DNA of 64,000 nucleotides, from positions 16,153 through 80,152 of the IMG/VR virus record IMGVR_UViG_3300046821_000134. The stretch is one strand, 5' to 3'. Under the pieces are notes generated by a model. It made no database searches. It had not been told where the DNA came from and saw only the letters and a program-made list of their open reading frames with translations. A program made the position numbers and the translations under genes. Positions within the stretch are counted from its first letter, which is position 1, and each line of letters begins with the position of its first letter. Positions 1 through 64,000 of this stretch are shown in pieces. The stretch comes from a virus.

Positions 1-205
1 CGGCAAGGCTGGGTATCGGGATAAGTGGCTGAGTTTTCGGTGATGACTTTTTGTTAGTCTGATCTTCACAGTATATCGTGGGCTACGTCCTCTGCAATGA
101 GCCTGTAGGAAGTGGATTGAGAGTTCCATAAACATTGCGGATTGTTGTTGATAGGTCTCAGCCTTGATATGACCACATTCTGGCTCCGGGGATGATACGG
201 AAAAG

Positions 206-271
206 GAAATGCAAAGACACTGCTCCTGCCCTCTGCCTATACGGCTTTGGGTAGGGGCATCTTTGCATTTC
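206..271. repeat. long inverted repeat/hairpin in non-coding region
   Basis: GAAATGCAAAGA (206-217) and TCTTTGCATTTC (260-271) are exact reverse complements and enclose a second imperfect stem. Confidence 0.85.
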
Positions 272-312
272 TTTCACCAAAGATGATATGTAAAGTAATG
301 ATTATAAAGAAC

Positions 313-330
313 TATTAAGTATACTTAATA
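313..330. repeat. perfect 18-bp AT-rich palindrome
   Basis: TATTAAGTATACTTAATA is its own reverse complement. Confidence 0.9.
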
Positions 331-357
331 AGTAAACAATAAAGAGTTTCTTAAAGG

Positions 358-385
358 TTGACAAACAAGAAAAAGAAGATAGAAT
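358..385 (+). promoter_or_regulatory. sigma70-type promoter
   Basis: TTGACA-N16-TAGAAT. Confidence 0.7.
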
Positions 386-418
386 GGGTACATGCCTTAA
401 CGAAGAAGGGATTTCCCA

Positions 419-646
419 ATGACCCTCCAACAACACCAAGCCTTACGTGCCTCTCTCCAGCAGAGAGGGTTTTCCTCATTACAATCCTATCGTGACAGCT
501 TGTGTGCTCAGTACGGGCTGTCTGAAGACACAGCAGCATTCTATTTTAGTTGTTGCACAACGCCAGATGATGTGCTAACATGGATACATGAGATTATGAT
601 TCAGCACATGATTAACTGGAAAGTAAAGGAGAAGAATAATGGCTAA
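419..646 (+). CDS. hypothetical protein
   Basis: 75 aa ORF downstream of a promoter, overlapping the next gene. Confidence 0.55.
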   Translation: MTLQQHQALRASLQQRGFSSLQSYRDSLCAQYGLSEDTAAFYFSCCTTPDDVLTWIHEIMIQHMINWKVKEKNNG

Positions 647-1229
647 ATTCAAGGTCGGTGATAAGGTGAGGTGTGTTGAGGCAGAAGACTGCGACTACGA
701 GATTGTCGAAGGAGAGGTTTACACTGTCACCGACACGCATGAAAAAGGCGTTGAAATTGGAGGAGAGTTTAAACGTTTGGGGTGTTTCTTCAAGCCAAAT
801 CGCTTCGAGCTTGTAGAAGAAGCCCCTGTCGATGCCAAGCCGCCAACATTTGATCTTCGGAACACAAAGATCGATGTGAAAGCCTATTCTAAGAAGCACG
901 GGATTACGCTGGAAAAGGCGCACGAAGAGATTCAAAGTTGGTTGCTTGAGAATGGTGCTAGCTGGGACGTGTACCCAGAGCATGGCATCCGTAATGACGA
1001 AGCTGAAGCCCTGTTTGTTAATAGATTTCTACATCTTAGTTATTACTATGAAGTTGATCTTAACTTCTATGCAATGTACACAGAAAAAGAAATCACCCTC
1101 TCTCGCCAAGTGGTGCTCACCCCGTCTTATGTTGAAGAAGAGCTTGTAGAGTTTTGCGGGAAGATGTATAATAAGCGAGAGTTCTTGTCTGCTATTGCTA
1201 ATGTGAAGGAGAAAACAAATGAGTGTTAA
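639..1229 (+). CDS. hypothetical phage protein
   Basis: 196 aa, AAGGAG RBS, FKVGDKVR-type N-terminus common in phage proteins. Confidence 0.8.
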   Translation: MAKFKVGDKVRCVEAEDCDYEIVEGEVYTVTDTHEKGVEIGGEFKRLGCFFKPNRFELVEEAPVDAKPPTFDLRNTKIDVKAYSKKHGITLEKAHEEIQSWLLENGASWDVYPEHGIRNDEAEALFVNRFLHLSYYYEVDLNFYAMYTEKEITLSRQVVLTPSYVEEELVEFCGKMYNKREFLSAIANVKEKTNEC

Positions 1230-1830
1230 CAAACAGAAGAAACTTGCTGACAAGATTCTTGATAAATTGTTTCTTATTGACCCCTACTCAATTGTAGCAG
1301 GCGGGGCACCCCGTGATTGGCATTTTGGAGAGATGGCTACCGATATCGATGTGTTTTTCTGTGTTGGAAGAACCGCCACCCGCGGTACAGTAGAACAGAT
1401 GTTATCTTGCTTCCTCCCCGAGCCAGATAGTTTTGTAAGTGAGGATGATCTCCCGGTCTCGTACGAGAAAAACAGCGCGCTACGTTGCGTCAGGAGCTAT
1501 ACTGTTGAGGAAACAAGTGTTCAGTTGATTGAGCTGCACACCCCCTCTTTTGATATTGTTGGCACATTCCCAGTAAATATGTCTAAGGTTTGGTACAAAA
1601 ATGGAAGAATAACTCTTGAAAGAGATTTTATGATCGGAGAGAAAACAAAGCTCCTGTATCTTACAAATCCTTTGTATGCAAAGGCGGATAAGTATGTGAA
1701 GAAAATTACTGAGAAGTTTGTAGTAGGCAAGGGGTATAGCTGGTGTCAAACCAGAGAGTTTGCTGAAGAGCGCCTGATCAAAGAAGCGCTAGGCTATAAC
1801 ATTACTGGTAACGAAGGAGAAAACAAATGA
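1219..1830 (+). CDS. nucleotidyltransferase (poly(A) polymerase/CCA-adding head domain-like)
   Basis: AGGAPRD...DIDVF signature of class II nucleotidyltransferases; head domain only (203 aa). Confidence 0.8.
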   Translation: MSVNKQKKLADKILDKLFLIDPYSIVAGGAPRDWHFGEMATDIDVFFCVGRTATRGTVEQMLSCFLPEPDSFVSEDDLPVSYEKNSALRCVRSYTVEETSVQLIELHTPSFDIVGTFPVNMSKVWYKNGRITLERDFMIGEKTKLLYLTNPLYAKADKYVKKITEKFVVGKGYSWCQTREFAEERLIKEALGYNITGNEGENK

Positions 1831-2204
1831 ATGAAACACTGCAAAAAACGCTTGCCGTAATGATTGAGAAGGCCATCTCTGGGATTGACACAGCCACAAA
1901 TTTCCTTGCTGCTGAGATTCCTGATGTGATTCATCAGTTGTTGATGTGGAATCTGACATATAGTTTTTTAAAAGCATCCCTCTGTTTTGCGATTGTTGTC
2001 GCTATTGTGTATTTTGCCTACCATGGCGAGAAGAAACTACACGCCGAGGGGGATCATGTATCAAAAGGATATCCTACATTTGTTGCAGCAGTTCTTATTG
2101 CAGGGCCTTTTTGTGGGTTGTGTTCTTCAGTTACAGAAGCATTGAAGATTTGGATTGCCCCTAAAGTGTGGTTGATTGAATATGCAGTAGAGTTGGTGAA
2201 GTGA
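1827..2204 (+). CDS. hypothetical membrane protein
   Basis: two hydrophobic segments, strong RBS, ATGA overlap. Confidence 0.8.
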   Translation: MNETLQKTLAVMIEKAISGIDTATNFLAAEIPDVIHQLLMWNLTYSFLKASLCFAIVVAIVYFAYHGEKKLHAEGDHVSKGYPTFVAAVLIAGPFCGLCSSVTEALKIWIAPKVWLIEYAVELVK

Positions 2205-2205
2205 T

Positions 2206-2436
2206 ATGGAATACAGACTCCCTAACTGGGACACTACGTTTGATGTCAACGACTTCTACGCAGCATGGGATGCCTTGAGTGTTCCATTTGAGAAAATGGG
2301 ATTCAAACTGGTTTCTTACAGCCCGGGGCTTTGTTTCTCTTATGGACAGTATGGGAGAACGTTTGAGATTCCTGCTTGTGTGGCGGCTATTATTGTAGAA
2401 AGATTACAGGGTGTTGTGGATGTGAAGGAGGGGTGA
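2206..2436 (+). CDS. hypothetical protein
   Basis: 76 aa, tightly packed in the operon. Confidence 0.7.
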   Translation: MEYRLPNWDTTFDVNDFYAAWDALSVPFEKMGFKLVSYSPGLCFSYGQYGRTFEIPACVAAIIVERLQGVVDVKEG

Positions 2437-3110
2437 TGGCAAAAGACTCTGGATTGCGTAAAGGCGACAGATTTGGAAGACTTGTGGTTGATTCATGGGT
2501 GAAAGAGAAGCAAGGATGGAGGTGCTTCTGTGATTGCGGTAGTGTTGTTTTTAAACCAGCCAGCCACCTAAAATGTGGGAGTGTCCTATCTTGTGGATGC
2601 TATCGCAAGGAGTGTGATACCTTTAATGGCGGAACAATGTCTTACGAGTTCTCCTCCTTTATAGCAATGCACTCCAGAGCTGGCGATAAGCTCCAAGAAG
2701 GAAGGGTTAAGAGACAATACTACGACCAAGGAATAAGAGTTTGTGAAAGGTGGAGTTACTCCCTTGAAGGCTTTCAGAATTTTATTACTGATCTTGGAGA
2801 AAGACCGGAAGACTACACACTGGAAAGGAAAAATACAAATCTTGGTTACTGCCCTGAAAATTGTTGTTGGGAAACTAAAACAAACCAAGCATTTAACAGA
2901 ACAAAATTCAGGAACAACAAGTCTGGAGTAACAGGTGTATCGTTCGACAAGAGTAAAGATAAATGGGTTGCATATATCCATAAGAATAAGGTAAAGTATC
3001 TACTCGGGTGTTTCAATTCTTTTGAGGATGCAGTTTCAGCCAGAAAATCTGCAGAACTTGAAATTTATCCTGAGAAGATTCAGGACTATATTAGCACACA
3101 GGGGGAATAA
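2436..3110 (+). CDS. HNH homing endonuclease with C-terminal AP2 DNA-binding domain
   Basis: CxCDCG, SCGC, LERKNTNLGYCPENCCW, then NNKSGVTGV...LGCF..FEDAV.ARK.AE (AP2); start taken at the ATG overlapping the upstream TGA. Confidence 0.85.
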   Translation: MAKDSGLRKGDRFGRLVVDSWVKEKQGWRCFCDCGSVVFKPASHLKCGSVLSCGCYRKECDTFNGGTMSYEFSSFIAMHSRAGDKLQEGRVKRQYYDQGIRVCERWSYSLEGFQNFITDLGERPEDYTLERKNTNLGYCPENCCWETKTNQAFNRTKFRNNKSGVTGVSFDKSKDKWVAYIHKNKVKYLLGCFNSFEDAVSARKSAELEIYPEKIQDYISTQGE

Positions 3111-5215
3111 TGGAAGGCTACGTGTTCGATCTAGAGGGGGACAATCTGTACTTGGGTTGTAAGAAGATTTGGTATGGGAATTTCAAATCATTAGACGGCA
3201 CACGTTCCCTTTCAGTTCATCCGTTCCAAGAAGGAAACGAAGAAGCACAAGGTAAGATTTTGGAGTGGATTCATAGCTTCTCTGACAAAGCCTTGTGTTG
3301 CTCCTTTAATGGTTTATCTTACGACCACTTTGTCTTGTGGAGACTTCTGGGCCTTAAACCAACTGTTGGTAAAGGTGGTAAGGATTATTTTGCAGATAAA
3401 GAAGTTATATTTTTTGATGCTTTCTACAATGCTCAGTTTCTTAATCCGAACTTGCCAGAGTTCTCTCTTGCTGCGTTGTCGCGTGGATCAAGTGCAGAGA
3501 AGATTGATTATCGTGAAAGGCTTGTTCAAGCAGGAGCAATGATTGGAAATGAGGTCAAGGGTTTCGAATTTTCTTTCTACAATCCTTTAATGGATGAATA
3601 CTGCGACGCAGACGTTGAAGCAACACGCGTACTTGTTTTGAAACAACTTGCTGAGCTTAAAGAGTTATATGGGGATGTTCGCCCCCCATCGCTGAGAATG
3701 GGTACAAAAGCCCAATTCCTCATGAAAGCCCAAGAACACACAGGGCACGGCTTTGATGAAAAATTGGCAGCAGAGGTAATGATCAGTTTGAACAAGGACA
3801 TGGAAGAACTTGAGTCAGAGGTTCTCCCTAAGCTTCCGCCACGCCCTTTGAAGAAAGGGGAGGAAGCAGAGTACTCAATGCCCGCAAAACCTTACAAGAA
3901 GGATGGGTCTTTTAGTAGTCATATGGAGAACTTCATTTCCAAGCACTCCGGTGTGGTTAAGTCTAAAGACACTGTTGAGTTCTTCGGTAAGGACTATAAG
4001 GTTGAGGCAAAGAAGATTTTAGATATAAAGCTTCCAATGGTTATTGGGGATCAACAGCATTTCAAAGAGTGGCTTCTCAGTCAAGGGTGGGTGCCTACTT
4101 TCTATAATTTTCAACGTGGCCCAGATGGTAAGCCTGTTAGGGACGACAAAGGTAACTACATCGAAACATCTCCGAAGTTGCAGGAACAAGGGGTGATCTG
4201 CCCAAATCTTCTTGAATTAGAGGGCGACGTAGTTAAGGAGGTTGTTAAGTTTTTATCTTTAAGGAATCGCAGGTCTGTGCTGCAAGGTTGGTTGGATAAT
4301 CCCCGTCTAAAATACGATGGAAGACTGCCAACAGCTTCCTCAAAAATTGCCAACTCTCACAGGCAATGTCACGCAGTGGTTTGTAATGTTCCTCGTGCTG
4401 GGGGTCAGAGTCTGTATGGGGACGAGTTTAGGAGCCTGTTTTGTGCAGAGGGAGAGAACCTTATCGCTGCTGCTGATGCAAGTGGGCTAGAGCAGCGTGT
4501 TGCTGGACACATGACTTTTAAGTATGATGAAGGCAAGTACGCGGAGGAGTTGCTGAAAGGGGATGTACACTCCAAGGTTGCATTTGCAATGTTTGAAAGA
4601 GAACTGGCTGCCTTAGGGTTCTCCCCAGACAAGTTTGACAAAGAGGACAGAAGATTTAAGCCATTTAGAAGCAAAGCTAAAACAGCAGGATATGCTATAC
4701 TGTATGGTTGTTCCCCAGCAAAGCTAGCCAAAACCCTCAACAAACCAGATAAGGACGGAAAACGCCTGCACAAAGCATTCTGGGACGCAAATCCCGCAAT
4801 GGCGCAGTTGGTTGAGAATATTGGAAAGTATTGGGAAACAAAAGGTAAAAAGACATTTGTGCCTGCTGTGGACGGTAGGTTGCTGAGAACTCGTTCAAAG
4901 CATTCTCTTTTAAATAATATCCTACAGAGTTTGGGGGCAATCGTAATGGACTTAGCTTGTTGTTTCATGGATGCAAAACTTGGTGAAATGTTTATTGATG
5001 AACTTGGGAGACCATATTACCTGTACAAAGGCAAACAGGTCAGGCGTGTCGTCTACTATCACGACGAGTATTCTTTTGAGTGTGCCCCAGAGGTAGCGGA
5101 GGAAGTGAAGAAAATGGCAGAAAACAGCATTGCTGAAGCTGGAAGATTCTTTAAACTAAACGTAGAGTTGGCTGGAGAGGGGAAGGTGGGTAAATCATGG
5201 CAAGCGGTGCATTGA
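3110..5215 (+). CDS. polA: family A DNA polymerase with 3'-5' exonuclease (T7-like)
   Basis: ExoI FDLEGD, ExoII FNGLSYD, ExoIII YCDAD; motif A ADASGLEQR, motif B RSKAKTAGYAILYG, motif C YHDE. Confidence 0.95.
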   Translation: MEGYVFDLEGDNLYLGCKKIWYGNFKSLDGTRSLSVHPFQEGNEEAQGKILEWIHSFSDKALCCSFNGLSYDHFVLWRLLGLKPTVGKGGKDYFADKEVIFFDAFYNAQFLNPNLPEFSLAALSRGSSAEKIDYRERLVQAGAMIGNEVKGFEFSFYNPLMDEYCDADVEATRVLVLKQLAELKELYGDVRPPSLRMGTKAQFLMKAQEHTGHGFDEKLAAEVMISLNKDMEELESEVLPKLPPRPLKKGEEAEYSMPAKPYKKDGSFSSHMENFISKHSGVVKSKDTVEFFGKDYKVEAKKILDIKLPMVIGDQQHFKEWLLSQGWVPTFYNFQRGPDGKPVRDDKGNYIETSPKLQEQGVICPNLLELEGDVVKEVVKFLSLRNRRSVLQGWLDNPRLKYDGRLPTASSKIANSHRQCHAVVCNVPRAGGQSLYGDEFRSLFCAEGENLIAAADASGLEQRVAGHMTFKYDEGKYAEELLKGDVHSKVAFAMFERELAALGFSPDKFDKEDRRFKPFRSKAKTAGYAILYGCSPAKLAKTLNKPDKDGKRLHKAFWDANPAMAQLVENIGKYWETKGKKTFVPAVDGRLLRTRSKHSLLNNILQSLGAIVMDLACCFMDAKLGEMFIDELGRPYYLYKGKQVRRVVYYHDEYSFECAPEVAEEVKKMAENSIAEAGRFFKLNVELAGEGKVGKSWQAVH

Positions 5216-5297
5216 TTAATGAAGGGCAATAAAACGATGTTGTCAGCCAGCACCACAACACAAAATTATCCGCCTGCCCACTGATGAAAGGATAACC

Positions 5298-5978
5298 ATG
5301 ACCGAAGAACTAACAGAACCCCCAGACATCCCCGCCCACTCAGCAGGACAGTCTTTAGACAACTTCCCGCAGCCCTTCCTTGATAGCTTCCATGAGGAAG
5401 ACTCAATATATCGTGGCCTGTCCATCCGGGAGCAACTAAGGCTTGGGAAGCTCCGCAGGGGCAACAAGAAACCCCCTGCAGCCATCCTGCAGCGGTTGAA
5501 GAAGGCTACAGACGTCGACTACGGCAGAATCCTTGCCCATTGCACCAAGGCAATCCTCATGGCTTTTGAACGCAGCGATGTGTATAGGATAGATCGTATC
5601 AACATCTACATTAGAGTGTATTTCAAGTACCGCCTGCTGTTCAACAAGGGATGGCCCAAGGGGCGTGTTGTGTCAGCAGATGATTGGAGTGTTACAATTC
5701 AATATAAGGCTGATGGGATTGTTGACTACCTGCACAAGATTGGAAAATCCTATTACGATTCAAAATCTCTTAGGAAGGCTGTGCATGCAATCCGCAGGGA
5801 ATCAGATCATCTTGATTGGCTGGAAGACTTCTCGATTGACTTGTGTTACACTGAGGGCGTTAATGATGTTGTAACACGCTGGAAGCGTGAAGACGGGCGC
5901 AAAGGGAATGCAAAGAATTTCACTAAGAATGTTGACAAGATAGTGAAAAAAGAGGATAATGCTGTTTTGGAGATATAG
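5298..5978 (+). CDS. hypothetical protein
   Basis: 226 aa ORF with AAGGA RBS. Confidence 0.7.
   Translation: MTEELTEPPDIPAHSAGQSLDNFPQPFLDSFHEEDSIYRGLSIREQLRLGKLRRGNKKPPAAILQRLKKATDVDYGRILAHCTKAILMAFERSDVYRIDRINIYIRVYFKYRLLFNKGWPKGRVVSADDWSVTIQYKADGIVDYLHKIGKSYYDSKSLRKAVHAIRRESDHLDWLEDFSIDLCYTEGVNDVVTRWKREDGRKGNAKNFTKNVDKIVKKEDNAVLEI
5932..5960 (+). promoter_or_regulatory. sigma70-type promoter
   Basis: TTGACA-N17-GATAAT upstream of the SSB-like gene. Confidence 0.7.
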
Positions 5979-6078
5979 GGTAGCACAATACCCTACAACA
6001 GAAGCAAGTGCATTGTGCAAGTTAATCTGGTGATGCGGCACCTTATCCGCTTAATTTCAACTTAGAAGGAGAAACATT

Positions 6079-7080
6079 ATGGCATTTGATACTTATGGTG
6101 AAAAGCAAAACGATAACACTTCTGCGACCAAAATTGATTGGGATGCTCTGCAGATGTACACTGTGACAACAGCAAATCTACAGCAACGAGAAACCCTTGT
6201 AGGGTATATCGCCGGTATTGTAGATTTGGGCACACAAGCCTTGGAGGATGCAGAAGTACAGTTTGATGGTTCTCCTGAGAAAGAAGCAGAAATCATTGCA
6301 GATAAGCCCAACACATATTTCAAGGATGGGATTGATCCTGTTTCCAAGAAACCTGTGCGGCTCAAATGTTGGCCTCAAGACCCTGCACAGTGTGTAACAC
6401 TGGCGATTGATTTCCCAGATGTCATGTTGGACAAGGGGCAGTTCTTCGGAGATGAAGATGCTGAACCTAAGCCTCTTCGTTTGTGGCTTGGCGGTCAGTT
6501 CTACCTGAAGGATGTAGGTATGGTGGTAGGTCGTCCTATTCCACTTAAGTTTGGCAACATTGCTCCGAAAGGTAGTAAGGCTGTGTGGAGCTTTAAGCCT
6601 AATCACACACTCTACAAAATGGCTGTGGGTGCTAAACTGGTGGAAGCAGGTAAGCCGTTTATGCCGAAGGATATCGACAGTTTGATTGGAGTTGCTCTCC
6701 AGTTTGAAGCCCAAGTGTTCTTCAAGGAGAATAAAGGTAAGCAGTATTACAATGAGTATGTAGCATACAAGACTGGCCTTGGTCGTGGTCAAGTGGCTCC
6801 TACCCCTGTTACTCCTGCGTTTATGATTCAGATGAACAAGACTAACGTGAAGGAAGCTGTTGCAGAGCTTCGCTCTCATGTTATCAATACAGTGAAGCGA
6901 GCAAGCAACTATCCGGGGTCTGTGTTGGAGAAGGAGCTGAATGAGCTTCGTCCTCCGAAGCAAGAAGATAATCCACAAGAGCAGGGTGAAGCTCCGAAGG
7001 CTGAGACTAAGAAGGTTGTTGCTCCAAAGAAAGTGGTAGCTCCTGTGGTAGATGATTTCGATGACCAAACTCCGTTTTAA
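6079..7080 (+). CDS. putative ssDNA-binding/recombination protein
   Basis: 333 aa; low-complexity linker and acidic tail ending DDFDDQTPF; lies between polymerase and exonuclease; own promoter and terminator. Confidence 0.6.
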   Translation: MAFDTYGEKQNDNTSATKIDWDALQMYTVTTANLQQRETLVGYIAGIVDLGTQALEDAEVQFDGSPEKEAEIIADKPNTYFKDGIDPVSKKPVRLKCWPQDPAQCVTLAIDFPDVMLDKGQFFGDEDAEPKPLRLWLGGQFYLKDVGMVVGRPIPLKFGNIAPKGSKAVWSFKPNHTLYKMAVGAKLVEAGKPFMPKDIDSLIGVALQFEAQVFFKENKGKQYYNEYVAYKTGLGRGQVAPTPVTPAFMIQMNKTNVKEAVAELRSHVINTVKRASNYPGSVLEKELNELRPPKQEDNPQEQGEAPKAETKKVVAPKKVVAPVVDDFDDQTPF

Positions 7081-7092
7081 GTAATTAACAAC

Positions 7093-7121
7093 GCCCTCCC
7101 CGGAAGGGGAGGGCTCTTTAT
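7093..7121 (+). terminator. intrinsic terminator
   Basis: GCCCTCCCC-GGAA-GGGGAGGGC followed by TCTTTAT. Confidence 0.8.
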
Positions 7122-7133
7122 CAGGAATCACCA

Positions 7134-7628
7134 ATGAAGAAATGTAAGCAATGTGGAGCACTACTCCCTTTATCAGAGTACTATGACACAAAGGCAGGGA
7201 AGTTCAGTAAGTGCAAAGAGTGTGTTAGAGAAAATGTTAAGAAAAACAGGGCAGATAAAGAAGAGTACTACAAAGCTTATGATAGAAATCGCCCTGACAA
7301 AGAAGAACGTAATAAAGCCACATTAGATCGACAAAAGACTCCAGAAGGAAAACAGGCACACAATAAGCGGAATAAAGAGTGGGCGGACAGGAATACTAAA
7401 CAACGGGCAGCAAATTATGCCGTATCTAATGCAGTTCGCGACGGAGTGCTGAAGAAGCTCCCCTGCTTCGTATGTGGAGATCTAGAGGTTGAAGGGCACC
7501 ACCCTGATTATGACACACCTCTCGATGTTGTCTGGCTATGTACTGCACACCATAAAGAGATTCACAGGAAATACGATGCAGACAAGGACGCTCGTATTTT
7601 GTTCGAGAAGGTAAGAAGGGAGGGATAA
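7134..7628 (+). CDS. HNH-family endonuclease
   Basis: N-terminal CxxC..CKEC, C-terminal CFVCG...EGHHPDY..PLDVVWLC..HH..IH. Confidence 0.75.
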   Translation: MKKCKQCGALLPLSEYYDTKAGKFSKCKECVRENVKKNRADKEEYYKAYDRNRPDKEERNKATLDRQKTPEGKQAHNKRNKEWADRNTKQRAANYAVSNAVRDGVLKKLPCFVCGDLEVEGHHPDYDTPLDVVWLCTAHHKEIHRKYDADKDARILFEKVRREG

Positions 7629-8668
7629 TGCCACAACTTGTATTTGATTATGACCCTCTACTGTATTCCTGCGGTCCTCTGGCAGAAGAGCGTTATGTTC
7701 TCGTAGAGAACAAATCAACAAAGGAGCAGTGGAAAGTAAAGAGCCGTACTGAGTGGTACGGACACTGGAAGAAGAAACAAGGAGGAATGCTCGCAGAGAT
7801 TAACAAGGGTGCTCTGAGCCCTCTTGACCCTGAGGGTGACTTCACCTACACAGATGTGCAGGAGCCTACAAAATTCAAATGGGCAACAAACGGGGTAGAT
7901 GCCTATATTGAGCGTATCTGTGCTCACCTTGGCTCGGCGGACTATTACGGATACATTGGCAAGGGGAAAGTGTTTAGGCATGATATTGCTACATTGCATC
8001 CTTACAAGCATGGGCGAGATGATGCTATCAAACCATTGTTCATCAACGAGCTTCGGGAGTATCTGTTAAAGCGCCACAACGCAGAGTTGGCGTCTAAGTT
8101 GGAGTCGGACGACAGGGTTGTGATGGACTCACATATCGCTTTCAAGGAATGGAAACAAGGGAAGAGAGAACCCTTAATTGTTGTAGGCGTTGACAAGGAT
8201 TACAGATGCGGCCCAATCCACTTGTACAATCCCAACGAAGATACGCTTGATACAATTGATGGGTTTGGTAAGTTATGGGTGCAGACAAACGTATCAGCCT
8301 CGGGTGTTCAAACTCGCCAAGTGAAAGGTGAAGGACGTATCTGGCTGGTGCATCAAGTCCTCAGCTCTGATGATGCTGACACGTACTACGCTAACTCTGG
8401 ATGCCTTGAGAAGAAGTGGGGAGAGATGTCATCGTATAAACTGCTGTGCGAGTGCAAGAACGATAAGGAGGCGTTTGAGGCACTAAAGCAAGGCTATGTT
8501 CATCTGTACCCAGAGCCTAAGCAATTCACAAACTGGAGAGAGGATACCTTTGAGATTGATTGGTTATACTGCGCCAATGAGAACTTCCAGCTGGCAAGAA
8601 TGCGTCGTTTTGAAGAGGATGAGTTTCACTTAAGTGCTGTACTTGACAAACTCGGAATAACATACTAA
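7628..8668 (+). CDS. 5'-3' exonuclease (T7 gp6/flap endonuclease-like)
   Basis: FDYD, FRH.IAT...YK.GR, ESDD, DKD, SDDAD acidic motifs. Confidence 0.85.
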   Translation: MPQLVFDYDPLLYSCGPLAEERYVLVENKSTKEQWKVKSRTEWYGHWKKKQGGMLAEINKGALSPLDPEGDFTYTDVQEPTKFKWATNGVDAYIERICAHLGSADYYGYIGKGKVFRHDIATLHPYKHGRDDAIKPLFINELREYLLKRHNAELASKLESDDRVVMDSHIAFKEWKQGKREPLIVVGVDKDYRCGPIHLYNPNEDTLDTIDGFGKLWVQTNVSASGVQTRQVKGEGRIWLVHQVLSSDDADTYYANSGCLEKKWGEMSSYKLLCECKNDKEAFEALKQGYVHLYPEPKQFTNWREDTFEIDWLYCANENFQLARMRRFEEDEFHLSAVLDKLGITY

Positions 8669-8678
8669 GGAGAAACAA

Positions 8679-8966
8679 ATGGAAAAACTAACACTCGTAA
8701 TTGGTGCTTTGTTAGGCGCTGTCGCTCTCGGAGCGTTGTATGCTTTCACAGGGACTCTTCTTTGGTGGTGGTTTATTTACCCGCTCATCGGAATCGGAGC
8801 TCCGTCTCTTGTTACAATGTATGGGCTGTTCATGTTTGTTAGCCTATTCAACGGGAGTACTCCTGATAACAAAGAGGGCACAGATATAAAATCCAAGGTA
8901 GTATACTCTGTAGTTAAACCCTGTATTCTTCTCTTATTTGGCTTCATTCTGAGAGGGTTTGTGTGA
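8679..8966 (+). CDS. hypothetical membrane protein
   Basis: three hydrophobic segments, AAGGAG RBS. Confidence 0.8.
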   Translation: MEKLTLVIGALLGAVALGALYAFTGTLLWWWFIYPLIGIGAPSLVTMYGLFMFVSLFNGSTPDNKEGTDIKSKVVYSVVKPCILLLFGFILRGFV

Positions 8967-8981
8967 GCAACAAGGACATCT

Positions 8982-9542
8982 ATGAGTAAACTGAAAGAGA
9001 TGTTGGAGTGTGTTCCTTCTGTATGGAAAACTGAAGCAGCCTTCTGGGCATGGGTAAAGGGAGGCATTAGGAAATCCCTGTGGAACAGACACCCGGTAAA
9101 AATTTCCTTCACACGAGAACGGAGATTGAAAATCCCCAATCCTAATCCAAGGGGAAAGGCAAAGGAAGTGTGGGGTGGTAGGTGCGAGATATGTGGAGAT
9201 CTTTTTGTTGAATCGCAGCTTCAATGTGACCACAAGAGCGAAGAAACTGCACACTTGACAAAGCAAGAACACTTGCAGGGATGCTTCGAGAAGCTGTGTA
9301 TTATCGTACCAGACGATTTACGATGGGTTTGTAAGGGATGCCACTCTATTCACAGCTACTCGCAGAAATCTGGATTATCTTTTGAACAAGCAGCCCTTGA
9401 AAAGCAAGTGATATCCTTCAAGAAGAATTCAGCTACCAAGCAAAAGGAAATATTGACAGAACTTGGAATTGAGGGTATAATGCTTACAACATCTGAGAAG
9501 CGAGCAAATGCTTATCGTGAGCATCTTAACCGTGCAATTTGA
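8982..9542 (+). CDS. HNH-fold endonuclease (possible resolvase)
   Basis: CEICG...QCDH...LRWVCKGCH. Confidence 0.7.
   Translation: MSKLKEMLECVPSVWKTEAAFWAWVKGGIRKSLWNRHPVKISFTRERRLKIPNPNPRGKAKEVWGGRCEICGDLFVESQLQCDHKSEETAHLTKQEHLQGCFEKLCIIVPDDLRWVCKGCHSIHSYSQKSGLSFEQAALEKQVISFKKNSATKQKEILTELGIEGIMLTTSEKRANAYREHLNRAI
9453..9481 (+). promoter_or_regulatory. consensus sigma70 promoter inside the upstream CDS
   Basis: TTGACA-N17-TATAAT. Confidence 0.8.
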
Positions 9543-9554
9543 AAGGAGCCGCCA

Positions 9555-10520
9555 TTGAATAATTGGAAAGAACAAGCCCTGCAGCTATTCATGGCAGGCA
9601 CGTCTAAACGGGAGATATCCCGTAAGCTGGATGTCCCTTATTCCAGCTTGTGGGAGTGGCTCGATAAGAATGTTGAAGGGAAGGAGGCTGTTATTGATGA
9701 CTCGGCGCATGACTTGTTTGTAAGTGATGCTAAAATCAAACCTGTAATCACTGATCCGACAAAGCAGGGGCCAACCATCATCTTTCTTCCAGATGCTCAA
9801 GTGAAGCCCGGTGTTGATCTGACATACCTACGATGCCAAGGTGAGTACATTGCGCACAAGAAGCCAGACGTGATTGTATGTGCAGGAGACTTTGCTGACA
9901 TGGAGAGTTTGTCAAGCTACGACAAAGGGAAGAAGAGTGCTGAAGGGAAACGTGTAGCCAAGGACATTGAGGCTGCTATTGCAGGGATGAATGCACTTCT
10001 TAGTCCTGTCCGTAAGGCACAAGCACAAGACTCGGAATGGAAGCCTCGCATGGTGCTCACATTAGGGAACCACGAGGAAAGAGTACATCGTCATATAGAA
10101 GCTAATCCAGAGCTTCATGGGTTCCTTTCTTACGATAGCCTACGATACAAGGAGTTTGGTTGGGAGGTGTATGACTATCTCGTTCCTGTCGTAATCGGTG
10201 GGGTTATGTTTATTCATTACTACCCAAACCCATTTACAGGAAAACCCCTTGGAGGGTCTGCTGCTAACATTCTTCAGAAGGTGGGGGCTTCAGTTGTGCA
10301 AGGGCATAAACAAACGCTTGACGTAGCCACAAGAACGTTGCATAATGGAGTACAGCAATGGAGCATTGTAGCAGGAGCTTCGTATGATTTTGATGAAGAT
10401 TACAAAGGCTTCACTGGTAACAAGCATCACCGAGGAATTGTTGTAATGCACAATGTCGAGAATGGAGGATTTGACCCCTTATTCATCAACATTGAATATC
10501 TTAAAAAACGCTTTGCTTAA
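9555..10520 (+). CDS. calcineurin-like metallophosphoesterase with N-terminal HTH
   Basis: PDAQ, GDFAD, GNHE, H, QGHKQ motifs; N-terminal SKREISRKL.VPYSSL..W HTH; TTG start after AAGGAG. Confidence 0.85.
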   Translation: MNNWKEQALQLFMAGTSKREISRKLDVPYSSLWEWLDKNVEGKEAVIDDSAHDLFVSDAKIKPVITDPTKQGPTIIFLPDAQVKPGVDLTYLRCQGEYIAHKKPDVIVCAGDFADMESLSSYDKGKKSAEGKRVAKDIEAAIAGMNALLSPVRKAQAQDSEWKPRMVLTLGNHEERVHRHIEANPELHGFLSYDSLRYKEFGWEVYDYLVPVVIGGVMFIHYYPNPFTGKPLGGSAANILQKVGASVVQGHKQTLDVATRTLHNGVQQWSIVAGASYDFDEDYKGFTGNKHHRGIVVMHNVENGGFDPLFINIEYLKKRFA

Positions 10521-10531
10521 AGGAGAAACAA

Positions 10532-10708
10532 ATGTATAAATTTTGGGCAATTGAAGTGAAGGATGTTGACGGTGTATATGCTCCGTCTGTTGTTGTAGCA
10601 AGCCGTGACGAAGCACGACGCACACAGCGGGCCTACAAGCTGCTTGGTCAAATCACTGCTCCAAGCCGTATTCGTCGTTATGAGCGTAATGACAATACGC
10701 GCGGATAA
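10532..10708 (+). CDS. small hypothetical protein (58 aa, not in ORF track)
   Basis: AAGGAG RBS, open frame MYKFWAIEVK...NTRG*, followed by a terminator. Confidence 0.7.
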   Translation: MYKFWAIEVKDVDGVYAPSVVVASRDEARRTQRAYKLLGQITAPSRIRRYERNDNTRG

Positions 10709-10717
10709 TGAACAACT

Positions 10718-10741
10718 CCCCTCCTTAACGGAGGGGCTTTT
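10718..10741 (+). terminator. intrinsic terminator
   Basis: CCCCTCC-TTAAC-GGAGGGG-CTTTT. Confidence 0.8.
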
Positions 10742-10755
10742 AGCATAGGGACAAA

Positions 10756-11031
10756 ATGATAGCTGAAGACGTATTGCCAGCTCTCGGAATACACATTGCT
10801 CTGCAGAACACTCCTAAGAGTTGTGCTTTCCTAAGAGAGAAAAGACTTCCTGCTTTAGTGGATGAAACAGAAGGAAATAGGGTTGTGTGGGATAAAGGGT
10901 TTCTACAGATTGGAGAGAAGCAATATTCGTATCAGCAATTCCATATTCTTGATGAGGGTGACCCTGTATTCTTCAATTACATTCGAGATTTGATTACAGC
11001 ACACAGACAACAACCGCACTTTGGATTTTAA
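10756..11031 (+). CDS. hypothetical protein
   Basis: 91 aa ORF in operon. Confidence 0.65.
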   Translation: MIAEDVLPALGIHIALQNTPKSCAFLREKRLPALVDETEGNRVVWDKGFLQIGEKQYSYQQFHILDEGDPVFFNYIRDLITAHRQQPHFGF

Positions 11032-11042
11032 TAGGAGGAACG

Positions 11043-11540
11043 ATGGACTTAAACGCACGATTTGTAGAGGTGGTGGAATTCAACACAATGGCTGGATTTC
11101 TCACGGACGTTAGCAGCGAAAGCCTCTTGGCCCAAGCACGTAACGTAAGGGAGGAAGCCAATGAGCTGTTCGATGCAATCAACAACAATGAGCCTCCAGA
11201 GAATGTTCTGAAGGAGCTGTGTGACACCCTTGTAACGTCCTTTGGCATGCTGGCAGCTCTGACGAAGAAAGGGTTTGATACAGATAAGGCATTCAAGTTG
11301 GTTAATGAGAACAACATGTCAAAGTTTTGTGATACGCCAATGAATGCTTATTACACGTCAGCAGGTTACAACGCCACAGAAGGGGTAAATACAGCAGTGA
11401 AGCCATTGGTTGGAGGGCTGTATGGTGTATTCGATGAGAATGGAAAGCTACGAAAACCTATTGGATATGAGCCTGTAGACAAGAAAGAGTTGTGTAAGTG
11501 CTGCCCGCCTAAAGATGGAATTTGCTGCAAGGAGGAATAA
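11043..11540 (+). CDS. MazG-like nucleoside triphosphate pyrophosphohydrolase
   Basis: EE..EL..A...KELCD...V.ENNMSK...GK..KP..YEP. Confidence 0.85.
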   Translation: MDLNARFVEVVEFNTMAGFLTDVSSESLLAQARNVREEANELFDAINNNEPPENVLKELCDTLVTSFGMLAALTKKGFDTDKAFKLVNENNMSKFCDTPMNAYYTSAGYNATEGVNTAVKPLVGGLYGVFDENGKLRKPIGYEPVDKKELCKCCPPKDGICCKEE

Positions 11541-11541
11541 C

Positions 11542-11814
11542 ATGAAATACTACAAACTTTGTGGAAACTCTCTCGATTCTATTTATGCCCTTGATCGAGA
11601 GAATAATGTTTGCAGCGTTATTGAGTTCTGGAAGAACAACGGGACAGTGACAACAGTGAACATGGCCCTCTTCTCTGCCGCATTAGCAAGCTACGATGTA
11701 CAAGCTGCAGGGGAGATTGAAACATACGAGAAGATTTACAAATCCGAATGGGAGTTCTTCAAGCGTACAGCACGAGACTTCCTGAAGATCATGGGAGAAG
11801 TGGATGCGGAATAA
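11542..11814 (+). CDS. hypothetical protein
   Basis: ATG after AGGAGG; track ORF begins at 11515. Confidence 0.7.
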   Translation: MKYYKLCGNSLDSIYALDRENNVCSVIEFWKNNGTVTTVNMALFSAALASYDVQAAGEIETYEKIYKSEWEFFKRTARDFLKIMGEVDAE

Positions 11815-12334
11815 GGGTGTTGTACGCGTCTCTACGCGTGATTTGAAGCGGGTTGATAAGCTGGCCCACCTGAGTGAGTTTGAATTGATTTCTCCTGCGA
11901 ACCAAGGGCTTGTAGAGGCATTCCTGTTCGTGATGGGCATTGATGTAGACCGTGTTGTACACATTCAGGCATGTAACCATCGTGACCTGTCCAATAAAAC
12001 TGGAATCGGCTATAGCTTTGTTGGGCATGAACGTACAGACAGACTGTGGCTGTCTCGAACACAATCAACACTGGAGGCGCGTATCGAGGCTGCACGAGAC
12101 CCCGATCTGCAAGGGGATATGATTTACATGAGCACAGAAGGGATTCCTTGGAACAAATTCCGAGAGATGTGCGACAAGGCACGAGGGCAAGAAGGGACAA
12201 CTAAGAATGTTGCCCCAATGGAGCCTGTAGAAGATTTTGCAGAGAGTCTGCAAATGATGAAGCTGCTACGAGATATTCAGATTGAAATTCGTGGTGGAAT
12301 CAATACAATCGAAGAAGACATGTTGTTTGTCTAA
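11804..12334 (+). CDS. hypothetical protein
   Basis: 176 aa, overlaps the upstream gene. Confidence 0.75.
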   Translation: MRNKGVVRVSTRDLKRVDKLAHLSEFELISPANQGLVEAFLFVMGIDVDRVVHIQACNHRDLSNKTGIGYSFVGHERTDRLWLSRTQSTLEARIEAARDPDLQGDMIYMSTEGIPWNKFREMCDKARGQEGTTKNVAPMEPVEDFAESLQMMKLLRDIQIEIRGGINTIEEDMLFV

Positions 12335-12355
12335 ACATTAATTTAAGGAGAATCT

Positions 12356-12601
12356 ATGACTGTAAATATTACATCACAACAGCGCGACCTTTTGGCTGGC
12401 TACACAAAGGAAGCCTACGGCCTGTATACAGAGATTGAAGCTGCTAACGAGAACATCAAGGATATTGTAGACGCTGCAGCAGAAGCCACAGGCTTGGATA
12501 AGGCTGTTGTGAAGAAGCATTTCGCCACACAATACAAGGATGATCTGGAGAAGCAAGAAGAACTTGTTGCCAAGCTGCGCTTCTTGAAGGGAGATGAATA
12601 A
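12356..12601 (+). CDS. T4 DsbA/GapR-like dsDNA-binding protein
   Basis: 81 aa helical protein; NE.IKDI...A....G.DK pattern resembles T4 DsbA. Confidence 0.6.
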   Translation: MTVNITSQQRDLLAGYTKEAYGLYTEIEAANENIKDIVDAAAEATGLDKAVVKKHFATQYKDDLEKQEELVAKLRFLKGDE

Positions 12602-12756
12602 TGGATGAAGAAGTGATCCCCTCCTCTGATACGATCCCCATTCCTGTTGACCTTGTGCAAGCAATTGCTAACGTGCTTGGATCAGTACCGAGCAGTGTAG
12701 GTGCCGAGGTGTTCTTAGCTCTTCGAAACTACCTGCAGAGTATTAAACGAGTATAA
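12601..12756 (+). CDS. small hypothetical protein (51 aa, not in ORF track)
   Basis: TAATG coupling to the upstream gene; ends just before a terminator. Confidence 0.55.
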   Translation: MDEEVIPSSDTIPIPVDLVQAIANVLGSVPSSVGAEVFLALRNYLQSIKRV

Positions 12757-12760
12757 CAAC

Positions 12761-12789
12761 AAAAGCCCTCCCTTGCGGGAGGGCTTATT
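12761..12789. terminator. bidirectional terminator between convergent modules
   Basis: AAGCCCTCCC-TTGC-GGGAGGGCTT with A/T flanks. Confidence 0.85.
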
Positions 12790-12790
12790 G

Positions 12791-14452
12791 CTATTGTAGA
12801 ACACCTTTAGTTTTTAGCTCATTCTGCAGGTGGCCGAATGATTGATACAACGTTCTTAGTAGACCAAACAGTGTAGCATTATCATTCGGCCAACCTGACA
12901 AACTTGCATCGTAGCTTCCACCAGCAGCTGTGTTTGTTGCGGTTCCCCATGAAGAATACCCAGAGCCAAACGTTATCTTCTGCCCGTACGCCAGCTTAAT
13001 AGCTACGCCAGAATTAAAGGTAGCGCTATCAAAGTCAATGCCTATTGAAGTTTCTCCCACACTTCGTATAATAGCTGTGTCACCTGCTCCTGCCGCTGGA
13101 GTGCCTTGGTAATAAAGCACGCTATCAACAATCTTCGTTGAAGAATGCACTTCCATGATTCTCCTGATACGAACACTCGTACCACAACTAATATAGAAGA
13201 TTCTTCCCCACTCTGCATCTGCCGCTGCTTCGTTCTTCACTACCGCAAAGTGGATAGCATTACGGTTGTAGTAGATGTCATTGCCGTAACCTTCACAACC
13301 CATCTCCAAACCAATCTGTCCAACAGTTGGGTTAGGATTAGCGTCCGAGATAACAGCCCAAGATGCCCATGTAGCGGCTGTAGAGTGGTTATAAGCATGG
13401 TAGGCCAAGCCTACGTTCTGTGGACCCGCTGCAAGCGGACCTGTACCGTCTGTGTAGAGCGGTGTGTAGTTGTGCAACAGACACAGAACATTATACTCGG
13501 TTGTTTGACTGTTCACGCCCGTAGTTGTGCTAAACACTACGTTCTGGCCGACAGTGCTCTTCCCGCCTGCAGTGGATTCGGTACTCTTGTGCACCTGCAT
13601 CGTCGCATAATCAGATGGTGCGGATATTGGTTTGGATATCATAAACCTGCCATCTGGAGGCACTGTTAAGAATCCAATACCGCTCCCTAGATCACCAAAC
13701 TTAGGAATGTTCCCCGGAGCCACCTCTGTCGATGTAGGCACAGACAACACACTTCCTGCAGCGTAGTAGGGATATTCACTCTCGTTAGACCAAGTTACCT
13801 TGACGTTAGTGAACGAGATAGACCAAGCCCCAAGATTATCTGCAAGGACATACCCAAATGTTATTCCCGTTTTAGTGGAATCAAAGTATGTGTTAGTATC
13901 CGCTACGTTGCCTGTGTCAAGCATCAGGTAATACTGGTTATCAGATGAGCTATACTTCCAAATAGCGTAACGAAGTTCTCTGTTCCCTGTTTGATTTACA
14001 ATAGACTCCACCAGCACCCTATAAGTGGTTCCATCAGTTAGCAGGGTATCCTGAGGGAGGGTAGTTGTTTTCCATACAAAATTATCTCTTGGTGGAATAC
14101 CATTTTGCCAAGACTCTAGGGTAGATGTCGGGAAATGGTCGATGCCTAGAGCGGTGAATTTACCAAACACAAACCCTTGACCACGAACAGCAATCCCATC
14201 TAGTGCCGGATCAGAGCGTAGCACCACTGCTGTGTGTGATGTAGGACAGTTTGCAAAGTAGTTGGTAGGGAGCATGTCGAACATAATCGACAACGTTCCT
14301 GTGCCTGTGTTATACCCCCCAGCGTCAACAGCGTTGAAATTAACTCTCTGATTAGGGGTGGAGTTGTTCAAGCTAAAATTTGCTATCGTGGTTGTAACAG
14401 GGGTTGATGTAGTAAGCCCCTCAATCATTGAAACTGGTACTTTTGTTGTCAT
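12791..14452 (-). CDS. tail fibre/tailspike-like receptor-binding protein
   Basis: 553 aa, T/G/N/S-rich beta protein with a C-terminal helical end; last gene of the tail operon. Confidence 0.7.
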   Translation of the reverse strand: MTTKVPVSMIEGLTTSTPVTTTIANFSLNNSTPNQRVNFNAVDAGGYNTGTGTLSIMFDMLPTNYFANCPTSHTAVVLRSDPALDGIAVRGQGFVFGKFTALGIDHFPTSTLESWQNGIPPRDNFVWKTTTLPQDTLLTDGTTYRVLVESIVNQTGNRELRYAIWKYSSSDNQYYLMLDTGNVADTNTYFDSTKTGITFGYVLADNLGAWSISFTNVKVTWSNESEYPYYAAGSVLSVPTSTEVAPGNIPKFGDLGSGIGFLTVPPDGRFMISKPISAPSDYATMQVHKSTESTAGGKSTVGQNVVFSTTTGVNSQTTEYNVLCLLHNYTPLYTDGTGPLAAGPQNVGLAYHAYNHSTAATWASWAVISDANPNPTVGQIGLEMGCEGYGNDIYYNRNAIHFAVVKNEAAADAEWGRIFYISCGTSVRIRRIMEVHSSTKIVDSVLYYQGTPAAGAGDTAIIRSVGETSIGIDFDSATFNSGVAIKLAYGQKITFGSGYSSWGTATNTAAGGSYDASLSGWPNDNATLFGLLRTLYQSFGHLQNELKTKGVLQ

Positions 14453-14455
14453 TGG

Positions 14456-14932
14456 TTATCCTCTCACACGAAGCCTAACTCCTACTGGAGGAGGACTTGC
14501 GAACGTTATTTGCTTCAGGGTATTGTTATAAGTGAAATCTACAGTAGCAGCTTGCCCCACACCGCCGAGATTGACATCCAATGCGTCTATATCATTTGTT
14601 GTGACATTAGTGAGTTGATAGGTGGAGGCAGACGTTGTTGTAAGGTTGTCTGTCCCCACTTCAAACGTTGTATTGACGTTAGCTACAAAGGTGTTTGTTG
14701 AAGTGTTGAAGGTTCCAATAACAATGTCATCTGCGCCGTCGTAGTAGCACAACTGATTCTCGTTGGTTCCAGTACCTGTCTTCACCCACAGCATGTGCTG
14801 TAGAACATAAGACGGTCTTGCTGTGGAGCTGTGAGAGCTGTGCAAGGCATTACGCCATGTATTCAAATCAGCAGCAAGCCCAACTCCGTCTTTTACGTTC
14901 GGATCAATCGTTCCAAAATCAAACTGTGACAT
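14456..14932 (-). CDS. tail fibre adaptor-like protein
   Basis: N-terminal ~80 aa paralogous to 14933-15478 (MSQ..GT..P....G..L...L..W..A.HS.HS...RPSYV...W). Confidence 0.65.
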   Translation of the reverse strand: MSQFDFGTIDPNVKDGVGLAADLNTWRNALHSSHSSTARPSYVLQHMLWVKTGTGTNENQLCYYDGADDIVIGTFNTSTNTFVANVNTTFEVGTDNLTTTSASTYQLTNVTTNDIDALDVNLGGVGQAATVDFTYNNTLKQITFASPPPVGVRLRVRG

Positions 14933-15478
14933 TTAGATTCCCCTCGCATGCCAATCAATACTGAAGGGCAAATAAATAGTTCCAGCCACAGTGATTGTGA
15001 ATCCGGTTTGGCTGTACGCAGTAACTCCGTAGAAGATGTCTGGATTCAGACCGCCGAGATACGACAACGTGAACAAGATGCCCGTAGTTGAGTAACTTCC
15101 GTAAGGGAACGTCACAGTGACGGTGTGGCCGTTTCCAGCAGGAATAGCCGCACGACCAAACTGTTCTGTCAAACCGCTCGGATGTACAATCCTGCCGGGA
15201 ACTGCCCCCTCGTAAACGCTACTCCCCGGGTATGCCTTATTATTCACTGTATCAACCTGTGCTTCAAGGATGTCTTGAGCCCCGTCGTATCTATACACCT
15301 TCCAGATGGGACCGCTTGTATCTATCCATTGCATCCCTGCTGTAACATAGGATGGTCTGCTCCCCAAGGCACTACTGTGCCCTGAGTGAACAGCTTCCTG
15401 CCAATTAACCAAAAGGGTGCTAAGTTGCGTCCCTGATGTTGTACTTGGGGGTAGCGTCCCCAAACTTGCTTGACTCAT
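14933..15478 (-). CDS. short tail fibre protein
   Basis: shared N-terminal anchor domain; C-terminal PSGL.EQFG...VTFP...GFT...W.A.G fibre-tip pattern. Confidence 0.7.
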   Translation of the reverse strand: MSQASLGTLPPSTTSGTQLSTLLVNWQEAVHSGHSSALGSRPSYVTAGMQWIDTSGPIWKVYRYDGAQDILEAQVDTVNNKAYPGSSVYEGAVPGRIVHPSGLTEQFGRAAIPAGNGHTVTVTFPYGSYSTTGILFTLSYLGGLNPDIFYGVTAYSQTGFTITVAGTIYLPFSIDWHARGI

Positions 15479-18400
15479 TACTCATACCCCCAAGCCGGTT
15501 TACCCGGTATATATTTAGTTCCGCCCGGCCCGTAAGAATAGCCGTACCCTTTTGCAATCCAATCAAATGTGCGCTGTACAGGTGTCCCAGAAGAATTCTT
15601 GAATATAATTGTAAACCCATTCAAGTCTTTATCCAGCACTTCGTAATAGTCACCCGTGCTCATATTCTGCGCAATAATTGCCACAGCAGGCTGCCTATAG
15701 AAACTACGAGCATACTCAATGACTGCAGTTCCTGTTAGGGAGTTAGTGACAATATCCTCACTCCCCTCGACCCTGTTTCTTCCCTCGACAACGATAGACA
15801 GAGAAGAAACTACTGGAGTTACTCCAGCCCTTAGGCTTTTCAACACAATCTTGAACTCAGCGTACTGAAGAGTGGCCTCCGTAGAAGACAAAGGAATCCA
15901 CTCAGACCAAGGGTCTTCTGTTTTATTCCGCCACCTATAATATACAATGGCGCTCCAATCAGCCGCTACCGCCCCGCCTATGTTAGCCACGTCGGACAGG
16001 TTGTCCCATTTTCCAATGTAGTTTAGGAAGTTTGACCCCTCTGCAACCATGTTGGCAGTAAGTCGCACAGTGTTTGTCTCGGTAAGCCCTAGAGGGGTTA
16101 GATAATAAGTGCCCTCTGATAACTCCCCTATGCCTATGTTCAAAGGGACGGCATCTGCCAACGGCGTCCAATCTGCCATAACCCCGGCTGCAATGAACAG
16201 CGTACCTCCGCCTACATTAACATGGTCCTTCGCACCAGAGTAGTATGGGTGCTCAGGAACAGCTCTTATTAGTGAATAATCATCTGATCCGTCTAGACTG
16301 TTAATTATCGCTGTGGCATTAACTGACTCAAGACCTGCTTTAGATACAGCCTTAATAAGATACGTCCCTCTACGGCACGTCAGATTAATGTGGTTGGTTG
16401 GATATGCAATCTTGTCAGCAACGACAACAGCACTTCCCCAATCAACACTGCTTGACTCTGTGGTTGAGTGCTTGATTACAAAGTGACTGATATTCTTACT
16501 TGATGTGACGTTAGGCACTTCCCATGAGAAATACGCAGAGGCTCCTTGAATGCTAATCAAGAAGTTACTCACGTCAGGAGGAATGCCCGGATTACCAGTT
16601 ATCGTTGCTGTAGCATAAGCCTTGTTGCTGTATATTCCATACTGGCTTACATGCTGCACACTCACTTCAATATCGCCAACCTTCGCTAGATGAATATCCT
16701 TGAATGCATCCGTAAATGATCCAGCATCCTGCCATTGCTCTCCAGCATACCTCCACCACAGCACAGAGTGACTGAATGAAGAAAACGTAGGGCGTGTGAA
16801 GCTCACAAGGGCTGTGTAGCGAATGTTTCCAAGCTCGTCTAGGTAGGACGCATCCGTTACAACAAGTCTCGCCGGAGAGGGTGTATACCACCTGTAAGGG
16901 GTGGAGATAGGGCGCTCAATAAATGCAGCATCTTCGTCTACAGCAGCGTACTTGGACTCATTATATTCAAGCCCTGTAATCTCGTACTGATTCACTTCCT
17001 TCTCAGAGATGGACACAACACGGAACAACTGAGATTGAATCGTATTCGATTCCAGCATCCACATTGCCATTCTGGCAGGAGCTTGGCTGAGTGCTGTAAC
17101 AAGATTAATGACAGTGAATGTGCTGCTAAGAACGTATGCACCAATGACATCACCAGAGGAGTCAACAATGGCCAAGTATTGTAGCCCCACATCTTTTTCC
17201 CCATCGCCTATTGCATTTAGTACAGGGGTGGATGTGAAGATAACTTCCCTCGTCTCCATCGTCCCGTTAGGCAGCAGAACACTGAGTGTGTAGGTGTCTC
17301 CAATATTCACTTCAATCGCACTATCAATTGTGACAGAGCTTGTTGTAGCAGACAGAATACGCCCGCCCCAACGCTTCCCTACACGATTTGAATCATGCAC
17401 CTTGATAACACTGCCCGGAACCAATCCACTACCAGCCCCTTCAAGCCCTGTCGTGAAAGACACAAGCTCTGTGAGAGCACATGACGACAAAAGGATGTTC
17501 CTGCCAAAGCGTACGGCTTGTCCTCTTGACGAGCACCCAACAGCTATAGCAGATGTTTGCTTCACACCATACTTGACAATGTAGTCGGGCAGAGTGACGT
17601 ACTCTGTCTTCTCTGTGAAGCGATCTTCTGCATCCACGTAAGTGATTAAGGCTGTTGTGTAACGCGTGTTCTTGCTTGATCCCTGATAGATGAATTCCCC
17701 ATCAACAACGTTAGCGTTTGTGAATATCCAAGCAGGATCATCAGGCATGTCTGCTGAAATAGCCAGAGCGCCATTCACCCAGTAAATCATCCCGTTGAAG
17801 ATGGAAGCCATATCAGACAGCACTTTGTACGCGTCTTCTTTCCCTTGCATGTACAGCGAGCACGTATAGCGAGGCTCAAATCCACCATATCCATTTGGAA
17901 CAGGCTCATCACAATACTGAGCAATGCGGTAGAAGGAAACTAAATCAACTTGCTCAATTGGAACGTACTTACCAAGCCCGTATCGGGCGTTAGTGATTAG
18001 ATCAAGCAAACACCACACAGGGTTATCCGTGTAAGAGGTCTTGAACGTATCAAAGTCCCACGTTCCACTGTAGATTCTTGACACTGCATCGTAGTTGACA
18101 GGGACCTTTACAATCCGCCCCTTAACATCGTATGCTCGCGCAGGAATCCCGTCGTACTGAGAGGAATCCACTGACATTGCAATATAGGCTGAATACGGAT
18201 AGGACAGCTTCTGGTCAATAATCTCGGTGAATGTCTCCCACTGGATGTCGTTCTGGAGATATGTAGTTGTGCTGTCGTCTGTAATACGCCTAACCCTAAC
18301 CTCATACTGCCCCGGCCCACTCAAAGGGAGAACGTATTCACGTACATACTTGCTTGTACATTTTCCGTAGATACGATCTGTCAAGCTGTTGTCCCACATC

Positions 18401-19281
18401 TCCAGTCTGTCCAACTCAAAGCGGGGGGCGCGTGTGTTGATAGTGGAGACGTATGCAATACGATAATCGTAGAGCGTCCAATTGGTATTGGTGTAGAAGA
18501 ACAAGCGCTCTTCTGGAGCTTTGTAATAGCTGTTACCAGATTGATAAGGACCACTTCCCATCAATACTGTCGTGAGCTTGGCACGCCCCTCCATTACATG
18601 GCTTAGAACATGCTCAAAGTTATTTGCCCCCTTGATGGACCTTTCGATGATGAACGTAACACGCTGCAAATCAGGGCTAGGAGTTCCTTGCCACCAGACG
18701 CTTAGGCCGACTTTGTAGCCAGCATGCAGCATAGACACGTTGTAGTCATTGCTTTGTGTGAAATACGTGCTACCTTCACCAATCTTAATCTTGGAAAGAA
18801 TCTGTGGGATAAATCCGCCACCGTCCTTCTGAATATCAATCCCCACTTCTACGTGTGTAGCTTCAGAGCTTCCTGTGTCTTGATGAATTACCTGAAGAGC
18901 TGGGATACCAAGGCTAACACGTACAGCGTTAAGGTTGGTTCCTTCCAGAGAGCGTACAATCGGAGTTGGCTTCGTGATCTTTACACCAACAGCCTTCTCT
19001 GACTCGGCAGCTTCAAACCCTGCTACAAACGTCTGGTCTACAGTGCCATTACGTCCTTGCACAGCAAACCCGTCAACATTCATGCTCCCATCTGGGTTTT
19101 GTATCGGCGTGTCAGCAATGTAGATGGATTGGAGATTATTCACAAGCCCCTCCACCGGGCCTTCTGATATTAGATCAATAATCTTCAGGAATTGTTTTGA
19201 TGTTAGTGTATCAGGAGCTTCTGTGGCTTTCTGACCTTCATCGTCATCTCCGCCACCACTACCCTTATATTTCAATAGCAT
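15478..19281 (-). CDS. central tail tip/host specificity protein (lambda J-like)
   Basis: DLISEGPVEGL, YTDNPVWCLLD..TN.RYGLG, IAQYCDE.VP.G.GG.EPRY, GCSSRGQA.R.G. Confidence 0.93.
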   Translation of the reverse strand: MLLKYKGSGGGDDDEGQKATEAPDTLTSKQFLKIIDLISEGPVEGLVNNLQSIYIADTPIQNPDGSMNVDGFAVQGRNGTVDQTFVAGFEAAESEKAVGVKITKPTPIVRSLEGTNLNAVRVSLGIPALQVIHQDTGSSEATHVEVGIDIQKDGGGFIPQILSKIKIGEGSTYFTQSNDYNVSMLHAGYKVGLSVWWQGTPSPDLQRVTFIIERSIKGANNFEHVLSHVMEGRAKLTTVLMGSGPYQSGNSYYKAPEERLFFYTNTNWTLYDYRIAYVSTINTRAPRFELDRLEMWDNSLTDRIYGKCTSKYVREYVLPLSGPGQYEVRVRRITDDSTTTYLQNDIQWETFTEIIDQKLSYPYSAYIAMSVDSSQYDGIPARAYDVKGRIVKVPVNYDAVSRIYSGTWDFDTFKTSYTDNPVWCLLDLITNARYGLGKYVPIEQVDLVSFYRIAQYCDEPVPNGYGGFEPRYTCSLYMQGKEDAYKVLSDMASIFNGMIYWVNGALAISADMPDDPAWIFTNANVVDGEFIYQGSSKNTRYTTALITYVDAEDRFTEKTEYVTLPDYIVKYGVKQTSAIAVGCSSRGQAVRFGRNILLSSCALTELVSFTTGLEGAGSGLVPGSVIKVHDSNRVGKRWGGRILSATTSSVTIDSAIEVNIGDTYTLSVLLPNGTMETREVIFTSTPVLNAIGDGEKDVGLQYLAIVDSSGDVIGAYVLSSTFTVINLVTALSQAPARMAMWMLESNTIQSQLFRVVSISEKEVNQYEITGLEYNESKYAAVDEDAAFIERPISTPYRWYTPSPARLVVTDASYLDELGNIRYTALVSFTRPTFSSFSHSVLWWRYAGEQWQDAGSFTDAFKDIHLAKVGDIEVSVQHVSQYGIYSNKAYATATITGNPGIPPDVSNFLISIQGASAYFSWEVPNVTSSKNISHFVIKHSTTESSSVDWGSAVVVADKIAYPTNHINLTCRRGTYLIKAVSKAGLESVNATAIINSLDGSDDYSLIRAVPEHPYYSGAKDHVNVGGGTLFIAAGVMADWTPLADAVPLNIGIGELSEGTYYLTPLGLTETNTVRLTANMVAEGSNFLNYIGKWDNLSDVANIGGAVAADWSAIVYYRWRNKTEDPWSEWIPLSSTEATLQYAEFKIVLKSLRAGVTPVVSSLSIVVEGRNRVEGSEDIVTNSLTGTAVIEYARSFYRQPAVAIIAQNMSTGDYYEVLDKDLNGFTIIFKNSSGTPVQRTFDWIAKGYGYSYGPGGTKYIPGKPAWGYE

Positions 19282-19823
19282 TATAGCTCCCTTGTACTAA
19301 TACCTGCACTCACCACCTGACTCCCAACTAAACGTCTTCCGTATAACAATGGACGAGGATTCCCTTGCCCTGTTGTATTGAGAGTTCCTCCAAACAGGTA
19401 GGATGTTTTTCTAGCGTCATTGGCTTGCTCTGTTGCTGAAGGATTAACTCCAAACATTATCCCGATCACACCACCGACAATGAGGCCGACCCCGAGCTGA
19501 ACGGCGGTTGGTTGTTGATACACGACACCAATTATTGTGATAATTACGCCTGCTACAATCCTTGCGTAGTTACCGCTGCCCTCAAACTTAGGAAGAAACC
19601 TGATGCACTTACCTGCTGCGTTTATGTGATTCTTGATGTCTTCTTCACACGCTGTGTAATCATTAACAAGAATGCGCCAGTTATGCTGTTGAAAGTCTTT
19701 ACGGAATCCTTTGAAGCAAGCACACAGCATTGCCACAGCATGTGCAGGACTCTTCGCTGCCATCTTGTGCGTCTTGCCATATTTCTTGCCTAAAAAACCT
19801 CCAAGTTTGATGGTTGTAAGCAT
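19281..19823 (-). CDS. tail assembly protein I-like
   Basis: L.G.LGKKYG, SYLFGG..NTT.QG.P.PLLYG...VGS.V.SA. Confidence 0.9.
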   Translation of the reverse strand: MLTTIKLGGFLGKKYGKTHKMAAKSPAHAVAMLCACFKGFRKDFQQHNWRILVNDYTACEEDIKNHINAAGKCIRFLPKFEGSGNYARIVAGVIITIIGVVYQQPTAVQLGVGLIVGGVIGIMFGVNPSATEQANDARKTSYLFGGTLNTTGQGNPRPLLYGRRLVGSQVVSAGISTREL

Positions 19824-20536
19824 TCTTTATTCCTCAAAACATATACAGTGTTGTCTTTCCACATGCCCGCATAGATGTCGATGCTTGACAGCCTGTTGTA
19901 GCAGTGATGCAGGATACGGCTATTGCCAATGAATATAGCAAGATGGTTAAGGCGTGTGCTTCCGCTTTGCATCACAAGGATGTCCCCGGGCTGCATATCC
20001 TTCTTAGGCACACAGAAGAAGCCAGACTTCTCCCATGTGTTGCTTGTAATCAAGTCAGCCTCTTTCCACCACTTGTCCCATCTGTATTCATCTTGTATCT
20101 CAAATCCGTAGGCAAGGTGATAATAATCTTTGACAAGGCCAAAGCAATCGTTTGTGCCTGCTACGTATGCCCTGCCAAGCAGCCTTGGAATCTCATGTGA
20201 CGGGGCGATACACTTAAAGGATTGAGACGACAAATGATACAAAATGTATGGCGTATCTGTTTGGTTACATGCTCGCACATCAGCAGGGGTGAAGCTCATC
20301 TCGTGATTCACATGGGAATGAAATACGGCAATGATTGTCCCTTGCGCTTCTGCTTTCTCTACGTCTTCTTGGCTAATCTCAAAATCAAAAGCCTTGCCTG
20401 CAACATTCTTGCACGGGATGTACTTTGTTTTAGTCTTGAGCTTAACAACAAGCCCACACACTTCCCTGTGCGGTGAGTCATGAGCTTGTTTGATGAACTC
20501 TTCTTTGTGCTTATCAACGATTGTTTGGATGTTCAT
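19790..20536 (-). CDS. tail assembly protein K-like (JAB + NlpC/P60)
   Basis: E.CG...HSH......D JAB motif; DCFGLV.DYY...H....ILHH NlpC/P60. Confidence 0.92.
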   Translation of the reverse strand: MNIQTIVDKHKEEFIKQAHDSPHREVCGLVVKLKTKTKYIPCKNVAGKAFDFEISQEDVEKAEAQGTIIAVFHSHVNHEMSFTPADVRACNQTDTPYILYHLSSQSFKCIAPSHEIPRLLGRAYVAGTNDCFGLVKDYYHLAYGFEIQDEYRWDKWWKEADLITSNTWEKSGFFCVPKKDMQPGDILVMQSGSTRLNHLAIFIGNSRILHHCYNRLSSIDIYAGMWKDNTVYVLRNKECLQPSNLEVF

Positions 20537-20544
20537 ATCAGAGC

Positions 20545-21249
20545 CTATCGAATGATGCCGACAGCAGGGAATACGCCAATGGGGAGCACGCCTTGTTGTC
20601 CGTAACGAAGCTGGCAGCCTACTAATGTTTTACTGCACCGATCTGTTGCAAGAGATCCTGTTGGATCATTGTTGATGTCCGCCACAGGCCCTCCTGTGTA
20701 TCCACATCCATCCCCCCTGTACTCCCACACACAATGTGAAGCAGAACAAGGGAGAGCAGGAAGCGTTACGCCTGTTAAATCCCAAGGGACACACAGCTCA
20801 AACTCTACAACAGCTTTGCTCTCAAGGCTCTTACGATCAATAAACCACACCTCATCAGAGAATGTGGCTTCATCGTCAGCATCTGGGTTGATGCCCCCAT
20901 AATTATCTGGATCAAGGAACTTTGCAAATGTACGCTGTCGTGTAATCTTAGCCCCTACAAGATCATCCATATCTTGTAGCATTGCTGAGATGAGTCCTGT
21001 AACATTGGACACTCTAAGCGTAGGCCGGGGAGTTTGTTTGTTCCCGCTCATCTCGAAGCCTGTAGCTTCAATTGGCATAGGGAGGTATTCAATCCCCTTC
21101 CACCACACAGATTGCTGGCCTGTGATGTACATATTATGGAAATAGAATAACTGAGAGACACCGATAACAGTGAGGTCAAGAACGTATAAATCAACCACAC
21201 CGGATGTTGTCAGCTTCTGAGACTCCTGTGCGATTTTAGGATTCATCAT
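20545..21249 (-). CDS. minor tail protein L-like
   Basis: PIEATGFE, DLVGA..TR.RT.AKFLD, C.W.YRG..CGY...D.CSK...GC. Confidence 0.92.
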   Translation of the reverse strand: MMNPKIAQESQKLTTSGVVDLYVLDLTVIGVSQLFYFHNMYITGQQSVWWKGIEYLPMPIEATGFEMSGNKQTPRPTLRVSNVTGLISAMLQDMDDLVGAKITRQRTFAKFLDPDNYGGINPDADDEATFSDEVWFIDRKSLESKAVVEFELCVPWDLTGVTLPALPCSASHCVWEYRGDGCGYTGGPVADINNDPTGSLATDRCSKTLVGCQLRYGQQGVLPIGVFPAVGIIR

Positions 21250-21587
21250 TCAAACACCTCCTCAAATGTTACAGATAATTCTTCGTACCCCGGGTTAGCA
21301 ATTGTTCTCGTCATCTGCCCATCTTTAACAATGAACAACCCTGTGGCGCCAACAGGAGGAGTCCATGTGAATGTGGCATAGCTTCCTGTTGCCTTAAGAA
21401 ATGTGACAAGCTCTGTCATTTCTGCCGGGGAGTATTTGAATGTCAAGGGCCATACACGCTGCGTAGAATTGATTCCGTTAGCAGAGCGTTGCTCATAGCC
21501 ATCCCCGAATTTTGTACGGAGAACATTCTGAATTGTTTGTTCTTGTGCTCCGTATTCTGGTTTAAACTTAGTTGGTAGAGTAGCCAT
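21246..21587 (-). CDS. minor tail protein M-like (distal tail)
   Basis: KFGDGYEQR...GIN, F.WTPP, FEEVF. Confidence 0.92.
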   Translation of the reverse strand: MATLPTKFKPEYGAQEQTIQNVLRTKFGDGYEQRSANGINSTQRVWPLTFKYSPAEMTELVTFLKATGSYATFTWTPPVGATGLFIVKDGQMTRTIANPGYEELSVTFEEVFE

Positions 21588-21608
21588 AAAACACCTTTCT
21601 TTACTAAC

Positions 21609-21637
21609 ATTATATCATACAAAGAGGGGAAAGTCAA
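21609..21637 (-). promoter_or_regulatory. sigma70-type promoter for tail tip genes
   Basis: TTGACT-N17-TATAAT on the minus strand. Confidence 0.75.
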
Positions 21638-21666
21638 TGTATCCCATGACAATCCCCTCCCTTTAT

Positions 21667-24600
21667 TTATGCAGCTTTGGCAAGCATCCCGCCCGGGCGT
21701 TTCTCTTCAGCAATCTTCCTGACAATCATGGTGTTAATCATGTTGGCAAATTGCTTACCCTCAGTCCCATCAGAAGACGTTGAGGTTGTTGCAGAGTCTC
21801 CTACGATGTTAATAGTCGTATTCACTTGCACACCTCCACTGCTTTGCCCTGACACATTCACTCCTAAGTCACCTTGACGTGTTCTTGTCAAAGGCATTAC
21901 AGCCTCTCCGGCACGATTAGAACGTTCTTCTCCCATCACACCGAGAGAAGAGAACCCGCCTCCAGAGGCAAACTGGAATGCTGTGGGCTTGCTGTAGATG
22001 CCGTTTGTGAAGGAACCTCCTTGGGCGAACTGAGATGCACCAGAGAAGGCGTTTCCTTGCGCAGATTGCACAGGGCCTACAAAGTCAGCACTCCCGGGAG
22101 TCCCAACGCTGCTCCCCATCCCCACCATAGCCTGTACAGCCTTGAGCAACAGCAGCTTAGTGGTCATCTGCACAATTATCTTGAGCATTGACTTCCCAAA
22201 CTCCTGCGCATCCATCTTCCCTGTCATGAAGAAATCAGACAGAGTGTTCTCCATCAAGGAGAAGCCAGAGGAGAAGGCGCCTGCGGACACATCTTGAGCT
22301 TTGCCTATTGACGTATAGAAGCTCTCCCATCCCTTTTGGATATCAGGCTTGATGGGGGCATTCTGTACAATCTTTGTCTGCTCAACACCAAACTGCTTAA
22401 GCATCTCGATTCTCTTTTCATACAGAGCAATCTCTTTTTCATGATTAACGGTGCTATCCCCTCTGAGCACAGCAATCTTACCCTCTGCCTCTGCTACTTT
22501 TTCGGCAACCTCTGCACTCAGCTTCATAAGATCGTTGTGCCGCTTCTTGGCTTCAGAGTCCATGTTGGTTGCATCAGCGTCTTGGTGATACTCCCTCCTT
22601 AGAAGGGCCGATGCAGAGGTTTGTTGTGCAGCAAGCTCTATATTGTCATTAGCAACTTTCTGACTATTAGCTTCTGCAGCCGCCAGCTTCTCTGAAGCAT
22701 TCTTACGCTCAAGGGCAGCAATGGCCCATTCAGCGGCCATCTTCGTTCCGTAGTCTGTTGCCTTGTTGGATGCTTCCTGAGCTTCAGCCAGCTTCTTCTG
22801 CGTCTCTGTCATCCGGGAAGATTCAAGCCCGTTGGCAGCTATGACCTGAGTATTCCTGTCTATAGCATCGGCAGCTACATTGGCAGCATCTCCAATGTCA
22901 AGCCATCCTTGAGCTTCTTTAGTAGAGTCTTGAAGCCCCTTGCGCTTTGGTTCCTCAGCAACAATCAATTTAAGCCATTTAAGCTCTTCTTGAAGAACTG
23001 CAATGTTTGTGTCTTTCTTAGGATTAGCAAGCGCTTTCTCTACGGCAAGAAGACGCTTACCCTTCTCTGTCATCTTGTCGTACTCAGCCCCCTTTGTTGT
23101 ATATCCTTCGATGTCTAGCAGGATGGCTTCATACTCAGCTTCAAGAGTGTTCTGACGTGTCACACCACCAGAGAGCTTTTTAGGCTCATTCTGCTCGTTG
23201 AGCTTCTTGATGCGGTCTTCAATACTCTTAATCGTCTCAAGAGTGGCTTTAGTCTGAGGTTGTGTCTTCAGGAAAGACATATCAGCAGAGAGCTTGTTTA
23301 TTTCTGTCTGACGCTTCTTAATCTCGTCATAGCCCTCGGCCTGCTTTGTAATAGCCTTGACTTTCTCTTCCTGAATTTTATTAGAGGCAGAGGCTTTTTC
23401 AGCACTACGTTGAGCTTCCGATAACGTGATGATCTTAAGCGCAGATGCTATTTCTGCATCATAGCTTTTTAGGCGCTCTTGAGTACGCCGCTTTGTTTCT
23501 TCGTTAGCGGAAATGAGCTTCTTTTCTTCCGTTTGCCTATTTACAAGAAGGGTGTTATATTTTTCTGTAGCGGCAGAAAGAGCGTCTTGGTGATCAGTCC
23601 CTCCGCTAAGGCTATCCTTAACACTCTGCCAGAAGTTACCGAAAGAGGCCTTGGTATCAGCCCAACCGCGTGACATTAGACCCTGCCCTGCGACGATTCT
23701 GTTGGTCATAGAATCATGGGCATCAGCAAGCAGGGTCTCTGCCATTGCTGTAGCTTCGTACTCTTTCCCTTGCTTCTTAAGTTCTGCAAGGTTTTCTCTT
23801 TGAGTCGTTGTAAGAAATCTGTATTTGGTATCAAGCCTATCAAGAGCCTCAACGGGAGATTCTGCCAAAGAGGCATACTCCTCTACAACCTTGTCTATGT
23901 CTTGGCCTGTAGCTGCAGCAAACTTAGCAGAAGATGTAGCAATACGCTCTACGTTTTGTCCTGCAATCTTTGCAGAAGACGCAATTGCAAGCATAGCCTC
24001 CGAGGCAAGATCAGACCTGCCAGAAGCCTCTCCAGCAGCCTTAGACATTGCGTTGAAAGAGTCAGTTGATAACCCAACGTAATTATTAGTTAAGATCAGG
24101 GCTTTCTGGATTTCCTCTTGAGCTGTTGCAGCCTTGTAGAAAGCAAAGGCTGTTGCGCCAACTGCTATAGCCAGCAACGTCCAAGGATTCAGCAAAGCAC
24201 TGAGCAACGTAGAGCCAAGAGCCTTAGCTGCCCCTCCTACAGACCCAAACACATCCCGCAACTGTCCGCCCTGCTGGAGCATAATCAGGAACGGATTCTG
24301 TCCGCCAGCAAGCTGTGTTGCAATGTCAGTGAGCTGTGCAGGCACTGTGTTCATGGCAGCACGATATGCCTTGGTGGACATTGTGCCTTGCTGTAGTGTT
24401 TTATCAACTCCTCGAAGGCTGGCTAAAAGAGGTGCGGCTTGGGCAGTTACTCCCTCTCTTGCTGCTTTATATTCAAGCCACCCTATCTTTCCGCTCTCAG
24501 CGTAGATTACTTCACGTTTCAGCTCTTTTAGGACGTTCTGTTGTGAGCGGGTAAGGGCGTCTGAATCACTCCCACTGCCCCCACTCTTTCCGCCTCCACT

Positions 24601-25035
24601 GCTAGCAGACACTGTAGCATTTCCTGCAGAGCGCCCTACAGAAGACAATACCCCGGCAGAGCCCTTCATCTCATTCAGGAGGTCACGCGTTACTGCTAGC
24701 TGTGCATTGAATGCTGCCATCCCTGCCACAGAGCTATTCAGTTTATCTACGGCTGTAGCAAGGGCTGAGAATGATGTAGAAACGCCCTTATAGGATTGCC
24801 CTAAATTAGAGATTCCCTTAGTATTCGTCTTGATGTCACGAATAGCCCCTGACAGGCTCTTTACGCCAGATGTGGCTGCATCAAGGGTGATAGCTGCGAA
24901 GTCTTCCAAGGCTTGCTTGGCAGCGTTAATAGCTGGAGCCCCTTCTTGGGCTGTCTTGGAGAATTTCCCGAGGGCATTAGCAGCAGGAATTATCCCTTTT
25001 GCTTTCACCTCAACTGAGATAGATTTGATATCCAT
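21667..25035 (-). CDS. tail tape measure protein (lambda H-like)
   Basis: 1122 aa, Ala-rich helical; QLTDIATQLAGGQNP...LQQGGQ; C-terminal FAQGG/GEAVMPL. Confidence 0.95.
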   Translation of the reverse strand: MDIKSISVEVKAKGIIPAANALGKFSKTAQEGAPAINAAKQALEDFAAITLDAATSGVKSLSGAIRDIKTNTKGISNLGQSYKGVSTSFSALATAVDKLNSSVAGMAAFNAQLAVTRDLLNEMKGSAGVLSSVGRSAGNATVSASSGGGKSGGSGSDSDALTRSQQNVLKELKREVIYAESGKIGWLEYKAAREGVTAQAAPLLASLRGVDKTLQQGTMSTKAYRAAMNTVPAQLTDIATQLAGGQNPFLIMLQQGGQLRDVFGSVGGAAKALGSTLLSALLNPWTLLAIAVGATAFAFYKAATAQEEIQKALILTNNYVGLSTDSFNAMSKAAGEASGRSDLASEAMLAIASSAKIAGQNVERIATSSAKFAAATGQDIDKVVEEYASLAESPVEALDRLDTKYRFLTTTQRENLAELKKQGKEYEATAMAETLLADAHDSMTNRIVAGQGLMSRGWADTKASFGNFWQSVKDSLSGGTDHQDALSAATEKYNTLLVNRQTEEKKLISANEETKRRTQERLKSYDAEIASALKIITLSEAQRSAEKASASNKIQEEKVKAITKQAEGYDEIKKRQTEINKLSADMSFLKTQPQTKATLETIKSIEDRIKKLNEQNEPKKLSGGVTRQNTLEAEYEAILLDIEGYTTKGAEYDKMTEKGKRLLAVEKALANPKKDTNIAVLQEELKWLKLIVAEEPKRKGLQDSTKEAQGWLDIGDAANVAADAIDRNTQVIAANGLESSRMTETQKKLAEAQEASNKATDYGTKMAAEWAIAALERKNASEKLAAAEANSQKVANDNIELAAQQTSASALLRREYHQDADATNMDSEAKKRHNDLMKLSAEVAEKVAEAEGKIAVLRGDSTVNHEKEIALYEKRIEMLKQFGVEQTKIVQNAPIKPDIQKGWESFYTSIGKAQDVSAGAFSSGFSLMENTLSDFFMTGKMDAQEFGKSMLKIIVQMTTKLLLLKAVQAMVGMGSSVGTPGSADFVGPVQSAQGNAFSGASQFAQGGSFTNGIYSKPTAFQFASGGGFSSLGVMGEERSNRAGEAVMPLTRTRQGDLGVNVSGQSSGGVQVNTTINIVGDSATTSTSSDGTEGKQFANMINTMIVRKIAEEKRPGGMLAKAA

Positions 25036-25047
25036 GCTTCCCTCACA

Positions 25048-25078
25048 TAAAAATAAAAGCTACGCCCGAAGGCGTAGC
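25048..25078 (-). terminator. intrinsic terminator immediately upstream of TMP
   Basis: minus strand GCTACGCC-TTCG-GGCGTAGC-TTTTATTTTT. Confidence 0.85.
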
Positions 25079-25081
25079 ATG

Positions 25082-25490
25082 TCAGCGTCTTGCTGATTTA
25101 GGAGCCTTACTTCCTGTATTAACAGGGTGAAGTTTTCTCCAAGCATCAAGATAAATTTCATCACAACTTGTGAAAACTTGTAGTTCCACTGTGTTCAAAT
25201 GTTTTCCAAGACAAGCACAATATCCACTCATGTCTTGCCACGTCAAAGGAAGCGGGCTTCCTGACATTGAATCAAACCCCCTGCGCCTGCTTAATTCCAG
25301 AAACTCATTCCAATAGTATTTCAGGCTAATAGGAACGGATGCCTTTCTATATGCAATCAACTCTGGAACGATCTTCTCTTGCTTCTCAAGGGCAAGCATG
25401 TGTGTGTATTCATTAACACCACTCTTGCCCTTTGGAAGCATCATTGTGAAGAAAGAATCTGCATAACTCAGGAGGCTTGACAGTTTTTTT
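25082..25490 (-). CDS. tail assembly chaperone frameshift extension (gpT/GT-like)
   Basis: -1 frame is open from the slippery site through KLSSLLSYADSFFT into track ORF 25082-25444; F.ELS..R......PLTW.D pattern. Confidence 0.85.
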
Positions 25491-25893
25491 CCAGCATCGT
25501 ATCAACGTCCATCACTGCTGCAGCCACTTGCCCTGCCAGCCATTCATGCTTGATGAACAAATCATATGCTTTGTCTTGGGAGAACTTAACGTCCTTGCCA
25601 CCAACCTTGACGCCTTCCCATCCTTCACAGCACATGGAAAGCATCTTGGCAGTATTCTTACGCTTCTCTTCTTCGTCGGGGGTGGTGTCTTCCTTCTTAC
25701 ATTTCTCAAGGTATGCGTTGAACACAGCAATACCCTTCTTGAATGCTTCAGAGCCAACCCCCTTCACCTTAATCTTCATATCTGAGGGGTCACCAGCTTT
25801 AGTGCCTTTAGCCTTATTGTCAGCCGGGTAAACAATAACAATGTCCATCCCGTCTTCTACGGCCTTCTGAAAATCAAATTCGTCCAATTCCAT
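25468..25893 (-). CDS. tail assembly chaperone (gpG-like)
   Basis: lies between tail tube and TMP; start MELDEF after AAGGA; GWEG pattern. Confidence 0.85.
   Translation of the reverse strand: MELDEFDFQKAVEDGMDIVIVYPADNKAKGTKAGDPSDMKIKVKGVGSEAFKKGIAVFNAYLEKCKKEDTTPDEEEKRKNTAKMLSMCCEGWEGVKVGGKDVKFSQDKAYDLFIKHEWLAGQVAAAVMDVDTMLEKNCQAS
25483..25490 (-). other. programmed -1 frameshift slippery site
   Basis: minus strand G GAA AAA AAC (A AAA AAC heptamer) four sense codons before the gpG stop. Confidence 0.85.
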
Positions 25894-25911
25894 CTTATTA
25901 TCCTTTATGTT

Positions 25912-25953
25912 AAAAAGCAGGCGTGTGAAGCCTTTGCGCAAACCTCACACGCC
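25912..25953 (-). terminator. terminator-like hairpin after the tail tube gene
   Basis: GGCGTGTGA...TCACACGCC followed by TGCTTTTT on the minus strand. Confidence 0.65.
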
Positions 25954-25978
25954 CTTAGAAGGAGAAAGCTATTTACAA

Positions 25979-27193
25979 TTAAGCAATCTCTTGGATGATG
26001 ATAGAAGAATCATCATATGCAGTACCCGTAGCACCTTCGCGGTACAGAGCGTTAAAGCTGATTTCTTGAGTAAGACCGCCAGTGCTACCATCGTTAGGTG
26101 TTGCAGAACCGAGCTTCACACGACCCATCTTAAACACGATGTCCTTGCCGCCATCGCCCTTCATCCAGAATGCCAGAGTGATTTCATCTTCATCACGGAA
26201 CTTCTCGAAGAGGGCGTCATTCTCGAAGTAGGCGGTAACAGTGCCAGACACTTCAATACGACCTTGGAAGATAGCTGCCGAAGGACGCGTGCCATCAGGC
26301 TGCAAGTTACCAACAACAGATGATGCTTCCAGATTACCTTGTACTTCAAAGTCAAGACCTGTAACCAGAACAGCCGGGGCACCGTCCATCATCAGGAATG
26401 CCTTATTGCCAGCCATAACGCTTGAAGCATACGCAGCTTGCGGAGCTGTGAAGTAGCGTACTGCGGCTGTCTTCATGTCCTTAGCTTGCACGTCAAAATC
26501 TACAGTGCCCATTGCATCAGGCTGCAGAGAGAACGATGCAGAGCCAAACTTACAGCCAGTAGCCAGTCGGCTAACACCAATGTCAGCGTAGAACTGCTCA
26601 ACCGTGTAGCTATCATCTGTGCGGTTAGCCACTTCAGCAGGAACACCGAGCTTCTTACCAGCAACAGTGATAACAACGGAATCGCCAGCAGCCTTGGTAA
26701 CGAGCGTCACGCCACTCAGCACCATCTTGCCAGCCGTGAGAGACATAATCATTGCACGACCATTGTTAGCCGTTGCAGGGGCTGTGAATCCAGTGATATC
26801 TACGACATCACCAATCTTGTAGCCACCTGTAATGAACCCGTTGCCAGAGTCGTTCAGGGAGTTATCTACAGCGCTCGAAGCCACGGTAATCTTAGTGCTT
26901 GTAGCACCAGTGACAAACACGCCACGAAGCAAACATTCGTACATTGGAGTGTGACTGCCTGTGGCGATTTCATCAGCCAGCGTACCAGAAACAACGTCCG
27001 TACCACTACGAGATTCACCAACCTGAGCATGTGAGTTAATACGATCAGACGAGAACGATTCACGAGAAAGAGCAAGGTCAAGATTAACCCGAGGGATGTA
27101 ACGAGCTGAAGTGGAGCCTGCTGCTGGAGCTGTCCCCCACACCGTTTCCTTATGTATAACAACTACTTTGTTAATTCCTGATGCGAAGGCCAT
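25979..27193 (-). CDS. major tail tube protein
   Basis: 404 aa; KE..WGT.P start, SYTVEQ, VSG.VTAYFE...LFEKF..E; position in the tail operon. Confidence 0.88.
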   Translation of the reverse strand: MAFASGINKVVVIHKETVWGTAPAAGSTSARYIPRVNLDLALSRESFSSDRINSHAQVGESRSGTDVVSGTLADEIATGSHTPMYECLLRGVFVTGATSTKITVASSAVDNSLNDSGNGFITGGYKIGDVVDITGFTAPATANNGRAMIMSLTAGKMVLSGVTLVTKAAGDSVVITVAGKKLGVPAEVANRTDDSYTVEQFYADIGVSRLATGCKFGSASFSLQPDAMGTVDFDVQAKDMKTAAVRYFTAPQAAYASSVMAGNKAFLMMDGAPAVLVTGLDFEVQGNLEASSVVGNLQPDGTRPSAAIFQGRIEVSGTVTAYFENDALFEKFRDEDEITLAFWMKGDGGKDIVFKMGRVKLGSATPNDGSTGGLTQEISFNALYREGATGTAYDDSSIIIQEIA

Positions 27194-27207
27194 TTAAGTT
27201 CCTTTAT

Positions 27208-27615
27208 TCAATATGTTTCACAACGATATGTCGTTTCAACGACAACATACACAAACTTTCCATCTTGATAGACGGGAGACTGACTTGGCGTATTTTCTAT
27301 ATTGATGAACACACCACTTTCTTCAATCGTCAGGCCGCGAGGAAACAGCTCTACAAGCTGTGCAGCCAACGTTTCAACTGCAAATGGCCCATCTATTTCT
27401 GTAGGGACGTATGCCTGTAACCTTAGCAATCCCCTGTAGCGCCTATGCTCAACACCCAGCGAGGGGTTTCCTGTAGGGCTTGGGAAGACAACCACTCTGA
27501 TGTGCTTGTCTTCAAAGTCTCCCCCAACGTTCTCCCAAGCTACAGGAATACTGTTAGTGGTGGCCCAAGCCATCACCCTTTCTTCTAACGCGTTTCTAAT
27601 TTTGATTTGTGACAT
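27208..27615 (-). CDS. tail terminator-like protein
   Basis: IR.ALE......A....PVAWEN, LFPRG; position upstream of the tube gene. Confidence 0.8.
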   Translation of the reverse strand: MSQIKIRNALEERVMAWATTNSIPVAWENVGGDFEDKHIRVVVFPSPTGNPSLGVEHRRYRGLLRLQAYVPTEIDGPFAVETLAAQLVELFPRGLTIEESGVFINIENTPSQSPVYQDGKFVYVVVETTYRCETY

Positions 27616-27623
27616 AGCCCTCC

Positions 27624-28031
27624 TTACAATTCAGCAGCAAGAGCCTTGGCTATTGGAGCGTAGGCAGGGGTTCTCTGCCACCCCTTGTATTCAATATCTG
27701 CGATGTATGATGTACTGTTCGTCATCGTCACAGCTTGATTAACCAAGAAGTAGTCATCGGGGATTTGAGCATCAATACGTTTAAACGTTTGTGCTGTGTC
27801 TTCGTTACCAGCAATCTCCCCCACTTGAGGCATAGGGCCAATCCTGAAGTTCTTCAGGAAATGCCCTTGTGAATATCCGCCCATATTGAATGAGGGAGAA
27901 GGCGAGAGAGCTACAATACGCTTGTAAAGGATTCTTGCTTTCTGAGCCACTTCAGCAGATAGATGTTCTTGGCCTTCAGAGCAGAATGCACTAATCTCAT
28001 TAGCCCAATCTTGAATTTCATTCTTAGCCAT
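27624..28031 (-). CDS. neck protein (HK97 gp10-like)
   Basis: SP...G.F..N, NST.Y...IEY.GW. Confidence 0.7.
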   Translation of the reverse strand: MAKNEIQDWANEISAFCSEGQEHLSAEVAQKARILYKRIVALSPSPSFNMGGYSQGHFLKNFRIGPMPQVGEIAGNEDTAQTFKRIDAQIPDDYFLVNQAVTMTNSTSYIADIEYKGWQRTPAYAPIAKALAAEL

Positions 28032-28032
28032 A

Positions 28033-28416
28033 TTATTTCCTCATCAATAGGAAATAACAGATTGGGGCTTCTCCTGAGGGGTTATTGTCACGCTTACCAA
28101 TGATCTTCCAGCGAGCACCAGAGGCGTCTTCTACGAAGTCCTTGTCAGGCGTAGGATGTCTTGGGAATAAGCTGGAAGGCTCAAGGTAGAGAATCTTATC
28201 TCCACGTAGGATGAGGGTGCCATCGAATGTAGCTTCAGACCATTTCTCTTGGTGATCCATCCAAGCCCCACGGCCTGCAATCTTCGTCTCTGTGTTCGTA
28301 GTGGATACTCCGGGAACGTAGGTTCCCTTAGTGACGAACACAACAGAGAGTGGGCCGCCTGCTATGTTCATAATCTGCGCTGTAGCTTGCTTGAGTTGCT
28401 GTGTGAGATAGTTCAT
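28033..28416 (-). CDS. head closure/head-tail joining protein
   Basis: G.Y.P, DGTLI..GD, W.I.....NP.G pattern; position. Confidence 0.75.
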   Translation of the reverse strand: MNYLTQQLKQATAQIMNIAGGPLSVVFVTKGTYVPGVSTTNTETKIAGRGAWMDHQEKWSEATFDGTLILRGDKILYLEPSSLFPRHPTPDKDFVEDASGARWKIIGKRDNNPSGEAPICYFLLMRK

Positions 28417-28836
28417 TTAGAAATTCTCCCAAGGAACCCATTTTCCTTCTACATATCCATAAGGGTTTGTAGGAACACGATGCAGAACAGTGTCATCAAG
28501 GATATTAGCTTCGTAGTCATCTTTGTAGACTCCGCATGCGTAAATCCTGACGGCGTTTAGGGCGCTTGTGGGACTGTTGATGGTGTATTGCAAATACCTC
28601 ATGTACTGTTCGAAGACACCAGAAGAAAGGGCCTGTATCCGGTCTAAGCGTACATCGCCACGCATACTGAGCGTAGCTAAAATATAGTGTGCGCATTGAC
28701 GGGTGGCTTTTTCCTCGTTGTTATCAAACTGCTCCAATGTGTCGCTAATCTGTTGGTCGCTCAAAACGGGTAGATCGGAAATATCGCCAATGGTGAGCCT
28801 GATACGCCCTACCGGGTCTGTTAGGTCAATTGCCAT
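28417..28836 (-). CDS. head-tail adaptor protein
   Basis: RIRL.IGD.....LSD..I...L; position after the capsid gene. Confidence 0.75.
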   Translation of the reverse strand: MAIDLTDPVGRIRLTIGDISDLPVLSDQQISDTLEQFDNNEEKATRQCAHYILATLSMRGDVRLDRIQALSSGVFEQYMRYLQYTINSPTSALNAVRIYACGVYKDDYEANILDDTVLHRVPTNPYGYVEGKWVPWENF

Positions 28837-30188
28837 TCAGGATTCTCCTTTAGGATGCTTTCTATAAATTCTTTAACTTGCTCAAAAGGAGCGTCCGTGG
28901 ATTCTCGTTTGAATCCATCTATATCACATCCCAAACGGGACGTTTGTGGAAACTGTTTCTTCACGGCATTCTCTAACGCCAAAGCGGAGGAGCCTATTGG
29001 GAAATCCCATGTGTGTTGTTGTGTAATGACGAAGGCTGATTTTGAGAGACTTCTGATGTGTTGACGCAACCTCTGTTCTGCGTTATTACTAATTCCGTAA
29101 CCAGTGAAGCTACCAAAAGAAGACTCGCAGCACAGTAAATACAAGATTGCTTTATCGCCTGTCTGAAACCCGTATGATGCACAACAAGGACACCCTGCTC
29201 CAGCCATGTGGTGGGTAGGAGTTTGTTTAAAAAAGTTATTACACTTTGTGCAGTATATCTCAACAGGTAGGTTTGCCCGCTCATAGACTACTCGCTCATA
29301 CGAATAAACGCCGCCGTGCACAGCTACGGCCCTTCCCACAAAGGCATCCCGACCAATTATCTTCTTGTTTGCGCAAGACTCGCTGCCACATTTCCAACAG
29401 CCTCTCCCTCGGAGCATCCCCTTGACTGTGCTTAAAAAGTCTCCGTGATGCAGGCAAGTAACTCTTATTTTAGACCTTGCGTTTACGTAGCCACTAAAGT
29501 CATAGGAGTACTTGTCGCCGTGTACTCTAAGTAGTCCCTGCAATGCTTCATCTTTACTCTTAGTAATTGACTCAAAAAATGGCTTTGTGTTACATTTTCT
29601 GCACCCTTGACCATTCAAATGATTATTAGCTATTATTTCAAACACCCTTCCGCACTTCCTGCAGACAACAGGGATGAGGGTTTTTTGGTTAACGTATTTA
29701 GTAACCAATGAGTAGTCGTACTGTTCGCCATGGACGGCTTTTGCCTTTTCAACAAGATCTTCAATAGTGTGTCGTGTTTTTTCAACAGTCTTTTCAATAC
29801 CACACTTTTTACACCCCCGGCCTGACAAGTGAGAATAAGGTATTTGCTCCCAAACACCGTGCTTCTTGCAGATAATCCTTACTTTGTTGCTTGATCCTGT
29901 ATACACAACCTCAGAGTAGTCGTAGGTGGCTCCATGTACTTCTACTGCACTGCGAATAAAATCTTCTCTAGAGAACCTTGTTTTGTGTGAAATTGCTTCT
30001 CTTCCACAAAGCGCACACTTTTGCCCGGCCAAATGTTTTGTAGGGGACATCCAAAACGGGCCGTGGTGTTTGCAAATAATCTTCACCTTCTCAAGTGCCC
30101 CGCCGTATTCAGTCTCCGAGTAATCGTATTTATCTCCGTGAACACTTACTGCTTGTTCTATAAATTGTTCAGTTGTCTTTTTTAACAC
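28821..30188 (-). CDS. free-standing homing endonuclease-like protein with five Cys/His repeats and a GIY-YIG-like C-terminus
   Basis: five VHG..Y.Y....Y.....V.I.C...G.GC..C repeats; C-terminal LYL...GYGISN....RL.QH; GTG start after GAGGAG (track start 30206). Confidence 0.75.
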   Translation of the reverse strand: MLKKTTEQFIEQAVSVHGDKYDYSETEYGGALEKVKIICKHHGPFWMSPTKHLAGQKCALCGREAISHKTRFSREDFIRSAVEVHGATYDYSEVVYTGSSNKVRIICKKHGVWEQIPYSHLSGRGCKKCGIEKTVEKTRHTIEDLVEKAKAVHGEQYDYSLVTKYVNQKTLIPVVCRKCGRVFEIIANNHLNGQGCRKCNTKPFFESITKSKDEALQGLLRVHGDKYSYDFSGYVNARSKIRVTCLHHGDFLSTVKGMLRGRGCWKCGSESCANKKIIGRDAFVGRAVAVHGGVYSYERVVYERANLPVEIYCTKCNNFFKQTPTHHMAGAGCPCCASYGFQTGDKAILYLLCCESSFGSFTGYGISNNAEQRLRQHIRSLSKSAFVITQQHTWDFPIGSSALALENAVKKQFPQTSRLGCDIDGFKRESTDAPFEQVKEFIESILKENPEWQLT

Positions 30189-30220
30189 GGTTCTCCTCTT
30201 TATCAAATGCTCTGGAGAGC

Positions 30221-30249
30221 ATTATACGCCCTCCAGAACACTTTGTAAA
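30221..30249 (-). promoter_or_regulatory. promoter overlapping the post-capsid hairpin
   Basis: TTTACA-N17-TATAAT on the minus strand; -10 lies between TCTGGAG/CTCCAGA arms. Confidence 0.55.
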
Positions 30250-30267
30250 GCTACCTCAACTAAGAGA

Positions 30268-31278
30268 TTACGCCGTAGTGCACTTCACAACCATCGCCGG
30301 ACGGCACAAGGCATTCAGGAAATTAGACTCAGATTCCAGAATGATCTTGTCGTCACGCTCACCTTGATACTCAAACGCGTAAGCAGGTTCTCCGGTTGTG
30401 CCCGCCAGCGAGAACTTGTTCGCACTTGCAAAATAAGTCTTGAAGGCATCGGTGCCAACCGGAACCATGACGGCTTCGTTAGCCGGAATGAAAGCGTTAC
30501 CTGCATAGTTGCCGCGAACTTCTACAAACAGAACGCCTGCATGGAAGAACTCGCGGTACATCGTGGTGTTGCCACCAAGACGCTGACGCAGGGGTTCTTG
30601 CGTGCTGGTATAATATGTATAAGCGGTTTTAACGTTAGCGTGAGAAATCAAGCTGAAGAAGAAGCCGCTGGAACAGTAGCAAACAATGCCTGATACATTT
30701 TGACCAGAGGCGTTATCTTGAATGTGGGCAATACCCTCTTCCACCTTGGATACAATGTCTGTGGTGTTCGTTCCGAAAGTAAAATTAACACTCTTCTGCG
30801 ATACACCAAACTCGGTGAAGTAGTTCATCGAGACGGTACCATTCGGAGCATACACATCACCAGAAGTCAGAGCTTTCCAGCGTGCATGTTCCAGCGTCCA
30901 CGCATGATTCTGACGAATGCGAGCAAGGCGACGAGCACGAACGAGAGCGAGCTGCTCTTCATCCGATGCCGTACCATATGCGCGCTTACCCTTGATGTCG
31001 CTAGGTGTAATGTAATCGTCATACGGAAAATGCGGTACACTCCACGCACGAATCAAGGAACCTTGCTCCTTGTTCGCATCGGCACGCTCTCCGCGCACCT
31101 TGTCTACAATGATAGCGCCATCTTTAGTGGTCTGTTCAAACTGAACGGTGTAAGTTTCAATACCTTCTTCTTGGAAGAGGCCATCAGCAGCCAAACGTCC
31201 CCATTGATTCGGGACAAGAACAAGCTCCTCCGTCCAATCAGAAACCTCGAAATTCTTGCCAAAAGTACGAGTCAACAT
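30268..31278 (-). CDS. major capsid protein (lambda gpE-like family)
   Basis: 336 aa; T.....PN.WG.L...GLF, PHFP.DD.I...DI.G.R..G, T.E..R..AL..G, ESN....C.RP. Confidence 0.92.
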   Translation of the reverse strand: MLTRTFGKNFEVSDWTEELVLVPNQWGRLAADGLFQEEGIETYTVQFEQTTKDGAIIVDKVRGERADANKEQGSLIRAWSVPHFPYDDYITPSDIKGKRAYGTASDEEQLALVRARRLARIRQNHAWTLEHARWKALTSGDVYAPNGTVSMNYFTEFGVSQKSVNFTFGTNTTDIVSKVEEGIAHIQDNASGQNVSGIVCYCSSGFFFSLISHANVKTAYTYYTSTQEPLRQRLGGNTTMYREFFHAGVLFVEVRGNYAGNAFIPANEAVMVPVGTDAFKTYFASANKFSLAGTTGEPAYAFEYQGERDDKIILESESNFLNALCRPAMVVKCTTA

Positions 31279-31301
31279 ATTTATTCTTTCCTTAATCTAT
31301 A

Positions 31302-31721
31302 TTAGAGAGCGGTAACAGTGACGATACCCTTGGCAGCCAGCGCGTCATACACAGCCAGTTTTTCAGCATTCGTGTCGGTGCCAGCACCAAACGTCAGCTT
31401 GCCAACAACAACCTTTGCAGGGCCACGAGCCAGCATCAGAACCTTGGTGTCCGTAGTAGCAGCAACTGCCAGAACCGGAGTCAGTTCGTCCTTACCCAAG
31501 AACACGCCTGCAGCTTCCAAGCCTGCACCAGATGCAAGCGATGCGTCCTGAATAAGATACTTGCCAGTGGCAGTGACCTTAGCCAGAACAGCGCCTGCCG
31601 TCAGCGTGGTAGCACCAGCCAGATTAACAGTAACTACTTCACGAGTGATGCCGCTGGACGGATCATATTCTTCTTTAACAACGTCGCTCAGAGTAAGCGT
31701 GCGAGTGTCGATAACAGCCAT
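31302..31721 (-). CDS. head decoration protein
   Basis: S.VVK.E.......RE.VT, G.VL.KV..TGKY, L.RGP, LAAKGI; directly upstream of MCP. Confidence 0.85.
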   Translation of the reverse strand: MAVIDTRTLTLSDVVKEEYDPSSGITREVVTVNLAGATTLTAGAVLAKVTATGKYLIQDASLASGAGLEAAGVFLGKDELTPVLAVAATTDTKVLMLARGPAKVVVGKLTFGAGTDTNAEKLAVYDALAAKGIVTVTAL

Positions 31722-31757
31722 TTGTATTTCCTTTCTAAAATTGCGATAGTCTCAAGA

Positions 31758-32318
31758 TTACTTCTTGAGAGATTGCTTGATGATTTTCATCGTAAGGTTT
31801 TCTTCAGGGGCTTTATCAGCATCACCCGACACACCAACTTCTTTGAACATTGCGCTCTCTGCTTCCTTGGCAAAGGATGCCTTGAATCCAGATACGACAA
31901 CGTCAAATGACTCACGCGGCAATTCACCGATAGCGGTAAAGGTAGTTTCGAAACCGGGATTATCCTTACCGATAACGTCCGCCAGCATCTCACGACGCTC
32001 GTTGAGTTCCTTCAGCTTGGCTTGCTCTTGGAGAGCGGCAGCTTCAGCTTCAGCCTTAGCAGCGAGGTCGGCATAGCCTTCCAGCTTGCTGTTCAGAGAT
32101 GCCAGCAGGGCATCCTTTTCTGTTACTACACTGTTGAGCTGTTCCACTTGGGAAACCAGCTCAGCGAGTTGTTCTTGAAGGGGCTGCATCGCTGCAAGCT
32201 CCAACAGTTCTTCTTGTACTTCCTGTACAGCCTCAGCTACAACAGGAGCGTCCGCTACATTGATAGTGACATTGGTAGCTGATACGCCCTTGAGTGCCTT
32301 TTTCAGTGCATCAAGCAT
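31758..32318 (-). CDS. capsid scaffolding protein
   Basis: acidic coiled coil between the protease and decoration genes. Confidence 0.75.
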   Translation of the reverse strand: MLDALKKALKGVSATNVTINVADAPVVAEAVQEVQEELLELAAMQPLQEQLAELVSQVEQLNSVVTEKDALLASLNSKLEGYADLAAKAEAEAAALQEQAKLKELNERREMLADVIGKDNPGFETTFTAIGELPRESFDVVVSGFKASFAKEAESAMFKEVGVSGDADKAPEENLTMKIIKQSLKK

Positions 32319-33150
32319 TGTTACTCCTTACATAGTCAAGAAATTCCCTTGGAGTCATAACCTTGTTTACAAGGCCAATCTCCAAAGCCTTTTCTGCGTG
32401 GAACGACTGAGCATCCAACGCTAAAATCGTTTCCACAGACAATCCTGTATACATGGAAACATGCTCGGCAAACTGCATACCAAGACGGGATACGTCTTCT
32501 TGCACCTTAGCCAAAAACTTTTCTGAGAAGCTGCCATCTTCGTTGAAAGGAGACTTACCTGCCAGCGATGTAATCACCACCCGCTTGTACCCTTCCTTAT
32601 CAAGAGCTTTGGAATCATCAAGTAGCGCAACAATACAGCCTACTGAGCCTGTAGTGCCGTCAGGAGAAGAAACAACTTCATCCATCATGCAAGCCCAAGC
32701 ATACGCTGCAGAACAGGCCATCTCATCTACATATGCAACGAGCTTTACGCCAGCTTCGTCTGCCATGCGCCTCACTTCATTAGCAGAAGTGAAACAGGCT
32801 TGTGCTGCACCGCCGGGGCTGCTGAACGAGAACACAATCTGTTTAGCACCAGCATCAATTGCTTCGCCAACTTGTTCAATCAGCTCTGTGTAAGCCACGC
32901 CAACCTTGCCACACGCTGTGTATATTGGCTTGTACGAAAGGGCGCCTTCTACGTTGATGAAAGCTACCCCGTTAAGCACTTCCATATCTTCTTTGTCTGG
33001 CTTGTTCTCATCGTCTTCTACATCACGCATGAACGAAGGATCAGCCGTTCTATTCACAAGGTACTGTGCGATAGGGGCCAATGCTTCTGCTGTAATGAGT
33101 TGAGGATGAGCCAAGATTTGTTCAGTTAGCCTGAATAGTCTATGACTCAT
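32311..33150 (-). CDS. prohead protease, S49 family
   Basis: SPGG, ACSAAYAWA, GSVG, GKS, A.KALE.GLV. Confidence 0.92.
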   Translation of the reverse strand: MSHRLFRLTEQILAHPQLITAEALAPIAQYLVNRTADPSFMRDVEDDENKPDKEDMEVLNGVAFINVEGALSYKPIYTACGKVGVAYTELIEQVGEAIDAGAKQIVFSFSSPGGAAQACFTSANEVRRMADEAGVKLVAYVDEMACSAAYAWACMMDEVVSSPDGTTGSVGCIVALLDDSKALDKEGYKRVVITSLAGKSPFNEDGSFSEKFLAKVQEDVSRLGMQFAEHVSMYTGLSVETILALDAQSFHAEKALEIGLVNKVMTPREFLDYVRSNNA

Positions 33151-33162
33151 TTATTCCCTTTC

Positions 33163-34650
33163 CTATGCTGCATTATCTGCGTTATTTGTAGAAGAGTCGC
33201 CAGAACCGCCAACGGCTTTTCCTGTACCGCCCGGCAAACCTTCCACAAGTCCATCGCCTGAGCGAGACGTAGCCTGCGGCATATACTTTTCTCTTGGCTC
33301 AATGTCCTCTGCCAATGTGTCAATGCCGATGTGCTCACGAATCTTGTTGAGGAATCTACGATCCATCTCGACAGCACCCACAGCAGATACACGCTGAATC
33401 AGCTTACCGAATTCATCAGCGGACATCTCAGAGACAACTCCCGGAACAGCCTTGCAATATTCCTTGTCATCCCATCCGTTGAATCTGTACAGATCAGGGA
33501 TGAGTTGTTGGTTAATCACTTCAGACAGTTCCCGCAGCTTGTACGAGACAGAAGCCTCCACCATGCCAAGTTTGCCATCTGCAAGGCTGAATGATCCTTG
33601 GCCGTTGTTACCAAGCTGGAGCATGTCGGCAAACATGCTGATAAGCATTTGAGTCTGTAATTGCTGGATGATTGCTTGCGTATCGAAGGCTCTTGCGCCA
33701 GAAGAACTAAGCAGCTCGGCTGAGTAGTGCTCCTTGCCTTGGCCGTTATCCCCTTGCGTTGTGCTTGGGAGAAGCAAGCCTTGCTGCTCACCTGTGCTAA
33801 CGTTACGAAGAACGCGCTTTAGCTCTTCAAAGGAAGCCTTCTGTTCAGCAGAGGCGTTAGGGCTGAATACGTCTGCAGGGGCCTTCATTACAAGGATGCC
33901 TGCTAGGTCACGTGTCACCCCAATTGCTTGCGCTTCTTCCACAGCCCGCTTATAGCGGAATGGGACGTAAGCACTTTTAAGGATTGGCGTACCTTCTGGG
34001 TTATCGTTTTTAGGGCTGCTACGGAACAACATAAACTTCTCACGAGGAATTTCAATCGTAGAAGCTATTGCATTGCTGAACCGATCTGCGTATACTATGT
34101 TCTTGAGTGATTGTTCTACCCCAAGTAGCTCTCGTCCATCGTCAGAGAACAACCAGCCGGAGATTGTAGATTGACTACGCACAGCCAACTTAGAAATGCC
34201 TACAAGACCATCACTGTGCTTGCTGTTCTTCTTTGTTCTACGTTTGAACACTTTCTCTACAACGCAGAAGCCGTAATCAAGATAGGAGAGGGCGCTTTGA
34301 ACAAAGCTAAACCACGTTTGGTCATCCATGTCATCAAGGCAAGATTGGATGAACTTGGCACGTTCCTTCTGTGTAGCAGAAGCGCCTACGGGTGGCTCGA
34401 TTGTCCATTCAGGGCGGGCCATGAGCATCTTGTACATCTCAAGAGCTGCTGAGATAACTGGCTCTGAAAGCATTTCATCGATTGTCTCGATGCGCTTAGG
34501 CATGCGAAAGCGTTTGTCACGCTCCTCAAGAATCTGTTTTGCTGTGAATTTGAGGCCAGTGTAACCTGCCTCTGAGAAACCTGCGATGCGAGGAACGCCG
34601 GGGGCTCCCTCATCTGGCTGTAGGAGGGATTCTTTGAGTTTTCTTGCCAC
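33163..34650 (-). CDS. portal protein
   Basis: 495 aa directly downstream of TerL; YGF.V.EKV, L..RSQ.TI..W, NPEG...L, GSFSLA. Confidence 0.9.
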   Translation of the reverse strand: MARKLKESLLQPDEGAPGVPRIAGFSEAGYTGLKFTAKQILEERDKRFRMPKRIETIDEMLSEPVISAALEMYKMLMARPEWTIEPPVGASATQKERAKFIQSCLDDMDDQTWFSFVQSALSYLDYGFCVVEKVFKRRTKKNSKHSDGLVGISKLAVRSQSTISGWLFSDDGRELLGVEQSLKNIVYADRFSNAIASTIEIPREKFMLFRSSPKNDNPEGTPILKSAYVPFRYKRAVEEAQAIGVTRDLAGILVMKAPADVFSPNASAEQKASFEELKRVLRNVSTGEQQGLLLPSTTQGDNGQGKEHYSAELLSSSGARAFDTQAIIQQLQTQMLISMFADMLQLGNNGQGSFSLADGKLGMVEASVSYKLRELSEVINQQLIPDLYRFNGWDDKEYCKAVPGVVSEMSADEFGKLIQRVSAVGAVEMDRRFLNKIREHIGIDTLAEDIEPREKYMPQATSRSGDGLVEGLPGGTGKAVGGSGDSSTNNADNAA

Positions 34651-34699
34651 CTATACCTCCTCGTTAAATTTAATGAGCATTCCTAATTCCTATACTAAT

Positions 34700-34728
34700 A
34701 TTATAACATAAGAACCTTGTTTTGTCAA
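34700..34728 (-). promoter_or_regulatory. consensus sigma70 promoter for head genes
   Basis: TTGACA-N17-TATAAT on the minus strand. Confidence 0.85.
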
Positions 34729-34775
34729 TGTTTTACAGCAAATATATTGACATATAAAGGCTCTTATGCTATTGG

Positions 34776-37313
34776 TTAAGACGGGATAGGCCCTTCTCTT
34801 GTTAAAGAGATGCCTGAGAGGGATACGTTAGGAGAGGATTGATACGCTTTAGCGAGAATCTTCAAGGCGCTTGATGTAGCATCAACCTCGTCATCGTGAA
34901 TCTTTCGCATAGACTCAGGGGTGCCTTTGAACATCTCAAGCGTTTCAAGCCACTCATCATTCCATGCCCCGACCACGATCTTCACTTTACCTGCTTCTGC
35001 AAGCTGGCAGAATGGGAGGAACCTTTGTAGCTTACCGCTCCAGCCACTCATCTTATCAACTTTGACGATAAGCCCTTCCTCAGAGAGAACTGTTACCATG
35101 TGGTTTGCCACGTATTTACCTGCTGCACCAGCGTCCTGTGGTACAACAATAGGAACGTGTAACCCATCTCTAGTTGCCTGAGTGATGATGCGCTCAAGCA
35201 CTGCATGAGGCTTCGCATGGAACTTGACCATATCAATCACGTAATACGTCCCAAACCTGTCACGCCCCATTAGCATTCCAACCGTGGCATCAGGATTACG
35301 ATTAACCTCAGACTTCTCTGTTGCTGCCAAGTCGTAGGCTCTAACAAGGTCGGTATCCACCGGTACCTGATCCATTGTTATCAGATCGCACCAAGACCGG
35401 TTAAACATGTTCTGTCCAACATCGATATTAAGCCATGAGCCATGCAGGTATTTCAGTTGGTTGCGCTTAGGCTGTGCAAGGAGGCTTGGAAGGTAGGTGT
35501 TGTTGCGTGGAGGGAGTAGGTAGGGGTTGTCGTAGACCGTAGAAGGGATAAATCTGAATGACTTAGCAATAAAGAGCTTACCTTTTGGCACGTCGCGTAT
35601 CTGTGCTGCAGTAAGCCCCTTCCCTCTAATCATGCCGCGTGGGGCGCCATGAATCTCAAAACACTCCTCTTCTGAGTCTGCCCACAAAACCTTGCCATCA
35701 AGAACAACCATCCAGCGAACCTTGTCTTCTGTTCCCGGCTTTGGCACGCCATCTTCGTCTAGGCAGTAATCTACCCACTCCCTTAGAAAGCTATTATGAT
35801 TTGGGTTAGCTGTTAGGATAACTTGTTCTTTGTATTTTGAGTGGGCACTACGAACCCGAGACAACAAGAATAAAATTACATCCAAAGACCAATCATCGCC
35901 GGCTTCGTCCACGCATAAACGGCTAGCTTGGAGGCCCTGGAGGCTACCAAGCACACTTGCATCTGGGATACCAAGGAACTGTATCTCGGCCTGAGATGGG
36001 AACGTCCAGATCAGTCCAGTCTTATTAAAGTCACCGCCAAAAGGTTGGTAGAATTGTTTAGATTCATTCACAATGCCACCGGGGCGTGTAAGCTCAGGTC
36101 TTGATTTACGCGCAATCACGATGCGCTCATTTGGATCATCCAAGTATGCCAACATCTTCATCAAAATTGTTGACGTATTGTGTGTCACAATGTAGTTTGT
36201 TGTAATATACAGCTTTTCGTCTCCTGATATACTAATACAAGACGCTTCTCCTTTTCCTATTGGCTCTATGCACTCAACGCGTAACCCCACGTGTTTGGAT
36301 ATTGTTCTGTCTTTTTTCGCAGGAAGTCTGAAAAGACTCCCTTGGTTCATTCCCCTCACATACAGTTTATAAACAATGGAGCAAATATGCTTTACACCAT
36401 CTTTGACGTAACTTCCCTGCTTGGTGGAGAGCTTTGCAGTGTACCCAAGTGAGTGAAGGATTTCCTTAACCTGATGAGCCATTCGTTCGGAGGTTGTGTC
36501 ATAATATACGTTACCTCTTTTACATACATAGCCGTCTGTATCAAACAACCCCTGTAGTAAGTCAAAACGATTCTTGATAGAGCCTAACATATATTCTTCA
36601 GGAATGAATTTGGTCTGAGAAAGGGTTCCTCTCAGGCCAAGGCGTTCCATTTCAGAAAATGTGCCAAGAAGAGTTTTTGTAACAGATGTTGGTCTGCCCT
36701 CATTAAGAGTAAAGGCGCCGGGAGTAATCCCTTCCCGCTTTAGTTCTTCCCACACAAATTCACTACTGTTAGTTACAGCCGGGCTTCCTGTTTTTGGTAT
36801 ATGGCCGTCACCTAGTATAACCCCCATCGCATAAGGGGAGATAACGTGTTCTTTGTGTTCGGAATGTTGTACTGGCTTTATAAGAGGTATGATCGGAAGT
36901 CTTTTACGAATTCCTTTTGTCCCTTCGTATTTAGAGGTTACTTTCAACATTTCAAGCGTATTTGTAATCTTACTGTTAACTTGCCCGTCACCTGCCTCAT
37001 GCCATTTCCATAGATGTTCTCCACAACAGTCTATGATTCTTCCATCTTGAAAACGAACACGGTATAAGTCAACAACCCCCTGAGGAAATACGCCGGTAAC
37101 AGTCTCAACCGTGTTATCAGGAGTAATTACTTTGTCGCCAACCTTAATATCTTCAATATTTACGAACCCGTTTACAGTTAAAACTTTCTCTCCATGTCGA
37201 AGAGCTTTCCCGCCGCCAGCACCACCACCCACAAGGATAATGTCTTCTTGTGCTTCTAGCATCATTCTTTGCTTTACTGACGCCGGGCCGAACACCTTAT
37301 TCTCAGCCATCAC
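34776..37313 (-). CDS. terL: terminase large subunit, intein-containing
   Basis: Walker A GGGAGGGK/T split by the intein, Walker B LCVDEA, TANP, nuclease RAYDLAAT and HDDEVDA. Confidence 0.95.
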   Translation of the reverse strand: MMAENKVFGPASVKQRMMLEAQEDIILVGGGAGGGKALRHGEKVLTVNGFVNIEDIKVGDKVITPDNTVETVTGVFPQGVVDLYRVRFQDGRIIDCCGEHLWKWHEAGDGQVNSKITNTLEMLKVTSKYEGTKGIRKRLPIIPLIKPVQHSEHKEHVISPYAMGVILGDGHIPKTGSPAVTNSSEFVWEELKREGITPGAFTLNEGRPTSVTKTLLGTFSEMERLGLRGTLSQTKFIPEEYMLGSIKNRFDLLQGLFDTDGYVCKRGNVYYDTTSERMAHQVKEILHSLGYTAKLSTKQGSYVKDGVKHICSIVYKLYVRGMNQGSLFRLPAKKDRTISKHVGLRVECIEPIGKGEASCISISGDEKLYITTNYIVTHNTSTILMKMLAYLDDPNERIVIARKSRPELTRPGGIVNESKQFYQPFGGDFNKTGLIWTFPSQAEIQFLGIPDASVLGSLQGLQASRLCVDEAGDDWSLDVILFLLSRVRSAHSKYKEQVILTANPNHNSFLREWVDYCLDEDGVPKPGTEDKVRWMVVLDGKVLWADSEEECFEIHGAPRGMIRGKGLTAAQIRDVPKGKLFIAKSFRFIPSTVYDNPYLLPPRNNTYLPSLLAQPKRNQLKYLHGSWLNIDVGQNMFNRSWCDLITMDQVPVDTDLVRAYDLAATEKSEVNRNPDATVGMLMGRDRFGTYYVIDMVKFHAKPHAVLERIITQATRDGLHVPIVVPQDAGAAGKYVANHMVTVLSEEGLIVKVDKMSGWSGKLQRFLPFCQLAEAGKVKIVVGAWNDEWLETLEMFKGTPESMRKIHDDEVDATSSALKILAKAYQSSPNVSLSGISLTREGPIPS
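36177..37205 (-). mobile_element. class 3 intein (343 aa) with LAGLIDADG homing endonuclease
   Basis: starts ALRHGEKVLT (Ala1) and ends IVTHN before extein Thr; block B HLW, block F ASCI, block G THN; GVILGDG and LQGLFDTDG endonuclease blocks. Confidence 0.93.
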
Positions 37314-37546
37314 CCTTCCTCCAAATCAAACTTAAAATACATCCCCTTATTGCTACTATTCACAGCAATGATGGGCAACTTCCTCGCATTGGCAATCAAT
37401 GCCAATAGCTCAATAAATTCCTTAGAACTCTTCCCCACAACATCTACGCAATCCAATGAGAGAGAATCTAGCTCGCCGTCCTCATCAAGATAGGCCCAAC
37501 GCAGGGAGTATTTCCCACGATAAGAAACTACACGAATGTTCTTCAC
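37310..37546 (-). CDS. hypothetical protein
   Basis: 78 aa, AAGGA RBS, GTGA overlap with terL. Confidence 0.7.
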   Translation of the reverse strand: MKNIRVVSYRGKYSLRWAYLDEDGELDSLSLDCVDVVGKSSKEFIELLALIANARKLPIIAVNSSNKGMYFKFDLEEG

Positions 37547-37571
37547 TTACATTTCCTTTACGAATAAATGG

Positions 37572-37608
37572 AACAAAAATAACGCCCAAAGGATTTCTCC
37601 TTGGGCGC
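37572..37608 (-). terminator. intrinsic terminator closing the non-coding unit
   Basis: minus strand CGCCCAAGGA-GAAA-TCCTTTGGGCG-TTATTTTTG. Confidence 0.8.
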
Positions 37609-38142
37609 ATTGAAACACTATATCGGAAAGGATAAGTGAGAGGAGAAACTTAGAGATTATCTGTCCCAACGCATCTCACGCCGGGAGGGTGTTTGCTTCA
37701 ACACCTAAGCTCCACTGTAAGCAACAGCAGAGGAATACGCGTAACTCTTTAGGAGAAGGGTTTTACGCATTGGTTGTGGGTGACCGACTCGTCAGCGGGG
37801 TGCTTCCCCAGACAGGCGTATAGTCGATTAGCTCAGTCTCGCATACACGCAGTGCGAAACATAGTTACAGCGTCCTGTAACGATCCTCTTTTACCCACAA
37901 GGAAGTAGTCTATCCGAGGATGTCTTAACACTTGTGGGCTAGGACTTCCTGTTCTGACTGCTTCCTTGTAGGTGCTGGTTACTAATCCAGCGATAGGCTT
38001 TCGGGCTACCAGCTCCACTGTCCCGCCTGTGTCTTATTACGCATTTCAGGTCTTTGCGTACAACATCCCCGGAGGTCAAAGGAGGTAACAAATCCCTCCG
38101 GGGAACACATCACAATGTGTCTTTTCTCATCTCTCACTGTAT
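37572..38142 (-). ncRNA. candidate large structured ncRNA (~570 nt), family not recognised
   Basis: bounded by a perfect promoter and a terminator; no credible ORF; 5'/3' closing helix; more than ten stems with G-U wobbles mostly favouring the minus strand. Confidence 0.75.
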
Positions 38143-38148
38143 ATAGAC

Positions 38149-38177
38149 ATTATATACCCGGGATGTGTCTTTGTCAA
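38149..38177 (-). promoter_or_regulatory. consensus sigma70 promoter
   Basis: TTGACA-N17-TATAAT on the minus strand. Confidence 0.88.
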
Positions 38178-38185
38178 GCTATTTA

Positions 38186-38587
38186 TTAAACATTTTTCAG
38201 ATGGTCAATGTCCAACACACCATCTCCTGTGGTAGCATCTTCTCCGTCAATGTTTTGAATAACACTTGGAGAGAATGTTACACGAGGCTTCCCATCTTCC
38301 TCTTCTGGAGTTATTGTCTTCATGCCAATACGGACAAGCTGTTTCTCTTGCAGTTCTGCTCTGACATTGGCAATACTAGCTGCAAGGTTATTCTTTGCAC
38401 TCCTATCAATATTCTCTGACTGCAACGTAAGCACCTTAGTAATCAAATCAGCCTTTATCTTGATATCAGCCTCAGGGTCTTGCAGGATTGCAATAGCAGC
38501 ATTATAGGCCATCTTGGAGAGCTTATCAAGGTTCTTGATCAGCTTTTTCTGCTCTGCTGTGATGGCTTTTGCGTCAATTTCCTTCAT
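38186..38587 (-). CDS. putative terminase small subunit
   Basis: 133 aa helical protein upstream of terL; call is positional. Confidence 0.55.
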   Translation of the reverse strand: MKEIDAKAITAEQKKLIKNLDKLSKMAYNAAIAILQDPEADIKIKADLITKVLTLQSENIDRSAKNNLAASIANVRAELQEKQLVRIGMKTITPEEEDGKPRVTFSPSVIQNIDGEDATTGDGVLDIDHLKNV

Positions 38588-39113
38588 TGTGTTCCTTCCT
38601 AAATCTTACAATATCTTCTGCGTAGCTCTTGCACGCATCTAGACGTGATTTCATTTCGTCTGCGTCTCTGTACGTGGCAACAAGTGACTCTGTAAATTCT
38701 CCAGATAGCTTGCATACCCCTGAGGTGGCGTTGGGGATGCTTGCAGCAGGATCGCTGGAGGCTGTGGTGGCAGCACTACTGTTGCTGGAACAGGAAGAGG
38801 ACTTGACATACAGCCCATCGTACTTAGCACGCAGCTTATTGATACTATCTTGAGCACCACGGAGTTTTTCATTCGCTGATAGATACTTGGATTCAATCTC
38901 AGAAACTCTTTGTGCGCCTTCTCTTTCTGCTTTTGTTGCCTCCGAATTTGCCGCTGCAATCTCAGATATCTGCTTGTTCCGCTCTTCGACATACGTTTTC
39001 TCCATTCTTGTGATAATCACGTCATACTTGTTTGCCTGCCACTTCCATACAGCAGCTCCCGCTACGAGAGCACTGGCAATGGCAATTATAATGTACAACT
39101 GAGGGAATGTCAT
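38574..39113 (-). CDS. i-spanin (Rz-like)
   Basis: N-terminal TM, W.WQA..Y, coiled coil, AD.....L.AC..Y C-terminus. Confidence 0.88.
   Translation of the reverse strand: MTFPQLYIIIAIASALVAGAAVWKWQANKYDVIITRMEKTYVEERNKQISEIAAANSEATKAEREGAQRVSEIESKYLSANEKLRGAQDSINKLRAKYDGLYVKSSSCSSNSSAATTASSDPAASIPNATSGVCKLSGEFTESLVATYRDADEMKSRLDACKSYAEDIVRFRKEHNEGN
38651..38872 (-). CDS. o-spanin (Rz1-like lipoprotein) nested in the i-spanin gene
   Basis: MKNSVVLKIVSISCVLSTMG-C signal and lipobox, Pro-rich mature part, alternative frame. Confidence 0.8.
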   Translation of the reverse strand: MKNSVVLKIVSISCVLSTMGCMSSPLPVPATVVLPPQPPAILLQASPTPPQGYASYLENLQSHLLPRTETQTK

Positions 39114-39478
39114 TACTTGTTCCTTGTTAGCTTGATCCCAAAGTTACCTCGCTCACGCCATCCCATGTAGAACTTACACCAGCCGATGTACGAGATAAAC
39201 GGGTAGTTTTTATTGTTATAAATTGAGTGATGATTCAGTCTATTCCATCCACCTTTCGGACTGAACACATCAAAAGGGTAATCTCCTGTTGTGAGGAAAG
39301 GACGAGGAACGCCTATAACACTAAAGCACCAATTATGAAATGGATTTCGCAGCCACCACTTGATAGCCATCCACACAGACTCTTCTTGCTCAGGATTGAA
39401 TGACTTGTCTCCGTAGATTCCGTCTTCGTCGTTCCCGAACATAGCCCAAATAAACCATTGAAATTTACTCAATCGCAT
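39113..39478 (-). CDS. hypothetical Trp-rich protein within the lysis cassette
   Basis: 121 aa; WWLRNP and FYMGWR; TAATG coupling to the spanin gene. Confidence 0.75.
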   Translation of the reverse strand: MRLSKFQWFIWAMFGNDEDGIYGDKSFNPEQEESVWMAIKWWLRNPFHNWCFSVIGVPRPFLTTGDYPFDVFSPKGGWNRLNHHSIYNNKNYPFISYIGWCKFYMGWRERGNFGIKLTRNK

Positions 39479-39502
39479 CCTCCTTCAAACATTGTAATAA
39501 AA

Positions 39503-40012
39503 TCATCTTGCGTCTTTTTTGTTGTATACATTACAAAGATCTCTTTCAAGAAGTCTACGCGTGTAAACCCCATAACAATTGTTTGAACGAATTGAGCAAT
39601 CCTTCCCTGCCACGAACCTGTATTTAATAAGGGCGCTACAAGCAGATGGATCCTCTTTAGTGATAAGCATAGGTAGCCCGCTGTCAACGATTCTCTTAGG
39701 CCCGAGGTTGTACCCTGCTAAGACAGCGAGTATTTTATGTCCGTCCTTTGCGTTAGGGGGGAGATGCTTAAGACTTTTTTCTGCGTGTTCGATAATTACT
39801 GTTTCGTCAAGGGCTGCACACTCTTCTTTTGTGTATGTTTTTCCGACTATAGGTTTCGGAAAAGTAACGCCGCTACATACTGTCAAAACCCCTCCTTTGT
39901 CGTAGTAAGGCACATACTTAGTGCCCTCTAGTCTTGGAATTTGTGTTGCAATAACTGTAGCTGCAACTGCGCCAACCAATACCGCAAGCCGTCCTTTTAC
40001 ATGGTTGCTCAT
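39503..40012 (-). CDS. SAR endolysin (T4 lysozyme-like, GH24)
   Basis: E-x8-D-x5-T catalytic triad (EGTKYVPYYDKGGVLT); weakly hydrophobic Ala/Gly/Val N-terminus; DC..RSNNC.G...RR..E. Confidence 0.9.
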   Translation of the reverse strand: MSNHVKGRLAVLVGAVAATVIATQIPRLEGTKYVPYYDKGGVLTVCSGVTFPKPIVGKTYTKEECAALDETVIIEHAEKSLKHLPPNAKDGHKILAVLAGYNLGPKRIVDSGLPMLITKEDPSACSALIKYRFVAGKDCSIRSNNCYGVYTRRLLERDLCNVYNKKDAR

Positions 40013-40029
40013 TAATTACCCCTTCCTTT

Positions 40030-40057
40030 ATTATAGCATATAAACATACGAAGTCAA
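40030..40057 (-). promoter_or_regulatory. sigma70-type promoter for the endolysin
   Basis: TTGACT-N16-TATAAT. Confidence 0.65.
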
Positions 40058-40084
40058 GCGAGCGTTTGAGTTTCCTTAACGTAG

Positions 40085-40118
40085 AAAAGGCTCCTTAACA
40101 TTGTCAGTGTTAAGGAGC
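40085..40118 (-). terminator. intrinsic terminator
   Basis: GCTCCTTAACA/TGTTAAGGAGC stem with TTTT on the minus strand. Confidence 0.75.
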
Positions 40119-40144
40119 ACATTTGATGTTAATAAAGGTGCATC

Positions 40145-41755
40145 TTACACAAGAGGTATTAGCTCCTGACACAATGTTGATAAATGATTCTGAAGAAGAA
40201 TAACATCGTAGTTTTTATCAGTGTCCATTGCACAGTAGGTGGTCATTCTACCTCCTGTAGCAGCAGTGCCTGATTGGATGAAATCTGTTGGGGTGTATGA
40301 AGCCATAACCCTGTTCTGCACATCGTACCTGAATATCTGGTTCAATGCCCCAGATGCGTATATGTTGATGTAGAACATACGCCCTTCATTATCGTTTGGC
40401 GCAAGGCTTCCACAAGAACCTGTCGTGAGTGCTACAGAGCCGTCGTAGACAATCGCACTTGTCCAAGTACCAGTGATAGACCCCGCTATATCAAATACGT
40501 CAATACTGGCAGACGATCCCCGGAAGAAGTGCTGGAAGGAGTGTCGTGAGTTTCTATCAACATCCGGCTGTATTGCATAAGAACTTGCCCACATACCACC
40601 CACGGCGTTAGCTGCACCAGCAGCTGCAAAGTAGGTGGTGCTCCACGAGTTTGCAGGGATGTTGTTTGTCCCGTTGTTGATCGTAGCGTCCATGTAGTTG
40701 TAGGTGTAAACGGTAGTAGTGCCGCTTGTTCTCAACAGTATCAGATTAGGAAGCTCAATAACATATTTAGCAGAGGATGATGGTGTGGTTGTCCATGCAG
40801 TGCCAAGTGTATAGACAGGGCTTGGGCCTGCAGTATGGCTCGCAATCACCCTACGTTGTCCTACAGCAGCCGGTGTAACAGTGTCCTGAACAATTCGTAT
40901 CTGGAAGTTACGATACTCATTTGCAGCTACAACAGCATCCCCGAGGGTGGCCTGCCCTGTGAGAGTACTTGCTGCTGCTGCGGTAGCAACTAAAGCATAG
41001 CGGCTAACATGCCCTGCGTCATACAGGAAAGCCCCCTTAATCATGCCCTCACCGGGCTTCATGTTGTACGGGGTGTATTGCTCATCAAGAACAAGCACTG
41101 CAGAGTCTGTTGCAACAGTTGCCGGGAGTCCTGTTGTGCTAAGGCCCGTGGAAAGAAAGTTGCTGGCAATCTCCAAAGAGCGCCATATGTTAGCTGCAGT
41201 GGTTCCAGCCCCAAGCATAAACACTCTACCAGCTACAATCTCATACCTTGCACCAGTGGCAGGGGTAAACGAGAAAGGGGAATGAATACGAATAGCAGGG
41301 GTTGTTCCTCCTGTGTTACCTGTAATGTATCTCTCTTCTGTTTTACCTGCAACAGTGTCAATGATTCTGATTTTAAAGCCGTAATCACCTGACCCACCAC
41401 GATTGGCAAGCATATTCACACCAACTGCGGCAGGAAGGGCTGTGGTGAGTGTCACCTTGTCCGTTGTAGCCCCTGCTGCGATTGTACCAACAAGTCCAAA
41501 TGATGGCACAAAATCCATTGCTGCTCCAGCGCCAAAGGTTCCAGCAAGAGCGGGAGATTGCACATAGTTCCAGCTCTTTGTTACGATGTTAAAACGATTC
41601 AGCACTGTTGCAGACACAAGCTGATACACCAGAGGGTGCCTCGAGATGTCTGAACGTTCATCAGAGCATAAACACATCCCTGCAGCATGTGCGTTGGGGG
41701 CAGGGGCTACTTGAACCCATTCGTTTCTGTCCAAGCATTTTTTAAACAAATTCAA
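40145..41755 (-). CDS. putative virion accessory (fibre/spike) protein
   Basis: 536 aa, A/T/G-rich beta protein with two internal IRI..T..G..R.I..T repeats; TTG start after GAGGAG. Confidence 0.7.
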   Translation of the reverse strand: MNLFKKCLDRNEWVQVAPAPNAHAAGMCLCSDERSDISRHPLVYQLVSATVLNRFNIVTKSWNYVQSPALAGTFGAGAAMDFVPSFGLVGTIAAGATTDKVTLTTALPAAVGVNMLANRGGSGDYGFKIRIIDTVAGKTEERYITGNTGGTTPAIRIHSPFSFTPATGARYEIVAGRVFMLGAGTTAANIWRSLEIASNFLSTGLSTTGLPATVATDSAVLVLDEQYTPYNMKPGEGMIKGAFLYDAGHVSRYALVATAAAASTLTGQATLGDAVVAANEYRNFQIRIVQDTVTPAAVGQRRVIASHTAGPSPVYTLGTAWTTTPSSSAKYVIELPNLILLRTSGTTTVYTYNYMDATINNGTNNIPANSWSTTYFAAAGAANAVGGMWASSYAIQPDVDRNSRHSFQHFFRGSSASIDVFDIAGSITGTWTSAIVYDGSVALTTGSCGSLAPNDNEGRMFYINIYASGALNQIFRYDVQNRVMASYTPTDFIQSGTAATGGRMTTYCAMDTDKNYDVILLQNHLSTLCQELIPLV

Positions 41756-42455
41756 GGTTACTCTCCTCTAACTTTTCAATGCGTTCAAAAACGTATCCAT
41801 GAATGGATTTATCAGCCTTTCTGAATGCATAATATATACTCATCAGGTTTATGTTGAGGCTAATTGCCGCGTGTTTTACAGATTCGTAGAGCGTATTGTT
41901 TGTCAAACAAAGAACCTTGCATGTCGACCGGTTAGCTGCCATCTTGGATTTACTCTCGTCGGAGTGTTTTTTACCTCTGTTCGCATCCCCTATCCTGCGC
42001 TTGTGTTCCTCAGACAACTTTACCCCTGTGTGTACCTCGCTCAACTTCTTTCTGGTTTCATCGCTGGCCTTTTTGCCTAAGTTTGCTTGCCTAAGCCGCT
42101 CTCGTGTCTCGTCGGAGATAACCCGCTCCTTAACGGCCTTACTTATTTTAGCTTTCGCCTCTTCACTCATTGAAACGCCAAGCCTGCTGCCCGCTACGCT
42201 ACAAATATTATACTCAGGTTTTAGTGTGTCTATATAGAATTGCTCAACTCTTATGAGGTCTTCCTCTTGCACATATTCCAAAACATTAAATACAAAATTT
42301 TCTATGCCGTATTTTCTCATGGCACACTGCATGTGAGGGTTACTTCTCCTCCCGCTAAAGTGATTAGCCATACGTGTTTTTAAATCCTTAGAACTTCCGA
42401 CATATCTCTTATTGTTGATTAGGTTCACAATCTCGTAAACTCCACAATTTCCCAT
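41742..42455 (-). CDS. GIY-YIG homing endonuclease with NUMOD3-type repeats
   Basis: GVYEI.N..N.KRYVGSS, R...H, EQ.YID..KPEYN, repeated S.E...K.S motifs. Confidence 0.92.
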   Translation of the reverse strand: MGNCGVYEIVNLINNKRYVGSSKDLKTRMANHFSGRRSNPHMQCAMRKYGIENFVFNVLEYVQEEDLIRVEQFYIDTLKPEYNICSVAGSRLGVSMSEEAKAKISKAVKERVISDETRERLRQANLGKKASDETRKKLSEVHTGVKLSEEHKRRIGDANRGKKHSDESKSKMAANRSTCKVLCLTNNTLYESVKHAAISLNINLMSIYYAFRKADKSIHGYVFERIEKLEESNLEFV

Positions 42456-42754
42456 TACGAAATCCTCGCTCTACACGTAAGAGCCCACGATGTGCGGTTG
42501 ATAGGGTTAATCCACATAGAGGCGTCACGCCCTGCAATCTGTCCGATATTACCCACTGTGGTGACTGTTGTTACCGTTGTAACAGATGCCAATGTTGGAA
42601 GGTTTTCGATAGAGGCAGTGACCCGCTGCCGAGCTGATGTTTTATCGTATCCCCTCGGAGACATCAGCAGGGCCACAATTCGCCGCAGAAGGCTCGTCTG
42701 CTCTATGGCAGTGTCTTCTGTCGCTATTTCTTCAAACGCGTTTCTCAGGGTCAT
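42455..42754 (-). CDS. hypothetical virion-associated protein
   Basis: 99 aa with VTTVTTVTTV low-complexity segment; coupled to neighbours. Confidence 0.7.
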   Translation of the reverse strand: MTLRNAFEEIATEDTAIEQTSLLRRIVALLMSPRGYDKTSARQRVTASIENLPTLASVTTVTTVTTVGNIGQIAGRDASMWINPINRTSWALTCRARIS

Positions 42755-42969
42755 AGTCCGTCCTCAAACCAAAAGGTGAATCCATCATTGGGAAGTCCTG
42801 TCTGTATCCATATGTAAGGGGCTGCTGCAACAGGGGCACTAGCTTGCACAAACACCTGTTGTGTCCCACCTCCCCCGCCAGCAGGTACCGTAGACGCATC
42901 AAGTGTGTCTCCTGCGGGGATTTCTTGCGTTGTCCCGTTGACAACTACTAACGGCCTACGTGTAGCCAT
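42751..42969 (-). CDS. hypothetical virion-associated protein
   Basis: 72 aa with a Gly hinge; ATGA overlap. Confidence 0.7.
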   Translation of the reverse strand: MATRRPLVVVNGTTQEIPAGDTLDASTVPAGGGGGTQQVFVQASAPVAAAPYIWIQTGLPNDGFTFWFEDGL

Positions 42970-42972
42970 GTC

Positions 42973-43578
42973 TTAAGCCAGAATAACAGGGGGTTGCGAC
43001 TGGAAGTTCATCGCTGTAGCACTGATGGCAAAGCCTACACGCTGCACTGAATTACCTGTTGAGCTGGGTGCTGTTGACGTGCAACGACCCGCTGTTGCGC
43101 TCAACCACTGAGGGCCGGGAGTGAGGCCAGACAGTTGAGTGTTTGTACCTTCAAAATAAACAGTGCCGGATGCAGCAGAGGCAACACCAGCCAGTACAAA
43201 ACCATGAGCTTCCTTGCCTGCTGTGGTGGCATCTGCCTTACGAATCTTTGCCACACCACCATCATTCCACACATTGACGAAATCCCCGGCAACGAGGTTC
43301 TCCGAGGCTACGATGGATGCTGTATCTGCACCAATACCTACAGGCATGAACGTCACATCCAGCTTACCTGCAGCGTCAAGCATTGCCAACTTGCCTGCAT
43401 CGCCAGCCCCTGCGGAGGTGTTCTTTGCGTTAGTGATAGTTGCATCAAGAACCCCCGATGCGTTCAGGGCAGGAACTTTCTGAGCATCCCCTGCTCCTGC
43501 AGATGTTGTAAGAGCGGCTTCCTCAGTAAGAGTGCCTGCGTTGTTCTTGATAAATTTTGTCGTAGAAGCCGTACCCAT
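42973..43578 (-). CDS. putative structural/fibre protein
   Basis: 201 aa with a duplicated TSAGAGDA.K...L.A.G.LD segment. Confidence 0.75.
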   Translation of the reverse strand: MGTASTTKFIKNNAGTLTEEAALTTSAGAGDAQKVPALNASGVLDATITNAKNTSAGAGDAGKLAMLDAAGKLDVTFMPVGIGADTASIVASENLVAGDFVNVWNDGGVAKIRKADATTAGKEAHGFVLAGVASAASGTVYFEGTNTQLSGLTPGPQWLSATAGRCTSTAPSSTGNSVQRVGFAISATAMNFQSQPPVILA

Positions 43579-43587
43579 GATAATCCT

Positions 43588-44082
43588 TTAACTTAAGATA
43601 AGCGGTGGTTGTATATTCACTCTGATGCTTGTTGCCGTAAGGGCACAGCCAATGACAACGAGAAATGCTGGTGCTGCTGGAGGAACTTGCGTCAGAAGCC
43701 CGTTTGCCCCTAAGAATACAAGCCCGTCTGGTGTAAAGCTCCAAGAGGGCTCTGTGATGGTGCCTTGGCGAACAAACTGGATGTTAGCTCCGTTAATGGC
43801 TGCGCCTGTTGTCACACCAAGAACTGAATTGGCTTTAGAAAGCGCTGTATTATCTGCATAGATTGCACCAGACAACCCTTGTTGGCAAACCACCCTATGT
43901 CCACCAATATCTTCAAGGGCTGTTGCGTTTCCTGTGGCCCCTGCTCCGGGTGGCCCCTGCATAGCTGGCACGCTGAGGATAAGAGGAGCTTGGGTTGATG
44001 TGTTTATTGTGATGTTTGGTGCTGCAGGAATCGTTACTTGATATACCCCTGCATCCACTGGTGTGACGATGTAATCCGCCAT
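43588..44082 (-). CDS. putative structural protein
   Basis: 164 aa; short GPPG collagen-like segment; C-terminal domain resembles that of 42973-43578. Confidence 0.7.
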   Translation of the reverse strand: MADYIVTPVDAGVYQVTIPAAPNITINTSTQAPLILSVPAMQGPPGAGATGNATALEDIGGHRVVCQQGLSGAIYADNTALSKANSVLGVTTGAAINGANIQFVRQGTITEPSWSFTPDGLVFLGANGLLTQVPPAAPAFLVVIGCALTATSIRVNIQPPLILS

Positions 44083-44083
44083 G

Positions 44084-44449
44084 TTAAGCCCCGAACGAAA
44101 CTGTTACAGCCCCGTTAAATACCCGCCATGTGTCCCCATTAGCCCACGTCACCTTGATTGTGTAGAATCCTGTCTTCCAAACGATAGGGGAGGTGTTCTC
44201 GTCTGTGATTTTCACTTCCACCCACCCATCTGCAAGCAACGTAGCTGTTGCTGTAGGAGAAGCACCCTTAGTAGTGATTAGCACGCTTGCAGTGGGAGAC
44301 TGTTTATCTGTGATAGAGAATTCAGCGCTACAGCCAGTGAAGTCAACAGGTGTTCCGGGAGCTGTGCCTGTAAGCATTTGAAACTTGAACGTCCAGCTTT
44401 GTCCAGTGTAAATCACCACGTTCTGTGTTGCGGGGGATGGTTCATTCAT
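44084..44449 (-). CDS. putative fibre adaptor (BppU N-terminal-like)
   Basis: G......F........PVDFTG..A...I...Y...V........RV..G.V.V pattern. Confidence 0.6.
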   Translation of the reverse strand: MNEPSPATQNVVIYTGQSWTFKFQMLTGTAPGTPVDFTGCSAEFSITDKQSPTASVLITTKGASPTATATLLADGWVEVKITDENTSPIVWKTGFYTIKVTWANGDTWRVFNGAVTVSFGA

Positions 44450-44714
44450 CTGATAATCCTCTAATCCGTGCTTCAGCTTCCATCAGGGCAATACGCTCAA
44501 CTTCCTGATTGTGACGTTTTAGCTCTCGCAGGGAAGCTGCGTCTTGTTTTCGTCTATCTGCTTGCGATTGCTTATCTCGCCAGACGCTCCATACAAAGCC
44601 GCCTATCGTAATCAATAAGCCAACAATTGCAACCATCATCTCGGGGGAGACAAGGGCTATGCCTGCTCCTGTGATGGTTACGCTATTCTCCGCTAATCTT
44701 TCTCTGACGTTCAT
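44442..44714 (-). CDS. putative holin
   Basis: small protein with hydrophobic segment(s) and a highly charged C-terminus; first gene of the late unit; start after GAGG (track start 44777). Confidence 0.55.
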   Translation of the reverse strand: MNVRERLAENSVTITGAGIALVSPEMMVAIVGLLITIGGFVWSVWRDKQSQADRRKQDAASLRELKRHNQEVERIALMEAEARIRGLSDE

Positions 44715-44840
44715 GGCTTTCCTCAAGACATTAAATGGGTTGTGTAAAAATTGTTCAAGGGCGTTCTTCCCATTCAAGTCGGAAGATTCCAGTGGCAGTG
44801 CAGTTTCATAGCACTTCCTTAGTATTTGTCTATATGTACT

Positions 44841-44869
44841 ATTATACCATGAGAATTGTTGAAAGTCAA
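44841..44869 (-). promoter_or_regulatory. sigma70-type promoter (divergent pair, leftward)
   Basis: TTGACT-N17-TATAAT. Confidence 0.8.
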
Positions 44870-44881
44870 TAGTGTTTGTTG

Positions 44882-44910
44882 TTGATTTTTGTATGGGTGG
44901 ATGTTATACT
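44882..44910 (+). promoter_or_regulatory. sigma70-type promoter (divergent pair, rightward)
   Basis: TTGATT-N17-TATACT with extended TG. Confidence 0.75.
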
Positions 44911-44999
44911 ATAAAAGTAGATACCAAGATTCCGAGAATCTATGCCAGATTGTTAGCATGTCTTAAGCATAAAAAAGAGGAGAATATCTCGTCTAAATT

Positions 45000-45014
45000 C
45001 CTCTGTAAGCCTTG
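45000..45014 (+). repeat. 15-bp box, copy 1
   Basis: CCTCTGTAAGCCTTG; exact reverse complement at 53336-53350. Confidence 0.8.
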
Positions 45015-45136
45015 GTGGGCAAGGGAAGTGTTCCTTTTCACGGTTCACTATCCTTGTATAGGGTATAGTAGTGTAGTCTATAAGGTATGGTAGTATCTAT
45101 AAGTATCTCTATAATAATTAAGAGAAGGAGAGGGAA

Positions 45137-46438
45137 TTGATTAAAGATTTGTTGGCTATGGAGGAGGGTGAAAGACAAGATGTGTCTATGTCTACAACCC
45201 ACTTCAATCTGCACTACCACAAAGCAAGAGCGTATACGCACATACACAGCACTCTCTCTTCTTTGTCTGCAGGATGTAATGAATTATGGTGTTTGATAAC
45301 TAACACAGCCCGAGCGTTGAAGTACGGAGCTAAGGGTATGAAGATACCAAGACACTTCAGCCCATACAAAGGCAATCCTCGCCAGCTTAGTCATAAAAGA
45401 ATGGTGTTGCTTTTAGATAAGATGGTGGAGAATGGATACCTTGTCTTCTATCGTGGTGGGCTGTTGAAGATGAGTGAAGAACAAAGGCTTCTCTCTATCT
45501 ACATGTTCACGGATAAATACCTATCGCTCTGGCAAGACGTGGACGTAAGCAAAGAAAAGAATGAATATAACTTCATTCAGGTGAGGGATAGACTTACACA
45601 GGAGCACAAGACCACAAAAGGTATTAAAGGTGCAGAGCAGATGCGTATGTTTATGGAGCAGTACAACACGCTGCTTGAGAACACCAGTCTAGCTGTGGAT
45701 GGTAAAGCACTCCCTATTCAACAATACGCAAGAATCTTCACGGACAGTGTTGACAAAGGGGGTCGCTACTACAACACAACAGGCGGGATTCAAGTTGTGC
45801 CAAGCCGATTACGGAGCTACGTGGAGATCAACAAGGAGAGAGTGGTTGAGCTTGACTTCTGCGCGCTTCATCCTAACATTTTGTATGAACGTGTTGAAAG
45901 AGAAACAGGGATTGTGGTTGATATTGATGACCCTTACAGTGTTGACATCTCGTCGCTGTTCGCTGAAGACAGTACCATCTGTACAGGAAAACATAACCCG
46001 GCCAGAGTGCTCGTCAAACAAGTGTTCCTAAAAGGGCTTAACGCCAAGGATATACGCAGCGCAGCAGGCTCTGTTACAGAGAGTTGGTACGAGGAGTACA
46101 AGAAAGGAAAAGACGGAGCATTCTATGGCCTGTCTCCGCAGGGGACATCAGGCACGTTTCCTGCTAAAGCATTGTGCGAACTTGTTGCTAATGCACACCC
46201 ATTAATCAAAGATGCTTTCTTTTCTGACTGTGGGCTATTGCTTCAAAGGATAGATAGTGATATAATAACACTTGTGTTGAAAAACTTTATGGACATCGGT
46301 GTGTGTGCATTAAGCTGGCACGACAGCGTAGTTGTTCCAGCGAAGTATAAAGAAATGTTACACGCACAGATGGTGTTGGCCTACACAACCGTTATTGGAA
46401 GTGGTGGTAGGTGCAAGATTGATACGAAGGAGAGCTAA
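45137..46438 (+). CDS. minimal PolA/T7-RNAP superfamily polymerase-like protein, paralogue 1
   Basis: GGRYY..Q, motif A VELDFCALHP, motif B R...K, LQRIDS, motif C WHDS; no exonuclease domain. Confidence 0.75.
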   Translation: MIKDLLAMEEGERQDVSMSTTHFNLHYHKARAYTHIHSTLSSLSAGCNELWCLITNTARALKYGAKGMKIPRHFSPYKGNPRQLSHKRMVLLLDKMVENGYLVFYRGGLLKMSEEQRLLSIYMFTDKYLSLWQDVDVSKEKNEYNFIQVRDRLTQEHKTTKGIKGAEQMRMFMEQYNTLLENTSLAVDGKALPIQQYARIFTDSVDKGGRYYNTTGGIQVVPSRLRSYVEINKERVVELDFCALHPNILYERVERETGIVVDIDDPYSVDISSLFAEDSTICTGKHNPARVLVKQVFLKGLNAKDIRSAAGSVTESWYEEYKKGKDGAFYGLSPQGTSGTFPAKALCELVANAHPLIKDAFFSDCGLLLQRIDSDIITLVLKNFMDIGVCALSWHDSVVVPAKYKEMLHAQMVLAYTTVIGSGGRCKIDTKES

Positions 46439-46439
46439 G

Positions 46440-46664
46440 ATGGTGTATGCCAGAGAAGACGGGTGGACGCTCGTTGCACAATCCCACACTTGGGACGATG
46501 GCTTCCGTGAAATTGAGATGAAAGGAAAGGAGCTTCGCATAACAAAGATACAAAGTATTGAGGAAGGGGAAATGGAGTTGGATTACCAAGGAAACATTCT
46601 CCACATCCCCGTTGAAAAACTAATGTTCGACAACAGGGATTTAGTCAGCTCAAGTAAATATTAA
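46440..46664 (+). CDS. hypothetical protein
   Basis: ATG after AAGGAG within track ORF 46332-46664. Confidence 0.6.
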   Translation: MVYAREDGWTLVAQSHTWDDGFREIEMKGKELRITKIQSIEEGEMELDYQGNILHIPVEKLMFDNRDLVSSSKY

Positions 46665-46804
46665 ACAAACAGCTTTATCCCCGTCTACAATCGATTTAAA
46701 TCATTTCAAGGTAGGGGTATAGCCACACCTCTAATTAAATCGCTAATTGCCAATGATTACATGGCTTCTTGCCCTATCCACACACATGAAAGGAACCCTC
46801 CTAA

Positions 46805-47122
46805 ATGAAACTTCTGCTTTCTGCTCTAATTTCTCTCTTTTCCCTCTCTGCCAATGCCCTCACATTCCAAGATGTTGAGATTGGTGATGTGAAGCTGGTG
46901 GCCTTCCTTGGTGACACATCTCTGTTCATTTCCAATGAAGAATGTTCCCTTGCTGATAAGGTTGTTAGTGATGCTTCCCTGTACATCTTCCACAAAGAGC
47001 AGCACAAGAAGGGTTGTGTAGTGCTGAAAGAAGATGTCCCCTACGCCGTGTTCTATGAACAAGAGCAATACTCTGTGTTCAAGATTAACATGGAGATTTT
47101 CACACGCTTTGTAGAGCTTTAG
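46805..47122 (+). CDS. hypothetical secreted protein
   Basis: Sec signal peptide MKLLLSALISLFSLSANA. Confidence 0.75.
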   Translation: MKLLLSALISLFSLSANALTFQDVEIGDVKLVAFLGDTSLFISNEECSLADKVVSDASLYIFHKEQHKKGCVVLKEDVPYAVFYEQEQYSVFKINMEIFTRFVEL

Positions 47123-47124
47123 GA

Positions 47125-47153
47125 TTGACTTATCAAGCGTTCTGATGTATAAT
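47125..47153 (+). promoter_or_regulatory. sigma70-type promoter
   Basis: TTGACT-N17-TATAAT. Confidence 0.8.
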
Positions 47154-47176
47154 GTTGTTATGGAAGTGAGGAAACT

Positions 47177-47359
47177 ATGAACTATGTAATTAACGCTGTA
47201 GAAGGGTTTTTCCTGTTTGTGCTAGTGCTGCTCTCAGGGATTGTGTTTGCTGTACAGGCAGCGATTGCCATTGTGTTCTACGCCATCTCTGTTGGAATTG
47301 CCTATCTGGCGTTTGGTGTAGCGTTTGGTTGTCACAAGCTGAAGAGTTTGTTTAGCTAA
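47177..47359 (+). CDS. small membrane protein
   Basis: 60 aa, almost entirely hydrophobic. Confidence 0.7.
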   Translation: MNYVINAVEGFFLFVLVLLSGIVFAVQAAIAIVFYAISVGIAYLAFGVAFGCHKLKSLFS

Positions 47360-47368
47360 GGAGAATGT

Positions 47369-47956
47369 ATGGAAGACATTTCTAAAGAAATGCCAACAGA
47401 AGAGCAGCGTAATGAAGCTGTAGAAGAATTCATCTCTGAGGATGAGCTTCTAAAGACAGAGAACAAGGAACCCACAATTACAGAGCGTAAGCGTTGGGCT
47501 GACATCCAAGAAAAGAAGGAGATGATGAAAGGGGTGAGGGGGCCTCTTGGATTCTCTGAGATTCAATTCAAGGAACAGAAGGATATGCTCATCCCTTGGC
47601 TTGGGCGGGATATCCGTGCAAAGCTGTGTGATAGTGTAGAAGCCAAGAATGTGTTACGTGAGTGGTGGGTGAAAGATTGCATCCTTATTGCAGAGCCTGA
47701 CATCGTGCGTTTCACACATGCCTTGATGCACAGCTTCGCCCGTGGCTACTACTACTGTGGAAACTGGCGCAATGAATTGCCGTTCATGCACGGCCCATTG
47801 ATGTGCTGCACGTTGTTCTCATTCGAGCGTCGTCCTCCTAAGCTCTCCGAGGAAGATCAAGCGTTGCTGGAGAAGACAGGCTCTACGGAAGGATCAGCAC
47901 GAGAAGGTCTTGAGGCTCCCCCTGCAAAGAAGCGCGGGCCTAAGCCTAAGACGTAA
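47369..47956 (+). CDS. hypothetical protein
   Basis: 195 aa, AAGGAG RBS, basic KKRGPKPK tail. Confidence 0.8.
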   Translation: MEDISKEMPTEEQRNEAVEEFISEDELLKTENKEPTITERKRWADIQEKKEMMKGVRGPLGFSEIQFKEQKDMLIPWLGRDIRAKLCDSVEAKNVLREWWVKDCILIAEPDIVRFTHALMHSFARGYYYCGNWRNELPFMHGPLMCCTLFSFERRPPKLSEEDQALLEKTGSTEGSAREGLEAPPAKKRGPKPKT

Positions 47957-47986
47957 TAAGATTTTGTAACAACAAAAAGGAGAGAT

Positions 47987-48736
47987 ATGTCACGACATCC
48001 TGAAGACGAAGATATTGTTAAGCCTGTTCGTCGTAAGACTAGGGCTGTGAAGGAGGCTGTAACACAACAGCGAGGAAAGGGGCTGAACGAGTTTGTACTT
48101 ACAGGCTCTCAAAAGGAGCTTGTCAATAAGATCAATGGAAATGTTATCACATTCGTAGACTCCGAAGCAGGGACGGGGAAGAGTTCAGCAGTGCTGTACA
48201 GTTTCTGTAAGGAGTATTTGCTCGATAAACAAAAACAGATTGTTGTGATACGCACTCCAGTTGAAGCCGGCCCTGATAAAATAGGATTTCTTCCGAGCGA
48301 TCTTGCGTCAAAATGTGCACCACACTTCTCCAGCAGTAAGGCATTGCTTGAGCAATTCCTTGGTAAAGGGGTAGTAGAGACAGATATGGATCATCGCATA
48401 TTCTTCCGCGTTCCTAATTTCTGTCTTGGTGCAACGTATGATAATTCACTGATCCTAATTGATGAGGCACAACAGCTACAGCCAATCATCCTGAAACTGC
48501 TACTTGAACGCATTGGTTTGAATACAAAAGTGGTTGTTGCAGGCTGCTCGTCACAGTTATATATCAAGGATAAAGATCGTAACGCACTGGCGGACGCAAT
48601 CAAGCGATTCTTTGTAGAGGAAGACGGTGAAAAAATTCCTAAGTATAAAGATATGTCATTCCATGAGTTTGATCTTGAAGAATGTCACCGTGCAGACGTT
48701 GTAAAAGATGTCATCCGTGGATACAGGGGGGCTTGA
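47987..48736 (+). CDS. phoH: PhoH-like ATPase
   Basis: AGTGKS Walker A, IGFLP, GATYDN..ILIDEAQ, RIG...KVVV.G...Q. Confidence 0.92.
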   Translation: MSRHPEDEDIVKPVRRKTRAVKEAVTQQRGKGLNEFVLTGSQKELVNKINGNVITFVDSEAGTGKSSAVLYSFCKEYLLDKQKQIVVIRTPVEAGPDKIGFLPSDLASKCAPHFSSSKALLEQFLGKGVVETDMDHRIFFRVPNFCLGATYDNSLILIDEAQQLQPIILKLLLERIGLNTKVVVAGCSSQLYIKDKDRNALADAIKRFFVEEDGEKIPKYKDMSFHEFDLEECHRADVVKDVIRGYRGA

Positions 48737-48871
48737 TGGCTAGACAAACAAAAGAGATTTTCACTCTTGACGGAATAGAAGCTAGAGACCAAGCAATCCG
48801 TTTGCTAAATCAGCAAGGTGCTGGATATTCCGCTAACCACGGAAAAGATTAACAACAAGGAAAGGAAAAAC

Positions 48872-49636
48872 ATGCAACGTAAAAATAAAACAGTTATGTC
48901 AGACACAATGGGGTTTGTAGATTCAGAATTTCCTGTCGTGTGCACTTCAGTCCACTATAAGACCTACCGCCTGTTCCTTGACAATGCTATCGAGAGCCCT
49001 CAAGATTTTCGCTTCCATTTGCAAGCTCTCTACGAAGCAAGTGAAGATGATGAAGTGGTGATGCACTTAAGCTCCCCCGGAGGTTGTATTGATGGGATGC
49101 TTGCCCTCATCCACGCAATGCGCCAATGCCAAGCCCCTGTAGACATCATTGCAACAGGGACGATTGCCAGTGCAGCAGCGCTGATCCTGTGCAATGCCAA
49201 CTCCATGCCAAGCATCTCCCCGGGCAGCATGATATTGTTCCATACGGCCTCTGGAGGAAGCTACGGCCCGATGCAAGATATGCAGGAATACTTTGAGTTT
49301 GCTAATAAGCGTATGCGTGAAGTGCTTGAGTTGAATGCGATTGGTGTGCTATCCCCTGCAGAGATTGATGACATCATTCTCAACAAGAAGGAGTTGTTGC
49401 TGACAGCAGAGGAATTCGTAGAACGCTTTAATCGCAAAATGGAATACGCCAACCACACAGTGGAGCTGCTAGACTCCCTTGGTGTAGAATATGAAGCACG
49501 AACGCCTAAAGTGTATGTGGAAATGATGAAGCGTATGTTTGAGACGGAAGCCAAGAAAGACGAGGCTTCGCCTCCGGCAAAGAAACCGGCAAAGCGTGTA
49601 AGTAAGCCGCGTGTGAAGAAAGAAACTGAAGCATAA
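48872..49636 (+). CDS. ClpP-like serine protease
   Basis: SSPGG, IASAAA (Ser), ILFH (His); ATG after AAGGA (track start 48818). Confidence 0.85.
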   Translation: MQRKNKTVMSDTMGFVDSEFPVVCTSVHYKTYRLFLDNAIESPQDFRFHLQALYEASEDDEVVMHLSSPGGCIDGMLALIHAMRQCQAPVDIIATGTIASAAALILCNANSMPSISPGSMILFHTASGGSYGPMQDMQEYFEFANKRMREVLELNAIGVLSPAEIDDIILNKKELLLTAEEFVERFNRKMEYANHTVELLDSLGVEYEARTPKVYVEMMKRMFETEAKKDEASPPAKKPAKRVSKPRVKKETEA

Positions 49637-49638
49637 AG

Positions 49639-49668
49639 AAAAGCCCCTCCGTTAAGGAGGGGCTTTTT
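49639..49668. terminator. bidirectional terminator
   Basis: AAAAGCCCCTCC-GTTAA-GGAGGGGCTTTTT between convergent genes. Confidence 0.9.
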
Positions 49669-49692
49669 GTTTGGCCGTAATAGGGCGGAGTG

Positions 49693-50976
49693 TTACGTCA
49701 CTTTAATCATGTAATATGGCCGTCCAGCTTCAGAGATGTTTCTAACCGCGAAAGTATCAGGGGCGCTTGTGTTTCCTGTGAAGGTGTATACAGTTGTAGA
49801 GGTTGATCCGTTGTAGTAATATGCCAGCACCCTCACGTTTCCAGATTGATCTATGCCGATGTTGTAAGCTGTTGTTGCTGCTGTCGCAAGCAGCGGGGAG
49901 AAATTATATTCAATTATGAACGTATCAGCATCTGTGGATGTGATTAGAATGTTCTGGAATGTGAGATAGAATTTCCCACCAACTGTTGTACTGGAGGAAT
50001 AACTCAGGACACCTGCTAGCCCATACGCTATAGTTGTCCCTTGAGCTGGGAGCAACGTCTTTGCACAAGCAGGAACCACAATTTCTCTATAAGTGAAAGA
50101 GGAGCCATCTGTAGTTATTGCAAACTGGATGACTCCACCTCCAACAGTGGTATCAGCAGAGAGCACTTTACCAAATATGTATTTTCCTGCTACACAATCC
50201 AAGAATGAGTATCCCAGCAAGGCGGGATCAGTGTTTCCGAGAGCAGTCCAAACTCCGCCGACAGCCCCTCCAACTAAGGAGCTTTGCCCAAGGCGATACA
50301 TGCGGGTTCCATTGCCAAGTAACCAATTACTTCCGCTTCCTGCAAACCACGTAGGGCCATCTCCGGGACCGTTTGTACAGCCTGTAACATCGGCAGCTAC
50401 TGTACCATCGTATGTAGCAATTCTCCAAGTGGTGGAGGTTGCTGTGCTATAACCTATCTGATACCATTCAGAGGGGCTATACCCAGATGAATTGATGGAG
50501 GTGCTTCCGGGAACAGTGGGAGCGCTCCATGTAATTCCATTAGTAGTGTAACGAAGCAGGCTGCCGTTCGGAGCAGAGCTGTAAAGGCGTGTATTTCGCA
50601 GGACATGCTTACATGCACTCATTTGAGGGGTTGTACATAATTGCCAAGTAGTGCCGTTGGTTGAATATACAAATCCATCTGTCCAATTACTACCTATCTT
50701 TGTAAATAGTTTTGAGGCGGCTGCTTGCACATTTCCTGTTACGAAGTTGCCGTTTGGTGTGTTGGTAAACGCATCCTTGAATGGAACCAAGTCTGCGTTG
50801 GTGAATCCCGCAGCGGCTACATATTCAGGATAATCCGCAGTGGCATACGTACGCCCTGTGCATGGGAGGTAGGTGGCCCCATCTATTACTGTTGGACCAG
50901 TTATGTTGGTGGCTCTTGTTAGAAGAGTGCCAATGGGGTTTGGAGAAGCGCTAAGAAAAGTTGATGCATTACTCAT
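49693..50976 (-). CDS. putative fibre tip/adhesin (BNR-like beta-propeller repeats)
   Basis: YL.C.G..Y...DYP collar-like start; repeated S/T.NG..W and T.DG..F motifs. Confidence 0.65.
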   Translation of the reverse strand: MSNASTFLSASPNPIGTLLTRATNITGPTVIDGATYLPCTGRTYATADYPEYVAAAGFTNADLVPFKDAFTNTPNGNFVTGNVQAAASKLFTKIGSNWTDGFVYSTNGTTWQLCTTPQMSACKHVLRNTRLYSSAPNGSLLRYTTNGITWSAPTVPGSTSINSSGYSPSEWYQIGYSTATSTTWRIATYDGTVAADVTGCTNGPGDGPTWFAGSGSNWLLGNGTRMYRLGQSSLVGGAVGGVWTALGNTDPALLGYSFLDCVAGKYIFGKVLSADTTVGGGVIQFAITTDGSSFTYREIVVPACAKTLLPAQGTTIAYGLAGVLSYSSSTTVGGKFYLTFQNILITSTDADTFIIEYNFSPLLATAATTAYNIGIDQSGNVRVLAYYYNGSTSTTVYTFTGNTSAPDTFAVRNISEAGRPYYMIKVT

Positions 50977-50992
50977 GTTGTTTCCTTATATG

Positions 50993-52549
50993 TTAGCTGA
51001 GAGTCCAATCGCCCTCTGCGGAGCAATAGGTGAGTACGAAAGTTTTCTTAGGCATGTTGAGTGTTAAGTTTTCAGCCACCCCCATGATTGTCTCCCCGTT
51101 GCGATCTACAACAGAATTCACAGCTGCGCCTGCATTGATGATTACAATAACGTCTCCGTTTGCGGGAGCAGCGGGCAGCGTGAGTGTTAGGTTTGGAAGC
51201 GTGTATTTGTAAATTGCATTTGATGTGAGCGTTGTATTAACTGCAATGGTGACAGGGGCAGCTAATCCTCCCCCACCGCCTGTAACATTCACTGTCAATG
51301 TATTTCCAACAAGAGAGGTGTTTACAGCCCCTGTGAAATTCACTGTTGTGGCTGTTCCTGCTGAAGCTACGAGGCTCCCCTCTTCATTGTATTGCACAGG
51401 AGCTTGTATAGACGGGAAAGTTACCCATGTCTTGTCACCTCTCCAATACTGAGACGTAGTGCCTGCAGAGATTGTTGCCTCTTTCCCGCTTAGGGCTGTA
51501 CTTGCAGCTGTGCTGACAGGCTTATCTGCATCAGATGTGTTGTCTACGTTACTAAGCCCCACGGAAGATTTATTCAGCACCTTCCAAGAGGCTGTAGAAG
51601 CACTGTCCCCTGTAATGGCATACTCACTTGCACATGTTCCGCTAATGGCAATGCCATTGATTTTAGCTACAACAGGGAGATCGGCTGTTCCACCAAAATC
51701 ATTGGTAAGCTTCAGGATGCCCTTTACGGTGCTTGAAGCATCTACGGCAGTCCAACCACTTCCTCCAGAGTTAGGGACATCCACTGTCACTGTGTTGCCA
51801 GCAAAGGAAGCTGTAACACCGGCTCCGGTGAAATTGAGGATTGTAGCAGCCCCTGCAGCAGCCACTTGAGTTCCCTCTTCATTCACTTGTATAGGGGCTT
51901 GAATACTTGGTAAGGATACCCAAGTTTTGTCTCCCCGCCAGTATTGCGCTGTAGTGCCAGCTGTTATGGAGGCTTCCTTGCCATTCAAGGCAGTTTGTGT
52001 GGCAGATGAGACAGGTTTGTCTGCGTCTGAGGTGTTATCAACATTGTTAAGCCCTACAGCAGCTTTATCCAGTGTTGTCCACACCTTATCCCCTCTCCAG
52101 TACTGAGCAGAGGTGCCTGAGGCTACGGTAGCCTCTTTCCCGTTGAGAGCTGTTTGTGTAGCAGAGCTAATTGGCTTATTGGAATCAGAGGTGTTGTCCA
52201 CGTTACCAAGCCCAACAGAGGCTTTATCGAGCGTAGTCCACGTCTTGTCTCCACGCCAATACTGCGCTGTCGTTCCTGCAGTGATGGAAGGCTCTGCCCC
52301 AAGGCTCCCTGCTGTGTGTGTATGATCTCCTGCTGCAACAGTGCCCGTAGTTGTGCCTACACCAAGGTAGGCTGCACCACCAAGGCCAAGAGCTGTACGT
52401 AGCTGTGCTTGTGTGATAACTTCTGTAAGCCCTACAACACTGATAACAGGGACGGCCCTACAAGCCCTTCCAACAGCGTTAATCCCCCACAAGTATGTAG
52501 GGGTTTCCACCGCTTGTACATTAATGTCTTTCACTGTAACATCTGCCAT
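50993..52549 (-). CDS. repeat-containing fibre protein
   Basis: four AGT/SGT..QYWRGDK.W and three VGL.NVDNTSD..KP.S.A..TAL repeats; C-terminal LTLPAAP..GD domain. Confidence 0.8.
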   Translation of the reverse strand: MADVTVKDINVQAVETPTYLWGINAVGRACRAVPVISVVGLTEVITQAQLRTALGLGGAAYLGVGTTTGTVAAGDHTHTAGSLGAEPSITAGTTAQYWRGDKTWTTLDKASVGLGNVDNTSDSNKPISSATQTALNGKEATVASGTSAQYWRGDKVWTTLDKAAVGLNNVDNTSDADKPVSSATQTALNGKEASITAGTTAQYWRGDKTWVSLPSIQAPIQVNEEGTQVAAAGAATILNFTGAGVTASFAGNTVTVDVPNSGGSGWTAVDASSTVKGILKLTNDFGGTADLPVVAKINGIAISGTCASEYAITGDSASTASWKVLNKSSVGLSNVDNTSDADKPVSTAASTALSGKEATISAGTTSQYWRGDKTWVTFPSIQAPVQYNEEGSLVASAGTATTVNFTGAVNTSLVGNTLTVNVTGGGGGLAAPVTIAVNTTLTSNAIYKYTLPNLTLTLPAAPANGDVIVIINAGAAVNSVVDRNGETIMGVAENLTLNMPKKTFVLTYCSAEGDWTLS

Positions 52550-52583
52550 TATCTCATCCTCTGTGTTGCTCCTATATACATCT

Positions 52584-52612
52584 ATTATACCATGCGTTTA
52601 GAAGATTGTCAA
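52584..52612 (-). promoter_or_regulatory. consensus sigma70 promoter for the fibre cassette
   Basis: TTGACA-N17-TATAAT on the minus strand. Confidence 0.85.
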
Positions 52613-52627
52613 TACGTGTTTCTTCTA

Positions 52628-52655
52628 TTGCATTCTTCTTTCTTTGTGCTACATT
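52628..52655 (+). promoter_or_regulatory. possible divergent promoter
   Basis: TTGCAT-N16-TACATT with extended TG. Confidence 0.45.
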
Positions 52656-52707
52656 AGAGACATGTTCTCACTGTTTATATCAATATTTCTTCATAGGAGG
52701 CTAAATC

Positions 52708-52905
52708 ATGTCTGTTACAGAACGTAAATATCTAGCTATAGCAATCATGTTCTCTTTGTGTGCTGTGTTTGCAGGGCTATTGGCAGGGCTGGATGTGGCT
52801 AAATATGTGATGACAGCTTTTATGATTATTTCAACAGGGGCTTGTGGGTGGTACGTGTTCGGATGGGCTTTTGATGAGCTGTTTGGGGAGGAGGAAGAAG
52901 AATGA
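52708..52905 (+). CDS. small membrane protein
   Basis: two TM segments, AGGAGG RBS. Confidence 0.75.
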   Translation: MSVTERKYLAIAIMFSLCAVFAGLLAGLDVAKYVMTAFMIISTGACGWYVFGWAFDELFGEEEEE

Positions 52906-53231
52906 CACAGAAACACAAACACGCAGAATACATCGTTGCTTTCGCTAACGGGGAAGCTGTGCAATACATAAAGCTAGGGCTTAAGGCCCCTTTTGACCAG
53001 TGGGACGATGTGATGTCTGTTTGTATATTCGAGTACGACGACATGGTGTTCCGCATGAAGCCGAAGACAATCACTACGAAGGGGTATAAGAGGTTTGCCT
53101 TTCAGGACCCTACTTCTGGAGAGTGGTTTGTTGATACATACACCGAGGGTTGTACGTACAGCTTGGATGATGGTGAGGTGTGGATTGACAAGGAATGGCA
53201 GTATGCTGTGATTGAGGGGAAGGGGCGATGA
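52902..53231 (+). CDS. hypothetical phage protein
   Basis: HKHAE.I.A.A.G..VQ...W...F.....FR.KP pattern. Confidence 0.8.
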   Translation: MTQKHKHAEYIVAFANGEAVQYIKLGLKAPFDQWDDVMSVCIFEYDDMVFRMKPKTITTKGYKRFAFQDPTSGEWFVDTYTEGCTYSLDDGEVWIDKEWQYAVIEGKGR

Positions 53232-53335
53232 CATTTTTTACTACTATAGGTGGTAGTAAATTACTCCAAACAGACCCCACTAATAGTAGCCTCTGCTCGT
53301 CAGCTACCCCGCTCTTCGCGTAGACCGTTACTGCG

Positions 53336-53350
53336 CAAGGCTTACAGAGG
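53336..53350 (-). repeat. 15-bp box, copy 2 (inverted)
   Basis: CAAGGCTTACAGAGG is the reverse complement of 45000-45014. Confidence 0.8.
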
Positions 53351-53444
53351 GGCAGCCTTATTCAATCCTCTCTATCCCTTCCTTCAGGGGCTTTAAGGAT
53401 TATTATTAGGGTTATTAGTATACATATATTATAAAGGAAGAAGA

Positions 53445-54671
53445 ATGATTGAACTAAACAAAGAAACAAATACACTCCTTACATCAATCAGGGGATGTCA
53501 AGTGTTGACGTATTCAGACGATGTGCTAAAGCAACAAGTGATACGTTATAGAAAGAACCAGAGGTGGAGTTGGGTGGATGATGTGCTCATCTCTAAGTAT
53601 GGGGCTAAATATTATAAAGAGATTGGCATGATTAACACACTCGTCGCTACAGCAAAGAGACATGGGCTGAAAGGAAGTGTAATCTCCTTAAATCAAAACA
53701 ACTACACTTCAGCCAACAAGCTAACAAAACAAGGAATCTCTTTCTCTCGTACACACTCTCTCATTCACAAGATGGATGAGGATGGGCTAATCACCCTGTT
53801 CCTTGGTTATCGTGATGCACACACAGGGGAAGGACAATCTTCTTTCTTCATCACAATGCCAGAATACGATGAGCTATGGGAGGGGGTGGACACATCTTCT
53901 GCTATGGCAAGGCAAGAAGAGGACATCGTCATTAGAGACAGCAAGACAAAAGAGTCTCTGTCTACACGTCCATTTCAAGGCATTACGTTGCTAAGGCAAG
54001 ATTTGAATGCCTACAATAAGATGTTAGCACAACACAAGCTGACAATCAATGGAGAGCCATTAGATGTTTCCTATAAGCGCGTATTCCACGATAGCTTGAA
54101 AGGAAGTGGAAGATATTATAGCAACAATAGCTTCCAGACAATCAGGAAAGAACATCGAGACGATATACGGATAGATGGACTACAGACAGCAGAGCTTGAT
54201 TATTCAGCCATTCATCCTCGCATTCTTTACACATTAGATGGACATATCCTTAGCAAAGGATGGAGCCCGTATGATCCAGAAGATTGCACCCTCCCAAGAG
54301 AGATACGAAAGCTAGCCCTTATCATTATGCTTTATGCGAGAGACAAGCATTCAGCAACATTCGAGTTGTCACGACAAGCGGAGATGCTCTATGAAGAAGC
54401 CAAGGAGCTTATAGGAGAACTTGAAGAACACAATGAACGTATAAAGCAACATTTCTACAAGAAAGATTTATGGAAAGCATTGCAGCATTACGACAGCAGG
54501 ATTGCCAGCGATGTATTGGCTACGTGTATGGAGAGAAACATCTGTGTGCTCCCCTACCACGATAGCTTCAGAGTGGAAGAAGGGAGTGCTGAGATATTGT
54601 ATGGGGTGCTGTATGAGAGCTGGAAGAGAGTGTTAGGGAATACGAATAACTGTGTTGTTGAAAGAAAATAA
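53445..54671 (+). CDS. minimal PolA/T7-RNAP superfamily polymerase-like protein, paralogue 2
   Basis: SGRYY..Q, motif A AELDYSAIHP, motif B REIRK......LY, LQHYDS, motif C YHDSF. Confidence 0.78.
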   Translation: MIELNKETNTLLTSIRGCQVLTYSDDVLKQQVIRYRKNQRWSWVDDVLISKYGAKYYKEIGMINTLVATAKRHGLKGSVISLNQNNYTSANKLTKQGISFSRTHSLIHKMDEDGLITLFLGYRDAHTGEGQSSFFITMPEYDELWEGVDTSSAMARQEEDIVIRDSKTKESLSTRPFQGITLLRQDLNAYNKMLAQHKLTINGEPLDVSYKRVFHDSLKGSGRYYSNNSFQTIRKEHRDDIRIDGLQTAELDYSAIHPRILYTLDGHILSKGWSPYDPEDCTLPREIRKLALIIMLYARDKHSATFELSRQAEMLYEEAKELIGELEEHNERIKQHFYKKDLWKALQHYDSRIASDVLATCMERNICVLPYHDSFRVEEGSAEILYGVLYESWKRVLGNTNNCVVERK

Positions 54672-54710
54672 CACAGGCCATAAGGCATTGCGTAGTCGAA
54701 AGAAAATAGC

Positions 54711-54739
54711 TTGACATCCAACAACACAACGTGTAGAAT
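54711..54739 (+). promoter_or_regulatory. sigma70-type promoter
   Basis: TTGACA-N17-TAGAAT. Confidence 0.8.
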
Positions 54740-54771
54740 GGCTGTATGGATTAACACAAAAGGAGAACACA

Positions 54772-55248
54772 ATGAACAAGATTGAACAGATGGAAGCACA
54801 ATTGGAACAATTGAAGAGGGAGCTTGAAGAATATAAGAAGGGGGCTCAAGAGGTTTGTGTTAGGCCACAAATCTCTGTTCCTCCGGCGTTGCTTCCGGTT
54901 GAAGGGAAATACTATATCAGTGAAGTTTTCAGCAGTGAGCCTATCGGTTGCACTACCAAAGCCTCAAAGGAAGATCAAAACGTATTCCCTGACGAAGAAA
55001 CAGCAGATGCTTACGGAGAAGCCTTCAGTGTAATGCTTGAGCTGCGTAGACAGCCGGGGAGCTGTGCTTTTGATGGCGGCGAGACTATGTATGCGATTGA
55101 TGCAGACGGGGACGCCTCCGCGAGAGAGTGGCGAGGTAGCTACACAGTGTCCCCTCCATTCTCATCTGAGGAGTGGGCTGAAAAGGCAATAGATGCTGTG
55201 GGGAAAGAACGCATTGTTCAGGCTTATAAGACGTTGAGGGGGAATTGA
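54772..55248 (+). CDS. hypothetical protein
   Basis: 158 aa; N-terminal coiled coil; F.SEE.A.KAI..VG C-terminus; strong RBS. Confidence 0.8.
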   Translation: MNKIEQMEAQLEQLKRELEEYKKGAQEVCVRPQISVPPALLPVEGKYYISEVFSSEPIGCTTKASKEDQNVFPDEETADAYGEAFSVMLELRRQPGSCAFDGGETMYAIDADGDASAREWRGSYTVSPPFSSEEWAEKAIDAVGKERIVQAYKTLRGN

Positions 55249-55252
55249 AAGA

Positions 55253-55438
55253 ATGAACACAGAAAAGCAAACACTAGGTGACATGATGTTTTCTTTGTTA
55301 GGGAAGCATCCCGAATCAAGGGATGACCTAACATTTGTGTTCTACCTGCTGGCAGACTGCAGAGAACGTATTGCGGAGCTTGAGAAAGAGCTGCAGGAAA
55401 TGGAGCTTGATAGGGATTGCTGGAAGGAGAGGTATTGA
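55253..55438 (+). CDS. hypothetical protein
   Basis: 61 aa, coupled to the MTase gene. Confidence 0.65.
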   Translation: MNTEKQTLGDMMFSLLGKHPESRDDLTFVFYLLADCRERIAELEKELQEMELDRDCWKERY

Positions 55439-56214
55439 TGGCATCAACAGATATTGATGTGGGGTTGTATCAAGGGGATTGTCTAAAGCTAATGCCAGAG
55501 CATGTTGAAGATAAATCTGTCGATTTGATCTTGGCAGATTTGCCTTATTGCACCACTTTAAATACGTGGGACAATCTAATCCCTATGGACTCTCTTTGGG
55601 AACAATACAAGCGTGTTCTCAAGAACACAGGGACAGTGCTACTGTTTGGTAATCAACCATTCACAAGTATGCTTGTATTGAGCAACCCTGCTTGGTACAA
55701 GCAATGTCTTGTGTGGGCAAAGGGCAAATGTGGCTCTCCGGGATTAGCTAAGGTAAGGCCAATGCAAGTGACAGAAGACATCGTTGTGTTTGCCCCTAAG
55801 CGGACAGTGTATAATCCAATCATGACTGAAGGCACCCCTTACTCAAGAAAGAGCAAGGATGAAGAAGGATATGTTGGACGATGTAACAATCACAAATACG
55901 GATTGAAGCCAAGGAAGGAATTCCATAACGAAGGCACACGCTATCCAACAAACATTCTACGCTTCTCTCGTGAGTGGAGCGCTCAACAGCAAGTGCACCC
56001 AACACAGAAGCCTGTAGCCCTGATGGAATGGCTAATCAAGACATACAGCAATGAAGGGGATGTTGTGCTGGATAATGTTATGGGCAGCGGGCCTGTTGGT
56101 GTAGCTGCCGTACGTACAGGGAGAAGCTACATAGGGATGGAGATGGACGAGACATATTTCAACATTGCTAAGGGGAGGGTAGAGAATGAACACAAAGCCA
56201 TCAAGACCCTTTAA
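55438..56214 (+). CDS. N6-adenine/N4-cytosine DNA methyltransferase (beta class), orphan
   Basis: motif IV DLPY, HPTQKP, motif I LDNVMGSG in beta order. Confidence 0.92.
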   Translation: MASTDIDVGLYQGDCLKLMPEHVEDKSVDLILADLPYCTTLNTWDNLIPMDSLWEQYKRVLKNTGTVLLFGNQPFTSMLVLSNPAWYKQCLVWAKGKCGSPGLAKVRPMQVTEDIVVFAPKRTVYNPIMTEGTPYSRKSKDEEGYVGRCNNHKYGLKPRKEFHNEGTRYPTNILRFSREWSAQQQVHPTQKPVALMEWLIKTYSNEGDVVLDNVMGSGPVGVAAVRTGRSYIGMEMDETYFNIAKGRVENEHKAIKTL

Positions 56215-56276
56215 GCACCTTCCTCCTAACAAGAGGCACAAGGATAAGAAGAAGGAAGATAAAGGAGAGCACAAGG

Positions 56277-56450
56277 ATGAATAGACGAATACAAATAAAA
56301 CAGAAGCGTAGCTCCTATGCTTGGAACTACATGGAAGCCTCTAAGCTATGGAAGGGAAAACTCCTGACAGCGAAGGGGCTACAGAGGATAGCTAAAGTGT
56401 TACGTGCAAGCAGGATATCATCACAGATGCAGGCATTGTCGCTGTTGTAA
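56277..56450 (+). CDS. small basic hypothetical protein (57 aa, not in ORF track)
   Basis: AAGGAG RBS; followed by a hairpin and T-tract. Confidence 0.5.
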   Translation: MNRRIQIKQKRSSYAWNYMEASKLWKGKLLTAKGLQRIAKVLRASRISSQMQALSLL

Positions 56451-56451
56451 T

Positions 56452-56484
56452 GGGCTATATGGGGCAATAGCCCCTTTTATTTTG
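56452..56484 (+). terminator. terminator-like hairpin
   Basis: GGGCTAT...ATAGCCC followed by CTTTTATTTT. Confidence 0.6.
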
Positions 56485-56571
56485 TGCTATAAAATTTAAT
56501 GTTTATGGAATCCTCAGAAAAGAGCCATACATTCTTGGGACAGAAACATATGATAAAACAAGGAGAAATGA

Positions 56572-56847
56572 ATGACAACACTGCAGAAACAAATGGATAA
56601 GTTGCGACAGAAGATTAGTAAGTTGTGTATAGCGCTGGAAGACTTGAAAAAGCAGTGCACACACCCTGATCTTAAGGGTGAGTATGGTGCAAATACGGGA
56701 AACTATGATCCATCGTGTGATAAGTATTGGGTACAGTTTTCTTGTCCGTGTTGTGGAGAACATTGGAGAGAGGATCAAGATGATCAGAAATACTGTTGTG
56801 GAAATAAAACCAGCAAGAGAGGGTTTATTTGGAGGGAGAAGCAATGA
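56572..56847 (+). CDS. hypothetical Cys-rich protein
   Basis: C.H...NTGNYDP..D.YW....CP.CG..W. Confidence 0.75.
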   Translation: MTTLQKQMDKLRQKISKLCIALEDLKKQCTHPDLKGEYGANTGNYDPSCDKYWVQFSCPCCGEHWREDQDDQKYCCGNKTSKRGFIWREKQ

Positions 56848-57140
56848 CAACAATCGTTATTGAAGAAGGGAAGCTCTGTCTGGAATTCACTAAGGGGGTT
56901 GGAGCTAGTGTTGGGACATACACTCCATATGTGTTTGAGAAAGGGGGGAAGGAAGCAATCAACCCTCGCACAAGGGAGCCTGTCATCACAGAAGATAAGT
57001 GGGTGAAGAGAGAGCTGTATTTCACTAATCTCATTCATGCTCTGCGTTGGTGTGCACAGGAGCTTGTTCACATGGATAATCCATCGATGATTTCATTGGA
57101 TGATTATCTTAAGCGTTGTGAAGCTGTGTGGAAACAATAA
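56844..57140 (+). CDS. hypothetical protein
   Basis: ATGA overlap; last gene of the + unit. Confidence 0.7.
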   Translation: MTTIVIEEGKLCLEFTKGVGASVGTYTPYVFEKGGKEAINPRTREPVITEDKWVKRELYFTNLIHALRWCAQELVHMDNPSMISLDDYLKRCEAVWKQ

Positions 57141-57253
57141 AAGCCATTTCCTTCCATGAATGCTCCAAGGAATTCCTTCTGAAATAGAGAGGGGGCTATG
57201 AGGGTAGCTTGAGAGGGGAATAACGTGTAGAAGGCTGGAGGGATTTAAGGAGG

Positions 57254-57284
57254 GGAGCTATCTTGCGATAGCTCCTTTTGTTTT
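57254..57284 (+). terminator. intrinsic terminator
   Basis: GGAGCTATC-TTGC-GATAGCTCC-TTTTGTTTT. Confidence 0.85.
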
Positions 57285-58186
57285 GCCTACAGCAAATGTA
57301 TAAAAATTATTTTTGTAGGAATGAAATGGGGAGGGCTTGTTGGAAGCTAAGAGGTAAATATCGTAGGGAGTGGATGAATGGAGGCTAGATGGGAAAATGG
57401 GCAGTAGTGTGAGCAGGGCTTAACCGACCCTCCCGTCCCCTCTGGCACGCTTTTTGCTTTTTTAAACTATCCAGCACGTCCTACCCCTTCGCCTTCCCCT
57501 CGCCCAGCACATCTCCCCATTCCCCAGCTCATCGCTAACCCATCCTTGCCCTATTATTAGCAAGCCATGCCCTGCCCGTTACCCTATCAGCCTGATAATA
57601 ACTCGACTGACTCTAGCGGATTTTATGTCAACTTGCTCATGCCCTGTAATGGCTCCCTATTAGCTAACTCTCCTCGCCTTATTGTTAGCAATAGCATTGC
57701 GTCCTGCTAAGGCTATCCCCTCGGATACTGTGTGCATCATGCAGGCATCTTCATCGATCTACTGCTATCATCGTTATACAACTATGTAGTAATATAGTGA
57801 TACAACTGTATAGTAGTACAGGATTATCATAGTATTAACCAGTACTAGGCTAACTTGTGGGTGTTAACTAACCTTACGTAGTCGAGACACACCCCCATTC
57901 CCGCTCTAAACCCACGCAATTATGCGCCCTGCCAAGGATGCCCACTAGATTCTCGGTATGCTTACAGGATACCCAATAACCTGCCTTGGCAGCATCCACC
58001 TGTAGCTTCGCTGTACAACTGATCCCCTTGCCTGCCCTTCCCTAGCATGCCTCAACAGCATGCAATATAAGCCCTTGGCTGTGTTATATAGCGCCTAAGC
58101 TATTCCCCTATAGATGGCCTCCCATTCGTGCATTGTAAGCCGCTCTGATGTGTTCTAGCTTGGCAGAATACCATGCCGTAGACGTG

Positions 58187-58211
58187 ACAAAGCCAGCCTA
58201 AGGGCTGGCTT
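58187..58211 (-). terminator. intrinsic terminator ending the early (-) unit
   Basis: AAGCCAGCC-TAAG-GGCTGGCTT. Confidence 0.75.
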
Positions 58212-58231
58212 GTTGTTAGGCTTGATAGTAT

Positions 58232-58402
58232 CTAGTCAAGGCACACGTACCGCCCGTCAATCCACTGCCAGATGTGACGACTCCGGCCCTTCGTCCATAC
58301 ATACTCTGCAGCCACGGCGCTGCAGCATTGCAGACATACTGCCCGATCTGCTGTCGTCCTTACTTGAAACTTAGCCGTGAACGTTGTTTTCCAGTCTCTC
58401 AT
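58232..58402 (-). CDS. small hypothetical protein (56 aa, not in ORF track)
   Basis: AAGGAGG RBS, open frame ending before the terminator. Confidence 0.55.
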   Translation of the reverse strand: MRDWKTTFTAKFQVRTTADRAVCLQCCSAVAAEYVWTKGRSRHIWQWIDGRYVCLD

Positions 58403-58413
58403 TACTTGCCTCC

Positions 58414-58842
58414 TTAGAAATAATCCCTGCTTAAGCTATGCCCGCCGAATTCAACGTACGGCAATTTGAAGAAATCGCGCACAGCATAGCCGAAAGACTC
58501 AAGCCCTACGCCAGTTCCCATAGCTTGCATTGCCAGATAATGCCCAAACAATTCTGGTGTAAGCTCGTGGTCGGCGCCGGCTGGATCAAGTTCGCAAGCT
58601 TTGCGATAAAGAACGCGCAGACACTGGTCAATTGGCGCCAGCATCAACCCGGTATAGTTGCTCGAAAGCTCAAGCGCCAAAGTACGTGCCGCACCAATAG
58701 CCGATGGGTCAATTTCCTCCGGCATCATGTCCATGATGTCATGGCCTGAAAGCATGCTTGCCCGCCCGGCCTCTTCGCACTGTTCAGCCCAAGCGCAAGC
58801 GAAGAAAGCCTTCGCCATGCCGTTTAGAATTTCGTTTTTCAT
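58414..58842 (-). CDS. hypothetical early protein
   Basis: 142 aa, FGHYLAMQAMG.GVG. Confidence 0.8.
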   Translation of the reverse strand: MKNEILNGMAKAFFACAWAEQCEEAGRASMLSGHDIMDMMPEEIDPSAIGAARTLALELSSNYTGLMLAPIDQCLRVLYRKACELDPAGADHELTPELFGHYLAMQAMGTGVGLESFGYAVRDFFKLPYVEFGGHSLSRDYF

Positions 58843-58844
58843 AA

Positions 58845-59105
58845 TTAAACCCTCTCAATCCGCGAATGCTGCGCCTCAAGCCGTGCGGCTTCGTCAGCGT
58901 CTATTTCATCGACAAAGAAACAAGTAGCACCGCTCACGCTGTCGTATCGATTGCCGCCCACATGCCGCCAATATACAGGGCTCACCTTACGCAAGGCGCC
59001 CCTTGCTGTGCTGGCTGAAACAATCCAGCGGCTGGCCCAGCTATAATTTGCCTCTCCGCCAAATGTGTCTGTGTATTCGACGAAAAACAGTTTTTTATCT
59101 TTCAT
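58845..59105 (-). CDS. hypothetical early protein
   Basis: E.TDTFGGEANYSW motif; start after GAGGAG. Confidence 0.8.
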   Translation of the reverse strand: MKDKKLFFVEYTDTFGGEANYSWASRWIVSASTARGALRKVSPVYWRHVGGNRYDSVSGATCFFVDEIDADEAARLEAQHSRIERV

Positions 59106-59116
59106 GGTCAATCTCC

Positions 59117-59272
59117 TCAAAAAACAACCATACACGCCAACATGACGCCAGCTGCGAATCCTGCGAGCTTGAACACATTCAAGCCGCCCTTGCTGCTAAC
59201 CTTAGCAGCCCTGCCCTTTGAGGCGCAAGCCGAAAACCCCTGAATGTTTGCTGTGTATTCGCTACGTGCCAT
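59117..59272 (-). CDS. small protein with C-terminal TM segment
   Basis: start MARSEY after AGGGG. Confidence 0.55.
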   Translation of the reverse strand: MARSEYTANIQGFSACASKGRAAKVSSKGGLNVFKLAGFAAGVMLACMVVF

Positions 59273-59274
59273 GA

Positions 59275-59466
59275 TTAAACCCCTACACCGTGAGCGCTGA
59301 TCCCGGCACGATAGGCAGCATCGTTTGATGCATCCTGACGGAAGATACAAACACCTTCTTCATCATTTGCCCATACAACAAAGGCGAGTTGCCACACAAA
59401 AACTGCGGCAGCAGGAAGACTCTTTCCAGTGGCTTTCATCACTGCTTCATTGATTGTGTTGCGCAT
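59275..59466 (-). CDS. hypothetical early protein
   Basis: 63 aa, AAGGA RBS. Confidence 0.6.
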   Translation of the reverse strand: MRNTINEAVMKATGKSLPAAAVFVWQLAFVVWANDEEGVCIFRQDASNDAAYRAGISAHGVGV

Positions 59467-59541
59467 GATTCTTTATCCTTCAAAAAACGTTGTTCATGTA
59501 AGGATTATAGACATGTTAGCGATTGAGTATGTAATGACTAT

Positions 59542-59575
59542 CCCTAATAGGGAGAACCCTGATAGGGCTGCCCTG
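59542..59575. promoter_or_regulatory. operator-like palindrome array
   Basis: CCCTAATAGGG and CCCTGATAGGG 15 bp apart; related array at 61570-61610. Confidence 0.6.
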
Positions 59576-59581
59576 CACAAA

Positions 59582-59782
59582 CTAATTCATTATCACCCGG
59601 CTATGCGTGAAGCCCTTTTCACCCATCAGTATACCCACCTTGGCTAATGCCTCCTGCAGCGTGCCGAAATACGTGTCGCCATAATGAAAGATTGCCAGCG
59701 TCTTACCCATGTACAGGCAAACAAGAAAACCGCCTTTTGGATTAAAACCGAGTGTATCGTCTCTAACTGTCAACGTTTTCAC
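59582..59782 (-). CDS. hypothetical early protein
   Basis: 66 aa, AAGGAG RBS, GTG start. Confidence 0.6.
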   Translation of the reverse strand: MKTLTVRDDTLGFNPKGGFLVCLYMGKTLAIFHYGDTYFGTLQEALAKVGILMGEKGFTHSRVIMN

Positions 59783-59899
59783 AGTATACGCTCCTTTCCG
59801 CGGGCTGGCTTGTTAGCCTTACCTTTAGGCATAGCTTCCTGCCAACTCTTGCGAGCTTTTGTATTAACGTGCTTTTCGTATGCTTGGTTTGTTTGCATG

Positions 59900-60079
59900 T
59901 TATTTGCCTACCTTTCCGATGTAGGGATTCGGCCGATTGTACCATGCTGCTATCTGGCACTCGCTGTGCGCTGTGAAGAGCTTTGTATAATCACTAGCCT
60001 TGCCACCATGCTTCTCTGCCCGTTCAGACGCAGACGGAACTAACACTATCTCACGATTACAGTATGTACATTTCATCAT
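59900..60079 (-). CDS. small Cys-containing early protein
   Basis: MMKCTYC...LVPSA.ERA.K.G.....YT.LF..H..C. Confidence 0.65.
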   Translation of the reverse strand: MMKCTYCNREIVLVPSASERAEKHGGKASDYTKLFTAHSECQIAAWYNRPNPYIGKVGK

Positions 60080-60261
60080 AAACCCCTTATTTAACGTGGC
60101 CCGCACGTTTCCATATTTCATAGGTGGTGTAGTCAGTGAAGGCTGTATATTGTCCAGCTCTAACGTTTACATGGTAATTCAGCACCTTGCGTATAATAGC
60201 ATTCGGGTATGCCTTTTTTGCATAATAGTATGTAGAGAAGTATTCCATAATTCATCGCTCC

Positions 60262-60693
60262 TTAAAAGTTAATCGCACCAGATACTTTGGTTTTCACCAC
60301 TAGCCCAGATTTTACATGCCGTGCAAGCTCTTGTAAAGCCCTCTTGCGACTCCACGTAACGCCACGCGCTAACAATGCCTCACACAATGGCGTGGCCTCT
60401 ATTCCGCCTTCAGGGGCGCTACGCAATACGCGAAACAATGTAGACGTAGCATCTGGGCCAGAATTGTCCTTAAGCAGCCCCCACTTGCTAAGGCTGAACG
60501 TTATCGTCATGTTATCGCGGTATCTTTCGTGCTGTGTCAGGTGCCACGTGTTAGCATCCTCGCCATTCATGGCTTGCGAGACAATACGGATATCAAGCCC
60601 CAGCCTATCCGCAATCTTGCTTTGAGCTGGCGTATCAGCAGATAGGAATAGCCGCCTACCTGCAAGGTTTTTGAGTGTGTCGATTTGACGCAT
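60262..60693 (-). CDS. hypothetical protein, possible HTH DNA-binding
   Basis: QSKIADRLGL....VS..; AAGGAG RBS. Confidence 0.7.
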   Translation of the reverse strand: MRQIDTLKNLAGRRLFLSADTPAQSKIADRLGLDIRIVSQAMNGEDANTWHLTQHERYRDNMTITFSLSKWGLLKDNSGPDATSTLFRVLRSAPEGGIEATPLCEALLARGVTWSRKRALQELARHVKSGLVVKTKVSGAINF

Positions 60694-60696
60694 GGC

Positions 60697-61158
60697 TTAT
60701 TCTCCTTTAACACAAACAAACCAGCCGATTGTCTGCCCACGATTGCTCCCCTTTTTGATGTATTCACGTTCTACGTCAAGGCCAATGGCATCGGCAATCC
60801 TAAGCATTGATTCTATCCCGCATGCGCCATCAAGGCTCACCATGCCATCCGGCTTGATTACAATGCCATGATGACCGTTTACAAGCCGCTTATACCCATT
60901 TGTGACATACCCGGCATCCTCCATTACTTGCTTGTGTGCCCACGCCTGCAATCGTGCTTGGTGCTCTGCTTCGAGAAAGTCTCCAAATACTGTCCCCACC
61001 ATATCATATCCGCCACCGCTACAACGATAGCGTGCACCTGTATCCCGGCTGTCAAGCCTGCAAATGTTATAGCCATATGTATCACGACCGCGAGAGATAG
61101 ACCAGCTCAGAGAAAGACGATTGATGTTCATGATGTATGGCTTTAGCCATTTCTCCAA
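60697..61158 (-). CDS. hypothetical early protein
   Basis: SRGRDTYGYN...C.GGGYDMVGT...DGACG motifs. Confidence 0.8.
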   Translation of the reverse strand: MEKWLKPYIMNINRLSLSWSISRGRDTYGYNICRLDSRDTGARYRCSGGGYDMVGTVFGDFLEAEHQARLQAWAHKQVMEDAGYVTNGYKRLVNGHHGIVIKPDGMVSLDGACGIESMLRIADAIGLDVEREYIKKGSNRGQTIGWFVCVKGE

Positions 61159-61182
61159 TTGATTAAAGGGTTATTGATAACA

Positions 61183-61332
61183 CTAAGCCACTGCTTCACA
61201 CTGAAGCGCAATCGTAAGGCATCTGCGGGCCGTGTTCAGATTATATCCGCACCTGTTCATAAGAAACCGTATCGCTGCATCACGGCCCCATTGATGATAG
61301 CCTGTACGGGCTGCTTTGTGAATGTGTACCAT
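61183..61332 (-). CDS. small hypothetical protein (49 aa, not in ORF track)
   Basis: TAATG coupling with the upstream gene. Confidence 0.45.
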   Translation of the reverse strand: MVHIHKAARTGYHQWGRDAAIRFLMNRCGYNLNTARRCLTIALQCEAVA

Positions 61333-61493
61333 TATTCCGCCCCTTCATTCAGATAATCGCTAACGTTAAAACTCCAGCGTGCGGCAAGCTCGCGGACAAG
61401 CTCATCGCGATCTTGCGAAGGATCATTCTCTAACGTTTCCGCTATGGCCTCATCAAGACACTGGCGAAAGATACTCTTGGTGGCTTCAAACAC
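61332..61493 (-). CDS. small acidic hypothetical protein
   Basis: GTG start after GGAG, directly downstream of a promoter. Confidence 0.55.
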   Translation of the reverse strand: MFEATKSIFRQCLDEAIAETLENDPSQDRDELVRELAARWSFNVSDYLNEGAE

Positions 61494-61531
61494 GATGGGT
61501 TCTCCGGGTTGTTTGTTGAGCTGACAATTTA

Positions 61532-61559
61532 ATTCTACATGCTCTACAGGGCATTGCAA
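61532..61559 (-). promoter_or_regulatory. early sigma70-type promoter
   Basis: TTGCAA-N16-TAGAAT with an AT-rich UP element. Confidence 0.65.
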
Positions 61560-62895
61560 GAATTATTTTATAGGGAGAATCCCTAACAGGGTTTTCCTAA
61601 TGATAGCCCTGCCTATTTACGTCAACAGACGCGCACGCGTAATAGCTTCATAAGAAGAATCTAGCAAGCTATTGATTATCGATTACTGATAGCGAAATAC
61701 AATTAGTCTTTCATCCTGCCATCCTCTACAATCTAAAAATCAAATTCACTTTTGAGGCCAAGTCTCGCCCGGAGTATGTAGAAGCTAAACCTTCCTGCCC
61801 TCTAAGGTTTGCAAGCCCGACCGGCCTAAGCCGCTGGAAAGGCTAACAAGCCCCTTTTGCCCTACGGATAGCGGCAGGCTATCGATTTGGCTGGATTTCG
61901 ATAGCCATTCCCTATTCGGATGCGATTTGGAAGACCCCCTCATCAACAGGGTCTTGGATGATTGTGCTGCGCACATTTTTCAGGATTTATGCCCCGTGAG
62001 GATATGGGACTAAAAATGGAGATGTATATTTCCCATTGGAAATTCCCGCCACGATTTTTCTGTAGAATGCCTCCCCTATTATTTATTTTTCTTCATCCCT
62101 TGACATTTTATCTCCACCTCTCCTGACACTTTTACACTTTTTGTCTAATCTGTCCATTATTCCCTGAGATTCTTGTCGCTTGTAGGCGACAGATTAGTTG
62201 TCAATCTTATCCGGGTATTATTCATCTTGGTAGCAGATGGGTGGCTGTAGGATTGGTCAATATACTTGACGTATCAAGGTGTTTAGGCTGCAGCGGGCTG
62301 TTATGGATGCAGCTCTCTGTCCCTATTTATCTCTTGATATATATCAAATTATGTCTCAGCTACATAATTATGTGTTTTCTACTAATATCTAACCAAGTAT
62401 AACAGAAATCAAGTAGATTTTACACTAATAAATGGCAACCATATTGACCTAATTAGTTAATGAGGGGTGCGTTGTTACGTCTCATGGGGCAAACAAATAG
62501 GCCGCCAGAGCCCTCCTTTTATAGAGAACCCTGACGGCCATAGTTACATCAAGCACTAATTATTGTAGCTACACAAATCCTGTCAACACTCTGTAGAAGC
62601 AGATTCCAGAAATTTGAAATGTGTAAATTCAGAATCTGGAAATTGAAAATTTAGGATTTGGTTATTCAAGCTCGTCATTGTCTATAAGGAAGTACAGAGC
62701 GTCAATTTCCTCTGCGGCTACTCTGTTCTCCTCTTCGTTACAGAGAATTAAATCCTCTAACAGATTGATTCTCTGAATAGCTTCTTCTTTTGTTGTAAGT
62801 ACCATCATACCCTCCTTTCCAAAAATTTGAAGGCAACATTTTGTTCCATCTTATTGCACTAAAATGCAAGATTTGTGTTGATAAGATGGATGGTT

Positions 62896-63120
62896 TCACA
62901 GCTCCACCTCGTCGTATTGCCATTCGGGGTGAATCCAGCGGACGAATCCACTGTTCGCCTCAATCCGCTTTATCGATGAGTATCCATGACCCTCCAAAGT
63001 GTGGTCCCGATAAAGAATCCCATTCATCCTCATGTAATAATCTCGATACCCAACCGTCCTCTCTTTGCGAGGTGCCATTATCACAATTGGCACAGCGACC
63101 ATTTCCCGTCCTCTGCGCAA
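62896..63120 (-). CDS. hypothetical protein (possibly the C-terminal half of a split gene)
   Basis: MAP.K..TV..R.Y...FVRWI..EWQ..EV. Confidence 0.5.
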   Translation of the reverse strand: MRRGREMVAVPIVIMAPRKERTVGYRDYYMRMNGILYRDHTLEGHGYSSIKRIEANSGFVRWIHPEWQYDEVEL

Positions 63121-63266
63121 GTGCCAATCTGGCCATTTTCAAGTAGCACCACAACGCGATACATCTCGGCAGCTTCTGGGACGTGTGCAACGAATTTGGC
63201 TGGGCGTCCATCCCAAAGAATCGGCTCGCCGCGCTTAGCGGCTTCGAGATCAAATCGTTTGTTCAT
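63081..63266 (-). CDS. hypothetical protein
   Basis: FDLEAAK.GEP....G..A.F start; AAGGGAG RBS. Confidence 0.65.
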   Translation of the reverse strand: MNKRFDLEAAKRGEPILWDGRPAKFVAHVPEAAEMYRVVVLLENGQIGTCAEDGKWSLCQL

Positions 63267-63399
63267 TGGTTTCTCCCTTCAAAATAAAACTGACAGCACC
63301 ACTATAACAATCCCAATAACCCACGTAGCAGCAATCACGTCTCGCACCAGTTTATCCTTTTCCATTGTTCTCTCCTTCAAAAATTTGAAACATGCTTTT

Positions 63400-63428
63400 A
63401 TTGTAGAGCATAGAAGGGGAATTGTCAA
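63400..63428 (-). promoter_or_regulatory. sigma70-type promoter
   Basis: TTGACA-N17-TACAAT. Confidence 0.75.
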
Positions 63429-63433
63429 GGGGG

Positions 63434-64000
63434 TCATTCGTTCTCTCCCTTCGCTGCGATTGCTGCGTCGATTGCTTGGGAAGCCGCGCTGTAACTCATT
63501 ACGGGTATGCGTGCAGAAATGTCGTGGCATGCTTTCCGTGTGTCGGGACTATCATGGTCATTCGTCAGCCATCTATACCGCTCAGCATCCTTGTGGTACG
63601 GCTCAATCAGTGCTTGTGCCTCTTTGCTGACGGCAGGATCAAGCGCCACCTTGCACTCGTAATCAACCAACGCAGCAAGCGCCCTGACGGGATCAGTCTC
63701 GTGGTCTGTGTGCAGGACGTAGCTGACGGCCAACTCGTTGATGATTGCTTGTTTCCAAGGATTGCGCTTCTCGTCTGCAATCGCCTCGGCAATGGCTGCG
63801 TCGAGCGAGGCTGTACTAGTCTGTTGAGTATTAGGATGTAGCGGATCAGCGCCAATGAACACAGCTTCTGGTACTTCCGGCCACTCGCTGCGTATAGCGT
63901 CGAAACTCCCCTCGACCCAACAGCGCAGAAACTGATCTCCGCAATCGGTTTTTAGCGAAAACTTAATCGCCGCAACGGGAGCTATCGAGCCGTCCCTTGA
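63434..64000 (-). CDS. mosaic Eaa/Ead-like early protein, 5' truncated by the window edge
   Basis: frame is open to 64000 (FLRCWVEG.FDAIR.EWPE.PEAVFIGADPL); KDAERYRWL and IDAAIAA modules. Confidence 0.7.
   Translation of the reverse strand, partial: SRDGSIAPVAAIKFSLKTDCGDQFLRCWVEGSFDAIRSEWPEVPEAVFIGADPLHPNTQQTSTASLDAAIAEAIADEKRNPWKQAIINELAVSYVLHTDHETDPVRALAALVDYECKVALDPAVSKEAQALIEPYHKDAERYRWLTNDHDSPDTRKACHDISARIPVMSYSAASQAIDAAIAAKGENE

What the first reader, a model, noticed from the sequence alone, without database searches (positions are those of the whole stretch)
37572..38177. Stand-alone ~570-nt structured ncRNA gene between the terminase subunits
Seen: a perfect TTGACA-N17-TATAAT promoter (38177-38149, minus) and an intrinsic terminator (37608-37572) bracket about 570 nt with no credible ORF in an otherwise densely packed genome. 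The first transcribed bases (AGUGAGAG-au-GAGAAA, 38138-38123) pair with UUUCUC-CUCUCACU (37648-37635), closing a ~490-nt domain. Inside are ACAGGCG/CGCCUGU (closing a multi-branch junction), an 18-bp helix ACCUACAAGGAAGCAGUC/GACUACUUCCUUGUGGGU, the stems GUUACAG/CUGUAAC, GUUUCGCA/UGCGAGAC, GCUGG/CCAGC, CUCUGCUGU/ACAGUGGAG and UCCCGGCG/CGUUGGGA, and a repeated 11-mer ACAGUGGAGCU. G-U wobbles mostly favour the minus strand, matching the promoter. Known: phages carry large ncRNAs of unknown role (ROOL, GOLLD), and phi29 uses a packaging RNA. Inference: this is an abundant phage RNA, possibly of a new class. Its position beside terS/terL raises a packaging or late-regulatory role.
Basis: partly seen in the sequence, partly recalled or inferred. 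Interest (0 to 1): 0.88.

Follow-up and report, generated by a model that had tools for sequence, protein, structure and literature searches.

The report
New modular structured phage RNA gene
An uncultured freshwater phage carries a roughly 530-570-base non-coding RNA gene with its own promoter and terminator; its folded shape is conserved in related phages, it matches no described RNA family, and it sits where those relatives keep their tRNA genes.

Summary
Window 38177-37572 (minus strand) has a perfect sigma-70 promoter, an intrinsic terminator and no ORF under any tested code. It folds far better than shuffles (z -6.9). Rfam 15 gives no hit.

I found homologues in eight other metagenomic phage contigs. 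Compensatory changes support the long 15-18-bp helix, the 5' hairpin, a GNRA-type hairpin and four 3' hairpins: 96-98% of cells pair, 8 of 15 and 18 of 32 pairs change on both sides, and 0 of 500 shuffles reach this.

The family is mosaic. Members keep different subsets of modules. The more distant clade follows the RNA with one to three tRNA genes. One 95%-identical allele has an IS605-type TnpB element in place of about 320 nt.

The most constant parts are two single-stranded pyrimidine loops, one of them resembling the anti-Shine-Dalgarno sequence.

My best reading is a new family of large phage ncRNA at the head of a tRNA island. It is analogous in context to ROOL and GOLLD but belongs to neither, and it probably acts on translation.

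Expression was not shown. A packaging role and the "between terS and terL" label are unsupported. The scan noted this same stretch before, in another window of the same genome.

The parts
38149..38177 (-). sigma-70-type promoter; both hexamers match the consensus, 17-nt spacer; inferred transcription start near 38141
   Evidence: Equivalent promoters stand in front of every homologue.
38123..38138 (-). 5' strand of the closing helix P1
   Evidence: Pairs with 37635-37648 in the MFE and centroid. 8/8 + 6/6 pairs in the window, kept in L027 through a G-U change, and an 8/8 equivalent in L022. Not found in L046 by inspection.
38066..38104 (-). 5' hairpin: 10-bp stem and 19-nt loop carrying the anti-Shine-Dalgarno-like 7-mer at 38079-38085
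   Evidence: (5 of 10 pairs change on both sides). The 7-mer is present near the 5' end in 9 of 10 RNAs at this locus, about 0.004 expected each.
38038..38060 (-). hairpin 3 (6-bp stem, 11-nt loop), specific to the window clade
   Evidence: identical in L027.
37812..38030 (-). central multibranch domain closed by 38024-38030 with 37812-37818
   Evidence: Closure helix present with other letters in L022 and L029. The 3' partner was remodelled in L027.
37991..38011 (-). GNRA-type tetraloop hairpin
   Evidence: The loop is GAAA in the window, L027, L022 and L045, and GUAA in L046 and L047. 3 of 6 pairs change on both sides.
37974..37991 (-). short hairpin with a conserved 8-nt loop
37893..37973 (-). 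long helix (17 of 18 pairs) with a hypervariable tip at 37911-37955
   Evidence: On a plain MAFFT alignment of 8 sequences, 96.7% of cells pair and 8 of 15 pairs change on both sides. The tip is replaced by unrelated sequence in L027 and in run X10 (joint 37903/37965).
37836..37881 (-). two peripheral hairpins specific to the window
   Evidence: Replaced by different hairpins in L027 and absent in L029.
37655..37790 (-). 3' domain of four hairpins: A 37737-37770, B 37710-37732, C 37688-37705, D 37664-37686. The invariant 8-nt pyrimidine tract in the loop of A lies at 37752-37759.
   Evidence: Each homologue folds independently into the same four hairpins. Model R1. 98% of cells pair and 18 of 32 pairs change on both sides, 0 of 500 shuffles reach this. 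Loop tract in 8 of 8 sequences.
37649..37663 (-). linker that acts as an insertion hot spot
   Evidence: A 265-nt insertion in L027, a 117-aa ORF in the G001 allele, and loose ends in runs X10 and X12.
37635..37648 (-). 3' strand of the closing helix P1
37572..37608 (-). intrinsic terminator. It lies about 25 nt upstream of the start of the 78-aa ORF (37546) that overlaps terL.
   Evidence: Terminator-like hairpins with U tracts lie just before the small ORF in L023, L025, L029, L045 and L046, by inspection.

Best explanation
This is a host-RNA-polymerase-transcribed, terminator-bounded non-coding RNA gene of about 530-570 nt. It belongs to an undescribed, modular family of structured RNAs. 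The family opens the stable-RNA (tRNA-island) transcription unit that lies between the lysis genes and the small-ORF/terL packaging genes in a group of uncultured freshwater and wastewater phages. Their terminase is distantly related to those of Felix O1-like and TaPaz-like phages.

Shown: the promoter and terminator signals; the absence of an ORF; an exceptional fold; homologues in eight other contigs; compensatory changes in most helices; tRNA genes directly downstream in the more distant clade; no match to any Rfam family; a mosaic make-up; an allele disrupted by an IS element.

Inferred: the RNA is made as a discrete, stable molecule and acts in trans. In size and genomic context it is the counterpart of ROOL and GOLLD RNAs.

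The mechanism I consider most likely (about 0.25-0.3 on its own) runs as follows. The working parts are the two invariant single-stranded pyrimidine loops: the anti-Shine-Dalgarno-like 7-mer in the 5' hairpin and the 8-nt tract in hairpin A. The covarying helices serve as a scaffold that displays them. The loops would pair with purine-rich ribosome-binding sites, or bind a translation factor, and so shift translation during infection.

The terminator also lowers read-through into terL, which has no promoter of its own.
For: - Signals and fold.
- No known family.
- Homologues: L027, L022, L029, G001/L035, L039 (85-88), and L045, L046, L047.
- Covariation, long helix: 96.7% of cells pair and 8 of 15 pairs change on both sides, on a MAFFT alignment that was not fitted to the structure. 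Controls with the partner strand slid by one to three columns pair only 30-50%.
- Covariation, 3' domain: 98% paired, 18 of 32 pairs change on both sides, 0 of 500 shuffles reach this.
- Covariation, 5' hairpin: 5 of 10 pairs change on both sides.
- Covariation, hand alignment of six helices: 96.2% paired against 84.2% in shuffles.
- Loops: the hairpin A tract is identical in 8 of 8 sequences apart from one C/U position, while its stem covaries. The anti-SD-like 7-mer lies near the 5' end in 9 of 10 RNAs at this locus, including L023 and L025, which share nothing else.
- tRNA genes follow the RNA in L022, L039, L045, L046 and L047.
- Literature: ROOL and GOLLD occur in phages near tRNA islands; GOLLD has a conserved 3' and a variable 5' region, tRNAs in its linker and ribosome binding in pull-downs; ROOL is abundant but non-essential (bioRxiv 10.1101/2024.12.08.627333; PMC5737381).
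Against: - No transcript was shown. RNA-library contigs also cover the upstream ORF and bridge the promoter.
- The homologues fall into only two clades, and most come from one metagenome, so there are few independent events.
- The 3'-domain alignment was fitted to the model.
- The mosaic make-up argues against one compact obligatory fold of the ROOL/GOLLD type: L047 lacks the whole 3' domain, L039 and L045 keep only hairpin A, and G001 keeps only the 3' domain.
- L027, the closest relative, lacks the anti-SD-like 7-mer in the loop.
- Complementarity to ribosome-binding sites is generic and proves no target.
- The closing helix was not found in L046.
Confidence: 0.55

Rival explanations
1. It is a cis-acting leader of the packaging operon. 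RNA polymerase starts at the strong promoter, and the 5' hairpin or the whole fold modifies elongation. That could be processive antitermination of the HK022 put or rRNA-leader type, or protection from Rho. The terminator at 37608-37582 would then set how much transcription reaches the 78-aa ORF and terL.
For: No promoter lies between the terminator and the 78-aa ORF/terL. The order promoter, structured RNA (plus tRNAs), terminator, small ORF, terL recurs in all relatives. The one element common to all RNAs at this locus sits 15-145 nt from the inferred 5' end (under 70 nt in all but L045), where put-like elements act. The IS-disrupted allele keeps the promoter, the 3' domain and the terminator.
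Against: About 500 nt of covarying helices is far more than any known antitermination element needs. tRNA genes lie between the RNA and the terminator in the more distant clade, as expected for a stable-RNA operon. The IS allele has lost the 5' hairpin yet persists. No Rfam leader or antitermination family matched.
Confidence: 0.2
2. It is a non-functional mosaic: an intergenic hot spot where decayed tRNA genes, hairpins and remnants of mobile elements accumulate. The observed pairing would only reflect inherited hairpins.
For: Extreme modularity, helix tips replaced outright, insertions at 37649-37663, a TnpB element inside one allele, and an intein or group I introns in the neighbouring terL all show heavy traffic of selfish elements here.
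Against: Helices keep pairing through many changes on both sides, while two loop tracts stay invariant across clades. That pattern indicates purifying selection on an RNA. No tRNA-like match was found in the window RNA by Rfam at E<=10, and the whole-window Rfam search at gathering score found no tRNA gene. The promoter is conserved in every member.
Confidence: 0.12
3. It is a highly divergent member of the GOLLD or ROOL family, beyond the reach of the Rfam models.
For: Same size range, phage origin and tRNA-island context. In the window clade and the G001 allele the 3' part is better conserved than the 5' part, as in GOLLD.
Against: No hit to either model, even at E<=10 with permissive filters, in the window or in five homologous loci. 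L047 lacks the 3' domain altogether, unlike GOLLD's universally conserved 3' region.
Confidence: 0.05
4. It is a packaging RNA that works with the terminase or portal, as phi29 pRNA does.
For: Only its position upstream of terL.
Against: The phage has a conventional large terminase. An allele lacking about 320 nt of the RNA exists in nature. Members differ in which domains they keep. There is no match to the pRNA family. The upstream ORF is not shown to be terS.
Confidence: 0.03

Closest known systems
ROOL RNA (Rfam RF03087)
   Same: Large (average 581 nt) structured ncRNA of phages and prophages, often beside tRNA genes, with no partner protein gene nearby. Reported as abundant yet non-essential. 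That fits the dispensable, IS-disrupted allele seen here.
   Different: No covariance-model match. Known ROOL hosts are mainly Firmicutes and rumen or gut organisms, whereas these are freshwater and wastewater phages, one binned with a betaproteobacterial MAG. ROOL has one conserved multi-junction fold; here members keep different subsets of modules.
GOLLD RNA (Rfam RF01998)
   Same: Phage-borne and beside tRNA islands, with tRNAs sometimes inside its linker. It has a variable 5' part and a conserved 3' part, and is reported to bind ribosomes. Here there is an insertion site in the linker before the 3' closing strand, and tRNA genes lie directly downstream in relatives.
   Different: No model match. 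The RNA here is shorter. The 3' domain is not universal (L047, L039, L045).
Lambda-type late leader (PR' to tR', 6S RNA) and HK022 put RNAs
   Same: A strong constitutive promoter, an untranslated structured RNA and a terminator stand in front of late genes. A conserved hairpin lies close to the 5' end.
   Different: Those leaders are about 70-200 nt and precede the lysis genes. No Q-like or put-like element was identified. tRNA genes are embedded in the unit in relatives.
phi29 pRNA (Rfam RF00044)
   Same: A phage ncRNA near packaging genes.
   Different: 174 nt, and part of a protein-primed packaging system without a conventional large terminase. No model match. The RNA here is dispensable in a natural allele.

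Membership tests
ROOL (RF03087) | Match to the family covariance model (consensus of multistem junctions and pseudoknots) | tested here: not met
   No hit at gathering score over the whole window, nor at E<=10 on 37300-38500, nor at E<=5 in five homologous loci.
ROOL (RF03087) | Phage or prophage location, often next to tRNA genes; length about 580 nt | tested here: met
   Viral contig. tRNA genes directly downstream in L022, L039, L045, L046 and L047. About 530-570 nt.
GOLLD (RF01998) | Match to the family covariance model | tested here: not met
GOLLD (RF01998) | Universally conserved 3' region with a variable 5' region | tested here: inconclusive
   The 3' domain is the best conserved part between clades and survives in the IS allele. 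L047 lacks it, and L039 and L045 keep only hairpin A.
phi29 pRNA (RF00044) | Match to the model; phi29-type packaging machinery | tested here: not met
   No hit. A conventional large terminase lies next door.
Group I intron (RF00028) | Match to the model and interruption of a host gene | tested here: not met
   No hit in the RNA, while the same library finds group I introns in the terL of L022, L023, L027, L029 and L035. The window's terL is a complete intein-bearing ORF that aligns end to end with phage TaPaz terL.
tRNA or decayed tRNA array (RF00005) | Cloverleaf match | tested here: not met
   No tRNA hit at E<=10 in 37300-38500 and no tRNA at gathering score in the whole window.
Processive antitermination RNA (HK022 put type) | Promoter-proximal hairpins that make RNA polymerase resistant to downstream terminators | not testable with these tools
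   Only position is known: the conserved hairpin lies 35-75 nt from the inferred start, with a terminator downstream.

The most novel reading that the evidence does not exclude
A phage-encoded scaffold RNA displays mimics of the 16S rRNA anti-Shine-Dalgarno tail on covarying helices. It titrates ribosome-binding sites or a translation factor to re-programme translation late in infection. Like ROOL and GOLLD, it may assemble into a higher-order RNA particle. On this reading it would be a third, independent class of large RNA associated with phage tRNA islands, and the first with a readable functional motif.
Probability: 0.2. Interest if true: 0.85.

Novelty: new variant of a known kind. Interest (0 to 1): 0.62.

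Why it matters
Very few bacterial or phage RNAs longer than 500 nt have conserved structure. The two phage-associated classes, ROOL and GOLLD, still have no known function. A third, unrelated family in the same genomic niche would suggest that a large structured RNA beside the tRNA genes is a recurrent phage strategy. This family sits at the head of a phage tRNA island in a different host range.

It also offers handles the others lack: two invariant single-stranded pyrimidine loops, one resembling the anti-Shine-Dalgarno sequence, and natural deletion and mosaic alleles showing which modules can be lost. That makes the question of function directly testable.

Tried and rejected
- Intron in terL: rejected. 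The 845-aa ORF is a complete terL with an intein and aligns over 99% of its length with TaPaz terL.
- Recoded ORF: rejected.
- Cultured relatives: blastn in distant mode against 50,697 phage records found no match.
I therefore could not fetch the contigs of the closest terL relatives P0003-P0010 from ENA and Logan.
- The single metagenome scan gave one locus, L027.
- An alignment of the small-ORF homologues was too divergent for a locus scan.
- Expression: RNA-library contigs (X15, X16) cover parts of the RNA, but also the upstream ORF, and one bridges the promoter. This gives no evidence either way.
- L023, L025, L024 and L026 have structured gaps in the same position (z -9.2 and -3.6 for L023 and L025). 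They show no sequence or model similarity, so they are not counted as members.
- Model R1 was not found in 100 genomes related to the MAG that holds the IS allele. The IS is single-copy there, so this gives no host assignment.
- Kissing loops: the loops of hairpins B and C are complementary in the window but not in L027 or G001, by inspection. Dropped.
- Antiterminator or RBS pairing: the hairpin A loop is complementary to the terminator's 5' half in the window, but to non-homologous sites in L022 and L029, by inspection. Not claimed.
- G-U strand test: uninformative.
Later work used coordinates only.

Full report
**Observation.** On the minus strand the scan finds a promoter that matches both sigma-70 consensus hexamers with a 17-nt spacer (38177-38149). 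It also finds an intrinsic terminator with a 10-bp stem at 37608-37582 and a U tract running to 37572.

The 618 nt between 37547 and 38164 are one of only six stretches of 250 nt or more in the 64-kb window without an ORF of 75 aa or more. Reading TGA, TAG or TAA as sense does not open a frame across it.

The 569-nt RNA folds to -209.7 kcal/mol against -165.1 +/- 6.5 for dinucleotide shuffles (z -6.9).

The opposite strand folds nearly as well (z -6.0), and the G-U counts are 13 against 14.

**Surroundings.** The window is an 80-kb IMG/VR viral contig with terminal repeats. Upstream lie an endolysin, a 121-aa ORF of unknown function, an Rz-like spanin and a 133-aa ORF of unknown family. Downstream lie a 78-aa ORF that overlaps the start of an 845-aa large terminase carrying an intein.

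That terminase aligns over 99% of its length with the intein-bearing terL of Acinetobacter phage TaPaz. The RNA is therefore not an intron splitting terL.

Neither small ORF matches any family. 'Between the terminase subunits' is unproven.

**Known families.** Rfam 15 gives nothing at gathering score in the whole window. At E<=10 on 37300-38500 it gives only four short chance-level hits, none to ROOL, GOLLD, OLE, pRNA, introns, tRNA or RNase P. The same holds for five homologous loci. No cultured phage record matches.

**Homologues.** I found relatives through terL and through conserved RNA motifs. Eight further contigs hold a homologous RNA at the same place:
- L027 (terL 84% identical).
- A 95%-identical allele in a contig binned with a Uliginosibacterium MAG (G001/L035).
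- A second clade: L022, L029, L039, L045, L046 and L047.

Every copy is preceded by a near-consensus promoter.

**Structure is conserved through compensatory change.**
- Long helix: on a plain MAFFT alignment of eight sequences, 96.7% of cells pair and 8 of 15 pairs change on both sides. Sliding the partner strand by one to three columns drops pairing in the tested helices to 30-50%.
- 5' hairpin: 5 of 10 pairs change on both sides.
- 3' domain: each sequence folds on its own into the same four hairpins. A covariance model built from the window clade alone recovers the other clade. On the resulting alignment, which is fitted to the model, 98% of cells pair and 18 of 32 pairs change on both sides, with 0 of 500 shuffles reaching this.
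- Hand alignment of six helices: 96.2% paired against 84.2% in shuffles.
- Caveat: there are only two clades, most members come from one metagenome, and parts of the alignments were fitted to the structure.

**The family is a mosaic.**
- Helix tips are swapped for unrelated sequence in L027 and in run X10.
- The linker before the 3' closing strand (37649-37663) carries a 265-nt insertion in L027, a 117-aa ORF in the G001 allele, and loose ends in two further runs.
- L047 has only the 5' hairpin and central module and then runs straight into a tRNA gene.
- L039 and L045 keep only hairpin A of the 3' domain.
- L046 has two long-helix modules.
- In the G001 allele, about 320 nt (from roughly RNA position 31 to 350) are replaced by a 426-aa TnpB of the IS605 family. 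The promoter, 3' domain, closing strand and terminator remain.

So the complete RNA is not essential, and a single compact obligatory fold is doubtful.

**Context.** In the second clade the RNA is followed by one to three tRNA genes (Thr, Trp, Gly). A terminator-like hairpin then stands just before the homologue of the 78-aa ORF and terL in the loci where I looked for one (L023, L025, L029, L045 and L046).

L023 and L025 have other, unrelated structured RNAs in the same position, and L025 also has tRNAs there.

The locus is therefore the head of a stable-RNA (tRNA-island) transcription unit. In the window clade the tRNAs are absent and the RNA ends at the terminator. terL has no promoter of its own and must depend on read-through.

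**What stays constant.** Two single-stranded pyrimidine tracts are the most conserved letters.
- The 8-nt tract in the loop of hairpin A (37752-37759) is identical in 8 of 8 sequences except for one C/U position, while its stem covaries.
- The 7-mer at 38079-38085 reproduces the core of the 16S rRNA anti-Shine-Dalgarno tail. It lies near the 5' end in 9 of 10 RNAs at this locus, including L023 and L025 (about 0.004 expected each). L027 is the exception.

An earlier first-reader note on this genome (e1-6031877) had pointed to the same loop. I tested only its conservation.

**Interpretation.** The best-supported reading is a stand-alone structured ncRNA of a new, modular family. It occupies the niche that ROOL and GOLLD occupy in other phages: large, next to tRNA islands, dispensable, with tRNAs at or in a linker, and with reported ribosome binding for GOLLD. 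It belongs to neither family.

The mechanism I favour is that covarying helices display pyrimidine loops that pair with ribosome-binding sites or bind a translation component. This is inference only.

The main rival is a cis-acting leader or antitermination element for the packaging operon. Decay products, a very divergent GOLLD or ROOL, and a phi29-like packaging RNA are less likely, for the reasons given under the rivals.

**Expression** could not be established. RNA-library contigs overlap the RNA but also the neighbouring ORF and the promoter.

**Verdict.** This is a real, conserved, structured and apparently undescribed phage RNA. Its function is open, its known distribution is narrow, and its make-up is mosaic. 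Interest is moderately high.

Noticed in passing
window 34776-37313 (-); L027 2618-2853; L022 4263-4458; L023 5268-5477; L029 3489-3719; L035 2406-2632: The large terminase gene is a hot spot for selfish elements. The window copy carries an intein (Hint plus homing-endonuclease domains, residues about 26-383). Close relatives, including the 95%-identical G001 allele, instead have a group I intron in terL; in L027 and L035 it lies near the 5' end.
   Followed up: partly
L035 177-1457 (G001:C15:14530-15880): An IS605-family TnpB gene (426 aa, high G+C) sits inside the RNA gene of a natural allele. It is driven by the RNA's promoter, and its 3' end abuts the start of the RNA's 3' domain. It is single-copy in that MAG.
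   Followed up: partly
L022 2286-2355; L029 about 4150-4222 (-); L039 about 11745-11815 (-); L045 about 2247-2317 (-): A conserved tRNA-like element follows the RNA in the second clade. By eye it has a 7-bp acceptor-like stem, a long central arm and a T-arm-like hairpin. Neither ARAGORN nor the Rfam tRNA model calls it.
   Followed up: no
L023 2908-3365 and L025 1212-1715: Unrelated but strongly structured RNAs (z -9.2 and -3.6) occupy the same position behind consensus promoters. They share only the anti-Shine-Dalgarno-like 7-mer with the window RNA.
   Followed up: partly
window 57141-58413, 61560-62840, 44778-45136, 59351-59683, 1-418: Five further stretches of 330-1280 nt have no ORF of 75 aa or more. 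I did not examine them. Other first-reader notes mention a structured RNA at the window's start and long leaders near 45000.
   Followed up: no
window 34700-34728 (-): A second promoter with a 12/12 consensus match (plus an extended -10 TG) lies between terL and the 495-aa ORF downstream of it, in the position where relatives encode the portal. terL and the 78-aa ORF lie between a terminator and this promoter and have no promoter of their own.
   Followed up: no

Follow-up and report, generated by a model that had tools for sequence, protein, structure and literature searches.

The locus raises the question of why a phage that encodes its own replication enzymes should carry two additional genes for small polymerase-like proteins. 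Both genes lie in the window (the whole 64,000-nucleotide stretch of viral DNA that was analysed), which is part of the 80-kb genome of a freshwater phage. The phage encodes a regular family A DNA polymerase, the separate replicative PolA listed in a preliminary description of this DNA, and a primase/helicase of the gp4 type (phrog_239, E = 5e-156). Since the phage has its own PolA and gp4-type primase-helicase, the two mini-polymerases are regarded as accessory enzymes. No gene whose product would open an origin or prime it for such a T7-like replisome was seen in the phage gene content. The genes and the features around them are located as follows.

3110..5215, plus strand: regular family A DNA polymerase (701 aa, PF00476)
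44841..44910: divergent promoter-like pair, minus strand 44869-44841 (11/12) and plus strand 44882-44910 (9/12, with TG)
44917..45136, plus strand: non-coding DNA upstream of paralogue 1, about 220 nt, AT-rich in its 3' part
45137..46438, plus strand: divPolA2 paralogue 1 (ORF1), 433 aa, TTG start; predicted winged-helix-like head at about residues 29-141 and thumb-less PolA-like palm and fingers at about 142-433; key residues R210 (45764-45766), D240 (45854-45856), H245, K294 (46016-46018) and H395-D396-S397 (46319-46327)
46439..46804: non-coding DNA downstream of paralogue 1, containing a palindrome (46672-46723)
53232..53444, plus strand: non-coding DNA upstream of paralogue 2, about 213 nt
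53445..54671, plus strand: divPolA2 paralogue 2 (ORF2), 408 aa; predicted winged-helix-like head at about residues 46-152 and palm and fingers at about 157-408; key residues R223 (54111-54113), D252 (54198-54200), H257, K289 (54309-54311) and H372-D373-S374 (54558-54566)

The preliminary description had taken the two ORFs to be paralogues that share colinear motif blocks, and both points were upheld. BLASTP aligned ORF1 and ORF2 at 27% identity over 390 residues (E = 2e-29), with 22% identity in the head and 29% in the core, and both ORFs matched phrog_4756 (E = 7e-73 and 5e-83). The TTG start gave ORF1 the family-typical N-terminus MI.L. The two mini-polymerase genes are the product of an ancient duplication. 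The shared blocks are real and were conserved across a set of 150 diverse representatives (50% clustering). G222, R223, R238, D252, K289, H372 and D373 (ORF2 numbering) were invariant in all 150, so that both catalytic aspartates, D252 and D373, are intact, and Q231, E250, H257, R285, Q347, D350 and S374 were conserved in at least 90%. The mapping of the blocks onto T7 RNAP held against the T7 sequence, in which GRVY....FNPQ, RSVTK....Y and IHDSF correspond to GRYY....FQ, REIRK....Y and YHDSF of the ORFs. Within the window's clade, the steric-gate position was occupied by His in 137 of the 150 representatives, and motif C read HDS in 142. Paralogue 2 is under purifying selection, with a dN/dS of 0.08 relative to a relative with an 88% identical protein. 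Neither ORF matched a family in Pfam (to E <= 1) or NCBIfam, and neither reached the gathering score of the Pfam family A DNA polymerase model PF00476. The absence of an exonuclease domain from both proteins was borne out by Pfam and phrog searches, and at less than half the size of T7 RNAP both are, as had been noted, too short for a full single-subunit RNAP.

AlphaFold modelling and fold searches addressed the predicted right-hand palm, and both models, themselves of good confidence, matched the palm and fingers of the PolA/T7-RNAP superfamily. The model of paralogue 1 (pLDDT 94.3, pTM 0.90) matched an apicoplast polymerase (Z 14.1), yeast mtRNAP (Z 12.7) and T7 RNAP (Z 11.4), and that of paralogue 2 (pLDDT 82.9) matched the apicoplast polymerase (Z 15.7), Klenow (Z 14.2), and mtRNAP and T7 RNAP (Z 13.8). 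The C-terminal approximately 250 residues superposed on family A polymerases (Z 14-16) and on T7 and mitochondrial RNAPs (Z 11-14), with model alignments to polymerases beginning at about residues 142-172. Pol nu and Pol theta were among the top structural matches (Z 10.5-14.3), and N4 RNAPII was matched at Z 7-8. Both models have one helix ahead of the hairpin (in paralogue 2 a single helix, residues 180-195, between head and hairpin), and the bi-helical coiled-coil thumb is not present. The placement given to the two aspartates is deduced from where the strands and hairpin lie, together with the superpositions. The models support the assignment of both proteins as minimal, thumb-less members of the superfamily with intact catalytic residues. 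The N-terminal head of about 110 residues matched many winged-helix chains over model residues of about 29-152 at Z 4.8-5.9, low scores that weakly suggest the winged helix proposed earlier. In these models, kinship with PolA and T7 RNAP is visible by structure only and not by sequence profiles. Family profiles had no match among PDB sequences, hhalign of the family against T7 RNAP, T7 DNAP and the window's PolA was not significant, and hhalign against a 45-row PolA alignment gave a probability of 0.15, yet motifs A and B lined up.

By sequence comparison, both ORFs belong to divPolA2, a family already published in 2024 (Yutin, Tolstoy, Mutz, Wolf, Krupovic, Koonin 2024, Virol J 21:200; PMC11348598). 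The family profile matched the divPolA2 representative AUR84708 of Vibrio phage 1.063.O (AUR84708.1; MG592441.1 25469-26761; E = 2.3e-52), and BLASTP of AUR84708 gave E values of 2e-11 with ORF2 and 2e-7 with ORF1. Yutin et al. noted two to three paralogues in some genomes and a variable neighbourhood, and favoured repair or RNA polymerase roles (PMC11348598). Because this very family, its multiple paralogues per genome included, had been published, the novelty that the preliminary description implied for the polymerase pair was too high. Clustered at 50% identity, the family counted 10,026 clusters at a cut-off of E <= 0.001 and 4,202 at E <= 1e-30, one ESM Atlas cluster being auto-named 'DNA-directed RNA polymerase family protein'. 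Copy number ranges from 1 to 3 among phages, and exactly two copies are present in this 80-kb genome. Rheinheimera barbavirus proteins were matched by tblastn and Foldseek; tblastn found one copy in each of 114 Rheinheimera phage records, and each of the approximately 20 ICP1 records also has one. With either single protein as query, no close relatives were found in viral contigs, and a metagenome scan for close relatives returned two short contigs only. A 70%-identical relative is carried on an 82-kb contig.

Each mini-polymerase gene forms its own unit between operons, with the promoter of the next operon directly after it. The neighbours of the two genes include PhoH, a ClpP-like protease, a tail-fibre-like protein, a DNA methylase and small ORFs, and the downstream ORFs at 46805-47122 and 54772-55248 gave no family matches. 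Strong sigma70-like sites were confirmed at the operon starts of this region. Of 27 related loci, 15 have the start of the family gene no more than 1.2 kb from a divergent junction, compared with 15 of 110 other plus-strand ORFs, a biased background in that these ORFs were drawn from those very loci; the non-coding gap that precedes the family gene has a median of 155 nt. A 15-bp box, CCTCTGTAAGCCTTG, occurs upstream of paralogue 1 at 45000-45014 and, in reverse orientation, upstream of paralogue 2 at 53336-53350, and is conserved at only 11 of 15 positions in the closest relative. Upstream of paralogue 2, the proximal 90 nt or so are kept in the relative with the 88% identical protein. Iterons and tandem repeats were found upstream of neither gene, and RNA folding compared to shuffled sequence was not significant (z-scores of -1.9 for upstream region 1 and -1.5 for region 2). 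Rfam returned nothing on 44000-57500 but two sub-threshold leader matches at 49.6 kb. A search of the 80-kb genome for recurrent k-mers, with a minimum of four places for k = 13-14, of five for k = 12 and of six for k = 11, found none. In one metagenome contig 44874 is followed by 46664, with the upstream region and gene 1 left out; this joint is weak (shorter side 30 nt, likeness threshold 80%) and may reflect replacement rather than deletion. Contig depth differs over gene 1 in four metagenomes, in a manner not readable as copy number, and the RNA runs considered contained too little of the stretch to be of use.

The whole-genome cumulative GC skew has its global minimum at about window position 44848, within the divergent promoter pair and directly upstream of gene 1, and may mark a strand switch only, because skew here also tracks the direction of transcription. 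At copy 2 there is no skew extremum at the smoothing used. The phage ICP1 protein gp100 belongs to the family (E = 4e-72) and is encoded at 58951-60618 in ICP1_2006_E, for which an 8-min theta-replication coverage peak was reported 'near the 60 kb position' (Barth et al. 2019, PMC7145576), a coincidence read from a coverage plot with kb-scale resolution in one genome. No replication initiator is named in the ICP1 literature searched.

The best reading of these results, which we hold tentatively and at somewhat less than an even chance, is that both enzymes carry out origin-linked primer synthesis as initiators. It is favoured by the fold, the invariant active-site residues and the low dN/dS; by the GC-skew minimum next to copy 1, the location of the ICP1 homologue where coverage data put the theta origin, and the enrichment at divergent junctions; by a phage that has PolA and a primase/helicase but nothing to open or prime an origin; and by the precedent of CCPol-MP of SCCmec, an A-family enzyme with de novo priming activity at a preferred site. 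Both genes are predicted to encode active enzymes in which a thumb-less, exonuclease-less polymerase core is fused to a winged-helix-like DNA-binding head. At the divergent junction the head would recognise a site within or close to the region upstream of its own gene, and there the core would synthesise a short primer de novo; the flavour of the GRxY and HDS motifs hints that this primer may be RNA. The T7-like replisome (gp4-type primase-helicase and PolA) would then extend that primer, and the role of the mini-polymerase would parallel that of T7 RNA polymerase at the T7 primary origin. The data show the fold, the conserved catalytic residues, purifying selection, membership of the family and the genomic positions; that the enzymes bind DNA and start chains de novo, what they produce and that they take part in replication is what we infer. 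The findings are compatible with the earlier suggestion of a primase or initiator specific for an adjacent DNA site. Arguing against origin priming are the lack of iterons or repeats, the 11/15 conservation of the 15-bp box, the location of copy 2 away from skew extrema, and the variable neighbourhood reported by Yutin et al., who favour roles in repair or as RNA polymerases.

One of those roles, raised by Yutin et al. (PMC11348598), is that of specialised single-subunit RNAPs with no part in replication, whose head would recognise a site from which one phage gene, a few such genes or a non-coding RNA would be transcribed. GR(Y)Y...Q, HDS(F) and the aliphatic residue four positions past the motif-B Lys have an RNAP flavour, Z scores to mitochondrial and T7 RNAP lie near those to DNA polymerases, and the ESM Atlas cluster bears an RNAP name. 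However, the 80-kb genome has no recurrent 11- to 14-mer, unlike T7-type promoter sets, operon starts here have strong sigma70-like promoters, and motif A of copy 2, DYSAIHPR, resembles DYSQIELR of DNA Pol I. Low processivity is also expected of thumb-less enzymes, and ICP1 is thought to depend on host RNAP (PMC9040626), a statement that predates recognition of the divPolA2 family. We consider transcription by these proteins unlikely. An accessory DNA polymerase function in repair, recombination or gap filling, the first option of Yutin et al. (PMC11348598), is still less probable. The gate His (137/150) and HDS motif (142/150) of the window's clade speak against this, although AUR84708 resembles DNA Pol I in its steric-gate Glu and FDE motif C, the top structural matches are DNA polymerases, among them Pol nu and Pol theta, and the genes are additional to a replicative polymerase. 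Two paralogues whose heads have diverged (22% versus 29% in the core) are hard to explain for a general enzyme, and the genes have no repair-gene link and are found at divergent junctions, preceded by long gaps.

The preliminary description had also offered selfish polymerase cassettes, and dispensable units of promoter, leader and polymerase gene that spread like free-standing homing genes with little benefit to the phage would account for self-contained units between operons, a copy number of 1 to 3, and a contig joint (44874-46664) that omits exactly the gene-1 unit. The phage has, moreover, many homing elements: HNH, GIY-YIG and an insert resembling an intein. Yet the paralogues are just 27% identical and hence show no recent transposition, dN/dS is 0.08, and every ICP1 (about 20) and Rheinheimera phage (114) record has one copy. 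No nuclease, integrase or flanking repeat accompanies either gene. The joint, with its 30-nt side and 80% likeness, is weak and may have arisen by replacement, and a mobile origin-plus-initiator module would produce the identical pattern. Selfish spread is the least probable of these explanations.

Taken by itself, the window yields a modest result, two further members of an already published family. The family matters more widely because it is very large, has no Pfam model and includes a member in ICP1, a phage used in the laboratory. If priming at origins is true, it would explain how replication starts in phages that have a T7-like replisome without a T7 RNA polymerase, and a polymerase-fold primase would join the DnaG and AEP classes in phages. 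A broader and rather doubtful extension is that divPolA2 constitutes a third, fold-distinct class of phage initiators, namely winged-helix-guided, site-specific primer synthases of the PolA/T7-RNAP fold that would both mark origins and fire them for T7-type and other replisomes, with a His/HDS subtype making RNA primers and a Glu/xDE subtype DNA primers.

T7 RNAP primes replication for a gp4/gp5-type replisome. The window proteins resemble it and the two-subunit N4 RNAPII in the palm and fingers fold and in the GRxY and HDSF motifs. They are, however, less than half as large as T7 RNAP and have neither its N-terminal promoter-binding domain nor its specificity loop; they have no Pfam RNA_pol match, their head is winged-helix-like, and the genome has no multi-copy promoter. 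Published divPolA2 proteins share with them an active palm (motifs A, B and C intact), the absence of thumb and exonuclease, an N-terminal globular domain, and genes that are additional to a regular DNA polymerase, have a variable neighbourhood and occur as two to three paralogues in some genomes. The regular polymerase is PolA here but PolB in barbaviruses, and His at the steric gate with an HDS motif C in the window's clade contrasts with Glu and FDE in AUR84708. The divPolA2 paper describes the N-terminal domain as without similarity, whereas a weak pointer to a winged helix was obtained here, and it does not discuss origins.

The TV-Pol family (Iyer, Abhiman, Aravind 2008, PMC2579912), to which the preliminary description had compared the pair, also has a minimal PolA/T7-RNAP core with a hairpin Arg, two catalytic Asp, RxxxK and no nuclease domain (R223, D252, R285...K289 and D373 are the residues of this type conserved here), occurs in viruses and mobile elements beside regular replication genes, and is predicted to prime. 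The comparison stands only as a resemblance in the shared minimal core. TV-Pol has a two-helix thumb, which the window proteins lack, and is tied to D5-like helicases, resolvases or integrases, whereas no link to these or to a transposase was found at the two genes or at 32 related loci. TV-Pol can be reached from PolA by PSI-BLAST or HHpred, unlike divPolA2 by the profile searches used, and the family profile had no match at E <= 1 in phage Ma-LMM01, said to carry TV-Pol. CCPol-MP of SCCmec (Bebel et al. 2020, eLife, PMC7581432; also treated in a Rice 2022 preprint) is likewise a divergent A-family polymerase; it works as a DNA primase without need of a primer, close to a specific site in a mobile element, and no other enzyme of this fold offers a biochemical precedent for priming. 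CCPol needs the small OB-fold partner MP for ssDNA binding and priming; family searches of the downstream ORFs make no MP-like partner evident beside either window gene, and a putative DNA-binding head is fused to the polymerase core instead.

The full virus record comprises 80,152 bp with a 115-bp terminal repeat, and the window sequence is also present in metagenomes from freshwater and wastewater. Only two copies of the polymerase family under study, here called mini-polymerases, were found in this genome:

45137-46438 (+), ORF1 (gene 1), 433 aa, TTG start
53445-54671 (+), ORF2 (gene 2), 408 aa

The encoded proteins share 27% identity across 390 residues (E=2e-29), which confirmed the preliminary description of the pair as paralogs. 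Both matched phrog_4756 ('unknown function'), and a Pfam and NCBIfam scan of the two proteins matched no model.

Structural models were generated for ORF1 with 47 relatives (pLDDT 94.3, pTM 0.90) and for ORF2 with 19 relatives (pLDDT 82.9). For both, the best 50 Foldseek matches in the PDB were all family-A DNA polymerases (50/50). VIA-align, a structure search independent of Foldseek, aligned the ORF2 model with apicoplast Pol at Z 15.7 (rmsd 3.8 Å, 228 residues), Pol nu at 14.3, Klenow at 14.2, and both yeast mitochondrial RNAP and T7 RNAP at 13.8. The ORF1 model scored 14.1 with apicoplast Pol, 12.7 with Pol nu, 12.4 with Klenow, 12.7 with yeast mitochondrial RNAP and 11.4 with T7 RNAP. The two models and both searches (VIA-align Z 11.4-15.7) supported the assignment of these proteins as minimal enzymes of the PolA/T7-RNAP superfamily. 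Neither model contains a recognisable thumb or an exonuclease domain, the latter as had been claimed. The polymerase-aligned part starts at about residue 142-172 and is separated by one helix from an N-terminal domain, which matched many winged-helix proteins (SarA, MarR, PerR, TFE-alpha, ORC, STIV F93, ADAR1 Z-beta and kleisin partners) at Z 4.8-5.9. The earlier winged-helix reading gains from the mutual consistency of these matches, but each is weak singly, and the models point only weakly to a winged helix.

Residues R223, D252, K289, H372 and D373 (ORF2 numbering) were invariant in all 150 family representatives (50% clusters), and both catalytic aspartates, D252 and D373, are intact as first described. 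In the ORF2 model, D252 lies at the end of a beta strand followed by a helix, and H372-D373 occupies a beta-hairpin turn; this modelled placement is the canonical motif A and motif C topology. The proposed motif correspondence with T7 RNAP held on the T7 sequences:

Hairpin motif: GRVY....FNPQ in T7 RNAP, GRYY....FQ in ORF2
Motif B: RSVTK...M...YG in T7 RNAP, REIRK...I...YA in ORF2
Motif C: IHDSF in T7 RNAP, YHDSF in ORF2

Motif A of ORF2 (DYSAIHPR) is similar to that of Pol I (DYSQIELR), whereas the steric-gate Glu of Pol I is replaced in the ORF2 family by an almost invariant His. Comparison of ORF2 with a metagenomic relative (protein 88% identical) gave a dN/dS of 0.08, similar in both domains, indicating purifying selection. 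Given this value and the conservation of the active-site residues, the predicted enzymes are almost certainly active.

Each mini-polymerase gene is a separate unit. The surrounding features are:

3110-5215, regular PolA, the phage's own
genome 11468-13207 (outside the window), gp4-type primase/helicase (phrog_239, E=5e-156)
44841-44910, divergent promoter pair, followed by about 220 nt of non-coding DNA and then gene 1
45000-45014 (+), 15-bp box CCTCTGTAAGCCTTG, upstream of gene 1
47125-47153, strong promoter, after 366 nt of non-coding DNA 3' of gene 1
53336-53350 (-), exact copy of the box in the opposite orientation, upstream of gene 2, which has 213 nt of non-coding DNA 5' of it
54711-54739, promoter 3' of gene 2

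No further exact copy of the box occurs in the window. In the closest relative (88%), 11 of its 15 positions are kept, and the roughly 90 nt adjoining the start codon are well kept. On this sequence evidence the box may act as an operator or binding site common to both genes. Among 27 non-redundant related family loci, the non-coding gap upstream of the family gene has a median of 155 nt, and in 15 of the 27 a divergent junction lies no more than 1.2 kb 5' of that gene, versus 15 of 110 other plus-strand ORFs from those loci. Metagenome contigs connecting 54769 with 56187, and 55259 with 56276, suggest that related phages lack the small ORFs and the N6/N4 DNA methylase 3' of gene 2 or carry other sequence in their place.

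The phage has its own PolA and gp4-type primase/helicase, so the roles of replicative polymerase and general primase do not fall to the mini-polymerases. No multi-copy promoter-like word was found in the 80,152-bp genome, which counts against a transcriptase of the T7 type; an enzyme with just one target site is unaffected by this result. In favour of an origin link, cumulative GC skew over the whole genome reaches its global minimum at about 44848, inside the divergent stretch immediately 5' of gene 1; this signal is confounded, as the transcription direction also switches there. Against such a link, gene 2 lies at no extremum of the same skew, and no iterons and no significant RNA structure were found upstream of the two genes. 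In a single wastewater contig, position 44874 is connected to 46664, leaving out exactly the gene-1 unit; this joint, which is weak (30-nt side, 80% likeness), fits a dispensable cassette and a movable origin module alike. Also bearing on origins, ORF100 (gp100) of ICP1 clearly belongs to the family (E=4e-72). It is located at 58,951-60,618 in ICP1_2006_E, for which a bidirectional theta-replication coverage peak 'near the 60 kb position' was reported at 8 min (Barth et al. 2019, PMC7145576). Only a gp4-type helicase-primase and Pol I are reviewed as ICP1 replication proteins, and a phage RNAP is not predicted (PMC9040626). Priming by this polymerase fold has a single biochemical precedent, CCPol-MP (PMC7581432). 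A primase/initiator function is a plausible prediction for the mini-polymerases.

Homing elements are abundant in this phage. Its large terminase gene (34776-37313 (-), 845 aa) encodes LAGLIDADG and Hom_end domains at residues ~237-321, ahead of the Terminase_6C nuclease domain, and by sequence this stretch looks like an intein-type insertion. An HNH endonuclease gene (2376-3110 (+)) directly abuts the PolA gene upstream, and a GIY-YIG/NUMOD3 homing endonuclease (41742-42455 (-)) lies amid structural genes. Outside the window, the gene for the large subunit of ribonucleotide reductase is broken into two adjacent ORFs 90 nt apart (genome 6010-7758 and 7848-8843 (-)) that match successive parts of phrog_84. 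A tail-fibre-like gene (50993-52549 (-)) carries a 159-nt repeat three times (51420-51578, 51915-52073 and 52074-52232). Contig depth over 50010-51311 was near zero in 3 of 4 metagenomes, but such depth is unreadable as copy number and so shows nothing on host-range variation.

The family profile recovered 10,026 representative clusters at E<=0.001, of which 4,202 reached E<=1e-30. By tblastn, family genes were found in 129-220 phage records, with Vibrio (including all ICP1 records among the matches listed), Rheinheimera, Aeromonas, Pseudoalteromonas, Shewanella and Pseudomonas as hosts. The sole conserved neighbourhood observed belongs to a ~371-aa subgroup (L017, L021, L022, L026, L027), whose gene is preceded in every case by a UvsW-type helicase gene and a ~110-aa ORF. 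Neighbours were Pfam-scanned at L017 only, where a PTPS-like protein lies 3' of the family gene; size-matched ORFs occupy the same positions at the other four loci.

The earlier comparison with TV-Pol stands as resemblance but not as demonstrated membership: the two-helix thumb and the ties to D5-like helicases or recombinases are features of TV-Pol (Iyer et al. 2008, PMC2579912), and the family profile matched nothing in phage Ma-LMM01, which reportedly encodes a TV-Pol. By sequence, the mini-polymerases are already known as divPolA2, to which the window adds two members. This family was described with a variable neighbourhood, an active palm, neither thumb nor exonuclease, and a globular N-terminal domain for which no similarity was found, and its authors guessed at a repair DNA polymerase or RNA polymerase (Yutin et al. 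2024, PMC11348598). Its representative AUR84708 (Vibrio phage 1.063.O; MG592441.1 25469-26761) was matched by the family profile at E=2.3e-52 and by BLASTP at 2e-11 with ORF2 and 2e-7 with ORF1; barbavirus proteins were also recovered, by tblastn and Foldseek. AUR84708 resembles DNA Pol I in its gate Glu and FDE-type motif C. The window proteins have His at the gate and HDS in motif C, as do 137 and 142 of 150 representatives, respectively, and ICP1 gp100 has His and HDA. Judged from these residues, divPolA2 may be split into DNA-type and RNA-type subgroups, and the His/HDS versus Glu/FDE split is absent from PMC11348598. Other additions to the published divPolA2 description are the strong purifying selection (dN/dS 0.08), the positional evidence for an origin role and the interpretation of the N-terminal domain as a winged helix.
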